64,000 nt of DNA. Source: Selaginella moellendorffii. Its lineage: Eukaryota; Plantae; Lycopodiophyta. The notes under the pieces are model-generated. The model saw only the letters and a program-made list of their open reading frames with translations. It searched no databases and was not told the DNA's origin. Below, one piece after another: positions 1 through 64,000 of the stretch. The translations under genes were made by a program, and so were the position numbers. How positions within the stretch are numbered: the first letter of the stretch is position 1; each line of letters opens with the position of its first letter. The DNA is taken from NCBI RefSeq assembly GCF_000143415.4, contig NW_003314316.1, positions 812,669 to 876,668 on the forward strand, read 5' to 3'.

Positions 1-2200
1 ATCCGGAAGATCATTTTTAGCTAAAAGGGCCTTTTAAAATTATTCCATACTTTCTTTACTCTTCTATTCTAAGTGGGCATAAGAGGCATCAATATATGAC
101 TTAAAAAAGCATCCATGTGCAAAATGAAAAGTCAAATATAATCAGGATATACAAAAACTAAAGAAGTGATCAATGTTTGCTTGCAATTTTTAAACCAAAT
201 GAAAAGACAATATTATCAACTTCAAATGTTCACAATAGTGTAGTACATTAAATTGCATGTTTGGATCTAAAGACATGACTTATTTTAGGTATTACATTTC
301 TCATAAAGATTTACTAATTAATGTTGATAAATTAGCTTTTTTTAAATTCCCTACTCCAAAATATGTGAATAATATGCAATGCATCCTTGGCAAAGTGCAA
401 TATTTTGGTTATTTTATTGATCATATTTCTAATTTGCTTAACCTTAAAGAAAACTTTCCATAACCAACCCAACACTTTGCAAACATTATGAATGTATTCC
501 TCCTATATCACCTCCAAATAGATCAAGACTTCATCTAGTAGTCACCTCTTTCATATCACAAATAACTTAGTCTATCATTAACAAAAAAATGGTTGGATTA
601 TTATTTAAACTGAACAATATCACTAAGAACTTATTCAAACCAAATGATGTATAAAAAGTAGTTTTAGGAACACCCTCCTCAGCCATCAATATTGGCTAGT
701 GTTGGAAAACAAGATAAAACTTGGTAGACTAATAACTATGTCCTAAATGATATAGAAAATCAATAGAATGAGGAAGTGGGTATATGTCTCGGATTGTCAT
801 GTCATTTAATGGAACAATATATAATTAAATGCTCCTATCTAGCTTAATCATAAAATGAAGTTCACATGCACAAGGACTTCAAAACTTTTAGATAGCACAT
901 TTCTCTAACATTTCTAGGATAATATGTTGCAATCTTAACCCCAAATGATATATCAAATTCAAAAAGATTAATATACTCCTTTTTGAGCTAGTCAACTGTT
1001 ACAACATAAGAGTTGTTTAAGGGACTTAAAGAAGGAATAAAATGTCAAGAAGGAAACATAATAGGAAGTAATGAGAAGACAAAAGTGATGAAAGTAGAAG
1101 ACAAAAAATACAAAGTGATAGAAACAAAAGACAAAATGAAACAAAAATAAAAAGAATGGAAAAAGGATAATGTAGTGTATATGAATTTGGATTTAAACTC
1201 CAAGCATATTACATTACAAAACAAGGGTATAATACACACTCAAATCATTTATGAGCATAAACTCCTTATATTCAACTTTTACAAGCAAAATAGTATTAGA
1301 TGAAGTATGGCATAATTTTGGCATATTGGTGGCTAATGCGAGGAGGTGGACACCCCACTAACTAGAGTAGTATAGAGCTTTGGCTTAGACACAAGTTGAA
1401 CATAAAAGTGATATAGCCCAGTAGGAAGTAAAATAATATATTAGATTATTGGTTATATTTTTTACTATTATCCTTATTATACACTTAGAATCCCTCTTGC
1501 CCCCTCTATATTAAAGCTTTCTTTAGGCTTTCACCCCAGTCTCAAGAGTTAATTTTTAAGAAAAAATTTGAAAATTTACTAAACATTGAATAGCATTAGA
1601 TCATGAATTAGGAAACAGGAATAACACCATACTATTTAAAACACTCTCTACATTCTATAGATATACTTCACTAGCAAATCTAGACATTTACAATAAATAG
1701 CATATGGGATATAATAGTGAAGGTGGCAAACACAGTAAGTTATCATATAGAGATATTAAAGGACTAAACTCAATTTTGTGAGGGTTCCTAACACTAGCAA
1801 GTGCAAGTTGATAATATGAATTTCTCACCATTGTATCAAATATGTTTGACTTAATAATAACTTAGGATTTCTTTATTTAGTGCCCTAGTTTCTCAATTAG
1901 ATTGGGCTAAGATTAATAAAGAGAATCAACAGTCTAATTTTATGGTAATGAATAGAGAATATTCAAAAGGATTAAATAATAAGTATATTTTGATACCCAT
2001 ATGAAATAAAGGGGAAAAGCTATAAAGCCACACTTGGCATGATTATGCTACAACTAATTTATATCAAAGATAAAGTCAAAAACTTGACTCAACACCACTA
2101 AAACAATTAGAATGAAAGCTCAAAATCACCCATATACATAACTAGATTTCATCCATACACATGCATGTGTACAACAATTGTTATAGAAAATGAAGACTAC
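1..2200 (+). mobile_element. Highly decayed Ty3/Gypsy LTR-retrotransposon pol remnant (RT/RNase H/integrase fragments)
   Basis: ORF 257-463 (ISHKDLLINVDKLAFFKFPTPKYVNNMQCILGKVQYFGYFI) resembles the Gypsy RT C-terminal segment (DPxKxxAIxxxPxPKNVKELQSFLGxxxYYRRFI). AYWW at ~1321 resembles the integrase-proximal YWWP motif. The region is very AT-rich with many stops. Boundaries are approximate. Confidence 0.55.
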
Positions 2201-3534
2201 CTTTGTTGCATAACAGAATTGTAGATGGCAACATGTGGTAGCAGGCCAAGCAATAGAAAATAAACTTAAATCTATATCAATTAATACAGAAAGGATAACA
2301 AGGGACCTTTTATTATAAAAACGAGTTTAGAAAATAAATATTGGATGAGTTAGTGCTAAGTGAACCCCTTGATAGTACTTTTGAAAAAAGGATAAAGGGT
2401 CACTAACTTATTTACATAAAGACCCCTCATTATTTATATAACTCATTGTTTCCCAGAAGAGTCTCTATGTCATAACTTTCTATCAATAAGATGTTGTTGA
2501 CACCAAAATCTCCAACTACAAAATAGAGGATACCAATCCGAGAAATGCCAATAGTGCCAGTGTGTTATCATACACTTAGCAATGAACATCATGACCATGT
2601 CCTCACTATTGTTTTTGAATACGAGTAATATTAATATCAACTTCTAACAATAAAATCATCTTCCACAAAAAATAAAGTTGAAGTATATGTAATGATAAGT
2701 GGGAAAGGTGATATTTCATAGCATTATGCTAGTCAAAGAACATCGTTAAGGGTGGTTGGGCAAGTGTATATATAAGTCCCACAAAATTTTAATGAAGAGT
2801 TAGCCACAACTTGATATGTTCTGACATATTTGGCTCTACATGAACTAAAAAGCTTAAGAAGCAAGCACCAAGTTGCATAACTAATTTAGCCCACACATAA
2901 TGGAAATGATATAATTACTAAAAAGCATTATCATAATCATCACCATATCCAAATATATACTTGAAGATATTTGGAAGAAATCTCTAATCTGCAGAAGTGG
3001 TTGTGCCCAAACCAAAAATTGTCATTTGGAGATATATGGGAAACTTATGTAAATATTGGGCATCATTTTAAAAATGATAGATGGCAATCACCGTAAAGTA
3101 ATTGAACCAATGGTACCCATCATCTCTAAGATTTCTATGGAATAACTCCAGGTGAGCATAAGAACTAGTAGTAAGAACAAAAAGAAGTTATACCACGTGC
3201 CATGAATATTGTTATCAATTGTTCAATTGCAATCACATAACATCAAACAATTGTACCAATTACCACTCTAGAGTCAAAGAAAGAGGAAGCTACTGTTGTG
3301 CCACATAGATAAATGAAAAAAGGAAAGTAAAAGAGAAGGAATGAAAAAAGCTAAAACAATAAAACAATGCAAAAAATAGATTTAAACCAAAAGCATAAAT
3401 CCAAGCACTCCTCAAGGATAAATCATTTAGATTGAAACCAATTTGATGGCTACCAAAATCCTAACTTAATATTAATATATAACATAAATAGAAAATAAAA
3501 AGTAATATAAGTAGTTTCTTAGTAAAAGTTGGCT

Positions 3535-3568
3535 TATATATATATATATAGACACACACACACACACA
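3535..3568. repeat. Compound (TA)n/(CA)n microsatellite
   Basis: Directly visible. Confidence 0.95.
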
Positions 3569-4338
3569 TTTTAAATTAACTTTAAATAATAAATAATTTA
3601 TATGCTTTTGATTTACAAATATTTTATCTTAAAAATGCTAAAGAAAATTAATTTTCTTCTCCTCTATTTATTGATTTATTTGGTTTATTTATTTGAGACA
3701 TTAAAATATGCCTCATTCATTAACATGAAACTTGAGGACGAGTTTAGAGTCACCGCAGCACCTGTTACTATTGCTTTGTAACATTTGTTCTTGTCCATGT
3801 GGAGGGTAGTGTTGTCATGTTGTTTCTTCTTGACTCAGGTTCCCTCGTTCAACAGAAAGTGCAGGGTGATGTTCAGCAGTGTTGTCCTTCTCTATTCAGG
3901 TGCACCAAGGAATTGTCATGCTTTGATACTAGGAAGATGGGATCCCATCCACAATTTCTTTGAATCCCTGAAATCCTTTTTGCCAGTACATATAGTGGGT
4001 GCATTAATCGCTTGGCTATCAGCAGTAAACAACTGTGCTCTCTCTTCATTCCTACCAAAACATTTGTTGGTGGCCCAATTGATTGAAGAATATCCCTCAT
4101 TGTTTGCATTGTGCAACTTGGTCTCCCGTGTCACGGATTTACTTAGTCATAAATAAACATTAATATATTATTAATTTCTTAAAGAATATACCAGTCAACC
4201 AAACGTCATATACCCTTTTGGTTCGCTCGGGAAGAAATGGACTAGGAACGACATTGTCTCTCATTGTAAGTGTCCAAACAATTTCTTTCTCTGGACAGAC
4301 GACAGCCGATCATCTGAGTAAAAAAAGAGAACAAAGAA

Positions 4339-5547
4339 ATGCCCACCAGCAGCTTTCTCAGCCGGAAGAAAGACGCGCGCTTGCCTCGCCCCTGCCCCGT
4401 GATCCTCGACTCGGGCTTCGTCACCGACGACGAGTCCGAGTGCTGCGTCGGCGGCGCCGCTAGCCACTCCCCTCCCCAGCCGCAAACTTCCACCTCCTTC
4501 CAAGTCGAGGTCCGCCCCGGTTTGCTCCCTGCTCCCATCCGACCTGACGATTCCCTCGGTCCTGACGATCCCGTCATCGCCCCCTATGCCGACTTCGTCC
4601 ACTTCACGCAGTGCCCCGAGGTCCCCCGGAAGCTGGCGGGCCGCGACGAGATCCGGAGCCAGTCGTGGCCTCTCCCAGCGCCCGAGGAGATGTCATCCAA
4701 GACGCAGCAAGTGTCGCTCAAGTCGTCGTCCATCCCCGCCGTCTTCTTCGCCAAGCGCCACCGCTTCACCATCTTCAACTATGGCGATCTGCTGGAGACG
4801 TCCGGGGACTGCAACTCTTGCACCGTCGCCGTTGCCGCGGGCGACCGGGAGGACGAGGAGATCGCCCGCTTCACCGAGCTCAGCAGCAAGGTGGACTACT
4901 GCATCCGGGTGAAGAACTCGTACCAGTTCTCCAACGAGATTGGAACCGACCCCGAGGGAGTGTTCCGCGACTGCAAGCCCCGGATTTGTGCCGTCTGCTC
5001 CGTCAAAACCAAGGCCTCGCTCCTGCCCGACTTGCGCCACAAGTACCGCTTCACGTTCTTCCACACCATCCACGTCTACTCCCCGACTGGCGCCGAGGTG
5101 GAGAGCAAAGTCGTCCTGGACGAAAAGTCCAAGATCGAGCCCGTCTCCATCATGAAGATCTGTCCAACGGGCCGCAAGATGGAGAAGCTCAAGCCTGAGA
5201 TTGTGACGCTGCTACAGGTGACGCACTTCGTGAGGGTTGAGACGAGCGTCAACACCGATATCTCGCCATCTATGATGCCGCGTCCACTGGCTCCCGAGTT
5301 TCGAGAGCCCAAGCTGATAATTATCGACGAGGACGTGCACGGGAAAGCACCACCAGGACCGCCACCTGAGCCCGAGCCAGAAACAGAGCCAAAAGCCGTG
5401 CAACCGCCCGAGAGACCCAGCAGATCCGAGCCAGCAGGTAATGCCACCCCACCAATATGCTGCCGTTTGTACTCATCTTTTCCTTGCAGGGGACCAAGAA
5501 GAAGAGCACGCTGCCGAATAGTCGAAAATATTAGCTCAAACTCTTAG
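4339..5547 (+). CDS. Unknown protein; Pro/Ser-rich termini with a Cys-containing globular middle
   Basis: 402-codon GC-rich ORF with gene-like codon usage. A probable GT-AG intron at ~5438-5489 would end the CDS at TAG 5521. No family recognised. Confidence 0.65.
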   Translation: MPTSSFLSRKKDARLPRPCPVILDSGFVTDDESECCVGGAASHSPPQPQTSTSFQVEVRPGLLPAPIRPDDSLGPDDPVIAPYADFVHFTQCPEVPRKLAGRDEIRSQSWPLPAPEEMSSKTQQVSLKSSSIPAVFFAKRHRFTIFNYGDLLETSGDCNSCTVAVAAGDREDEEIARFTELSSKVDYCIRVKNSYQFSNEIGTDPEGVFRDCKPRICAVCSVKTKASLLPDLRHKYRFTFFHTIHVYSPTGAEVESKVVLDEKSKIEPVSIMKICPTGRKMEKLKPEIVTLLQVTHFVRVETSVNTDISPSMMPRPLAPEFREPKLIIIDEDVHGKAPPGPPPEPEPETEPKAVQPPERPSRSEPAGNATPPICCRLYSSFPCRGPRRRARCRIVENISSNS

Positions 5548-5962
5548 CAACAAACCTCTCTTGGCGGACGAACTTGTGCTTAGAGACAGCAACGCAAAGA
5601 GTCGCTGCCGAGTTTAGCTCGTGACACACACCCCACGCTCCTGCAGTCATTCAGGACCTGTAAATCGGAGCAAAAGAGTGTAAGTCCACAGCAGTACATG
5701 TAACTTTGAAGCGCGCTCACATAGTTCATGCATGCTCCCGTGTCCGCCAGTTGTCGAGCCAGCTTTACTCGTCACCAACATCCCATGATGTAGAACTACA
5801 AGTCGCATAGTTCAATCATCGGATCTCTATGAGGTGACAGCTCCCAGAATGCCGCGTGCTTTGTCCTGCTTCACCTTGTCCATAGTCTCCATGGCTACGT
5901 AGAGCGGAACATATATAAATATGGTGACTTGAGAGCGCTGTGACCTCGCTTTAGTGAGAAGA

Positions 5963-6992
5963 ATGTCAATCCGGGGGATAGTCCTGATAACTATTGCCGT
6001 CTGCATCGGTCTTGTACACGGGCAAAGTGCATCGAGTCTCGCAGGCAGCTTCCCGTCCACCACATTCGAGCAGACTTGCGCTGCATCCTGGGGGCAGCCG
6101 AATTCCCAAGGAAGTGTCATCCAGCTGAAACTTGACCAAGCATCAGGTACTTCGAAGTAAAACCTCGATCAACTTCTGAACTTTCCTGTAGGCTCTGGAA
6201 TCGAGTCCATCCACACGTACTTTTACGGCTTCTTTAGTGCTTTGATCAAGCTCCCTGCGAGCTACTCAGCTGGAGTGGTGACGGCTTTCTATGTACGACT
6301 TGATGAGCTACCTAGCCAACCTTTTCCTGATGTTGCACTGTCCTGTCCTGTCCTGTCCTGTAGATATCAAACTACGATACCTTCCCACACATCCACGATG
6401 AAGTGGACTTCGAGTTCCTTGGAGTTGCCGCTGGAACACCTTACTTGCTGCAGACTAACATCTACGGAGATGGTAGTGCCAAAGGCCGCGAGGAGCGGAT
6501 AAACCTCTGGTTCGACGCAACAGCTGATTTCCATCGATACAGCATCCTCTGGAACAGTTATCAGCTCGTGTAAGCCAAAGTCGAGCACCTGACGTGCCTA
6601 TTTCCCTCTTTCATTCTTTCTGTGGCAGATTCTTCATAGACGATATTCCTATAAGACGGATGGCAAGGAGTGGCGAGTTAGGACATCAATATCCATCAAA
6701 GCCAATGAAAGCTTACTCGTCGATTTGGGACGGTTCTAACTGGGCAACTGACGGTGGACATTCTCCAGTAAACTATGCATATGGCCCCTTCGTCGCATCC
6801 TTCACGGACTTGAAGTTGCAAGGATGCGAGGAAGGCTCAATCTGCTCTGAGCAGCAAAACGAAATTTCAAGCATTCGGGACCTCACTGAACAGCAAAAGA
6901 ATGATTTAGCATGGGTCCGGGAGAATCACCTCACTTACACTTATTGTAATGACAGACAACGATACCCGATCCCATTCCCCGAATGTTCGTAA
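5963..6992 (+). CDS. XTH: Xyloglucan endotransglucosylase/hydrolase (GH16), 4 exons
   Basis: Signal peptide MSIRGIVLITIAVCIGLV; SAGVVTAFY; catalytic HDEVDFEFLG; WDGSNWATDGG; C-terminal YTYCNDRQRYP..PEC. Confidence 0.95.
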
Positions 6993-7190
6993 CACAAACT
7001 TACTGTCAGAATAGCAAAATGTCAAACAAGTATCAAAGTAATGAATTTTCGTACTGGCAAAATGTCTCGCCTCCAGCAGTGCGTTCAACTATCAACAGCA
7101 GAAGCCTTCAACTTATTAGAAAAGATGCCTGGAAACAGAAAGTCAGTCCAGGATACTTAGAATATAGCTCTTTTACTTGTGTTTTTCAAT

Positions 7191-8918
7191 TCAGCATGTG
7201 TCTAGCTGCATGTACTTTTTGATGATGCCCATCATCTCGCTGCCCGGAAAACGACCAAGAACACCTCGAGCAGCCGAAAGCTCGGAAAAGCTCGTCACTC
7301 CGTCACCATGGACATCACAAGGCTTTGGACCGTGCGTCTCGTATGTCCATGATGAATCTTCAGTAGTACCCGGCAGTCGGAAGGCTTCCAACGGCGAAGA
7401 TAGCACGGTATCTTCACCCTTGGTCTTGACAAAGTCCTTGAGATGACAGATGGTAAACGGAACCGGCTCAAAGCTGTGGTCTCCATACTCAACTGGTGTA
7501 GAATGATCACCTGTGACACATAACGAGAATTGTCCTGCGCCTCTACATTCAGCTTCCCATAGCATCCGTGCTAATTGCCCAATCATTTTGTCAACCGCCT
7601 CAAATGCCAACTTTTTCAGCTTGACAGCCTTGTCGTGGCCAGCGTCATCAATCGCCTGCAAGACAACCAGCAAGTTGATACAGTATTGATGCCAAGTACC
7701 AAACTCAAACCTTTATATGCAAAAAGCCGAAGTCATAGCCTTCGCTCCAGCCAGGCTTAGCATCATCTTCACCAGGAACGAATACATTGGGCGGACGCTC
7801 CAGAGGAGCAGCCAATGCTTTTGCAATAGCGTTTGCTTTCGACGTCAGAAGTGTTCTGTAATCGCCAGTAGCTCCTGGTGCATCCAAAATGGCAATGTCG
7901 AGTGAGAGACCAAGTCCAGCGATGATTTTTGTTGGAGCTACCATACAGGATCGAAGCCCATGTTTCTCATTAAAGCTTGGGACCTAGCAGCCGAAATGTT
8001 AGTGACCAGAAATATGCATGAAGAAAACTAAAGTCACTTGCCTGAATGCGTATTCCACATCCTCTTAATAGCACGACATTCGCAATGGCCTTACCAGCAG
8101 ACTTTCGCTTCGCGTTGAGTGGATGATCCGATAAGATACGTCTCAGTTCGAGCGAGAGCTCGTTCACCACGGCGGCGGTGTGTTTCGCTTCGTCGGATTC
8201 ATCCAGCGGGACGACAACCTCTAAAAGTCTGTTGTCTTTGAGTGGATCAGTACCAGAAATGTTTCCGCTCAGTCCTGGTCCTTTCACGACCACTCCACAC
8301 CTATGTTCCGTGGCATACCTGCAGATAAAAGTTCATGCACGCTCGATGAAGAGAAAAAAGGAAACAAAAGAGCAACACACCTGACACGAACTTCGTAAGC
8401 TGGAAAGGAAGGAAGCTTCAAGCCATCCAAAGCAGCACAGAAAATAGGTCCGTCTTCTTCGAAATGGCGATCAGCTCTTCTGCAAGTCACAACTCCAGTT
8501 CCATCGTCCATGGTCGCGAAGTTGCTCTGCGCAAAAGCACAATGCAGCTTGTAATTCCAAAAGAGAACTGCGAGACTCTTCCAGCAAAGTCGTCTATAAT
8601 CAACCTAGTGAGAAAATCGATTACCTTGAACGCAATATCTCCAGGAGACATGGCAAGACCGGCGCCCAGCGATTCGAAGGCGCCGCGGCCGCGATAATAC
8701 TGCCTGGGATCATACCCTAGCAGAGAAAGGTGAGCGGTATCGCTGCCGCATGCAAGCCCTGGCTCCACGGGATCCATCAAGCCGCTGATTCCAGCGGTCG
8801 CGATGGCATCCAGATTCGGCGTGCTCGCGACCTCCAGCGGCGTCTTCCATCCGAGCTCTGGAATCGAGACATCGCCAATGCCATCGACGAGAACAAATGC
8901 CACTCTGCGCTTGCTCAT
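7191..8918 (-). CDS. 2,3-bisphosphoglycerate-independent phosphoglycerate mutase, archaeal (ApgM)-type family, multi-exon
   Basis: VAFVLVDGIGD, PGLACGSDTAHLSLLGYDP, YRGRGAFES, IDDAGHD and VTGDHSTP motifs. Confidence 0.92.
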
Positions 8919-9184
8919 TCCGAAGAACCCTAGTTTATTTCCGAATATTCTTGACTTAAGTGGCCACGTGTAGCGATCTGGAGCGTTGGTTTTTGGCGCC
9001 AAGTGTGCGTCTTTTGAGGGATCCTAGGGTTCTACAGCGCGACGCTTTGGGGTCGCTGGTTAGCGCTCACGGCTCCGTTTAGTCCGAGGTACGCTCGCTA
9101 GGGTTTCTCGATCCGGGGAGAGAGAGCTATATTATGGCAAAGAAGAGGAAAAGAAAGGACGATTGAATCGAGAGGAAGGAAAAA

Positions 9185-11547
9185 ATGGGGGTGTGGTCGG
9201 TTCTTTTCATGTCGGCAATGCCGGTGTTTAGACTGCTCGTTCATTGCGGCATTGGGGCTTATTTGTCATCTCCACAATCCAATGTGATGCCTGCTGAAGC
9301 TCGAAAACATATAAACAAGGTAATCGATAGTTTCTTCTTCGTTTCTTTGATTAAGAATTTGCTGGAACTTTTGCAGCTAGTTTTCGTGTGTTTCATGCCA
9401 TCGCTGATTTTCTCGAATTTAGCTCAAACAGTGACTGTCGAGAAGATGCTGGACTGGTAAAGTTTTCTCTTTGATCTTGTTTTCTCTACTGCAACCATAA
9501 TCTTTCAGGTGGTTTATGCCGATAAATGTGTTGCTATGCTACATGATTGGCGCTGGAATTGGAGTTTGTATCTTCGATCACTTCAAGCCTCCTCCTCACC
9601 TGAGAAAATTGATAATTGCATGCTGTGCTACAGGTACGTAAGTTTGTTCTTTCTTCGTTCTTCATTTAGGCAACTTCACTTCTGTTCTTCAGGGAATTCG
9701 AGTAACTTGCCTCTAGTACTTGTTTCGGCGATTTGCGTTGAAGCAGGTAGTCCCTTCGGCAGATATGATGTTTGCACGGCAAATGGGATAGCTTATATAT
9801 CCTATGGTCTATGGGTGAGGCGAAGAAAGCATATAAGATCCGTCGAGTCGCTTCTTACCGGGTTTTCACGTATCACAGATGGCCACAGTTTTGACTTGGA
9901 CAGTCGTGTTTAATTACCTGAAGCCACAACCACAGCCAGGCTATGAAGAGGTTGATTTGCACGACGCAACGGAGGAAGCTCCACCTCGGGAGGAAACTCC
10001 TCCTGCTCGAGAGCTAAATGTCTATCCAGGAAGCCAAGGCTTTATGCCTCAAGTTGCAGGCTTGCAGGGTGTTCCTCGGGTGTTTATGAATACTCAAAGT
10101 CCGCAAGGATTTCCAGGTCCACAGGGGTACAGGAAATCTGGTTTTGGTGCTCAGAATCTCCAGGGCATGGACAGCTTTCAGCAAGGCTACCAAGGATTTC
10201 AAGCGCCTCAGATGTTTCAAGTCCCGGGTCAAGGATATCAACAGCAGGCATTTTCAGCAATGACTCAGGGTCCCAGAGGCTTTCAGGCTGGACCGAGGTA
10301 CTCGCAAGGCTTCGAGGACTACAATGACGGGTTTATAGGCTCCCAGCCTCAAGGCTTTTTGCCTAGTGCTCAGGCATTTCCAACTCGTGGCCGGAATCCA
10401 TCTATAGGCCTGGGGGACTTCCAGCAGTTCCAAAGCCCGCAGGTTCCTCAACTCCCGATGTCTCCTGACGGGTTCCAAAACCTCCAGGCTCCAGGCTTTC
10501 AAAATCCACTTCAAGCACTTTCATCTCCCCCTTCTCAAGCTCTCCAAGTTTATGGAGCTTCAACGACGTCCCAGGTACTCTGCTTATTTCGCTTTAGTTT
10601 TAGTGTTGATTTCGATAAAACTTTGGTGAGCCATCCAGCCGAGAGCAGCACAGCCACCACCTCCAACACCTCCTGAGCCAGCAGGCCCGCAGCCTCTTAC
10701 CGATGATTTTTCTGTGGCCAACTTGCAACTATGGATGGAAAAATACCGCGTGAAAGAAGCCTTCACCCCTCCAACAGCGGCAGCTGTGAGTTAAACTGTA
10801 ATGTTTTCCTCCCTCTAACATGCCTCGTATATTTTATAGGCGATAGCAATCCCCATTGGCGCTGTGCCGTTTTTTAGACATTTGCTGTATGGACACCAAG
10901 CTCCATTTCGGTTTTTAGGCGATGCTTTGGTCATCCTTGGGTAAGCTTTATTTTGTCGCCGTCGCACTCTCATATTCATGAATTCTACGTTGCAGGGAAG
11001 CTATGATTCCTTGCATGAATCTGTTACTTGGAGGAAACTTATCTCAAGGTAGACATACCTGAATAGCTTATAAGCTCGTAAGCTAAGTTGTTTTCGTTGG
11101 AGCAGGATTTGGCGCATCGGAACTGGCACTTGAAGTTGTCATCTCGATCATGTTGACACGACTGCTGCTTCTTCCCATAGCCGGGCTCATCGTTGTCAAG
11201 CTCGCGTTTTCCATGGGTCTAGTACCTGCGGACCCGCTTTTTCACTTCGTACTTTTGCTGCAATTTACCATGCCTACGGCTATCAACGTTGGTCAGTTTC
11301 AAAACCTCATCTATTTACAAATACCATCACTAAAACCTGTGGTAAGCAATGAAATCTAGTCTCTAGAGCGGCTTCCGTTATGACTTTCTCTTTTTCTTCT
11401 TTGTTTCTTTGTTTCGCTACAGGCACGATGACGCAGCTATTTGGTGTCGGACAAACCGAATGCTCGATCATTCTTTTCTGGTGCTACACATCGTCGGTTG
11501 TGTTTTTGACACTATGGACGATGATTTTTCTTGTCCTGCTCATATGA
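9185..11547 (+). CDS. PILS: PIN-LIKES (PILS) auxin carrier with an expanded Q/G/F/P-rich central loop
   Basis: NKLVFVCFMPSLIFSNLAQTVT, GNSSNLPLVLVSAIC, AMIPCMNLLLGGNL, DPLFHFVLLLQFTMPTAINVGTMTQLFG; multiple short introns. Confidence 0.93.
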
Positions 11548-11916
11548 AGCCCAAAGGCTTCGTTTTTTATGGGAGTGTAAAGAGCGAGAAGTTCTCTGCA
11601 AGTCAGGTAGAAAACGATCTTGGCCAGCCACTTCCCATCGATTTTAATCTCACGCACTCTCCAACTTTGCAGGAAAAATTTTGGTACGTCCTTAGTGAGC
11701 TGAATTGTTGTTACATTTCTTTCCAAAATCAACAAGGATCACGGGATTTTTTTCTTTCATACTCTCAAGTTCGCGTCATCATCGTCTAATTTCTTCTATC
11801 CCACTACCACAAGTAAGTGATCTCTTATTCATCACGAAACCTCTTCTTCTTCCCCAACCCCGCAAAAAAAGAAGAAAATTTCTCAACGTCTCGTGAAAAA
11901 ACGATGTTGTGTGGTT

Positions 11917-14024
11917 CTAACACGCTCCATTGGATGTAGCTTGCGGGAGTCTGTCGTAAAAGCGTCGATACAAATCGTCTACCTGAGTGAGGTAGAAAGT
12001 TCCCGGCCGGAGTCTAGCCAAGTCACTCACGGGAGTGAAGCCTTTGGCACCGTAGCGCGTCTCCATAAGCTCCATCGTGTGGACAAAGTCCTCTGGGGAG
12101 ACCTGTGAATATATACACATGTAAGCATAAGCTTGGAGAAATGGTAAGCTACCTGGACACGGGATTCCAAGCTGCTTGATACTTCCATGCGCTTGGCGAT
12201 GTTGGCGACTCTGAACAAGCCATCGCCCTGGCGAACGTGGATCGTGAACAGACTTGACGCAAGGCCGCTGCCGTAAGAAAACATCAAAATGGTGTTGCCC
12301 AGCTGTTGTGTCAAACACGGAAGCCTGTGAGGTGACGAGACAAAGAGCAAAACGATTGCTTGCGTACCAGTTCCTCGGCTTTGTTGTGGATGAGTGACGC
12401 AAGCGCTGCGTACAAGGCCGCGCAATACATGTTGCCAACTTGTTTAGGAATCAAAGTCGATGGGACAACCTTGAGGTTGTAATCTGGCTTTGCTATATCT
12501 TGCGTTGCCTGGCAGAAAAGAAACAGAATAAGTTTGGGCCATGAAGGGGGGAATCTCTTGCCTTTTCTAGATCTTTGTTCGTGTAGCTTTCATCCTCGGA
12601 AATATTAGCGAATGGCTTTAACTTCTCGTCCTCGGGCCTACAAGGAAAACTTCCGTTAGACTTTTCCACTCTTCCACGACGGGAAAGCAGCTGACCTTGT
12701 CTTTCGTTGGATATCGTTGTACACAAGCCGTGCAAAGCTTTTCTGCACAAGCTGCGTACACAAACAAGGAAACAACACGTCAAAACAATCCCTGAGGGAA
12801 GACCGAGACTACTAAGTACTGACCTTATTGTAAGGAGAGTGAAAGACGGCATAGTTGACATCTTGAAGAGAGAATGGCTTTCCGTCGGCCTTTTCATACC
12901 TGGAAACAGGGAGCTGGATCAACTACCTGATTAGTAAAGCTCAAGTACATACTTTTGGCAGTAACGATTGTAGCACAAGTCCAAAGCCATCAGGTAGCAC
13001 TTCTGCGAGAGCCTGCCGTCGAGGACCTGGTCACGCATGAAGACAAGTTAACAAACTCAGCTTTAAAATAAGTCTACAACTCAAACTACCGGATATTCAC
13101 TGCTTAGATTTGGCTTGTAGAAGTCGTATGTGTGAGACATATGTGTTCCCATGTATTTGCGGTCAATCACGAAAGGAGCATTCGGGCCGATCAGCATGGC
13201 GACAGCACCAGCTCCACCGCTGGGTCTGGCAGGGCCTTCAGCGTAAACCTGTAAAGTATGAAAGAACACAATCAAATCAAAACATAGATTCTCGTGGCAG
13301 AAACGAGATACTCACTGCACTGTCCGCTGCGACCACCAGACCATACCGCCCATCCCAGCCACTGCTCTCCACCCAGTTGAGACAATTGATTAGAGCGGCA
13401 GTGCCTCCATAGCACGCATTGCTGGAATCCACGCCTTGAATGTCAGAGTTTCCAGACTCCTGTAATAAGAAAAAGAAACATGACAAGGAAAAGTTAGCCT
13501 TGTGTTCTTTCTCGCTCGAGCAACGATCGAGCTCGTCGTACCTCAAAAAGACGCATCAACCACGTTTTGATCGACTTGCTCTTGTCGATGACGGTCTCGC
13601 TTCCCACCTCAAGGCGGCCAACTTTCTCGGGCGCGATACTGTACTTCTCGAGGAGATTCTTCACCACTGTCAAGCTGGGGGACAAAAGAAGGGGGAAATT
13701 ATTTTCTCACTGGCGAGATCAAGAGAATATAGATCGATCCGCGGCCCCCGATGCTCAGCTCAGCTCACCTCATCGATATTACATCCTCCACATCCGTGCA
13801 GAAGGCCAAGCGCTCCTGGCCGAGCCCCGCGGTGTATTTCCCGGCGCTCACCCCGTCGTGCTTCTCCAGTTCGTCCTGCCAAGAATTCCATCGATCCAGC
13901 TCATTCCAATCTCGGCATTGCGACGGCAGCTAGCGATAGATCTGATCCATACCTGGCGCACGCAGCTGGGTGGGAAGTAGACCTCCAGCGCCAAGATTCC
14001 AACATCGCCGGGGCACCCTGCCAT
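11917..14024 (-). CDS. HMGS: 3-hydroxy-3-methylglutaryl-CoA synthase
   Basis: [41 protein letters not shown] (catalytic Cys), [20 protein letters not shown]. Confidence 0.97.
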
Positions 14025-15828
14025 GGCCGCGGAGCTCTCCCCACGAAGAAAAAATGTGGTGCGTTCTAAAAAAATTAAAGCTCTATTTATAAAAGCCCTA
14101 ACTAAAATCCCCATCCGCCGTCCACGTGTCAGGTTCTCATCGTGTGGCTGAGGTTTGCTCCTGGGTCGCATGGAATTTCTTGCTCGTTTGGTGATCGGTA
14201 GTTTTCTAGCCAAATTTCTCCACCGCGCTGGTCTTTTGCCGAGATCTCGCCTCTGCGCTGACATAATCTCGACAATTAGCGTCGAATTTCGATGCGAATT
14301 CCACGGCGCTACATTCTAAAGGTATGGATTCTTCTTTAGACTTGATTCGATTAGGAAACCACCACTAGCGCTTGCGATTAAAATAAGCTCTGGGTGTCTT
14401 CCAGGCGCCTGAAAGGATATGCGGAAAACCATAGCTTTTCGCTCCAAAGGGTATTGTTTTTGATGATTTGGATTCTCTCGTCACAGAAAAATTCTAATGC
14501 CTGCCTTGCAGCTTTGGACGGTCCTTTTAAACAATGCAAACGTGCCTCGAGGGAGGAGAATCCAGAAAAAAATCTGGGGACTGACTCGTTCCTCCGAATA
14601 GAAATCCCGTGATTCACAAGGTGGAAGCTGGCCAATTGCTTTCGTTTCATAGTCTAAAAAACAGGTTTTCCACCACCATGAGATCAACATGATCGATCGA
14701 TCGCTCCGAGACAAGTTTCTTACGTCCACGAAGTGATCTTGGTCCTGAGATTTTTCGCCCAACAGTGATCGATTAAAGCGGTGATTGGATCCACTAGCCC
14801 GCTCTTTGAATCGCAGCTTAATGATCGTCCCTTTCATCCATTTCGTGCCGCGCTAGTCCCCACCAAGATCAAAAAATACACGAAAAAACTCCATTCTTGG
14901 TCTTGGCAGCACGTTAAGGACGAGAAAAAGTATAGTTTCGTGCCGGGCGACTGGGATCATTTTAAGTGAAATGGACGGACTGGATGCACAGGTGGATGAG
15001 TGGCATCAATCACGGAATATTACTGGTATTCAATTTGGAAGCTTCGCAAACATTTCATTTAGTTTTTTTTGAGTGGTCAGAATCCCGAGTGTGTTTGTTG
15101 CGTTGCTCTTGTCGCTCTCTACGAGAATCTAAGTCCCAAAAGCCATATAAGTAAAAACTCGATCTTACCAAAGTAAAAGTCTCATTTCTCCGCTGGATAA
15201 TTAGATGAATATTCTTTTCAGCAAGCATCTTAGATCAAACTTATATGCGTGCCTTAAGGCGTCATTCGGGGTTGCTTTAGCTTAAATCGCAAATGGGGGG
15301 CGAATCTTAAGGAATAATCCAGCGCCCATTGCCTCGAGATTCGGTGTGCCGGGGAAGGGATTCGATCGCGTGACTTGGGCAGCCGTTTGGGCCCCATTTT
15401 ACTAACCCACATTCACACGCATCCTCATTTTGGAGTAAAAATAAAAGGGCTGGAATGACAAATTGAGCTTGCCCTTTTTGTCGTCAAATGGGCGAAAAGG
15501 ATATTATTAGGGCTGTGCCCTGACACGTCAGAAATGTTGACGGTTTGATCTACGGCGAACAGGGAGCGAATCGTATGTCCGCAGTTGGCGAGATTTGAGC
15601 CGTCCGATGCACACGTATGATCTTCTGCCACGTGGCTGTTTTGGTTTTTTTTCGCGGCTTACCGCGGGTTAAATGACGTGTTAAAAGAGGGCGCATTGGA
15701 TACGACAAATCGACGGTGCAGAGAATTTACCTACCTTCACGTGAAGGTTACGAGGGTTTTCTTCTTCTACTATGATTGATAGAAGCGGGAGGAGGGAAGA
15801 ACAGGGAGAGAAAGAGAGAGAGAGAGCT

Positions 15829-15855
15829 ATGGCGATGGCGATGATGAGCGAATGA
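15829..15855 (+). promoter_or_regulatory. Short upstream ORF (MAMAMMSE*) in the presumed 5' leader of the MEI2-like gene
   Basis: ATGGCGATGGCGATGATGAGCGAATGA follows a GA-rich tract and precedes a CAG|GTAAG donor at ~15879. Confidence 0.5.
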
Positions 15856-16234
15856 CAAGAGCTAGCGCTCTCCCTCAGGTAAGGCGCTAGCTAGGTGATG
15901 CATTCCTGGAGGCGCTGAGGATCAGGTTATCCAGCTCCGCGAGATTATCTGTTGCGCGCTGCCGGATCAGATTTTTCGCAGCTCTGATTTGCCGCAAGAA
16001 GCCACAAATTTGTCCGGGATTCTGGAAATTTCGAGGGATTTCGTCCTGATCCTAGGAATTGGAGGCGAGAGCCGTGATGAGCTACATTTCCTGGCACCGC
16101 ATTGCCCAGCTGCTGTGAAATTGGGGGAGCTTGGCTGGGCGGCCATGGCGCACGACGACTTGTTCGTGGCGAAGCCATTCCGGGGATAGGAGGACATTTT
16201 CTGGGATGGCCTAACGCGGGCAAGGGGCTAGAAC

Positions 16235-19200
16235 ATGACGGAGTCCGCTGGAGTTCAAGTGGTTCAAGGCCGTCTAGGATCACTCTCTCTACATGGAAAT
16301 GGAAGCCCTGGATCGACCCTCTTCTTCAACGAGACGAGCTATTTGCCACACGAGGTTGGGACTTTCCCTCTATATTCCGTTGCGTGTTTGTTCTAACTTT
16401 CGTTTTGGTCATATGATTGTATCTAAGCAGATTGATTGGTCTTACGTGAACCACCAAGAATGGGAACCTCGCTCATTCCAAAAGTCCCACACGGATGAAT
16501 GGGTTCCACCGGCATCAACGACGACGCCTTGGAGTAGGAATGGTTTTAGTCCAGCGATGGCTTCCTCGCAGCTCAAAGGAGTGGCCGGGGAGTGCCTCGA
16601 CGTGAGCAACGATTCGAGCCTGTTTTCGAGCTCCCTCCCGTCCTTGGTAAAAGCCAAATGTTAGTACTTCTCTCCATTGGCTGCGCTTTCAAACTTCTGA
16701 CCGAACTTATCTTTGCTACAGTGACGATGTCAGAAAGTGATGTTGATCATTCACTTGGCGCTGAGGACGAAATTTTTGGGTCTCTCGAGGAGATGGAATC
16801 GCAAACTATTGGCAGGCTTCTTCCCGATGACGAGGAGGAGCTGCTGGCTGGAATCGCTGACGAACTTGACGTTGTACCATATAGTGCTGAGGACTTTGAA
16901 GATTACGATTTATTCAGTAGCGGGGGAGGACTTGAGATGGAAGGGGACTCGCATGAAAGCCTTCACTCTGGATCAGCTCATGGTACGATAGCTGGAGAGC
17001 ACCCCTATGGAGAACACCCCTCTCGAACTCTTTTTGTGCGAAATATCAACAGCAACGTTGAAGATAGCGAGCTCCGAGAACTTTTTGAGGTACTCGTGGT
17101 CCACCTTTGCATGGCGCCATTGACAACGTTCTATACGTTTCACAGATTTACGGGGACATTCGTACGTTATACACCGCTTGCAAACATCGTGGATTTGTAA
17201 TGATTTCCTACTATGATATACGATCTGCTAGAACTGCTATGCGTGTACTTCAAGGCAGGCTACTTCGGCGACGCAAGCTGGATATTCATTTTAGCATTCC
17301 AAAGGTTTGCTTGGTTTTCATATGCATAAGTCCGATTTGCGCTTCTCACTCACAGAGGTCGCTCGTTTACCAGGACAATCCCTCCGACAAGGATATCAAC
17401 CAAGGCACCCTTGTCGTCTTCAATCTTGATGCATCAGTCTCTGGTGAAGATCTTCGTAAAATATTTGGCCAGTATGGCGAAGTTAAGGAGGTAGATCTAG
17501 TAGCACATTCTGTTTCACGGGTGGAAGTCTCATATAACTGTTTTTCTGTCTCCAGATACGTGAAACACCTCACAAGAAGCACCACAAATTTATTGAATTC
17601 TACGACGTACGAGCCGCCGAGGCTGCACTGCGGGCATTGAATAGAAGCGATATTGCAGGGAAACGCATCAAACTGGAACCTAGCCGTCCCGGTGGTGTCC
17701 GAAGAAGGTTTGCGTTTGTGGTTTATAAATGGTTAACCTGTTCTACATGTAGCTCTTGTATTGGCAGTTTGATTCCTCGGCTTGGTCAAGAATTTGATCC
17801 TGAAGACGGATACCATTCACCATTGGCTTGGACGAACTCTCCTCCAGGTGAAGATGTTCCGTCACGATAGTTTCACCATTGACAGTGCTTAATTTGCAGC
17901 TGACTGGGGGACCATAAACGACACGCATGACTCTGACACAACATTTATCTCACCTAAGCCCCTGAGCTACAGGCCTTTCTCCCCAAAAGTCACGTCACAG
18001 GACGTATCTCCTCCTGTCAGAATAGGAATGGTTGACAACAGTCACGTTGTGCAGAACACAATGAGAAACCATCTGCTGGAACAGCAAGGACTTGGACAGC
18101 ATCACCCCCACTCCTTGCCAGAGTTTAGCAGCGGTCTGTATAGAAATGAACTCTTCAGCAGCTCCACAGCGGGCTTTTCAACAGTGGCTGCCCCTTTGAG
18201 GCCGATTGAAGGCTTTGAGACGAGGACGCTTTCTAGGACTACGAGTACCTTAAATGACAGCTCCACAACCTATGCAGGTACTTGATCGTCAAACTATAGC
18301 CAACTACTAAATCTTCTATTTTCTTTTTTGCAGTACACGCTACTGGTGTAGCATCCTCTCTTCAAAGATCTTCCAGCCTAAGCATCTCTCTGACCAGCCA
18401 GCCTATGATCTGGGGTTCTGGCAGTGGAGGGGCTTACAGTCAAGGTACTACTGCGAAAAGCTCGTCACCTTTAATGTGGCAGAGCCTATCGCCCGGCCAT
18501 CCATACAGTCAACGCTCCGCGGATGCGCATACTAATTTGTACAATTCAGCCTTCTCTCCACATAGTCACCAGCTTGGTTCATATTCTCGCGATCATTCTT
18601 TAGGGGACCGGCACCACAGTTATCTCCGAGAATCGCCAGAGATTTCGTCTTATCTCCAGTCGGGCTCCGTCAAAAGTCCAAACATTGGGAGCCTAGAGCA
18701 CCACGGTCCTTCGTCTCCAAACTTTGGTATGTTCCTGCCTCAACGGCTGTTTGGAAACTGCGGCTCTCCATTAGACGACCGACGCAACAGAAGAATGGAC
18801 AGCACTCCCGCTCAAGTGGACAACCGGAAGCAGTTTCAGCTGGATTTGGATCGTATTGTTGCTGGGGAGGACACTCGAACGACGCTGATGATTAAGAACA
18901 TACCAAACAAGTATGCGACTGTTCCTCTTTTCTTTCTGTTTTTTTATATCTGCACTGGGAGCTAAGTTTTGTTCTTTTTCTCTAGATACACTTCGAAGAT
19001 GTTACTGGCCGCGATTGACGAGCAGCACCGTGGAACGTATGATTTCATATACTTGCCCATTGATTTTAAGGTAAGCGAGTTTTCAGAAGGGGTTGTGCGA
19101 ACCACATCTAACCAGAGGCTTCAACAGAATAAGTGTAACGTCGGATACGCATTTATCAATATGCTGTCGCCTTCCTTGATCGTGTCCTTCTACCAGGTTC

Positions 19201-19723
19201 TCTGTGAAAAAGAGAGAGGAGATTTTCCTACGACTTGGTTCTAAAACTTGTCATTCTTTGTTTTCACAGACGTTCAATGGCAAGAAATGGGAGAAGTTTA
19301 ACAGCGAGAAGGTGGCATCGCTCGCGTACGCGCGGATCCAAGGCAAGGCCGCGCTGATCGCGCACTTCCAGAACTCGAGCCTCATGAACGAAGACAAGCG
19401 ATGCCGGCCGATAATCTTCCACTCGGACGGACCAAACGCAGGTGACCAGGTATCATTTCCTTGAGTGATTGATCCATTCATATCACACGCAAAAGGAAAT
19501 TAGCTCGAAACTCTCAAACTCTTCTAAATCTATCGCACAGGAGGCATTCCCGATTGGTGACAACGTCCGGAGTGGTCGATCTTCTGGACGGCTTGGAAAC
19601 CAAGCGGTGGAAGGCTTCTTCGCGAGACCCGGCGAGTTCTTGGGAGGAGAAGGTGTTGGCGATGGTAGCGACGAAGCGTTCCTCTCGCTGGAGACGCTCA
19701 ACATCTCATCGCCAGGGAATTGA
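16235..19723 (+). CDS. AML: MEI2-like (AML) RNA-binding protein with three RRMs
   Basis: SLFSSSLPS, YDLFSSGGGLEME, GEHPYGEHPSRTLFVRNINSNVED, DNPSDKDINQGTLVVFN, DTRTTLMIKNIPNKYT, WEKFNSEKVASLAYARIQG. The start exon (MTESAG...LPHE) is inferred. Confidence 0.95.
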
Positions 19724-20175
19724 CCATGTAAGTTTTCCTTTTTGGTAACCAACGCTACTATGGCTCCAGAGCTGCTACTACTACCAGAGACTAGAGAGAT
19801 CCTCTCTTCCAAGCGTGTATATAGCTTCAAAGGAAGTGATCCATGATAGAAGACAATGAAGAGAGACTGGATTGGATGTAAATAAAGTAAAATATGAATT
19901 TGCTTTGCTTTGTGGTTATTTAAGATTTTCTTACTACGTGCCAGTGATTTTTACTACGTGGCGAGGGCTCTTGGTTCGATTCGTGTCAGCACCAGTTCTT
20001 CTGGAGAAATCCAGATGGCTTCCATCCACTTTGGCGCTGAGCGCTACCCTCTCTCCTCTCTTTCTCTTTCTTGCAGCTCGATTCTTCTCTTCCAGGTTCG
20101 TAGCTCGCTCGCATTTCCAATCGATCGCGCTGCCGCATTGTAATCGATCTCTCTTGTCTAGGTTTTCTTGCGGCG

Positions 20176-22280
20176 ATGGCGTGCCTGGCCGTGGACAATG
20201 CGTGGTGCCATCGGTTCGAGGCCTCCATCCCCGAAGCTCGGAGCGATTTGAGCTCTCGGATTGCGTTTCCAGCGTCGCGCCAGAGGAGATTCCTCAAGGT
20301 AAGATCACGAAATTTTAGGCGCGCAAAGAGAGATAGATCCAGTCAGTCGATTCTAACGCATTGGAAGGATGAATGCAGTGTCGCAGTCGACCACGTCGAT
20401 CACAGTGGCTTCTCAAGGCCTCCGGGTCGGACGATAAGTCAAATTCCACTCCCAGTGGCACCAAGACTGCTGACAAGGAGGAAGAGAAAGCTTCGGATTC
20501 GCAAGAAAAGCAGGAGGAGCAGCCACAGGAGATCAAGCAAGAGATTGATTGGAAACAAGACGAGGATTTCAAGAAGTTCATGGGAAATCCTTCCATCGAG
20601 GCAGCGTTGAAGCTGGAGAAGAAGAGAGCCGAGCAAAGACTCAAGGAGCTAAACAACGAGCAGGGTGGCAACGTTTTCACGGGCCTGATACAAAACATAT
20701 CACGAAGTATCGTCCAAAGAGAAAAGGATAGGCTGGAGCAAGTCGAGCAGAAATTCAAGGCACTGGATCTTGGCAAGGTATGCGTTCCTTTTTTTTTCTC
20801 TCTTTGGCAGTTCCTTGCTCTTAAATGTGACTTTGCAGTTGAAAAGCTGCTTTGGATACGATACATTCTATGCGACCGATGTTCGCCGCTTTGGAGACGG
20901 TGGAATTTACATTGGAAACTTGAGAAAGCCAATCGATGAAGTGATCCCAGTATTGAAAGAAAGGCTGGCCAATGCCGCTGGAAGGGAAGTGACGATCTGG
21001 TTCATGGAAGAGGAGGATCGGGAAGGCAACGACATAAAAAAACAAGTGAGATTTTCCTTTGGATTCGTGGTGTTCTTACTTGTTCGTGCCAAACTCGTGT
21101 TTGTGATCCAGGTTTGTGTCGTTCAGCCCAAGGAGGAAATCGACCTTCAATATGAGCTTTCTTCACTGAACAATGTTGCGGGGTACATCAGCGCTTTGCT
21201 CCTCGGAGTCACAACTCTGGGAACAATCTCGCTGACGAGTGGTTTTTTCTTGACACCAAACGCCACCTTTGACGATTATATCGCTCGAGTTCTACCTCTT
21301 TTTGGTGGATTTATCACCATTCTCGGTGTCTCAGAGGTACGATTTATTTGGGCTATGGACTTGCGTTCCTATAAAACGTTTTTTCTTCTTTTGTTTCACA
21401 GGCTGCTACACGGCTTACTGCGAACAAGTATGGCGTTCGTCTCAGCCCATCATTTTTAATTCCTTCGACATGGACTGGATGCCTCGGCGTTGTAAACAAC
21501 TACGAGTCCACACTTCCCAGCAAGAAAGCACTCTTCGACATTGCTGCTGCTAGAATAACCAGTGCCTACGTTACGTCTTTTCTTCTTGCTGCAATTGCGT
21601 TTTACCTCGATCAAAGCCTCAACGGTGGTGATAACGCTCTGTAAGTTTTCTTTCCTCTGCTCTTTTCTTTCTATCTTCCTCGGTTGATTGGATCTGGTGT
21701 ACAGGTATATAAGGCCGCAGTTCTTCTTCAATAATCCTCTACTCTCCTTCATCCAGTACGTGACTGGGCCTTACACCGACGAACTTGGAAACGTTCTTCC
21801 TCAAGCAGTGCCAGGTCTTGGTGTTCCGGTCGATCCATTAGCGTTTGCTGGCCTCCTTGGTAAGAAGATGAAATCTCTCGTTTATTCTCCAAAACTGAGA
21901 GAGAGAAAACACTTACAGGAATCGTGGTGACATCCATGAATCTCCTGCCCTGCGGGAGACTCGAAGGTGGCCGAATCGCCCAAGCTCTCTACGGCAGGAG
22001 AGTGGCAAACATTCTCTCTTTCTTCACATCTCTAGCTCTCGGGGTTGGAGGCGTCACTGGGAGCGTGCTAAGCTTGACGTGGGGTTTCGTGGCTACGTTT
22101 TTCCGCGGCGGGGAGGAGCTCCCGGCTGAGGATGAGATCACACCAGTTGGAACGAGCCGCTACATCTGGGGGTACGCTCTTGCAGTGTTTTGTTTGCTCA
22201 CGCTCTTTCCAAACAGCGCTGGAACTTTTCCCAGTGTTCTTTACACCCCACCATTCTTTAGGGGCGATGGTGGTTTCTAA
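20176..22280 (+). CDS. EGY3: EGY3-like chloroplast M50/S2P pseudo-metalloprotease
   Basis: Transit-peptide-like N-terminus; DWKQDEDFKKFMGNPSIEAALKLEKKR, CFGYDTFYATDVRRFGDGGI, NLLPCGRLEGGRIAQA. Confidence 0.92.
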
Positions 22281-22381
22281 GCTAAAAAACAAATTTTGAT
22301 TATTAAAAGCCATAAACCAGCACCATCTGCTATATTCTCTCAGATGGATTTGTATACCTCTAGAATTATATCTTTAGAAAC

Positions 22382-22557
22382 ATACAGTTCACATATGCAG
22401 TCTTTCTTCTTTGTGGGTGTGTCTCTTCATTACTTTCATGGTATTGGAGCAATTGCCTTGTGGCTAATGCCTAGGATCAAAGAGCCAATTGCTCTGATAC
22501 CAAGAGTAGGGGAGAGGGACTTACACAAGGAGGAAGAAGTGTGTATCTCAACTATAT
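22382..22557 (+). ncRNA. Candidate MIRNA/hairpin-RNA precursor; 3' arm antisense to the LTR-retrotransposon tRNA-iMet PBS (miR845-like)
   Basis: Arms 22382-22455 and 22486-22557 pair over 72 positions by hand count (51 Watson-Crick, 12 G.U, 9 mismatches, one 2-nt bulge). GCTCTGATACCA at 22491-22502 is the reverse complement of TGGTATCAGAGC. Confidence 0.65.
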
Positions 22558-22631
22558 ATGGCAATCAATCATATGATGCTTTCTATCAAGTTATATTGAA
22601 GCACATAGTCACGCTATATACCTTAACAGTA

Positions 22632-23148
22632 ATGCATGGCCTCCAACACTGGTCCTGCAGCCCAGAGCCGAGGAGGAGATGGCAGACGGTACGTAGTCTC
22701 CATGATCAATTCTATTTTGGTGTGAAGAAATTGAATGAAGCTTGATTTTTATGACTCAGAGGGAAGGAGCCACGACACGAAATGGCTCTTTCTTCTCAGG
22801 CAGTCTCTACTCCCATAGAAACTCTGCCTCTGCAGCGAGTTCTGATAGTGATCCCCACCTCAAACAATTCAAGGGCTTCCAGGATGTAAGTCCACTTTTG
22901 CACTTTATACACATCTTCCTGTAAGTTTGTCTCTTGTGTTCTTTCAACTTTGAGACGATCATTCACAATTGAATGCTTTTCTTACAGTGGTTTGATCGCC
23001 ACAAGAAAACTAGAAAGTTACAGAGCTTTGCAGTTTGCAGACCTAGTTGGGCTGTTTCTTGGAAAGTTTAAAGTTTGGAGCTTTTTTCTTTGAGTTCTTT
23101 TCACCGACCCATTGACTAAAACAAGTCTTTTTGGCAGTCAATGGTCGC
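22632..23148 (+). pseudogene. Deleted tandem copy of the downstream CHCH (twin Cx9C) gene, including introns and 3' flank
   Basis: Colinear similarity to 23605-24355, e.g. SDSDPHLKQFKGFQD vs GSDPCLKQFKAFQD, and a shared ttggaaagtttaaagtttgga. The start exon and the 3-Cys exon are missing. Confidence 0.85.
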
Positions 23149-23187
23149 TCCCGCATTCGAATCCCGTTTGTGTTTCTAAGTTGTTCC

Positions 23188-23318
23188 TGCTTTTCTTGCT
23201 CTTAAATGTGATTTGCAGTTGAAAAGCTGTGAAAAAGCCAATCGATGAAGTGCTTCCAACATTGAAAGAAAGGCTGGGTCTGGAAGAAAGGTGACGATTC
23301 TGGTTCATGGAACATAAA
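23188..23318 (+). pseudogene. Internally deleted fragment of EGY3 intron 2/exon 3
   Basis: ttgctcttaaatgtga-tttgcagttgaaaagctg...gccaatcgatgaagtg...ttgaaagaaaggctgg...tggttcatggaa matches 20815-21040. Confidence 0.85.
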
Positions 23319-23459
23319 AAAGAATCTTCCCTCAGTTCTTTAATAAAAGGCATATTCGCAATAGCGCATTTTCTTAAGACCAAAGCAAAAGGGGACTATA
23401 AATAGTGCCTGGTATGTTCCAGAAGCTTTCTTAGGGCTTTTTGTGTCAAGGAGAAAGCG

Positions 23460-24191
23460 ATGGCACGTAGCAGAGGCGGAGGCGGCAAGACTCGCACTTT
23501 CAAGGCGCCAGCAAAATCGGCGGCCAAGGCGCCCGCTCCAGGTATACAGTCAATCGCAACCGGGTTTGATCGCATCTCATCTCGATCTCCTTGAGCAGCT
23601 TACCATGCACCGCCTCCAGCACCGGTCCCGCAGCCCAGCGCCGGGGGCATAGGAGGAGGAATCGCGGCCACGATGGTAGACGGTACGTATCCCCAGATCG
23701 ATTCTACTTCAGTTTGTTTGTGAAGAGGATTGAAAGGAGGCTTGGACTTTTCGTTTGTTTTACCAGGACTTGTGTTTGGAGCCGGCAACGCTGTGGCTCA
23801 CCGGGCTGCAGACGCGATCATGGGTCCGCGTGTTGTGCAGCACGAAATGACGCCTTCTTCTCAGGCTGCCAGTACTCCCGCAGAAGCTCTGCCTCAGCCA
23901 ACAAGCTCTGGTAGTGATCCATGCCTCAAGCAATTCAAAGCGTTCCAGGATGTAAGTCTTACACATAATTCTCGTTTGCACTTTCATATTTTTATAAGAT
24001 CATCGTCTTTTCTTGTGTTTTAACAGTGCATTGCGGGCAATCCTGATGACATATCGAAGTGTCAGTTTTACATTGACATGCTGGGAGAATGCCGCAGGAC
24101 CGCTGGTTCAAGTAAGTCTGGTTCTTCCAAAAGTTCACAATTCAATGCTGTTCTTGCAGTGGTTCGATCGCCAGAGGGAGTGCCAAACTAG
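23460..24191 (+). CDS. CHCHD2/At12Cys-like mitochondrial twin Cx9C protein
   Basis: GLVFGAGNAVAHRAADAIMGPR and CLKQFKAFQDC...CQFYIDMLGEC (Cx9C twice); 5 exons. Confidence 0.9.
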
Positions 24192-24523
24192 AAAGTTTCA
24201 GAGTTTTGCAGAGCTAGTTGGGACAAGGCGGCATGTTTCTTGGAAAGTTTAAAGTTTGGAAGTAAAGGAGCTATTTCTTTGTTCTTTCTACCTTTGACTG
24301 CCCTCGACTCGTTGACTGAAACTAACCAGGAACACGGTCTTTATGGCAGTCAACGATGCTGCTACCGGGAAGCTTCGTCTTGTTCGTGTTTAGGGCTGGC
24401 GTGGCTGGGCCAAACCGTTGTTCCTGTGTCCTCTGCACACGCTGTTCGAGGTTGTTGATGAGCTCCCCCTCCCCGTGAGCCTTTCAAAGAGAATTTAGGG
24501 TTCTTGGCGCGCTCAATGCAAGC

Positions 24524-26170
24524 ATGGTTCTCTGTCGAGAAGAAGAAGAAGAAGAAGAAGGGGAAGAGGAGGAGGAGGAAGATTTTGCCGATGAACACAC
24601 TGGCATTCTCTTCCCCAGAGAGAAAGAAATCGAAAATGCAACAGCGCCAGTGAATTTGTGTTTGGGATTGGTGGAAAAGGAGAAAATCCAGATTGAAGGA
24701 GGAGGAGGAGGAGATGATGCAAGAAATTCTCTCTTCCAGATTGGAATTCCAGCGATTCGCGCCGAGCTCGCCATGCAATTCCGCCTGGGATGCCCCATCA
24801 TGGCCATGAATCTCATCTGGTTCGCCAAATTCCTCGCCACCACGCTCTTCCTGGGCCGGCTGGGCGGCGTGGAGCTCGCGGGAGGCGCCCCAGCTCTCAC
24901 CTTCGCCAATGTCACCGGCTACTCGATCCTCCTCGGCCTCGCCACTGGAATGGAGCCGATTTGCAGCCAGGCATTCGGCGCCGGGCGGATGGATCTCATG
25001 GCCTCAGCGCTCCAAAATGCGATCCTCATGTTGCTCCTGGCGTGCATTCCAATCGCCCTCGCCTGGCTCTACAGCGTTGAGAGATTCTTGATCTTCTTGG
25101 GCCAAGATCCATCCCTGGCCCGCGCCTCAGCAAGATTCTTGAAATTTCTCCTCCCGGATCTGTTCCTCCAGGCCGTGATCACTCCCCTGCGGATCTTCCT
25201 GCGCTGCCAGAGCGACACACTGCCAATGACCATCGCCTTCACTGCCGGGATCCTCCTCCACATTGGCCTCGGATTCCTGCTCGCCATGGACCTGCGCGGC
25301 GCTGGGATTGCTCTGGCGATGGGCATTGGCGATCTTTTCACGCTCGCGCTACTTTTAAGTCTCGTCCTCGCCAAGAGCAGAGCCTCTTCTTCCAAGAACC
25401 CTAAAATCAAGAACACGAAGAACACGAGGAGAAAGAGATGGAAGCCACTGATCAAACTGGCACTGCCCTCGTGCGCCATGGTCTGTCTTGAGTGGTGGAG
25501 CTACGAGGCCATCGTTCTTCTTGCCGGGCTGCTCCAGGATCCAGAAATCTCCGTCCCAGCTGCCGCGATCGTGCTGAATTTGGACGCAATCCTCTACGCG
25601 CTCCAGATCACGCTCGCCTCCTGCACCGCCACCCGAATCGGCCACGAGCTGGGCGCGAATTCGCCCTCCTCTGCCCGGACCGCGGCAATCGCATCGCTGC
25701 TCGCAAGCCTGGCAATGGGATTCGTGACCTTCGCCTCTCTGGCGGTGTTGCGATCGCTGTGGGGGCGGCTCTTCACGGCCGATCCAGCGATTGTGCGCAG
25801 CGTAAGGCGATCGATGCCGGTGGCGGGCGCGATCGAGCTCGCCAATTTCCCGCTGCTGGTGCTGTGCGGGATCTTGCGTGGGAGCGCGAGGCCAGCGGCG
25901 GGGGCGGTGGCGAGCCTGGGATCGTTCTACCTCATTGGGCTACCGTGTGGAGTGGCGCTGGGATTTGGGGCGGGGCTGGGCCTGGTGGGGCTGTGGCTGG
26001 GATTGCTAGCGGCGGTGGTGGCGTGTGTGGCGCTCACGGGGATGGTTGTTCTTGGCACGGATTGGAAGGAGATGGCCATGGCTTCCCAGCTGCAAATCCG
26101 ATCTTGGGACACTCCTAGCGAAGTGTGGCATTCTAACGATCCTGATGGAAAAGAAATGGATGAAATTTAA
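24524..26170 (+). CDS. Intronless MATE/DTX efflux transporter
   Basis: FLGRLGGVELAGG, FANVTGYSILLGLATGMEPICSQAFGA, LALPSCAMVCLEWWSYE, TRIGHELGAN, GILRGSARP; many TM segments; poly-Glu N-terminus. Confidence 0.95.
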   Translation: MVLCREEEEEEEGEEEEEEDFADEHTGILFPREKEIENATAPVNLCLGLVEKEKIQIEGGGGGDDARNSLFQIGIPAIRAELAMQFRLGCPIMAMNLIWFAKFLATTLFLGRLGGVELAGGAPALTFANVTGYSILLGLATGMEPICSQAFGAGRMDLMASALQNAILMLLLACIPIALAWLYSVERFLIFLGQDPSLARASARFLKFLLPDLFLQAVITPLRIFLRCQSDTLPMTIAFTAGILLHIGLGFLLAMDLRGAGIALAMGIGDLFTLALLLSLVLAKSRASSSKNPKIKNTKNTRRKRWKPLIKLALPSCAMVCLEWWSYEAIVLLAGLLQDPEISVPAAAIVLNLDAILYALQITLASCTATRIGHELGANSPSSARTAAIASLLASLAMGFVTFASLAVLRSLWGRLFTADPAIVRSVRRSMPVAGAIELANFPLLVLCGILRGSARPAAGAVASLGSFYLIGLPCGVALGFGAGLGLVGLWLGLLAAVVACVALTGMVVLGTDWKEMAMASQLQIRSWDTPSEVWHSNDPDGKEMDEI

Positions 26171-26235
26171 ATCCTAGAATATTCTATATTCTGAGCATAT
26201 TCGCTATGATTAAATTGAACTTTACCGCCTTTTTG

Positions 26236-27876
26236 CTACTTACCTTTACCATCTTTGTTATAACCACTATAATCTTTTTCTTGATCATCAGAGCAAATAT
26301 TGGCTAACAGAGAATATAGTGAAGCACATTCTGGATTGAGACTCACCCCAGACTTGGCAGCCTCAGATCCTCTTGTGGAATCTTTGTGGAGTTTGCAGCC
26401 ACCCAACAAGGAAGTCCACTCCACCTCATCAGGGATAAAGGGCATATTCCAGACTAGATCTTGGGCATCTCGCAAATGCCCAGCTCTACTCAACAAATCC
26501 ACCATGCAACCATAGTGCTCCTTGAGAGGCCTCAGCCCATGATCCCCAGCCATCGATCTAAAGCAGTCCCAACCGTCCGATACCATGCCGCCGTGGCTGC
26601 ATCCCAGCAGCACGCAGCACAGGGAGATCTCGTTGGGCCGGATGCCGTCCAGTACCATCGTACGGAACACATCCAACGCTCCCTGGAAGCGCCCGGCCCT
26701 GGCGTACGCTCCAACCAGGCACGTCCACGCCACCACGTTCCGTACGCCCATGCCGGCAAAGAAGCGCTGGGCGTCTTCCAGATTCCCAGCCAGCGCATAT
26801 GCCCCTAGCATCGCGGCCTCGGATGCCGTGTCGTGGTACGGCATCTCGCTGAAGATCCTCCGGCATTCATAGATATTCCTACCGTACGCGTGGGCTGTGA
26901 GCAGTGCCGTCCAAGAGAGGATGTCGCGCTCGGGCATGAGCTGGAAGAGGCGCGCGGTTTTCCGCGCGTCCCCAAGCCGGGAATATCCGCCTAGCATGGT
27001 GTTCCACGTGACGAGATTCCTGGCCGGCATCGCGTGGAAATAACGATTGGCCTCGTCAGCGCTGCTGGCAAAGCACACATCCAGTACGATCGTCCACGTC
27101 ACCACGTCGTACAGTGGCATAGCACGGAACACCGCCATGGCGTCCTTGAGCCGGTGGTGTCCGTACTGTGAATATGCCCCCAGGAGAGTGCTCCATGTGA
27201 TGAGATTCCTCTCTGGCGTGGCGTGAAAGAGCGCTATCGTCGAGTTTAAATCGCCGGATCTCATGGAAGAAGAGAGTGCCGCGTTCCAGGCCACCACGCT
27301 CCACTGTGGCATTCGATCAAACACAAGCCTGGCTCGAGCAAAATTTCCTTCTTGGGTATTTGCCGAGAGGAGGATGATCCACGAAACAATCTCTCGCTCT
27401 GGGATTCGATCGAAGAGATCTTCCAGCTCGCGGATCCGGCCAAACTGGTCGTAGGCCGCCAGCATCGTGTTCCAGGAGATGACGCTGGGGAATCGAATGC
27501 CGTCGAAAATAGACTCCGCGAGATCCAGATCCCCCGCCCTGGCCGCCGCCGCCACTGCCGCGGTGGAGGAAACCACATCCAATTGGGGCGTCCTGGCGAG
27601 GATCGAGAGCGCACGAGAGAGATCTCTGCTGCTGGCGAGGCACGAGAGGAGGATCTGGCGCCAGGAGAAGGGATTCCTGGCGGGCATGGAGTGAAAGAGG
27701 GCGAGCGCATCGCGGATGCTGGAGCAGGCGCCATACATCTGGATGAGGAGATTGGAGAGAAAGATGCCGTCGGTGGACATGAATCGTGATTGCAGCACCT
27801 GGGAGTGGACATTGCGAGCATCGGCAATGTGGCGCACGGATTTGATCAGCCGGACGCACTCATCCACACACCGCAT
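26236..27876 (-). CDS. PLS-class PPR protein with E domain, no DYW
   Basis: Tandem ~31-35 aa repeats (MPxRxxVSWxxLLxAY); HYGCMVDLLSRAGHL..A..L...MPFIPDEVEWTSLLGGC E motif. Confidence 0.93.
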   Translation of the reverse strand: MRCVDECVRLIKSVRHIADARNVHSQVLQSRFMSTDGIFLSNLLIQMYGACSSIRDALALFHSMPARNPFSWRQILLSCLASSRDLSRALSILARTPQLDVVSSTAAVAAAARAGDLDLAESIFDGIRFPSVISWNTMLAAYDQFGRIRELEDLFDRIPEREIVSWIILLSANTQEGNFARARLVFDRMPQWSVVAWNAALSSSMRSGDLNSTIALFHATPERNLITWSTLLGAYSQYGHHRLKDAMAVFRAMPLYDVVTWTIVLDVCFASSADEANRYFHAMPARNLVTWNTMLGGYSRLGDARKTARLFQLMPERDILSWTALLTAHAYGRNIYECRRIFSEMPYHDTASEAAMLGAYALAGNLEDAQRFFAGMGVRNVVAWTCLVGAYARAGRFQGALDVFRTMVLDGIRPNEISLCCVLLGCSHGGMVSDGWDCFRSMAGDHGLRPLKEHYGCMVDLLSRAGHLRDAQDLVWNMPFIPDEVEWTSLLGGCKLHKDSTRGSEAAKSGVSLNPECASLYSLLANICSDDQEKDYSGYNKDGKGK

Positions 27877-28035
27877 CCAAGAACCCTAAAAACAGAGTAA
27901 CATTTTGGCGGGATCTCTTAAGAATATACTTTTAGATGCTAAAATCATATTAAAACTTGGGGGTATAGACAGACTCCAACAGGGGAGATGGAAGAAGATA
28001 TATCATAGTGATTGAGAGCAAAAAGGGGATTTTTT

Positions 28036-28474
28036 TCACGGGCATTTGGGCTCTCCCTCGTCGTTGCGGATGGCATCGTAGCACGGGCACTCTTTCTTGC
28101 TCGCTTTTGGGCCATTTGGAACGCAAAAGCACTTGCTGCAGCAGATGTTACACATCTTATTGCACATCTTGGGCTTCCACGAGTTAGAGCATCGGTACTT
28201 GCACTTTCCTCCACAATCTGCGAGGGAGAAACAAAGACCCAGTCACTCTACTCGATCCAACCGACAAAAACTGGAAGCTAGAAACTAAAAGCAGTGAAGG
28301 ATGTCTCACCGTATCCAGTCAACTCTCTGCTGCCAAGAACCACATTGCCATTCTGCAACGAAACAAGAGATTGTCAAAACACGAACTCAATCAGGCAATG
28401 CAGGTGGAGCTCACCTCGGCAATCACAAACATGAGCAGGACGAGAGATGCTAGCCACTTCAAAGCCAGAGCCAT
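28036..28474 (-). CDS. GASA: GASA/Snakin cysteine-rich secreted peptide, 3 exons (absent from the ORF track)
   Basis: Spliced product MALALKWLASLVLLMFVIAE-NGNVVLGSRELTGY-DCGGKCKYRCSNSWKPKMCNKMCNICCSKCFCVPNGPKASKKECPCYDAIRNDEGEPKCP*; 12-Cys GASA pattern ending in KCP. Confidence 0.93.
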
Positions 28475-29003
28475 TTTGCTCGAACTCCTCCTTTCTCTCA
28501 CGAAGAAACACACCTGAGGACTCTGCGAGAAGAAACAATGAATGCTCTAAGTGGAAGAGAAGAGTGGCGTTTTATAGTCAGGAATTTACCTCCCTGTGGA
28601 AGAATCGCGGCAGCTCAGGTCCCCCACCGTGTGAAGCTAGCTGTATAGTCAGCGTAGAATTAAATCTAAAGATTGTCTGTCTGCCATGCCATTGCCAGCC
28701 GGCTTTGCGATGGAAGGCTGCTCCATTTAGATATCTTTGTACCATATATCTATCTCGTATAGGCGCCTCTTTGTCTGCCAGATCCTGTAAAGGAAACAAC
28801 TATGATCAAACTCTTTTTATCTTTCGTCTCTTCGTTTGGGTTAACTCTATCAGACTAAGAAATGTCGGTTTACCTCGCAAGACGAATCACGTGTTGATGT
28901 CACGCCAAACGAGAGCTTGCCAGCACGAAGATATAGGTGCTTCCATCGCGACGAGCTTATCGGCGATTCAGTGTTCTCTCCTATATGATACAGAGTGAGC
29001 TCG

Positions 29004-29810
29004 ATGAAAATGGCAGCGAAAGATCCTTACAGAAGCCACATTCGTGGAGATGCCGAGAAGACCACCTACTGGAGACATGGAGAACCTCCGTGTTATGACA
29101 ACAGCGCCTTTGAGGAAGGTAGGAGCAAGGTAAGTCAGCCGCTAGATTGTGAGAGACGAGGTAACGGGAGCTCGCTCACCTTGCTCGAGTTCAATTGGAT
29201 TGATGCAGGTATGGCCGAGTGGATCACTGGAAGAGATCGTTCAAAACCTCGTCAAGACGTGGGAGATGGAGATGAGCCACAAATGCCATGTCGAGGACGT
29301 CAAAACAGTCGATCATCAGCTCTTCACACTCGCGGTGAATGGTAGGCAAGAACTTCACAGCATCATCTTCTTCTGAGTTTCTTCTATGCAGGAAGAACAT
29401 CAAAGTCAGTCGACGAAGTTGTGAGAACCGGAACATATAACATCTTACTTCAATCCGAAGCTCCCTGTGCATACTATGACTCCTCCAAAGAAAACTTTGA
29501 ATCCTCACACCATACCTTCCACCACGCCTTCAACAATAAGTTTCCATGGGAAGTTCTTCAAGTGTACTCCGGACCTCCTGTTGTTGTCTTCAAGTGGAGG
29601 CACTGGGGAAGAATGAAAGGAGAATTTCGAGGTCATGCTGCTACAGGGGAATTAGTCGAGATCATCGGAGTTGCTGTTGCTACTGTGAATAGCGAGCTCA
29701 AGCTCACGAGTGTTGAAGTTTACTTCGATCAGGAGCAGTTCCTTAAGAAACTGTGCAAAGGAAAGAAATCTTCGCTAGAAAATGTAAACGCAAATGCGTC
29801 ACTTAAGTGA
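29004..29810 (+). CDS. Pathogen-related protein (NTF2/SnoaL-like fold family), 3 exons
   Basis: YRS...WRHGEPP.Y, GSLEEIVQNLVKTWEMEMSHK, FPWEVLQVYSGPPVVVFKWRHWG. Confidence 0.88.
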
Positions 29811-29904
29811 AAGCATCCTTGGAAATCTTCTGTAAATCTGAATAGATGTCATGAGACTTTTACCTGTATCTGATTTCTCTGCCTTTTGGAAGGCTGCGAA
29901 CATA

Positions 29905-31557
29905 TCAATGCTCAAAAAGTCCCTTTTTCGTCCAGCTCGGGGTACGTAGTAGCCTTCCTTTCGCGATTACATACTTGACGTCCAGACTGCTTTTATCCAG
30001 CACTAGAACGTCTCCGTCGCTTCCAGGACTTAAATGACCTGCCAAAAACGTTTGCATATATACAAAATATATACAAATATGGAAGCTAAAGTACCTTTGT
30101 GAGAAAGTGAAAGAAACTTGGCTGGATTCTTTGTGCTTAACGAGATGGCATTTTCAACTTTCCACTCGGCTTCTCGAATTAGCCTCCTGATTGTGTTTAG
30201 ATTTGCAAGAGGCGAGGCAACCCCATACTTGACAAGGTTGCCTTTGCTGTCAAAGACTGGAAGAGAACCAAATGCGTCAGAAGAAATGGAAACAGAAGTG
30301 GTAGGCACATCTCTGTCCGCCCAGTCTTTAAGAGCGTCATAAGATGCAGTCTCGCCTTCTTGATCGGAGGTAAAGTCGACACGGCCTCCAGCTTTTACCC
30401 ACACTTCCGCAGCCTATAAAAAGGTTTGAGAACTTAAAAGCTACAAGAAAAGTATACCTTCACTAGTTCTGGTCCCCGATGAGAAACATGAGTTGGGATC
30501 ATCTGCGTGAGAGGTATAGCTTCTCTACTGGCGTTGAAAACAGACCAAAGAGGGTCGAGCAGCGAAGAAGCACTGCCAACGTGAAAGTGAACAATTCCAG
30601 CTTTTCCCGAGAGCATCCCTCCAACTCTTGCGTCAGAAACAAGGTGTAAAAGTTCCTGCGTGAAACCACGTCAGAAACGATGCGAAAAATTGTAGCTAAT
30701 TTTACCTCGGTGCTCGGCCAGCTGCCACGATGATCGCTGATGGCAATTTCTCCGGCGCCAATTACTTCGTTGATAAGCTGAAGATCTCTTACTAAGTTGC
30801 CTGATAGATGTTTTGGTCGTATCTAAGCTGTACAAATGAAAACAGAATGGACAAACCTGTCAAAGTTGGAGATGGTACTCTATAGCAGCCACTCCACATA
30901 TACGCTGTTATTCCTTCCTCTTGCAAGGCTTTGGACTTTGTTCTTAAGTTCTCAAGGCTACAAGGAGCAAAAGAGTTATAATCCAGAAGACAAAGGCAAA
31001 AAAAAATAAAATTGAAAAGAAAGGAGCATTTGCTCGAGAAAGAAAAAAAACGGAGAAGAGATGAGCGACTCATACCTTCTCGACACACAATCGGTGCCTA
31101 GGACTCCCACAAGCGTAGTGATGCCGGCTTCTAGAATTTCTGCTAGCCCAGCTTCCGGAGTTCTACTGGAAGGTCCCATCTCTCCACCACCACCAGTGAT
31201 ATGGACGTGCATATCAATCAAACCTGGAACGACAATGTCGCCCTCCACATCGATCACCTCGAGAAGAGGAATCCCTGTGAGGTTGATCCATGGAAACTGC
31301 TGCTCCGAGAACACAGCTAGAACGGATCCTCCACCCAGCAGAATGTGAGCCTTTCCAATCGGCTCTGGCGTGTACACCAATCCATTCTTGACCAGAATCA
31401 TCGTGGCTTCTCGTTCCTCGCCGCCGATCTGGCCCGCTACCGCGACATCCCACTCCACAATCCCCGGATCGAGAGACTTACACGATGATCCAGATGACAT
31501 AAGCGGCAAGAATGCCGCCAGCAGCGCTAGCTCCAAGAAAATCAGAGGTCCAGCCAT
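29905..31557 (-). CDS. iadA: Isoaspartyl dipeptidase (beta-aspartyl peptidase, bacterial IadA-like) with N-terminal signal peptide, multi-exon
   Basis: PGLIDMHVHITGGGGEMGPSSRTPE, GITTLVGVLGTD, GEIAISDHR, HFHVG, IPTHV, SISSDAFGSLPVFD, KNPAKFL...KGHLSPGSDGDVLVL, KGLFEH*. Confidence 0.92.
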
Positions 31558-31739
31558 TGTCCCGAGAACCCTAGCCCATGGAAGTGGGGCATCTTAAAAA
31601 TGCAAGATATCTCATATACAAATTGCCAGCAATGTTTGGAAGGGTTCTTGAATAAACATTACAGCTTAGATTTAGTCGTTCATTTTATTTGATAGCATTT
31701 ACTGCTACTTTTTTGGTTTGCTTAAGCAAACCTGTAGAC

Positions 31740-32050
31740 TGTAGTGAATATATTTAGAATATATTTGAATATTTTAGGATATTCTATGATTTAACGGTTG
31801 TTATTCATTTAGATTAATCTTGTATTTATAATTTATAAATATGTTTATAATTTATAAACTTTCTTAAACCCTTTCTAGTATATTCTTTTTATTCTATCAT
31901 CTAATGGTTGATATACAATAAAATTAATCTTGTGTTTATAAATTACAAACATGTTAATAATTATAAATTTTATTTGAGAAATCAGATTAATAAGTAATAA
32001 TAAAACTACTATTAAGCAAACCAAGCATTGCTACATGCAATGCATAGCAA
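31740..32050 (+). repeat. AT-rich dispersed repeat, copy 1 (probable non-autonomous TE terminus)
   Basis: Colinear with 34501-34785; both start TGTAGTG(A/G)ATATA and share ttattctatcatctaatggttgatat. Confidence 0.75.
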
Positions 32051-33229
32051 TTTATTTTTTACTTTGAACTCAATCACAACTTTATAGTTGTATGGTCTTT
32101 TTAGTATCTTCTTACGAATATTCATCTGATTATAAGATACAGCCATTGGATTCAACATGGGAGGGACATCATGATAAATATTAAGTATGAACATTAGCTT
32201 GAATGTGTTGAAATACCTCACTGGAGGGAATTTTACAATATGCACCTCTCTATACTGGATTAGCAAGGAGCATAGTGTTAGCCAGGAAATTCCAAATTTG
32301 CTAAATGGAGTATAGTGTTTTAGTCTCTAGGATTTTATATTAATTTAGAGGACTTTACTGAATTTTCTATTCTTTCACTTCACTTGTAAGTTCTTTTCTC
32401 CATTTATTGCATTTTCTTTTATTCCACAAAAGTTGCATCCTTATGCAAATAGTGAGAAACTATTGAAAAGATATGGATAAATATTATTATATAAATGTAA
32501 TGGAAGATATTAAATAGAATGACGTTATTGATGAATAAAATATTAATTATATTTAGAAAAAGAATCTGAGGTAGAGATGATGAAATATTACTTATTTATT
32601 ATTTAATTCTAATAATGTATTATAAATTTAAATTACTTAAATTTTTACTCAAAAATATTTATTACCTACCATTTGTTTTAATGATGAATTATCAATTTAT
32701 TCATTATATTTGTACCTAATTAAGTTACCCAAACAAAGTCTAAAAAGAATATTAATATAAATAATATACATAAGTATGTGTCAATACCAAAGGGGATATG
32801 TATCATGTCAATGCTGATTTCTTAGTTGAAAATTAGATTCAAAATAATATTAATACTAAATTTTTAAACTTTCTCTTGATAAAAAAGTGAAATATTTTCA
32901 TCTTGATGTGTAAAAAATGTAAAACTTCTAGACAAATAAAATAAAATAATAAAAATGACATATTAAATAACATGTTAAAAGTTGTAAAATATAAGTGGAT
33001 AAGCTAATTTAAATAGTTTTTAATTGTAAATTTAAAAAATTGTTATGACTTTAAAATTAGATTTAAAGCTAATAAAATTAGTATATTAATTTGATATATC
33101 TAATGAGGAACCAAATCTTATGTATATACTTTGGATAAGAAAGTGTACCATAGAAGTGTTTCTAATTTAAAATTTATCATTAAAATGTCAAAATGTCAAA
33201 GTAAGTTACGTGCAATAAATGGTGTGGCC

Positions 33230-34400
33230 CTGGTAGTGGAGTTGGGAATGCTAGTGAAGTTTGCTGTATTATATAGCAAAGAGCCATGCCCTTATTAAAG
33301 CATTTGAGGATCTCCTATTACATTTTTAGTGATGCATTCTAGCATTACATTTTAGCATTCTGGAGAGTCGACAGCTTCTAGCTTCAGGGATTGGAGGAAT
33401 TAATTCCAGGGATTGTTGAGTTCTAGTTCCAAGCATATTAGTTTTCTAGCCATATCTGGGATTCAAGTAAGCTCTTATATAGGAGCTTGGCACTCAAGAT
33501 GAAACTCAAGAGGAAGGGAGAACATTAGAGAGCTAGCAGAATCAGTTTCAAGGAAGAAACTGAGGAATAAACATGCTCCTAACTGGACAAGAGGAGAAGC
33601 CATAGCTTTGATTGAGCTCAAAGTATGCAGAGTGGACAGTTATGATTCAAGGAAACTTGCCTTTGAATGCTTGCCAACAGCAGTTTGCAAAGAAGATACT
33701 GTTGAGAATCTAGCCACAAAGCTCACTTGGCAAGCCTCCAATGAGCTAGTTCCTGCTCAAGTCCGTGAAGATGAGATGGCTGCTGTTGTTCTTGATGCCA
33801 AGGTTTCAACTTAACCTGTTTCCAGAGACATCGAGCATGACCAGTGTTGAGAACAAACTTGGTGGAACAGAGCTTGAGAGCATGTCATTTTCTATGGAGC
33901 AAGTTTGGGAACTTAACAAACTTAGCAAGAGGTTCCAGCAAACTTTGACAGAGTGCTCAAAGATTGGAGCTTTTTTCGTCCCTCTCATATCCTTTCTCTA
34001 CAGCCTGGAAGAGAATCCACTTTCTCATGCTCACTGAAAGGCTGCCATGAAATCAGTTATTATAGAGGTCAAGGGCCAGCAAACTTGGAGTGAACAAGCT
34101 ACCTGGAATTGTTCCTTCAAGCTTGTTGCCAGGCATGCATAAGACTTCCACTCCTATAGATTTGGAGTGTGGAAGAGGAATGCTGTGGAAGAGCTTGTTT
34201 CTATCCACACTAAGAAACTTGAGGCTATAACTTCGACAAAGATTTGTTGGTAGTGAACCGGTGAAAGTGTTTTGTGCTACTCAAAGTTCCTCCAGCCCAG
34301 AGTGGAGGCCAAACTCTTGAGAAATCTCACTGCCAATACTGTTCTCAAAGAGCAAAAGCTGCCAGTCTCACTGCTCAGAGTGGAAGTGATGTAGAACACA
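33230..34400 (-). pseudogene. LRR receptor-like kinase pseudogene fragment
   Basis: Minus strand reads SEISQEFGLHSGLEEL*VAQNTFTGSLPTNLC...LSVDRNKL..SIP...PGNKLEGTIPGSLF..LLALDLYNN*FHGSL and LVMLDVSGNRLS*: plant LRR consensus with in-frame stops. Confidence 0.8.
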
Positions 34401-34500
34401 CTCTAGTGTCATCCCTTTTAGTATTTGAAAGAGATTTTTGATCCAGATAAAAATATCCTGTCTGTTTGTGCAAATAGAATTTAATATATTTCTGTTTTGA

Positions 34501-34785
34501 TGTAGTGGATATACCTAGAATATATTTGAATATTCTGAGATATTTTATAATCTAACGGTCATTATTCAATTATATTAATCTTGTATTTATAATATATAAA
34601 CTTCCCTAAAAACTTTCTAGCATATTCTATTTTATTCTATCATCTAATGGTTGATATGTAATAAGATTGATCTTATGTTTATAAATTATAAAGATGTTTA
34701 TAATTATAAACTTCCATATAATAAATAAGAACAAACACTACTATTAAACAAACTAAATGTTGCTGTATGGAACATGTAGTAAATT
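34501..34785 (+). repeat. AT-rich dispersed repeat, copy 2; a degenerate inverted partial copy lies at ~35110-35350
   Basis: See copy 1. ttaatttataaacacaaaatta at ~35115 is close to the reverse complement of an internal motif of the repeat. Confidence 0.7.
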
Positions 34786-35756
34786 GTTCTTATTCTTACA
34801 TAAAATATTTATGTTTTAACTGTCTCTACATAAGATATGCAAGTGTGAATAAAATCACACATAAACTATATGAATTAGGAGAAATTTATGTGTTATAAAT
34901 TTACTTAAAACATATTTAAATTTTTTAAACTTAGAGTGTGACGCATTAACTTAAATATAGGTGAGTAAATTGAAATAATTTGATACAACAAGAATTAGTT
35001 TTCTTAATAGTACTGTTGTTCCTCTTTAGTATTATTTATTAATCCAATTGATAAAATGGAAGTATATTAGTCAAATAACTTGGCATAAGTACAAATGAAA
35101 TCATAAACATGATATTAATTTATAAACACAAAATTAAATTGCATCAGATAGTAATCTCAGAATATGTGTGAACTTCAGAGGATTGAATAATATCATATAT
35201 CGTAATCATTTCCCAACTCCCATTTATGGATGAGAAGCTAGAATAACTAAATATAATAGGAAGTGTTTAAATTTTTTTATAAATTGTAATTATATATAAA
35301 AATTATAATAACAACCATTATATCCAAATATAGTTTAGGGTATATTCTATTAATCTGTGACAGTTATCAGTGATTCTACAATACTAAGGAAATAGAGTCA
35401 GAGGATTGGTGAGAAGTTTATAAAAGAATAAAAAGAAAACGTTGTTTGGTTTGAAGGGTGAAAGAGAAAGAGAAGGGCTGACGGGCCATCAAGCACGTCA
35501 CCAGATTCTTTGAGCGCCGAGGGCTGAGGAAGGGCAGAGGCGCGCTTTTCTCCCACCGATCCGCCCTAGACAAATCTTTTAGCTCCAGCTGCGCGGTGCG
35601 CGCGGTCCTCTGCCGATCCAGGCGCCCTCGCGACCTCTTCGAGGATTGGAAGAAGCAATCGATCGTTCCAGCGGAGAAGCTGTGAGTGTTTTAGGTCTGT
35701 GGGCTTCATGCAAGCTCCTGGGTTTAGCAAAGCTCGTATTGGGAAAAGCTCTAGAA

Positions 35757-36862
35757 ATGTCGATGGTCGCGGCGATAGATAGGTTGATCCAAGATCGCAA
35801 CATGGACAAAGATCCGGTCATCGCAGCGCCGCCGCCACGCTCGCCGCCTTACGGGCTGGTCAAGGAAAGAAGGTTCTACCAGGATGATATGGTCGGAAAG
35901 ACGCTGAATGACAAGCAAGCTCTGGTGGCCGAAGGAAAATCGCCTGCTACTCCCGCTGCTGCTACTCCTCGCAAGCTTGGTACTCCTTCCGGCTATGGCG
36001 AAGATTTCTTCTTCGATGCTCCAGAGTCTCCATTCGCAGGTAAGTCTTTACTTCTTTGCTTTACTACTTGTTCTATCTCTACTCGTTTGAGATTTTCGTT
36101 CTTTCTTTTTGTTCTTCTACTTGGTGGTCGTTTGAGATTTTTTCCTTCGATTTTTCGCACTAGTGCTTATGTGATTTTTCTTACAGGCAGTGAGACGTCG
36201 TCCCAGTGTGACTACTCCGGAGTGGAGACCTCCACGACTCTGGCAGAGGCTACCGCGGACTCGGCGAAGCATCAGCAAGACATGGAAGAGCTCGAGCGAT
36301 ACAAGAAGGCGGAGGAAACGCTAGAGATTGTTCTCCAGAAGCTAGCAGACGGTGGTTTGGCGGTGCCACCGACGCTACTCGAGAGGAATGGAGGAGCGCT
36401 AGAAGTGGAGGACTTGGACATAGTCGGGCAGCTCCAGATAAAGAAGATGGTGGAGGCGGCGGTGGCGAGAGGGGCTGCCAAGGCCGAGTGCGAGGAGCAG
36501 CTCCAGGCGGAGCTGGAGAGCAAGAACACGGAGATCGAGACCAAGAACCGCGAGGTGACGAGGCTGCGGGACAAAGTTCGATACAACGAGCTCCTCAACC
36601 GGGAGATTTCGCAGAGAAACCAGGAAGCCATCGGTAAGTTCGTTGTGTTAGATGGATCTCATATGCAAACTTCGTTCTTTCTCTTCTTTTTTTTTCGCTA
36701 GAAATGGCTCGAAGCAAGCGTAGAGCGAGGAAGAGGATGATCCGGTGGGCCGTGGGCTCAGCCTCGGCGGCCATCGTGGGTGGCATCGGTGTAGCACTTG
36801 TGTACAAGTACTCGTCGTGGGAATTTTTGAGAGCTAGCAAGCCTGAGGCGACGTCTGAGTAA
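35757..36862 (+). CDS. Coiled-coil tail-anchored protein (At3g50910-like family), 3 exons
   Basis: AAIDRLI N-terminus; EDFFFDAPE; IETKNREVTRLRDKVRYNELLNREISQRNQEAI; basic stretch followed by a C-terminal TM (WAVGSASAAIVGGIGVALVY). Confidence 0.82.
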
Positions 36863-37415
36863 GAAGACAAGGAAAAACAAAGAGAAAAAAGAAAAACTAA
36901 ACAATGGATAATAAGTCTTTGTTACGATGTCTCGTGTTTTTTTTTCCTGGATTTGTTGAAAGCTGCAAAACCATGTAACTTCAAGCAATATGCCAAGCTT
37001 CAATAACCTCTTTTAAGTTAAATAACAGAAAAAGTATATTAAACCAACCTCCCGTTTGATCTGCTTGGAGGAAGACTAGGTGTGGAAAGCTGTGCTGGAC
37101 AGTCTAATGATGAATCTATCAAGCAGAAAACAAAAACTTTTCAGGTTCAGCTCCTTAAGGATAGAGCACTAGTCTACACTGGCTGGTTCCATCTCCTCCA
37201 ACGCCCTATTTTGAGATTCTATGGAAAATTAGGGAAGGATATGTTAACGACGCATGAAGGCATAAGCACTGTATATTTCGCTGGGAATCCCACAAAACAA
37301 TGTCTTGTTCGTACGGAGTTTCATGTTTAAATTACAAAAACCATGTAAAATTCAAGCAATATGTCTTTACATGATATGTTACACTGGTGCCAAGCCTCAA
37401 ATTTTTTTTTGGCTT

Positions 37416-39378
37416 TCACTTGGTTGCGTCCGTGATCATAGCTCTCGTCCACTGCTCGATGTCCTCGGCCTGCGATGGCGGTGGCAACAACGGAGTCTCG
37501 ACCACGTCCCACTCGTCCCCTCCACTGTCAGAGAATTTTCTCGCTTCTCCGCCGATGCAAAAGAAGTCGCTCATTTCCATCCGGCTTTGGTTCCGCAATG
37601 CCTGGAGTTTGAGCTTTTGGAGAATTCAAACACATTACGAAGCTTTCAAACAAAGAAACTAAACAGTACCTTACCTCGTGAGAAGAGAAGTAGCTCTGGA
37701 GAAGCGAGCCGTCGGCTCTGGTGTTGCTGTTCATCAGCGCTGGCCTCGTGTTGCTCGGTCTGGAAACTCAATCCATGTCGGTTCAAGTTCTTGAATGAAT
37801 GGAACGCGAGTGGGAGAGCCATTGTACCTTGTTTTGGATTCCTTCGACGAGAGCAAAGCGAGGAGCTCCATAAAGGTCTCAAATGTGGGCAGGGTGGATG
37901 GCATTGGCACTCCTAGCATTGCGTAGCCGTAGACACAGATGCACGAAACGCTCCGCTTCAAGAGCTTGACAGCTTGCCTCACGTCTCGATCGCTGTCGCT
38001 TTGAGTAGACTCGCTGCTGCCAAGCTTGAGAAATCTCGGTTTTTCGAGTGACAGAAAGCTCGATCCACTGCTACTGGCATGACTGTCTGACTTCCCGGAC
38101 TTGTCCGCCTTTCCATCTGAAGATAGCTTTACCCGCTCTCCCTTTCGTGGGAGAAACAATGGATACTCCTCACTAGAAGTTTAAACACGACTAGTAAGTA
38201 AAATGGAGGATTTCTATAAACGATTACCTGCGGGAAACCGGAGAAGCGTCCCAGTATGATGTTCGTTCCCAGATTCTAGACGAAGAGGCCTAAGTAAAAA
38301 TAAACTTGTGTCATCCGAAGAGAAGAGTTTCTCTTTACCGCAAATGCAGCGTTATGGAGCATTGGAGTCATCAAGTAACGTCCTGTTTGGTAGACAAGCT
38401 GCACCATATACCCCAGAGAGGCAGAAAGATCTTCTGTGCTCACAGAATGAGGATCGTCTCTGACTGGCAAACATGCTCCACAGACACGAAGAAGTTGCCT
38501 CTCCTTTGATCCCCGAGGCTTGTCTGAATCCCCCTATATCCGTCCATTAGGCTCCACATAAAGCTTGAAAGTGTTTATACGAGAATAAAAATGACTCACT
38601 TGCAAGTAATGCAGAGGGAAAACTTTCGTCAGGTGCCGGAACACATGCCTTCGAGCTAGATTCACTTCTGTCAACAGAGCTGTCTGAGAAGAAAATGTAA
38701 GAAAATAAGAAGAGAAAATCGCTGAGATCATACCAGCTTCGCAATATGTGCACGCATAAGATCAGGATAGAAGACTTCAAACAGCTCCTGTTGTATTCTG
38801 TTCAACTAGAAAACCGTGAAGAACAGAGTTAGCCACATTTCTGACTCTTTCAGGGAGAAAATGCACCTGGCTAGAAACAGTGTCCAAATATTTCCTGCGT
38901 GCTTCGTATTCACTTTTTCTTTTCTCAGCTTTCAGCTTGCCTGGAAAAGCACGAGTCAGAAAAGAAACACCGAAAAAACTTCATTGATTTCTTACTCTGG
39001 ACTAAGAGTTTCTCATTCTTGTGACTGGAACTCTGCAGCTTAGTTTTTAATTCCAAGCGTTCGATGCTCAGATGCCGCTGAGCATCGGCCTCTCTCTAGA
39101 AAAAATTTCAAACGCTTAGAACATGGAAAAGAAGAAAAAACTGCCAGCAAAAGAGAACCTTGGCTCTCAGCTCCGCATCCATGCGATTGCGAAGAGCATC
39201 GCGTTCGTGGGTCAATCTCCTCACAATCTTATATTTCTCGGCGAGCCTGTCCAGAGAATAAGAAAGAAAATCACGCGACGCGTCGAGCAAGCACTCACCG
39301 GAGATTGACGCAAGAGACGCACACCGCCGGCTGATTCGCGGCCTCACACACGCCGCAGGAGCAGCCGCGTCGCGCCAT
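37416..39378 (-). CDS. VPS38: VPS38/UVRAG subunit of PI3K complex II
   Basis: N-terminal CGVCE...CVSCVN, SASLGYMVQLV, LLKRSVSCI, EWDVVE..LPPPSQAEDIEQWTRAM C-terminus. Confidence 0.85.
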
Positions 39379-39494
39379 CGCCCACAGCTCGAACGCATCA
39401 AACCCTAAGACCCTGTTTTAGGGCTCCCACTTTTAGGGCAAAAGCGAATAGTTGGGTATATTCTACCAGATATGAAAACCATAGGCGGGACGAT

Positions 39495-42400
39495 TTATTT
39501 CTTAGCAAGGTAGTAGAGCTCTACATAGTCAAGCGCGGGCCGATTCCATGACCAATCTTGCTCCATTACCTTCTGGCACAACGAATGAAACCAATCTCGC
39601 GCGTCATACCAAGCGGACAATGCCCTGTGGAGAAAAATCATCAAAGCCAATTCACTTCTTCGAATTTTTCTTGCTTGCACGTACCTGTTCAATGCATAGT
39701 CCACTCCTGCTGCGTCCGTGCCTTCGAAGCTAAAGCCATTTGGTTCCAGCCCTTGCGACTGTGCTCGATCTTTGTCATGGTCGGCATCAAACACCGTGTC
39801 GTTCAATCCTGGCAAAGAATATCGAAACGCTTCTTCTGGAGAGATCGCGATTCATACCTCCAGTCTTTCGAACAACGGGAATGGCACCGTATCGCATTGC
39901 CGTTAGTTGAGTCAAGCCGCAAGGCTCAAAGATGGATGGAACTAAGATGAAGTCTGCACCAGCATATATCTGCAAAACGTCCAGTTTAGCTACTCGGAGC
40001 TTTGATCAGATTGCGCCTTACCAAGTGAGATAATGGTTCATCGTATGTGAGACACAACCGTGCCATGTCGTTGTGAAAGTTCTTAAGCTGATGCGAGAGA
40101 TTCACAAAGTCGTTTTGTACTCGAGGATCCGGAGCAGATCCCAGAAGGACCACCTACGAGAAAAACGATATTCATATATCACGGCTGGAATCAACAAACC
40201 TGTCCACCGCGCTCCAGAGTTCGCCATATCGCATGCTTGATAAGGTGAATTCCTTTTTGCGCTGTTAGCCGGGTGATGATGCCGACTAAAGGTTTATCCA
40301 CTTGCTGCAAACCAAGCCTGTGCTGGAGCTCACTTTTAGCAGCTCTTTTGCCTTCCACAACTTGCTCTGCTGTGTAAGAAACCTGTAAAGTAGTGTTAAA
40401 TACGCAGCTCAAACCGTCACTTGAAAAGAAAATCATACGGGAATGTAAGGATCGTCAAACGGGTCCCAAATATCCAAGTCGATTCCGTTCCTGATGCCAT
40501 GAAACTTTCCACGATGAGGGGCAATTGCTGGACTCCCAGAAACTTCTTGTGCATAGCTATGTGAGACCTGCAAATTTGTTACGTTCATTCAAAGGCTTTT
40601 ATGAACTCAGTAAGCTTACCGTGGTTGCCATGTTTGAACTTGCCATTGCCTTTCCCACCTGGGCAATTCCAAACTCTAAATTATGTATGGTAAACACAAT
40701 TCGCGCGTTGGACAAAGCATAGTGCTTGTAGCTTTCTTGAAACAGCCAGGCTACCGGCGCAGTCGACCAATCGTGACAATGAATAATATCCTGGGAAGCA
40801 GAGCTTATAAAGATTATAAAAAAAGAACGGCTTAGAAACTTACAGGACGTCTTCCACTTCGCAAAAGAAACTCCAGTGCTGCATTGCAGAAAAAACCAAA
40901 GCGATGTCCATCATCTCTGCGACCATATATACAGCCAGCCCAAAAGAAGCTGCAAAAAGAAAACACTACGTGAGTGGAATATATATTAAGCATACCCGTT
41001 CTGCGGTTCAATGAAATGTACGTTTAGGCCTTCTACTTTCCCATTCCAAACGCGAATGGTGGTTCCTCCCCAGCCAAACGACTCTTTCTCTTGAAGTTCC
41101 TCGACCTGCCATTTGTTACGTGGTTAGATCCGACAGAGATACTACTCGCAACAAAACCGTTGTTTACGTGATTGTATTTCAGGCAGTCATACTTCGGAAG
41201 GATAATCTCCACGTTATGGCCCAGTTCTTGTACAGCACGTGAAAGACTCGTGACAACATCACCTAGACCACCCACCTGTAAAAGATGGCTCCTTAGGACC
41301 ATCCCGAGAACAGGCATGAGGTAAGACAAAATGTTAACGGGACAAGAGAAATACCTTTGCAATAGGAGCCATTTCGACGGAAATATGAACAATGCTCATA
41401 GGTGGCTCCTTGCCAATCCCGCCATGAACTGGGATGTGATAGTCAAAACCACCGCGATTGTCATAAGTTCCTCCATTGTCATCCCCTCTTTCAGAAAACA
41501 CGCAGTCCATTATGTAAGCATCGACTGGGACTTCAACTGCACAGAACAACGAATTAGATATACACGATAATAGAGAAGATGAGAGACTATACCTGTTGCC
41601 TTGAGGTGGGTAGTGCTTGGAACCTCTTTCATTCTTACCGGTGGGAAAGGGCTTAGTTGATGTGTCCAGCGGTTGAAAGAATGCCTCAACCATACCTCAG
41701 GCTTCCCGCTTAGAACAGTGTTCTGTGGATTATAAAGCACTGAGACAGGTTCTCCGGCGTTCACTTCCATTGGATCCGTGTAATAAACGTGAGACTGCGA
41801 CTGCAAAAATGCTTGTTTCGTCTTTTGTTTCATCTCCTCTTTCTTCTGTGCTTTGTACAGTTTCTACAGAACACACACAAGTTATAAAGTTATGGAACAA
41901 AAATACAGTAATACCAACCTTTTTACGTGCAGCCTCTTCTCTTTCCTGCCGCTGCTTTCGGATCTCAGAATACACCTGCTCTTCAACATCTGCCCAATAC
42001 AACTCCTCAGCAACGGGTTCGGGAACAGCCATGTGGAAATCCTGGTAGTCATTGTTGTCATAAGTTGATGCTTTCTCCGGTGGCCCGTCTGCAAACACCC
42101 AATTGAGCATGAACGCTGCCTTGGGAACAGAAACTGCAAAGAAAAAGGAAGAAAACTTCGTCAGTCGTCGATGTAAAAATAATTACTAGACTCGCACCTT
42201 CAACTGACCACCAGTCTCCGCTCCTCGACGAAGAGGGCACAAGCTTTTCGACCACAGAGACAGCGTCTTGCCAATTGTTGTAGCCTCCGTGTATCCAGAT
42301 TTCTGTGCTTCGGGCAAGTGATCGAGAGGAACGATTGTAGAAGAGCTTCACTGTCTCCCCTGCTTTGAAACTCGTAGGCTCTGCGTCCCAAAGTCCCGGC

Positions 42401-43976
42401 ACACTGGGCAATGCTTGTTGTAATACCATCCTGGCTCGTTCTCTCCGTTGAGCAACGATCCTTTTGGCCTCGTCTCTATCCGCTTTCTCCGCAGCTCGTT
42501 GCTCTGCCAGCTTACGAGCCTCTGCGGCAGCTCGGTCTTTTTCTGCTTGTTCTTGCGCAAGCCTTTCAGCTTCTTTCCTCTTCTCCAGCACCAAGAAGTT
42601 CTCAAACTCGCGTTGATCCATGCCGTCGTCCACGAGAACGAAGAAGTCCTTTGTGTCGTTGTTCTCGTAGACATTTCCGTTGAAGAACACGAAGTCCATT
42701 CGATATGCTTCTTTGGGAACGTCCATTTTACAGGCCCACCAATCTCCACCAAGTTCACTTTTTTCCAACTTTAATGTGAATGGTTGCCATCGCCAGCCAT
42801 TAAACGACCCCATAATCTGCACACTGTCCTCGCTTGCTAGCACCGTTATGCTCCGGTTGAAGTAGATTTCGACCTCAGCACCAGCCTCAACTTTCTGCGG
42901 GTAGTAAAATATTTTGCTCATCGTAAAAGCACTGGCATCAGCTAGTTTGGCTATCTCCCGCTTCCTGGCTGCTTCTTTCGCAATCCTTTCCCTCTCCTTG
43001 GCTAGAGCGAGCTCAATTTCCCTTTTCTTAGCCTCCTGTTCGAGCTTCTTTTTTTTCTCTGCCTGTTGTTTGGCTAGAATCTGTTCCAGCTCCCGTCGTC
43101 TAGCAGCAGTGGCTTCTTGGTCTGCTCTTTTCCTACTCTCCGCCTCGGCTATCTCCTCCTCTGTTCTCCTTCTTTTCTCTGTTTCCTTTTTGATCTCCTT
43201 GATCTTCAACGCATAGTCGCTTGCATTAGCCTCCGTGACATCGTCCTTGTCTTTCACCTCCGAAACTTTGACAGTAGAGTTATCACCACCAGAGTCGTCC
43301 TCCTGCCGATCAGCAGCTTCCGTTTTTCCTTTCAGCCGACCCGAACCAAACCTTTCAACCTCTTCTTCTATCCTCTGCTTTGCAACCACGTAATCAACTT
43401 CCTGGTGCGCCGAGATGGAGGCCGATTGAGAGCGCATCTTCTCTAGAACCTGGTCCTGCTCTCCATTCTCTGCCACAGTTGGTTCTACCACTACTTTCTC
43501 CGTCCCAGCCGTCTCTGTTTCCTCGTCATTGCTGGTTTCTCGACCAGCCTTGGCCGTCTTTACCTCGAAACTAGTAGCTTCAGAGACATCGTCCGGTTTG
43601 GACGTCTTCTTCTCTTTGAGCTTTTGCTGGAAGCCTTTCTGTCGTTCACCTGTGCCAAAAGAAAAGAAAAAAAACAGAAGAAAGAACATCACAATGTAGT
43701 AAAGTAATGCATCGTACCTGCGCATACAATTGTCTTGAAATTCCTGCGCGACGATCTTCTTTCCCGTCGACACTGGAAGAATACCAGACAATGTGTCAAG
43801 CAGTAGATCGATCAGGAGCATTTCCATCGAAATTCATCCCAAAACTAGCTAGAATTGTCCAGATCCACGAGACTCACCCAGATTAAGAAGCGCTCATTGC
43901 TAGATCCAAGCCCTCCCGCCGATGAAACCTTCCACGCCGCGGCCGACGCCGCCACGAGCGACGCCGCGGTTGCCAT
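39495..43976 (-). CDS. SS3: Soluble starch synthase III, plastid
   Basis: Transit peptide; repeated CBM53-type segments (GGDWW...[10 protein letters not shown]; LNWVFADGP; MDCVFSE); [15 protein letters not shown]; ITRLTAQKG; [12 protein letters not shown]. Confidence 0.96.
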
Positions 43977-44169
43977 GGCTCACCGCAGCTCCACCGCGAA
44001 GAAAACCTAGCAATAATCACACTGGCTTCTTCCACTCCATAGCTCCGCGCCGTACCACGTGTTTCGTGGTGGCCACACAAAAATGTGGCTACTACATTTT
44101 AGGGCTATCCGTCAAAACTGTACGGCATATATAATTAATCTGGATAAACACGAGCAAAAACTTTACATT

Positions 44170-44640
44170 GTATCCTATCGAGCACAAAGAACGTCTTCGT
44201 AAAACTTACATTTCATGACAATCCATGCGCTTCCAGATTCGCGATTCTTTCCATCATTTTCTTGACGAGTCCATTCCTCAAGGCCAGGTGCATGACAAAT
44301 CAGGTTAACTAATCTTGGCAAGTGCCGAGTTTGGGTATCTGACCACTTCAAGTTGCCAGATGGAATGCCACAATGCGACATCAAGGTGACGCTGCAGGTT
44401 CTGGTTTGCGAGATCGCGAAATAATGTGTGTTCAGCATCTATCAGAAGATCTCCAGCTAGTCCCAAGGATGCCTTTCGTGTCCTTCAACTCGCAACTACC
44501 AAAAGAAGCTCTTTCAGGCTGTGCTCTAATGTGGCCTATGCTCGAGCAGGAAAGTTGCATGAGGCCAAACGGTTGCTTGATGAGATGCAACGAGATCTAT
44601 TTGCGTATAATGTGAACATATGCTGAAGTCCATGCTTGAT
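44170..44640. pseudogene. Mosaic of decayed PPR-like fragments; left arm of an inverted duplication
   Basis: AYARAGKLHEAKRLLDEMQRDLFAYN on the + strand; blocks are reverse-complementary to 49226-49686. Confidence 0.65.
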
Positions 44641-44973
44641 GGGAAGCTCAAGAATGGGCTTCTAGATATGGTCAGAATGGAAGGGTCACCTCTAGAACAA
44701 GTTGTACCTTACATATGGTGTGGAAAACGCGTTCATTTTTGTCACATGCACGCCTGATCTTATCACCGTACTGCTTCTGCTGGCATGTCACTCTCAGGTC
44801 CAGCTCCAGCTCTGGAGACAAAGACAACAAGTCACAGGTCGTAGCATTTCATGTTTATGGCATAGGAATAGGACATGAATAATCTATTATCCTGAACACT
44901 GTTCCTTTTGTCCTCGAATGCAAGGCATAGCTTTGGAACTATGGGGCCTCATGACCTAATGTTTGTATCCATC

Positions 44974-45610
44974 TAGTGCGTGGAAAACGTGCTCAAGATC
45001 GGTATTAGAATAAATAGAGCTGGCATTTGCTAAGGAAATTAAACGTCCCATTTGAGTCGAGCCGCTTAACTTAGCATTCGCACCTATGGGTTTCCTTAGT
45101 AGTGCTGCTTATGCTGGCAGTAAGTATAGGAAGGAGCTAAGCACTATCACATACTAAGCTTCACCTTTAGCTTCATTTCATTTGGTTACACTGTTTTGGT
45201 GTGCTGGGGAAAAGTCTCCACTTTCTACCATCTATTCAGGTGCTATGGTGGATGCCATTCAGGTCCAGAGCGTCGAGGGCCTGCGGTCTTTCCACGGGAC
45301 AAATAGCTGCAATGGATGTTCTCCCATCGATCCGCCTCATAAACTTGGAGGAACTTGCTATCCAACTTTGTTGAGTTTTTGCTGATGTCACTCTATTGTT
45401 CCAGCAGATCAATCTTCGCTAAAGATATCTGGATAAGCTGGATGGAGCTCGGCAACCAATCCTTGGCTACATCTCTATAAAGAATACTCCCGACGGCAAG
45501 ACCACAACATTTGGCTATACAGAAACAAAGGAGGGCTTTTGGGCACTAGTACATATATGAGAGGCAATGGAGTCTACTTCCAGGACCCATTACCATCACC
45601 ACCACTTTCT
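44974..45610 (+). pseudogene. Deleted paralogous copy of the jacalin gene, including its promoter
   Basis: Starts tagtgcgtggaaaacgtgctcaagatcg, identical to 46220; WCAGEKSPL..TIYSGAMVDAIQVQ; ATG lost; multiple deletions. Confidence 0.88.
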
Positions 45611-45623
45611 CTTCCGTGCCTCC

Positions 45624-45900
45624 GGAGGACTTCGTGCAACCGCAGCGGGATTCAAAGGCTACGCGGCTGGAATGTGTCCGGCTCCAGTGACCAAGAAACT
45701 GGACAACAGAGTTCGCCAGTTCATGCGGCACAGGCAAAAACTAATCTTGCTCTTCCAGTGAAGGAGCGATCGTCGCGAGACAATGTCATTTCAAAGGCTG
45801 CTACAGGGTTTATTGAGAACAAGTATGGAATTCGTCAGTCTATCATTTTTAATCCCTTCAACATGGACTGGGAGATAATCTCGATCTCCCAGTGACAATG
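45624..45900 (+). pseudogene. Inverted copy of the MSRA5 last exon and 3' flank
   Basis: [34 protein letters not shown] vs [34 protein letters not shown] at 47463-47570 (-). Confidence 0.88.
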
Positions 45901-46327
45901 GTAGAGAAACGAATTCATTCTCCACGGAAGAGCAAATGTAAATTCTTTGCTTGTGTTTATCCAGATCAATTATATCTGCCATACAAATTTAAATAAAATG
46001 TATATTTTTGCTGTACAGTATTGAAGAGTAAAAAGGAAGTCAGGGTTTCATTCATTCATATACCGTTTACATGGTATACAAGAAGCATGGGACCAGGGAA
46101 TGAATGAGACTTAAATCCCTCGGTCTCATGCTTCTTGGGACGTAAATAGAATATGAATAAATATGAAATAAGTGATTGTCTAACTGTTAAGTAAATAAGA
46201 GAATATTCCAAGAATATTTTAGTGCGTGGAAAACGTGCTCAAGATCGAAGTTGAGCCAGGCACTAGAATAAATAGAGCTGGCATTTGCAAAGGAGAACAT
46301 CCCATTTGTGCAGCAAGTCGAGCGAGC

Positions 46328-47225
46328 ATGTGCACCTTATGGGTTTCCTTCATAGTGCTGCTTATGCTGACAGTGAGTATAGGAAGGAGCATTGACATAC
46401 TAAGCTTCAACTTTTATTTTCTTGAGCTTCAATTCTTTGGTTGCACTGTTTTATAGGTGTGGTGTGCTGGGGAAAAGTCTCCACTCTATGGTGGGACTAG
46501 ATGGGCAGAAAAGTTTGATGATGGTCCATCTTCAGGCATTCTGAGTCTTACAATTTATTCAGGTGCTGTAGTGGATGCCATTCAGGTGCAGACCGTTGAG
46601 GGCCTGCGGCCTTTCCATGGGACAAATACCTGCAAGGGATGTTCTCCCATCAATCCGCCTCATAAACTTGGGGGAACTCGCTATAAGGTACACACAACTT
46701 CGTTGACTTTTTGCTAATGTCACTCTATTGTTCGAACAGATCAATCTTCGCTACCCAGATGAGTATATATACAAGATTTCTGGATACGCTGGATGGAGCT
46801 CGGTGAGCAAAACTTGGGGTCTCAGCCAATTTTACATCTACATAAAGAATAGTGTCCACGGCAAGACCACAACTTATGGACCATTTGGCTATACAGCAGC
46901 ACGAGAGAATTTTAGCTCAAAGGAGGGCAAGATTGTGGGCTTTTGGGGCTACGCCTCTACTACTACATATATGAGAGGCATTGGCGTCTACATCCAGGAC
47001 CCATTACCACCACCATCTCCTCCGCCACCATCACCACCACCATCTCCTCCGCCACCATCACCACCGCCTCCAGCAGCAAGCTGCATTCCCTATCAGCTAA
47101 ATTGTGTTTGTTGCTACGAGACTCCGTCAGCCAAGTGTTGCCCAGAAGATTACAAATGCGAGAGTTACAAAGGTGAATGGAAATATCTCTCGAAATGCGT
47201 GCAAAAATACTCCTTTGATGCCTGA
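46328..47225 (+). CDS. Secreted jacalin-related lectin + Ser-Pro4 extensin linker + C-terminal 8-Cys domain
   Basis: Exons 46328-46372, 46457-46687, 46740-47225. Signal peptide; jacalin motifs GG..W...FDDG, VDAIQV, YPDEYI..ISG, YGPFG, KIVGFWG..GIGVY; SPPPP repeats. Confidence 0.88.
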
Positions 47226-47462
47226 AATTATCAGCTGATTTAAAATGATATAAATTTAATACAAAATCACTAAGCCTCTAACCTCCACCAAAATATAGAC
47301 TGTGGTTATGGATTACAAGCGGGTGATAATTGGATGCAGTTGCTACATTTTAGGGCTATATGTTAAAACTGTACGGCAGACATAGTTAATCATCTGGAAT
47401 GAATCATTGCCATTGTCACTGGGAGATCGAGATTGTCTCCCACAGCGACAATCTCGAAAAGC

Positions 47463-48380
47463 TCACTGGAAGAGCAAGCTTAGTTTTTGCCTGTGCCGCA
47501 TGAACTGGCTAACTTTGCTATCCAGTTCCTTGGTCACTGGAGCCGGACACATTCCAGCCGCGTAGCCATTGAATCGCGCCGCGGCGCTCGATCGCACGAA
47601 GTCCTCTTCCGCGAGCTCGCCAAAGAGCTGCAAGAGAAGTGGTCGTCTTCGCAGCTCAAACTTCTGCAAGAACAAATGGAGCAAAGCTCGTCCCTAGAGA
47701 TGATTCCAGCTTCTAGTACCTGGTGTTCTAGCTCCGCGGGATAGAACGTTTCGAGAGGCTCGATCTCTGTAGCAACCATCGTGTATGGTCGCTTTGCTTG
47801 TTCTCTTTCTTTGCTCACTGTTGCCAGAAAAGCCTCGTCCTCGTTCTGTGTAAAAATGATGGACCTGGCGAGTGAAAAAAGAATGAGATCGAAAGAATCA
47901 CGAAGGAAAAGGGCAAACTTCACAGCTGACACACCTGTATTGCTCGCCCACATCAGGTCCTTGTCCAAAAACTTGCGTCGGATCGTGAGCCGCCCAGAAC
48001 GCGTCTAGCAGCTGCTCGTAGCGCACGCGAGCCGGATCATACTCGATCTGGAAAGATTTCGATCAGCAGCAGCCTACATTGCCCCTAGGTCAATCGATCC
48101 ATCGGGAAGGAAAAAGCGCAAGGCATACCTCCACGGATTCCGCATGATCGCCGATATTTCGATACTCGGGGCTCTGCTTGCTCCCGCCGCAATACCCTAC
48201 TCTCGTTCTCACCACTCCGGGGATGCATCCAAACGCCGCCTCGCCACTCCAGAAGCTCCCCACCGCGAACACTGCGATCTTGGGATCCATCGCCGGAGGA
48301 TAGTCCACACGGATCGAGCTGCCGGGGCGCAGCGCCAGCGCCAGCGCCGAGAGAGCGATCAGCAGCAGCCATGGAGACAT
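47463..48380 (-). CDS. MSRA5: Peptide methionine sulfoxide reductase A5-like (secretory, GSFW active-site variant)
   Basis: Signal peptide; [62 protein letters not shown]. Confidence 0.92.
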
Positions 48381-48917
48381 CGCTGCGCTTTTAGAATTTG
48401 ACCTTACAAGATCAAAGGTATGTCCACGTGGCGATAGAATATCCGACACGTCAGCTTCTCCCACATCCTCCCGATTTTCAAGCTAAGCTTCCCGAAACAC
48501 TCGCAAGCAGCAAGAAACACGGATCATCCACCTGAGAAACTATAGATTGCCGAGCTCAAAGACTATGCGCGTGCCTGGTGGAATTCGATTGCTACAGCGG
48601 CGAGGAGCTCGTCAAAGCCGCGATCCAGAGGCAACAGGTAGCTGGCCTTACCTTGATCGTGATGCTTGGATCGCTTTCGTTCTCGGCAATGTACAAAATC
48701 TACTATGTCCACGAATCCAGCGCCGCGCTGCTCATAGGTGTGCATTCTCAAAAAGTGGACTACAAGCGATACCACTGGTTTGTCATAGATGATTTGCTTT
48801 ATTATCGAATTGAAGCTCTTAATTCCAGAAATCAAACGGATATAGAGTATTTTGGCATGCATTTCGAGAGATCTTTCCATTCCTCTTTAGAACTCTCCCA
48901 TTCCTAATCTTCTAGGC

Positions 48918-49218
48918 AACACTTGGCTGATGGAGTCTCGTGACAACAAACACATAACTTATAAGGAATAGGCGGTGGTAGGCGGAAGAGAAGGTGGTGT
49001 TGATGGTAATGGGTCCTGGAAGTAGACTCCAATGGCTCTCACATATGTACTAGTGGAGGCATAGCCAAAAGCTCACAATCTTGCCCTCTTTTGAGCACTG
49101 TTGCTGTATACCCAAATGGTCCACCTAAGTTGTGGTTTTGCGGTGGACACTATGCTTTAGATAGATGTAGAATTGGCTAAGACCCCAAAGTTTGGTCGTC
49201 GAGCTCCATCCAGCGTGT
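48918..49218 (-). pseudogene. Inverted fragment of the jacalin last exon
   Basis: Minus strand reads AGWSSTTKLWGLSQFYIYLKHSVHRKTTT* and continues with similarity through the Pro/Cys region. Confidence 0.85.
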
Positions 49219-49225
49219 ATAGATT

Positions 49226-49686
49226 CCTGCTCGAGCATAGGCCACATTAAAGCACAGCCTGAAAGGGCTTCTTTGTCAGATGCGAGTTGCAGGACACCAG
49301 CAGCTCTTGCAGCGTCACCTTGATGTCGCATTGTGGGCATTATCTCGAATACTTAGTTAGCCTTCCGAAAACGTTACAAACGCAGAAAGATGATGATCAA
49401 GTTATAAGATGCACAGTCTCGAAACTGCATCTGGAAAAAGATTTGCTTGGACTGTCCAGGTACCCATTCTGGGCAGCCAGCCTCCTTGCAACACCTGACT
49501 TCTCATGCACTCGGCCTTGAGGAATGGATGCGTCAAGAAAATGATGGAAAGAATCGCAAATCTGGAAGCGGATGTGGGACTTGAGCGATGGACTGACTGT
49601 GTGCATCAGTTCAGAAATCTCAATGCGATTGTGGACGATGAAATGTAAGTTTTATGAAGACGTTGTTTGTCCTCGATAGGATACAT
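49226..49686 (-). repeat. Right arm of the inverted duplication (reverse complement of 44170-44555)
   Basis: Shared blocks, e.g. MRHQGDAA...KEALSGCALMWPMLEQES, encoded in both copies on opposite strands. Confidence 0.85.
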
Positions 49687-49854
49687 GACCGAGAAGGAAA
49701 TGGCGCTGAATGCTTCTAAAACAAAAGGTTCGTGCTGTGCGCTGGCTAAGTATTACTTTGTTTCGGTTTTTCCCTTTTTTTTCGTTTTTTTTTTGAATTG
49801 AAGAACAGGTATTTGTTGATTTTAACGCATGTCACAATTGACAACACATGATCT

Positions 49855-50170
49855 AGTGTGGAGCTTGAAATGGTTTTCGAGAACAGCGTCATCTCTTGGA
49901 CAATGCTGATGCTCGGCTGTGTGGTGGAGAATGGGGAGGAAGAGCTGGCATTGGAACCCTTGGAGCTGGACAATCAAGTGTAATTCGTTGCTGCTATCAA
50001 GGCCTGTGCTGCTCAAGCCGAGAAAGAAGCTGGAGTTGACAGTTGCCAAGCTCTCTACCAGTATAAAGCTAAAAAAGTTGAAGGAGATAGGGCTGGAGCT
50101 CAAGGCCACTATGACACAGACATGTTTGTAGGAAAGGATCTTCTGGAACTATATGCGAAGTGTGGAAGCA
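49855..50170 (+). pseudogene. PPR pseudogene fragment
   Basis: VISWTMLMLGC..ENGEEELALE and YDTDMFVGKDLLELYAKCGS, with frameshifts and stops. Confidence 0.75.
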
Positions 50171-51023
50171 AGCTCAAAATTAAAACGAATTAGAGAAAAG
50201 TTTAAGAAGAAACCTGGATATTTTAGGTATATCCTATCTTCTATAGGTTTTCTGCTTTGATGTAATCTTTATAAACAAATATTGCGAATGGCAGAAATCC
50301 CAGCATTTTTTAAAACAATAAAAACTAAGAAAAAATATAATCATTTTTAGATTAAAAGAGAAAACAATAATAATAATCTTGAACATAAGTTACACCTCAC
50401 TCACTTCACCATGGAAATAGATATAATAAACAGTTTCAAACAGTCCAAAATATTTACCATAGTTTCACAAAACTAGGAATTGCGTTATTTCAATCAATAA
50501 GCAAAATTAAAACATTATTTTTCAAGTTTAGACCATATTAAAATAATTTTAAGTTTGATTTATATAGATAGATAGAGAGACATTTTTAAAATCACCGTTA
50601 AGCATGGAACTATGCTAATGTTTCCTACTCAATCCTTCTAGAGCATCCAGATTAATGTTATTTCAATGAATAAGCAAAACTTTTAGACCAAAATAAAATA
50701 ATTTCAATAAAGGGGCGGGTTAATAATATGAATTAGTTCTAACAGTAAACTGGGCGTTTAGGGCACCATGCTATTCTGGGCATCTTAATTCTGCGTGGTT
50801 ATTCTAATCCAAGGCGATAAACGCCGCCGTTTAGTCTTCCTTCCCAAGGGCAAGGGCGCGACGAAGACGACGAACAAGAGCGCGAGGATTGCAGCAACAG
50901 GTTTAGCTTAAACACTCGCGCTTTCCTCTCTCACTCTAGATTCTAGATTCTAGACCTAGGAAGACGAGCTTTAAAGGACAAATCCTCAAATCCTCCTCGC
51001 TTTGCTTTGTTTACCTCCAGGTG

Positions 51024-51779
51024 ATGGACTCGACGCTCAATCCTCCTCTCCACGACCACGGCCAAGACGAGAGCAAGCATCGCGGCGGATCACCGGTGCT
51101 CTACAAGGAGTGCGTTAGAAACATCAACGCCGAGAATGGAGGAGAGGAAGTTCACGATGGATGCCAGAAGTTCACGGCCGCCGGAAAGGACGGAAGCCCG
51201 GAGGCGCTCAAGTGCGCGGCTTGCGGATGCCACCGGAACTTTCATCAGCAGGAGAGTGAGACCCCGACAGCGATCAAAGGTTCCGACTTGACGCAATTCG
51301 CCGACGATATCCTGGGGGTTGTCAAGAAGACGAAGCGCAAGAACACTCACCGGGCCATCAATCTGGCCACGCAAGTCCTCGAGCACGTCTCCAAGCTGCT
51401 CAACATTCTCGCCCAAGTGATCGACGATCCCGACGACACTGGCAAGGTAGCAGCTAGTGGTCAGAACAGCAAAGCAAAGGCGAAGGAAGAAAAACGAACC
51501 TCTTGCGAAGAGGCGCTGGCTGTTGTTGTGGCGTCGTCCAAGGACAAAGCTCAGAGTCCGGATGATAGCACTCCAAAGGAGAAGCGAAAGAGGACCATCT
51601 TCAGCGCCGAGCAGCTCACCAAGCTCGAAGCTCTGGCCGAGAGTGTGCACTGGTCTCTGGGAAACATACCCAAGGATCAACAGGCGAGTGCTGCCATGGA
51701 GATCGGGATAACGGTCGAATCGCTTAAGTACTGGTTCCACAACAGGAAACAGAAGAAGAAGCCAACCCGGAAGTCGTGA
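51024..51779 (+). CDS. Divergent zinc-finger homeodomain (ZF-HD) transcription factor
   Basis: YKECVRN...DGCQKF...LKCAACGCHRNFH and RKRTIFSAEQ...W......IGI....LKYWFHNRK. Intronless CDS; probable 5'UTR intron ending at 51020. Confidence 0.9.
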   Translation: MDSTLNPPLHDHGQDESKHRGGSPVLYKECVRNINAENGGEEVHDGCQKFTAAGKDGSPEALKCAACGCHRNFHQQESETPTAIKGSDLTQFADDILGVVKKTKRKNTHRAINLATQVLEHVSKLLNILAQVIDDPDDTGKVAASGQNSKAKAKEEKRTSCEEALAVVVASSKDKAQSPDDSTPKEKRKRTIFSAEQLTKLEALAESVHWSLGNIPKDQQASAAMEIGITVESLKYWFHNRKQKKKPTRKS

Positions 51780-51937
51780 GCTTCTCTCTCTGTGTATGTA
51801 TCCTAGATAGAATTCAAAGTCGCTCGAATCGAATTTTGTCTTTTGCTCTCTTTTACGTCAATACCGCTCCTCCAAAAACTCTGGTGTCAATCAAGCTGGT
51901 AGTGATTCGGAAGAAACAATAAATAGAAGCTTACCTT

Positions 51938-52907
51938 TCAAAAGATTTCATCATCGGGAATTTGAGGCTTCAAAAACTTCATAGGATCCGCTTCTGCATC
52001 CTTGATGTCACGCCTTCTCTCGATCTTTTTCTCGGGCATAGCAGGCACAGGAATGATGTTCTCTTGGTCGATAACACCATCGATCAACCCGTACTCCATA
52101 GCTTCCACTGCCGACATGTAACGATCTCTGTCTATGTCTTTCTCGACTTGCTCAAATGGTTTCCCAGTTATCTCTGCGAGGATCCGAGTAAAGTTGTTCT
52201 TGTGGAACATGATCTCCTTGGCCTGGATCTCAACGTCAATAGCTTGTCCGCTAGCTCCACCCATAGGCTGATGCACCATGATGCGTGTGTTGGGCATTGC
52301 AAAGCGTTTCCCCTTTGTCCCCCCAGCGAGAATGACCGAAGCAGTGGAAGCCGCTAGACCAAAGGCGATCGTCGACACTTCTGCTCGGCAAAGCTGGATC
52401 GCGTCATAAATTCCCATCGCAGCACTGCAACACCAATCAGTCAGGAACCAAAAGCAGGAAATTTTGTTTTGAAAAAAACTAGAATTACCTCACAGACCCC
52501 CCAGGACAATTGATGAACATCCTGATCTCCTTCTTGGAATCCATCGCGTCCAGCAGGAGAAGCTGGCTGATGATCGCGTCCGCCACGAAATCATCCAGCT
52601 GATGCCCTAGAAAGACCGTTCGCTGCCTGAGCAACAATCCCATGACATCCGCCTCAGCAGATTTCTGCCCGGGCGGCGCCGCCGTGCTGGCCACAGCTCT
52701 CGATGTGTCGCCATGGACGAAATCCAGTGGAGCCATCGAAATTCCCAATGCACTAGCGCTCAATCTAGCAGCAGCACGTACCGTGAGCGGCAGCCGAGAT
52801 CTCCTAGCGCTGATGCTCGTCGCGCGCAATGGCTGATCAAAGCTGTGGATTGGCGAGGAAGCGCATGCCGCCGCCGAGAGCGCCATGGACGCGGCTCTTG
52901 CCGCCAT
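51938..52907 (-). CDS. CLPP4: Chloroplast ATP-dependent Clp protease proteolytic subunit, ClpP4-like, 2 exons
   Basis: DVMGLLLR...DDFVADAIISQLLLLD, AASTAS (Ser), MVHQP (His), DIDRDRYMS, DPMKFL.P.IPDDEI. Confidence 0.93.
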
Positions 52908-53017
52908 AGCCTAAAACCCTAGGCCTGTATTCTCTTCTTCCCCCTACATTCCGAGCCAGAATGGCGAGCGGATATTCCCATTTTGTTTTCACGATCCTTA
53001 TTAGGGTTCCAACGGCC

Positions 53018-54804
53018 ATGGAGGAGATGCTCCAAATGGATGAGATGCTCCAAATGCTGCGGTACTACGAGAAGGCGCGATCGGAAGGAATAGCCGCCGA
53101 GAATCTGGAGTTAGAGGTGAGATTTCTTCCCGCGATCTGGTATAATCTTCGTTTCTTTCGTAGGCGCTGCTCTCCGCAATGCACCAGCATGAATCCAGAG
53201 CTACTAGTGATGATATTTCCGGGACAAGGAGGCGAGAGGAGGATGTGGAGCGGCAAGAAATTCTTCCCAAGCCTTTCTTCGTTGTGAAGACGCTCAACGA
53301 GAAGAAACAGAAGGTTTTCATCAACATTTGTGGATCTGACAAAGTAAGGGTTTTCTATCTTCTCTTGTGTAGAGAAAACAAAACTTTCTAAGCTAAATCT
53401 TCTCGGGGTTTTCTTGTTTTTTCTTCACGAATTGGCAGACCAATCGTGCAGATTCCTGGGCCGGAGGATTGGGAGGAAGGAATTCCTCCATCCGTGGAAG
53501 AGGCATTAGCTTCCAATGACGAATCAGTTCACAACATTCGTCTGCCGTTAAGCTGTTCCGACCCGCTCATATCTTCCGATCATTGTAAGTTCTCAGCTCT
53601 CGAGTTCTTGGCACTGAAGTCTTCTTTTTTTCTAGGTGGAAAACCGTGTCTTGTGCACGATGTTGTCTACAACATGTCCGTTGTGGAAGTAGCAATGCGT
53701 GACAAAAGGCTGAAGGTTTTCATGATCGATACAGCAATGTCATGGATCGGACAGAAGTACAGCACTGAGCTGAGCGCTGGTTTGGCCTTTGAGTTTCCTG
53801 CCTATGCATAATTCCTAACGACGTTTACGAATTCTAGAGTTTAAGCTGCCAAACATGAAGTACAAAGGAGATTCAGTTCAAAAGCAGTACATTCGTGCCG
53901 GTCCCAAGGGTCCTTTGATCAGTGAAATACCAGGTAAAGTTTCTTCCGTGATTGAGGCTGTCTTTCGTATAACCTTTTCGCTCGCTTCAGATGTTGAGGC
54001 CGAATTAGAACCGTCATTCCCTTTGCTGGCAAAAAAAGATCAGCTAAAAGCTGATACCTTGGGTTCCAAACAGCAAGGAAGCTTTCGACAAGCTGATGCA
54101 CCTTCCAGTAACGTGCAATCGGAGGTGAAAGCAGTGCATTTGGTGACAGAGACGATTCAGAACGAGCGATCGACACTGCCTCGAGTTTTGGAGAACAACG
54201 CTGAAACAGATGATCCGGCTACTTTGGCAACGATGAGCTTTGTCAGTGAAGAAGACATAGCAAGGACAGCCAGAAAAGTCGCGGAAGAAAACACTGGAGT
54301 TGACAGTAGCAGATTAATCACCTCGACGCCAAGTAAGGTGGAGGAGCAGCAAACGAAGCCTGAAGTTTACGAAGAAAGGCCAGTTCCTTCAGCCGATTTT
54401 CTCGAAAAGCCTCAGCTTCCAGCCATACAGACCGAGTACCTTGGGCGTCCAGTGGAGTATATATTCCTTCACATCTCGTTTCCTCAGGAGGTAAATTTTT
54501 GTTTTTCCTTTGCTGCTAGAGTTTCTCATGAATTTTTACGCAGGCAAACCTTGAGAACTTACAAGTTTGCTCGAGCAACACGGAAGTGTATGTCGAGATA
54601 CCAAACTACGAAGCAATGCGGGTAAAAATTCGTGATTTATATCCATTGCCTGACCAAAAGCTCGAAGTTTTTCTCCAGGTCCCCCTCATGTTTCCAGTAT
54701 CGTCAGAAAACGCTGAAGCAGAGCTATCTCCAGACAATGCCGTGGTAACGCTAAAGCTACCATATCTCGGCGTCAAGGGGCTATACTGTTGCGGCAATCG
54801 TTAG
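53018..54804 (+). CDS. PIH1-domain protein (PIH1D1/MOT48/Kintoun family co-chaperone)
   Basis: ILPKPFFVVKT....KVFINIC, IRLPLSC, G.PC.VHDVVYN, FKLPNMKYKG; C-terminal CS-like segment (LMFPVSSENAEAE...VTLKLP). Confidence 0.82.
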
Positions 54805-54986
54805 AGATGGACGGCCGAGATCTCTTCTAGCGCTAAGGTACGGACGGTCACGATTTCTTCTCTTTCATGGTTCTGTTGCCGCCACTTTTTAGGGCTCGTT
54901 CATTCCGCTGATAGCAGCGCTTGGACGCGACGATATTTCGATGCTATGAGCACGGCAGACGCAAGATTCTTGCGGAATTTGCAAAG

Positions 54987-56406
54987 ATGCCTGTCCAAGC
55001 GGCTCACGATTTGGAGATTTCCAAGGCAGCGGCTCGGCTCTTGACAATGCAGCACCAGGAGAAGCAGCACAAGGATCCAGGTTCTTCCTCCCCGATCTCT
55101 CCTTCCGTTTCTCTATTCTCGCCATCGCCATACATCATAAACTGCAAGAGGCGCGCTTGCGGTGGCTGGGACACGATCGCTGGAGCTGCTTGGGAAGGGA
55201 AATCCAGGGAGGAAGTCGTAGGCCATGACATCTTCGCTGACGCCGTCCAAGTTCAAGAAAGATTTGTCGTCAATCCGGGACAGCCAGGTACTTGTAGGAT
55301 CAGCTCTCTCAACGATCAGCTGGTAGAGCTCAAAGACGCGCTGGAAAAATTTATTTCGGAGTGCTCGTCGAGCAGGCCTCAGATTTCTCGGGAGGAAGAA
55401 AGGGGCAGTCCCGATGGTGGAGGTGCCACTGCTGGGGTGGATTTTCAAGCTCTGCGGGGGAGAAACGTCCGGGGAAAAATTCTGGCAGAGATTCTTTCGT
55501 CCAGGAAGCTGACCAGCATGAAGCTAGAGATCGATGAGCTTTCTACTACCACTCCCAAGGCCGAGGATGACTGTCGGAGCTCTTCCGGATCGCCGTGTGA
55601 CGAATTTTTCGATGCTCGCGATGCTTCTTCAGAAGGTACGCTGCTAGAATTCATTTTTTTTAGAGATTCTAAGCGACTATTTTTTCTTGTTGGTGGCGCT
55701 AGGCTACTCTTCAAACGAGGACGGATCGACACGAAGACACAGGAAACAAATCTCCAGCTCGCCGATCGACCCTGAGCTTGTCCGCCAACTTCACATGGAA
55801 GTCAAACGGCGAATGCAAGCGGAAGAGGCATTGCATATCATGGAGCAGTGTCAGGAAAACATTGTCAGCATACTCTTGTCGCCGGCTTGTCCGACACCTC
55901 CGAGATCCAGCTCTCCCCAGCCAGTGTCATCGGCAGCGACAATCAACAACGGGCTTGCGAGCTTGATTGAAGAGGACTGGCAGGACGAGAACTCCTTTCG
56001 AACAGTCATTGCGACAGTGATCTCGTCGGCTCTCCTTAGAGGCGTGATCCGGCCGGACGAAGCCGAGGCGCTGGAGAAGCTCCTGGAAACTAAAGACCGT
56101 GAGAGTTCTCGACTGCGGCGGAAGCTAAAGTTTTTCGAGCACGTCAACAACGAGTTGTCTCGCAAGAACCAGGAAGCCATAGGTAAGTTTTCCGTTTAAG
56201 ACTCTCTGAAGTGTTCTCAAAGGCCTATCTCAGAACGCGCGCGGAGAATCAGACGGAGCAGACAAAAGTGGCTAAGCGTCTCGGCGAAATGCCTTGCGGT
56301 TGGAGTTGCCATTGGAGTGTCCGGGACTTTGCTCTACTGGTACTTCCCTTGGGACAGGCTCAAGTCTGCAAAGAAAGAAGTCGAAGCTCCTCCGGCACAG
56401 ACATGA
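54987..56406 (+). CDS. Second coiled-coil tail-anchored protein (At3g50910-like family), 3 exons
   Basis: SPSPYIINCKRR, DEFFDARD, LETKDRESSRLRRKLKFFEHVNNELSRKNQEAI, basic stretch plus C-terminal TM; intron after NQEAI at the same position as in the 35757 gene. Confidence 0.82.
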
Positions 56407-56455
56407 CTACTAGGTTTGAGTTACATAGAACGCCAATGGGTTGAGGCTGGCGGGC

Positions 56456-58696
56456 ATGGGCTTCGTCACCCCGAGAAGGCCGCGCTTGTTAAGTAAGATG
56501 GGAGCTCGAGGTGTTGCTACTGTACGCGAGGCAGTGGCTCAGGAAGAGGAGGTAGTGGCAGCAGGGGACGTCAGGATACCGTTTGGACAGCACCAGGGAC
56601 AGCCTCTCAAGTCTCTTCCGGAAGGCTACTTGAAGGTCCTTGCGCGCATGGCGAGATCAAAGTGGGGGTTGCTAGCGGAGGAGGTGCTCAGCGAACGGGG
56701 AAGCGTGGATGGGTGCAGGCAGAAGGCGAACGCAATCTTAGAGCAGGAAGCCTTTGCTCGCCTTCTCAGAAATGCCAGCAGTTTAGAGGCGGTGGAGCTG
56801 GTCCGTGCCAGGATCGACGAAAGCGGCGTTCGTCACAACGCCGAGCTGCTCAACGTTTTGATTCAAGTCTACGGCAAGTATGGATGCCTGGTAGAGGCAA
56901 AGCAGGTTCTAGACGGCATGCGCTATCAGAATGGAGAGTCGTGGAACACCATGATCCTCATGTACGCTCAGAATGGACGACTGGAGGAGGCCAAGAGGAC
57001 TTTCGATGCAATGCCAGTTCGAGACGCCGTCTGCTGGATCACGATGCTGAGGGCTTATGCCGCGTTCGAACTTCCAGGACTCGCCAGGGTAGTGTTTGAA
57101 GCCATGCCAATGCACGACTTAGAATCAGCGACAGAGATGATGGAGGTCCTTCTGTCGAAGGAGGAAAGACATCGAGTGAAGCTGGTCTTTGACGAGATGG
57201 TGGAAAAAGATGTCTGCGCTTACAACAGTATGCTTCGTGCATATACCCAGGAAGGGCATTCGAATCGGGTGAGAGCCACAGCGGAGAAGATGCCAGAGTG
57301 GGACGTGGTGACGGTGAACACCATGCTTCAAGCGTTTGCCAGTGAGGGGTCTCTGGAGAACGCCGAACGTTTGTTTGACGAGTTTCCTGAGCGCAACGAA
57401 GAGACCATCAGTATTATGCTGAGAGCATACGCCGCGTCCGGATGCTCTGAAGCAGCCCAGGCAATGTTTGATCGGCTTGTACGTCGGAACGAGGAGCTCT
57501 GGACATTTCTAGTCACCGCGTACTCCAGAGCCGGGCAAGCAGCGGAAGCAAAGTTGGTGTTTGACAAAGTTCCTGGCAAGAGCGACCTTTCGTGGGCAGT
57601 CCTAACTGAAGAGTACGCCCAGAACTTGCAGCTGGAAGATGCAGAGGCCGTGTTTGACAAGGTTCCGAAGTGGAGCGTCCGATCGTGGATTGCTATGATA
57701 TGGGCCTACGCTCAGAGCGGTCACGAGCAAATGGCCCGGATCATTTTTAACAGGTGCTCGACTTATGACGCGGGGGTCTGGAACGCATTCATTGCAGGAA
57801 TGACTGTGCTGGGCCGTGCCAGAGATGCGATTCAACTTCTCAGAGGTATGAATCTGGAAGGTTTCCCTCCGGATAAGTTTACGTTCCTCAACCTTCTCAA
57901 TGCTTGCAGTGCTGAGTGCCTGGCCAGGCAAGGTGGTAGTCTTTTCAAGGAGATGGTTGCTGATCATGGCATGACTCCGTGGAAAGATCACTACAGTGCA
58001 ATGGTCGAGTTGCTGGGCCGGGCCAAGTATTTAAAGATAGGACAAGTTCTCGCCAACAGCATGCCATTCGAGCCGGATTATGCAACGTGGAAAGCTCTCT
58101 TTCATGCTTGTCGGCACCACCGAGACTTAAAGCTTGGACTGCGAGTTGCAAAGGAGCTTATTCTCTTGGATAGACACAACGCCCTGCCGTATACTCTGCT
58201 AGCAGAATCATATGCAGCAGCTGGCAAGCAGGATAAAGTGGCTGTCATCCAACGCGTGATGGAGAAAACTGGAATTAAGAAAAACTATGCTGCAAGCTGG
58301 ATACTTGTCAAGGGCAAGTTCCAAAACCTCATGATCGGAGATGCTGGACATCCGGAGAACAGCGAGATTCGTGCTCAGCTCAGGGAGCTGGTTGACAAGA
58401 TTGGGAAGGAGGGATACAAGCCCGACACAACGCTGGTACTGGATAAGAACATGTCCGAAAAGGAGAGGGAGGACAGTTTACTTGATCACAGTGAGAAGCT
58501 TTCGCTTGCTTTCGGCATGGTCAGCACCAAGCCTCGGTGCCCGCTTCGAATCATCAACAGCTCGAGAGTATGCTCCGACTGCCACAATGCTCTCAGGTTG
58601 GCGTCGCTAGTAACTGGCCGGCTCATCGTTTTAAGGGACGACTCTCGGATTCATCACTTTGAGCGAGGCAAATGCTCATGCAGGGACTTTTGGTAA
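56456..58696 (+). CDS. PLS-class PPR-DYW protein (RNA-editing factor type), intronless, ends in DFW
   Basis: PPR array; E motifs (HYSAMVELLGRA..MPFEPD); DYW domain with HSEKL, RVCSDCH, RD..R.HHF..GKCSCRDFW. The start could be 56498. Confidence 0.93.
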   Translation: MGFVTPRRPRLLSKMGARGVATVREAVAQEEEVVAAGDVRIPFGQHQGQPLKSLPEGYLKVLARMARSKWGLLAEEVLSERGSVDGCRQKANAILEQEAFARLLRNASSLEAVELVRARIDESGVRHNAELLNVLIQVYGKYGCLVEAKQVLDGMRYQNGESWNTMILMYAQNGRLEEAKRTFDAMPVRDAVCWITMLRAYAAFELPGLARVVFEAMPMHDLESATEMMEVLLSKEERHRVKLVFDEMVEKDVCAYNSMLRAYTQEGHSNRVRATAEKMPEWDVVTVNTMLQAFASEGSLENAERLFDEFPERNEETISIMLRAYAASGCSEAAQAMFDRLVRRNEELWTFLVTAYSRAGQAAEAKLVFDKVPGKSDLSWAVLTEEYAQNLQLEDAEAVFDKVPKWSVRSWIAMIWAYAQSGHEQMARIIFNRCSTYDAGVWNAFIAGMTVLGRARDAIQLLRGMNLEGFPPDKFTFLNLLNACSAECLARQGGSLFKEMVADHGMTPWKDHYSAMVELLGRAKYLKIGQVLANSMPFEPDYATWKALFHACRHHRDLKLGLRVAKELILLDRHNALPYTLLAESYAAAGKQDKVAVIQRVMEKTGIKKNYAASWILVKGKFQNLMIGDAGHPENSEIRAQLRELVDKIGKEGYKPDTTLVLDKNMSEKEREDSLLDHSEKLSLAFGMVSTKPRCPLRIINSSRVCSDCHNALRLASLVTGRLIVLRDDSRIHHFERGKCSCRDFW

Positions 58697-59097
58697 GAGC
58701 CGATGTTTCTTTTCGTGGTATTAAAAGGGTTTCCTGCAGCACGATGCGGTGAGATGGAAAGTGACACGAATTTTACACCTGAAGGTGCCTTTCACCAGAG
58801 GAACAGATCGATATTTACATTTGCAACGTGAGAAAACTGTTCCTCGGGCGCGGCGTGGCTGGCGCAGAAGGGAAAAGTCATCGTTCTCATTGGAAAAGGG
58901 ATTGGGGTCAGAGGAAGCGGACGAGCTGCGAATCTTGCTAAAGTTTCACGGCATTGGGAGGCAAGATTTTTCTTCCATTTTGATGGAACCTTCTGCCAAT
59001 ACATGATTTGAGGAGGAAGGGAGGAAAAGGTCGGCATACGTTCGTACGTATGGTAGTGTAATCGAGCACTCAACTTGGTTTCGACGGTTACTTCTAG

Positions 59098-60839
59098 CTA
59101 TACAATTTCGGCACTCCGTTCGTCGCTCGTGTAGTAAGAAACTTCTGATGGTGACAGAATGCGGATCCCTCGAACAGAGCTGACGAATTCTCTGCAAGCA
59201 AGTAAAGTAAGTATCCTTTTCATTTCTGTTTTCTTCTCTAATAAATACTAAATGTGACTTACTCCCAGGGATCATCGCCAACAAGCAACAGATCGTTCTC
59301 CTTGTCCACGAAAACGAGCTGCCATCCGTTCCTCTGATCGAGTTGTCCATCCAATCCAAACATTCTCGACAATTCGGCCCGGAGTTCGACGTAGTTCTTG
59401 AAACGAGCCACGTCTACGGCCCTTCCGATCGAGCCAAGCTTGTACACCTGGAAGTCGATTATCACGAAACAACGATCAAACTCCGAAAGGATAAACTAAG
59501 AAGGCAGGAAACGACGGACGGACCTTTGTGAAAGTTCTTTGACGCTGATGCTGAAGCTGCTGCTGCTGCTGCGGAGGCTGGTGGATCGGTTTGGGCTGTT
59601 TGGAAGAACTATCAGCGACAATACAACTATCTGGTGAAGATGACGAGACAATGTTCTTCAAGTCGGCAATCACCTGATCGACCACCGCGGGCGACGGGCT
59701 CAGAGGCATGTTGTTCTTCACGGCGATGGACATGCCTCCCTGGCTCCTAAAATTCCCGGAGGGTGGCATCATCATATGAGAGCCGTTCGCAACACCGGGA
59801 CCAATACTGAAACATCCCCCGCCGCTCGTTGTTGCAACTGGAGTTTGGGGATCCTGCTGCAAGATAACGCTGTTCTCAGGACTCATGAGCTCTTGGTGAA
59901 GGTGGTGGTGGTGATGAAGCTGCTGCTGCTGTTGGTGGTGGTGATCCAGCGCTGCGGTGACATTTACGGTGCTGTTGAAGTCACCACCTAGCCAGATTCC
60001 TGCTCCGGACCCAGCCAAATTCGCAGCGAGAGCTCCTGGAGGTGGCGGCGACGCAAACCACTTTGTGGTGGCGGTGGAAGGACTGGATTTGAGGGACTGC
60101 TGCTGCAAGTCCTTGAAATCCGGGACACTAGCAGTGCTCCTCATGGGGCTGGAGGACATGGTGGTCACAGGCTTGCTCACAGGCTTTGGAGGTGGAGTGG
60201 AGGGAAGAATCACAGCCGGAGGTGGTGTGGAGGAGGAGGATGGAGGATTGATGAGGGAAGAGGGGAAAATCACAGGAGGAATGCTCATCATCAGCTGTTG
60301 AGAAGGCATCATCATGATCTTGGAGGAAGAACAGGAAGCTAATGGATCCACCAGAGCTACATCACTGGTTGTGGAGATTGAGGAGGAGAGTGGATGCAAA
60401 GATGGGGGATACAAAGATCTGGTGTCAAGCATGGAGAGTGGGCTGTTGGTGGTGAAGCTGGGATTTTGGTGGGATTGGAAGGATTGTGGTGTGCTTGGAG
60501 GATTGTTGGTAGCACCACCACTGCCAGTGGTGATTGTGGTTGTGGCTGCTACTGGTGGATGATACTTGTGGTGCTGCTGGCCAAGTTTGGAGGTGTCAAT
60601 ACTGCTCCTGATTTCTTGGAGGGCGATTGCTGCCATGGCCCTTTGCTGCAAGCTGAGAGCAGCCCCTGCTTGAGCTGAAGTTGCTACCACTGGGATCTGA
60701 TCACTTGAATCTCTTTGCTGCTGTTGTTTTTGGTGCTGCTGGTGTTGATGTTGTAGTTGTTGCTGCTGCTGCTGATGGTGATGTTGGTGTTGTTGTTGCT
60801 GATGATGTTGTAATCTAAGAAGCATTTGATGATCTAGAA

Positions 60840-60873
<34 letters not shown>

Positions 60874-60978
60874 CAAATTCATACCTTGGGGATCTTGAAT
60901 CCACGAGACTCTCGACATTTTCCTCAGCTCCTCTTCGCTCGAGATACTGTTCTTCCGCTTCCGTGTGGGACAGTCCAT
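59098..60978 (-). CDS. Non-canonical ARF: Q/P/S-rich region + class-A-type PB1 domain, no B3 DNA-binding domain
   Basis: RTFTKV|[27 protein letters not shown]...[22 protein letters not shown]|[17 protein letters not shown]; in-frame TGA 24 nt upstream of the ATG. Confidence 0.85.
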
Positions 60979-61644
60979 GCTGCTGTCGCTGCGGTCTTTT
61001 CAGTGCTCATCACTAGGCACTAATGACGATGATAAGCCGTGCTCTCTTGTTATGTGTGTGTGTGTGTGTTGGAGAGCAATGCGAGCACTTGCCGGATCAA
61101 GGCATTTGCTGCCGGATCGCCATTATGGGATGAGCAGTGCCTTGCCTACAAGAACGCACGGTTTGGGGATTCTAGGCCTCCTCGCAAAGGCTAGAGTCGG
61201 GTACACACACACACAGAAGGAGACATACACGCACAAGACAAGCTTATATGATCTTTCTTTTCATCTATCTTATTTTCTCTCTCTTCAAATCTTGAAACTC
61301 CTTTTCTGAAGAATTGCTGAGCTTCTGCGCTGCTGCAGTCAATTCCAATCACAGCGCTTTACTACTACAAAGAAATGCCTTAGATGCAAACTCTCTTCGC
61401 AATTGGGGTTACATGGAATGCTCTCTTTCGGGGGATGGATCACTGTGGATTGGATGGCTTCCAAAACAGACACGCAATTTCCAAGTTGAGTGTGTGTGCG
61501 GGCGTGAATGTGGGGACATTGACACCACATGAATCAAAAAATTGACACCTCCCAGGAGAGCAACGCTGGCTGCCTGCCAACTTTGAATCGTCCAAACAAT
61601 GGGGCTTTGATATCATCCATCCGTACCGCGTCGGTGGATGGCCC

Positions 61645-61650
<6 letters not shown>

Positions 61651-61677
<27 letters not shown>
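61651..61677. repeat. (CT)n microsatellite upstream of the ncARF
   Basis: Directly visible. Confidence 0.95.
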
Positions 61678-64000
61678 CTGTGTTCGAATTTCCTGGAAGA
61701 ATTGGGTGAATGTTTTTGCTCTCTGCATTTCATTGGAAGATTTTGGTGAATGTTTTTACTACATTTTTATTCTTTCCTATATTTTGGCTGGAGGGATTGC
61801 TACTGGCTCTGATTGTGCCCTACAGCGACACTCTTGTTTCCCTTACAACGCAAAATCACCGACTTTTAATCTCTCTCCGGAAATCCTCCTCCACTTACTT
61901 GCAAGCACCGGTCCACACAACCTTAGCAAAAATCAAAGCTCGTCTGCTGGCCGGGAAGGCCAACGGGCATTTTGTCTTTATGGTTGCATGTAGCGCACAC
62001 CAGACTGCGCAGCTGTATGTTGGGACCCCACGAAGGAAAGAAAGTGAAGACTTTCGTAAACACATAAGTTGCTGTATTACAAACTTAACCAATATTAGCC
62101 ATCATTGGAAAATGAAAGAAGTTGGGTTGGGAGACTTGTCCTTGTTTGCTGCTGTTTGTATGTATGTGATTTAATAAGGCTGTCCTGTTTCTTTTGATAT
62201 ACATATATCATTTCTTATTAGTTTTTTTTCTGGATCTGGCCTGGTCCTCTTGCTGCTCCTTCTGCTTCTGCTGCGGCTGCTGGAATGCCCTTTCAGGGCA
62301 ACTTCTGTCCACTGGCTGGTTGATGATGGGTATATCACTGGTGGGTTTCCAAAAGAAATGCTACGGTTGTCGGGCAGAAGTTGCTGCAGTTGCCGAATCC
62401 GTGCCATTGAATTTTGCTGATTACAACTCAATTACAGAGGGAAAAAGCATGAGCCTGACAGCATCTTAATCGATTGGCCGTGCACAGTTGCACAGTTACT
62501 ATTTTGGCACGGGTTCTTGACTTTTGCAGTGGGATTTGAACTGGATGTGATCACGCATGGGTGAGAAAATTTGCAGCAATCCATCCGTTGACTCTTTCGC
62601 AACTTCTCTAGGCGTTGTTTAAGCTAGATTTCTGTGTCGTTTCTCAGGTGACAGGAAAACAAAGCACGCAAGCAAGAAAGCGAGAAGAACAAGCAAATGA
62701 GGGACAAAAGAACCACACACTGTGGCTTTTGTTTTTATCACACTATTACAATATTGGAGAAAGTGTTTTCAAATCGTTAATGATACTTAATTTCGCTTCT
62801 GCAAGCCTTCGTGGAAGCACAAAAGCCCCACTCCCTCCAACATGGTTTGGGATTAGAGGCCGGTTCTTGTCGGAACATCGTCGAACTTACAAGAGACAAA
62901 GCTGGAAGTTGGTTGTTTCGTGATCATGATCCCATAAGCAATGCCACTATAAAATTTGTATTCTTTCTGGTTACACAGTCCCAAAATACAAATTGTATAG
63001 GTTGATTCATCATCACCAGACTTTTGACCAGTTCTCGTGAGACAAAATCAAGTTTCATAAAAAAAAAATTAAAAATCATAATTTTCATCATGTTCTTCTT
63101 GTTTTGTTGATATGCGTCGTCTTCCACGTACGGAAGCGGGACATATCTCATCTAGCTGATGAAAGAGAGCGAGAGAGGAAGACAGCTTCAAATTTATTTT
63201 ATATTTTTAATTCTTCGATGGACAACAAGAGCGTTGATGATCTCTCTATCAATTAGCTTTTCATAGTTTCAAAAGTTACTTACTTGGAGTCAAACTGATG
63301 CCAAGTTGGAAAGTCTCCAGAAGTCAACATCATGAAACCCGAGTGGATATGACTGCTAGCTATATAGAATGGCATTCATCTTCTTGATCTTACATCTCTA
63401 TCTGGGGGCCACTCTTTGAAATCCCTTGGCTACAAAACCTCCAGCAGTCCTATGGACAGCTTGGCGCCTTGTCTCCTTCTGGAATTTTCTGTCATTATAG
63501 GTTAATATTATTACTGGTTTTAGAATTTCCATCATGTTTAGTAAAAATACACATTGTTCCATGTGTATAGTAACTGAGGGGGGAGGAATACCTTGGGTAG
63601 GGGGCATGGCAAAAAATTATATTTATATTGCAATATATTTCAATTTAAAACACATGTGTGTTTGAATTGGTTATACACACATGTTTGACTCACAAAAAAA
63701 CCTTTCCACTTTTTATCAAAACATATATATATTAGCATGCACCACATATAGATTCTTAATCCATGTAAGTTTATTGTCACATTAGCATCTTCTTCTTGGC
63801 AAAATGATTAATTTATCAGCCTGATAGGAAGTGCAACTAAACTATGCATCATAGACACTACCCACAATTGGCAATAAGCCTCCACATATTGGTTAATATC
63901 CACTACCAGCTGCGCCAATTTAGTAACACCATTACCACACTAGAGTATTTGATTAGAGCTCCTGATATTGTGGGGGCACTAGGCATGCACTCACAATCTT

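Follow-up and report, generated by a model that had tools for sequence, protein, structure and literature searches.

The window analysed here, a 64-kb stretch of the Selaginella moellendorffii genome, is identical over positions 14356–34000 to GL377620.1:827,024–848,838 (record position = window position + 812,668). The gene order around the feature of interest is EGY3, a hairpin, a CHCH pseudogene, an EGY3 fragment, CHCH and MATE, the protein of the last being 100% identical to XP_002982802.2. EGY3, a gene for a chloroplast protease, encodes EGY3_M and Peptidase_M50 domains and ends with a stop codon at 22278–22280; its last exon and 3′ UTR occupy 21918–22354 on the + strand, as delimited by the splice acceptor, the read depth and the end of an RNA contig. 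The hairpin, a 176-nt fold-back at 22382–22557 (+; GL377620.1:835,050–835,225) defined with RNAfold and by drawing of the stem, starts 101 nt past the EGY3 stop on the same strand. Further downstream, 22632–23079 holds a tandem duplicate of the CHCH-domain gene in a decayed state (functional copy at ∼23460–24260) and 23192–23312 is a decayed fragment of the EGY3 exon at 20811–21009. These pieces carry deletions and retain 79–95% identity to their originals, which places the hairpin within old segmental-duplication and pseudogene DNA.

Elsewhere in the window, 56441–58696 and 26236–27876 are PPR genes, each intact and made up of a single exon, and one of them encodes E and DYW deaminase domains; such genes are typical of the expansion of RNA-editing factors in Selaginella. 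An AT-rich region (GC 0.34) at 31740–31949 and 34501–34692 holds a four-copy family of 100-nt direct repeats, arranged as two pairs 2.7 kb apart, which may be the ends of an unclassified noncoding element. The ORF at 4339–5547 is not a called gene.

An earlier note on this DNA had reported a fold-back about 100 nt past the EGY3 stop and on the same strand, and RNAfold bears this out. The minimum free energy (MFE) of the + strand RNA of 22382–22557 is -73.9 kcal/mol, compared with a shuffle mean of -45.2 kcal/mol (z = -6.42, with 0 of 200 shuffles as good), while the − strand reaches -49.5 kcal/mol (z = -3.56). The fold thus exceeds chance, and its bias to the + strand is real. Global alignment of the 5′ arm (22382–22458, +) with the 3′ arm (22484–22557, +) gives 52 Watson–Crick pairs, 11 G·U pairs, two A·C mismatches, nine transversion mismatches, a 2-nt gap and one end gap. 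The hand count in the note, with 51 Watson–Crick pairs, 12 G·U pairs and nine mismatches, was right about the two A·C mismatches and the 2-nt bulge and slightly off elsewhere, the mismatches totalling 11. The stem of the MFE structure consists of 47 Watson–Crick and 11 G·U pairs, and the 2-nt gap corresponds to a CA at 22437–22438 that is bulged out. The terminal loop region (22459–22483, +) is ∼25 nt long, with a small 3-bp side stem added in the MFE structure, and weak complementarity between the arms extends outwards to ∼22377 and ∼22562.

The content of the arms points to a retrotransposon. The 3′ arm carries GCTCTGATACCA at 22491–22502 (+), which is the exact complement of the tRNA-iMet primer-binding site (PBS), as had been claimed for this arm; it occurs once in the 64-kb window, is the same in both haplotypes and contains GCUCUGAUACCA, complementary to the tRNA-iMet PBS. 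In the 5′ arm, TTTCA is followed by the PBS-like dodecamer TGGTATTGGAGC (22439–22450, +), which is two transitions, at 22445 and 22446, from the tRNA-iMet PBS. Position 22445 pairs with 22496 as U·G and 22446 pairs with 22495 as G·U, in agreement with the proposal in the note that this arm is an LTR end plus PBS, both changes of which are compatible with G·U pairing. With ...TTACTTTCA followed by TGGTATTGGAGC, the arm has the ...CA of an LTR directly abutting a PBS that differs by the two transitions, as an LTR-end/PBS junction should. In the arm alignment, the 5′ arm is the sense copy (∼55 nt of LTR end, the CA terminus, the degenerate PBS and 7–8 nt of leader) and the 3′ arm is an antisense copy of the same junction without the CA, hence the 2-nt gap. 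Derived changes are therefore found in both arms: the 3′ arm has a perfect PBS complement and has lost the CA, and the 5′ arm has kept the CA and has two changes in the PBS. Both arms end at an equal distance from the PBS (∼55–60 nt), so that the copied unit must have been short and not two whole LTRs. The 64-kb window is without a retroelement ORF, an LTR pair or a second iMet PBS, and the window and both haplotype loci together hold no other iMet PBS.

A metagenome scan with TACTYTCA plus the canonical PBS as the query found ...TTACTTTCA followed by the canonical TGGTATCAGAGC in 28 plant contigs from at least seven LTR families, and one of these contigs (L013) encodes an RVT_2 Copia-type reverse transcriptase. 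As plant contigs share the junction and one has RVT_2, the 5′ arm looks like a genuine Copia-type LTR-end/PBS junction. Its likeness to these foreign families ends with the searched 20-mer, except for a possible shared TCTTTGTGG, and an exact 20-mer from the 3′ arm gave zero metagenome matches. In L013 the junction occurs twice on one strand (1582–1601 and 5929–5948), around the Copia-type RVT_2 ORF; L021, L024 and L028 also carry a doubled junction, with a spacing of 4.3–4.7 kb across such contigs, which hints at a small Copia family arranged in tandem or with three LTRs. One candidate for the source family, a match in a viral collection with the PBS followed by AATTGG, was rejected because the sequence upstream of its PBS is unrelated to the hairpin. 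This match lies in the IMG/VR contig IMGVR_UViG_3300031853_000110 (L003, 11685–11702), which is filed as viral; the tRNA-iMet PBS there may belong to a retroelement or to a sequence of pararetrovirus type.

A likeness to tRNA was also seen in the loop (22462–22490), where AGGATCAAA is one transition from the tRNA-iMet T-arm AGGATCGAA and precedes the acceptor/CCA complement, as the order within the tRNA requires. This recalls the tRNA-iMet origin proposed for MIR845 and MIR1511; miR845 and miR1511 have both been tied to tRNA-iMet (PMC5605234). A tRNA origin of the loop was dropped, the likeness not being significant (shuffling p = 0.044, genomic background 5%).

Transcription of the region was followed by mapping reads of two raw stranded RNA-seq runs (2026, ∼12% of each), one RNA-like contig run and one run of unknown kind. 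Stranded reads set in at the acceptor of the last EGY3 exon (21918) and cover this exon at a depth of 10–50, in the + strand RNA orientation only. Both EGY3 alleles are expressed, with SNPs in the RNA-seq reads at 21932, 22049, 22146, 22187 and 22217 at 30–60%. The depth is 0.33 in the 22308–22358 bin and zero on both strands over 22359–23400, and the assembled transcript contig of run X1 stops at ∼22354, putting the end of the EGY3 mRNA ∼28 nt before the hairpin, which consequently lies outside the mature 3′ UTR. In 14 RNA-like runs from six studies, 0.44–0.49 of the words sampled from 22000–22700 were present, approximately the stretch up to ∼22343, against 0.75–1.00 in DNA-like runs. The + strand transcript that the reading in the note calls for was thus looked for and not seen: the mRNA stops before the hairpin, and with zero depth over 22359–22562 in the two stranded poly(A) RNA-seq runs no precursor was seen. 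Primary miRNA transcripts have a short lifetime, so the zero poly(A) depth weakens a microRNA reading without killing it. From its position we infer that the hairpin lies in the zone of expected Pol II read-through past the cleavage site. A spurious ORF crosses the hairpin, and a protein search with it found no recorded match.

The sign of selection offered in the note was an excess of G·U over A·C pairs, given as 12:2 and taken to reflect selection on a + strand RNA stem. On recounting, 11 transitions keep the + strand pair and two break it (binomial p = 0.022). As a local control, the substitutions in the adjacent pseudogene copies, read on the same strand as the hairpin, were polarised by comparison with the functional paralogues; they comprise 14 C>T, 16 G>A, six A>G and six T>C changes, that is 20 of the pair-keeping and 22 of the pair-breaking types (Fisher test of hairpin against control, p = 0.026). 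These strand-symmetric substitutions rule out strand-biased mutation as the cause of the G·U excess. The ratio of transitions to transversions is 42:29 in the control and the same between the hairpin arms (13:9), where the nine transversion mismatches have not been purged. When 13 transitions and nine transversions were placed randomly on a perfect ancestor, the simulated difference in energy between the strands reached the observed -24.4 kcal/mol in 2.1% of cases one-sided and 2.7% two-sided. The G·U excess is real but modest, with a p value of ∼0.02–0.03 from a single post hoc test, and it matches the trace expected of selection for a + strand RNA stem, making it a modest hint of such selection. 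The bias itself and the symmetry of local mutation therefore uphold the earlier argument, and the size of the p value and the neutral-rate divergence described below hold it back.

The second haplotype allows the age and the decay of the hairpin to be gauged. Both haplotype loci were found by a homology search with the MATE protein; GL377616.1 (locus L002) is the allelic region and has the hairpin at the allelic site (∼255,610–255,770), so the insertion is old and fixed. The haplotype alignment shows that a 25-nt segment of the 5′ arm (22410–22434, +) is absent in GL377616.1. Besides this deletion, the haplotypes differ at 9 of 151 aligned positions within the hairpin (6%), compared with ∼6% in the flanking pseudogene and intergenic DNA (22600–22999) and 1–1.5% in the EGY3 and CHCH exons, and the match with the flanking noncoding DNA indicates that the hairpin, taken as one unit, drifts as fast as the neutral DNA around it. 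When 20200–24600 is compared with 5400–10200 of L002, the EGY3–CHCH intergenic stretch likewise shows ∼6% difference and many indels. Between the two arms of the hairpin, 22 of 74 positions are different, so that the inverted repeat must be several times older than the haplotype split. RNA of the GL377616.1 allele still folds (-56.5 kcal/mol, z = -4.7), with ∼24 nt of the 3′ arm bulging directly below the PBS duplex, and as modelled it would present Dicer with a strongly altered substrate. The upper duplex (22430–22455 with 22484–22510) has no haplotype substitutions against ∼2.9 expected (P ∼ 0.05), which is suggestive only.

A search with the last EGY3 exon gave best homologues of at most 77–80% protein identity. 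Neither of the two homologue loci with longer downstream sequence, L005 (197 nt past the stop) and L006 (∼900 nt), contains a PBS or an inverted repeat, and in the downstream region of L006 there is no PBS even when two mismatches are allowed; a third, L004, covers merely 48 nt past the stop. The missing hairpin in L005 and L006 speaks against an ancient origin at the EGY3 locus, as far as relatives this distant can tell. The suggestion that the defence might be ancient has therefore lost ground on three counts, namely the 25-nt stem deletion in the other haplotype, the neutral-rate divergence and the nearest EGY3 homologues examined, which are without the hairpin.

The note had compared the hairpin with miR845. 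The best Rfam matches are indeed MIR845_1 (RF00901; 24.0 bits against a gathering threshold of 81, E = 0.025 in a 1.4-kb search) and MIR1511 (RF03728; 22.9 bits against a gathering threshold of 100), both in the correct register and carried by the PBS cores only; the whole 64-kb window gave no microRNA-family match at the Rfam gathering level. In the cmscan alignment to MIR845 the two PBS cores and generic pairing are conserved, and homology of the precursor stops at the core. What survives of the comparison is the inverted LTR-end/PBS architecture with the PBS complement in the 3′ arm; assignment to the family fails at the Rfam thresholds. As in Arabidopsis miR845a/b, the 3′ arm carries GCUCUGAUACCA and then bases complementary to the LTR end; unlike MIR845, the lycophyte locus is of independent origin and its mature RNA is only hypothetical.

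In Arabidopsis pollen, miR845 is directed against the PBSs of Gypsy and Copia elements and triggers easiRNAs (PMC7197481, citing Borges et al. 2018). The miR1511/miR5139/miR8155 group of angiosperms and gymnosperms has a PBS-complementary core and is associated with the silencing of LTR retrotransposons (PMC5846777); the likeness lies in the PBS-complementary small RNAs, the PBS complement here being in a hairpin arm. In the portion covered of the supplements of PMC5569507, PBS-complementary small RNAs of many ferns and of Isoetes are catalogued under miR845 and miR1511, so that the idea of PBS-targeting small RNAs is not new for seed-free plants. Many of the miR1511-group entries in that portion end in ...CUGGCUCUGAUACCA, which marks them as 3′ fragments of tRNA-iMet itself, whereas the core of the hairpin is flanked on both sides by non-tRNA sequence. 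The main text of the same paper treats one fern miR1511 candidate as a possible siRNA or proto-miRNA. For S. moellendorffii, the family count of the miR1511 group appears to be 0, given our reading of the species columns in the same portion, and the hairpin arms are absent among the candidates listed there, a weak negative given that the supplements are homology-based (PMC5569507). Smo-miR845.2500 (11 reads), the sole such S. moellendorffii entry among those listed, is identical to miR845 entries of two fern samples (Aca and Cfo) and is not encoded in the 64-kb window; from its sequence it looks like cross-sample carry-over. Substrings of both arms gave no match in a full-text literature search over ∼8.4 million papers.

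The structure can also be set against general rules for plant microRNAs. A hypothetical 21-nt guide at 22490–22510 (+) would form a duplex with 22430–22451 that has one mismatch and a 2-nt asymmetric bulge. The rules of Axtell and Meyers from 2018 reportedly ask for a fold-back of less than 300 nt and a duplex with no more than five mismatched positions, no more than three of them in asymmetric bulges, and the predicted duplex in its 176-nt fold-back lies within these limits as far as structure prediction goes. The same rules are said to call for precise cutting of a 20–24-nt miRNA together with its star, leaving 3′ overhangs of 2 nt and seen in replicate small-RNA libraries. Orthologues of DCL1, DCL3 and DCL4 are present in every land plant examined, including S. 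moellendorffii, which makes dicing possible in this species, and land plants have had the RDR6 clade since ancient times (PMC5569507). In S. moellendorffii, the annotated genome is without DCL2 and no clear 24-nt peak is seen in the species (PMC5569507); lacking DCL2, an Arabidopsis-like easiRNA cascade triggered by 22-nt RNAs is doubtful.

Taken together, these data lead us to regard the hairpin as probably a young, weakly constrained or unconstrained, single-locus proto-MIRNA-type hairpin derived from a transposable element, and not a conserved canonical microRNA gene. It would have arisen through inverted duplication of a Ty1/Copia-type 5′ junction at a single locus, each arm receiving ∼55 nt of LTR end, the tRNA-iMet PBS and ∼7 nt of leader. 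Pol II that continues beyond the EGY3 poly(A) site would produce the hairpin as + strand RNA, and this read-through RNA is predicted to fold into a stem of ∼72 positions. If a Dicer-like enzyme then cut within the upper 33 bp, which are well paired, 21-nt RNAs of the 3′ arm bearing the PBS complement might be freed and, by analogy with miR845 and miR1511, these could guide Argonaute to the PBS of LTR retrotransposons. Like a proto-MIRNA of the inverted-duplication model, the hairpin has long arms with extended similarity to the putative target, is lineage-specific and polymorphic and shows no conservation across species; this model predicts heterogeneous siRNAs, and the S. moellendorffii hairpin differs in that the mature mRNA of its host gene does not include it, its place being in the read-through zone.

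That no transcript was seen, that divergence runs at the neutral rate and that one allele has lost a large piece of the stem all argue for a young proto-MIRNA at most. Three observations bear against this reading: the 11:2 bias set beside 20:22 in the control, since selection on a + strand stem would leave such a bias; the PBS complement of the 3′ arm, which is intact while the changes in the 5′ arm are wobble-compatible; and, as a suggestion only, the substitution-free upper duplex (0 against ∼2.9 expected, P ∼ 0.05). We consider it possible, leaning slightly against, that small RNAs of some kind are made from the hairpin in some tissue. Precise miRNA-like excision seems unlikely and a selected anti-retrotransposon function more doubtful still.

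The main rival is a genuine, selected and independently evolved microRNA gene of the miR845/miR1511 kind, from which DCL1 would excise a discrete 21–22-nt guide of the 3′ arm; AGO would then slice or block at the tRNA-iMet PBS of LTR retrotransposons, and pararetroviruses might be targets as well. We judge this to be unlikely. The G·U bias with its strand-symmetric local control, the perfect 3′-arm PBS complement in both haplotypes, a predicted duplex within the structural limits for plant miRNAs, best Rfam matches in the right register to MIR845_1 and MIR1511 and the presence of DCL1, DCL3 and DCL4 together with the ancient RDR6 clade (PMC5569507) all fit such a gene. They are opposed by the zero transcript over the hairpin, the altered Dicer substrate expected from the 25-nt stem deletion in the other allele, divergence at the neutral rate and, more weakly, the absence of the arms among the S. 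moellendorffii candidates listed in the homology-based supplements of PMC5569507, in the portion covered. In addition, the missing CA puts the 3′ arm out of the LTR-end register beyond 13 nt around the PBS, which leaves a short stretch complementary to a typical target. In its boldest form, this reading would make the locus an independent lycophyte counterpart of miR845, a guardian hairpin transcribed by EGY3 read-through and diced to PBS-antisense 21-mers that hit retrotransposon RNAs, with the G·U bias and the intact 3′-arm PBS complement as the footprint of selection; we hold this to be distinctly doubtful.

It is rather improbable that the hairpin is instead a copy of a dispersed fold-back family, MITE-like or TRIM-derived, with many genomic copies and hence without locus-specific meaning. 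A single copy was found in the 64-kb window and a single one in the 21-kb allelic locus, and the arm ends are without a clear target-site duplication. Least probable of all, and by our estimate very much so, is a cis-acting RNA or DNA structure that, by blocking or pausing Pol II, helps to form the EGY3 3′ end or to terminate transcription: its position 28 nt past the mRNA end on the same strand would suit this role, yet the EGY3 homologues L005 and L006 are without a downstream inverted repeat, the retrotransposon origin and PBS content would be left unexplained and, to our knowledge, hairpin-type Pol II terminators are not an established mechanism in plants.

The young proto-MIRNA-type hairpin that we favour would be informative whether or not it is processed. 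If it is, a lycophyte would have a PBS-targeting hairpin with a defined genomic locus, none of which we found described in the searchable literature, and it would provide an example of a small-RNA precursor located in the read-through zone behind the poly(A) site of a host gene. It would also imply that retrotransposon defence by means of a primer-site copy held in a hairpin arose repeatedly across the vascular plants. If it is not processed, the locus gives a clear view of the starting material that can become a MIR845-type gene, and its two alleles show the speed at which such a hairpin decays.
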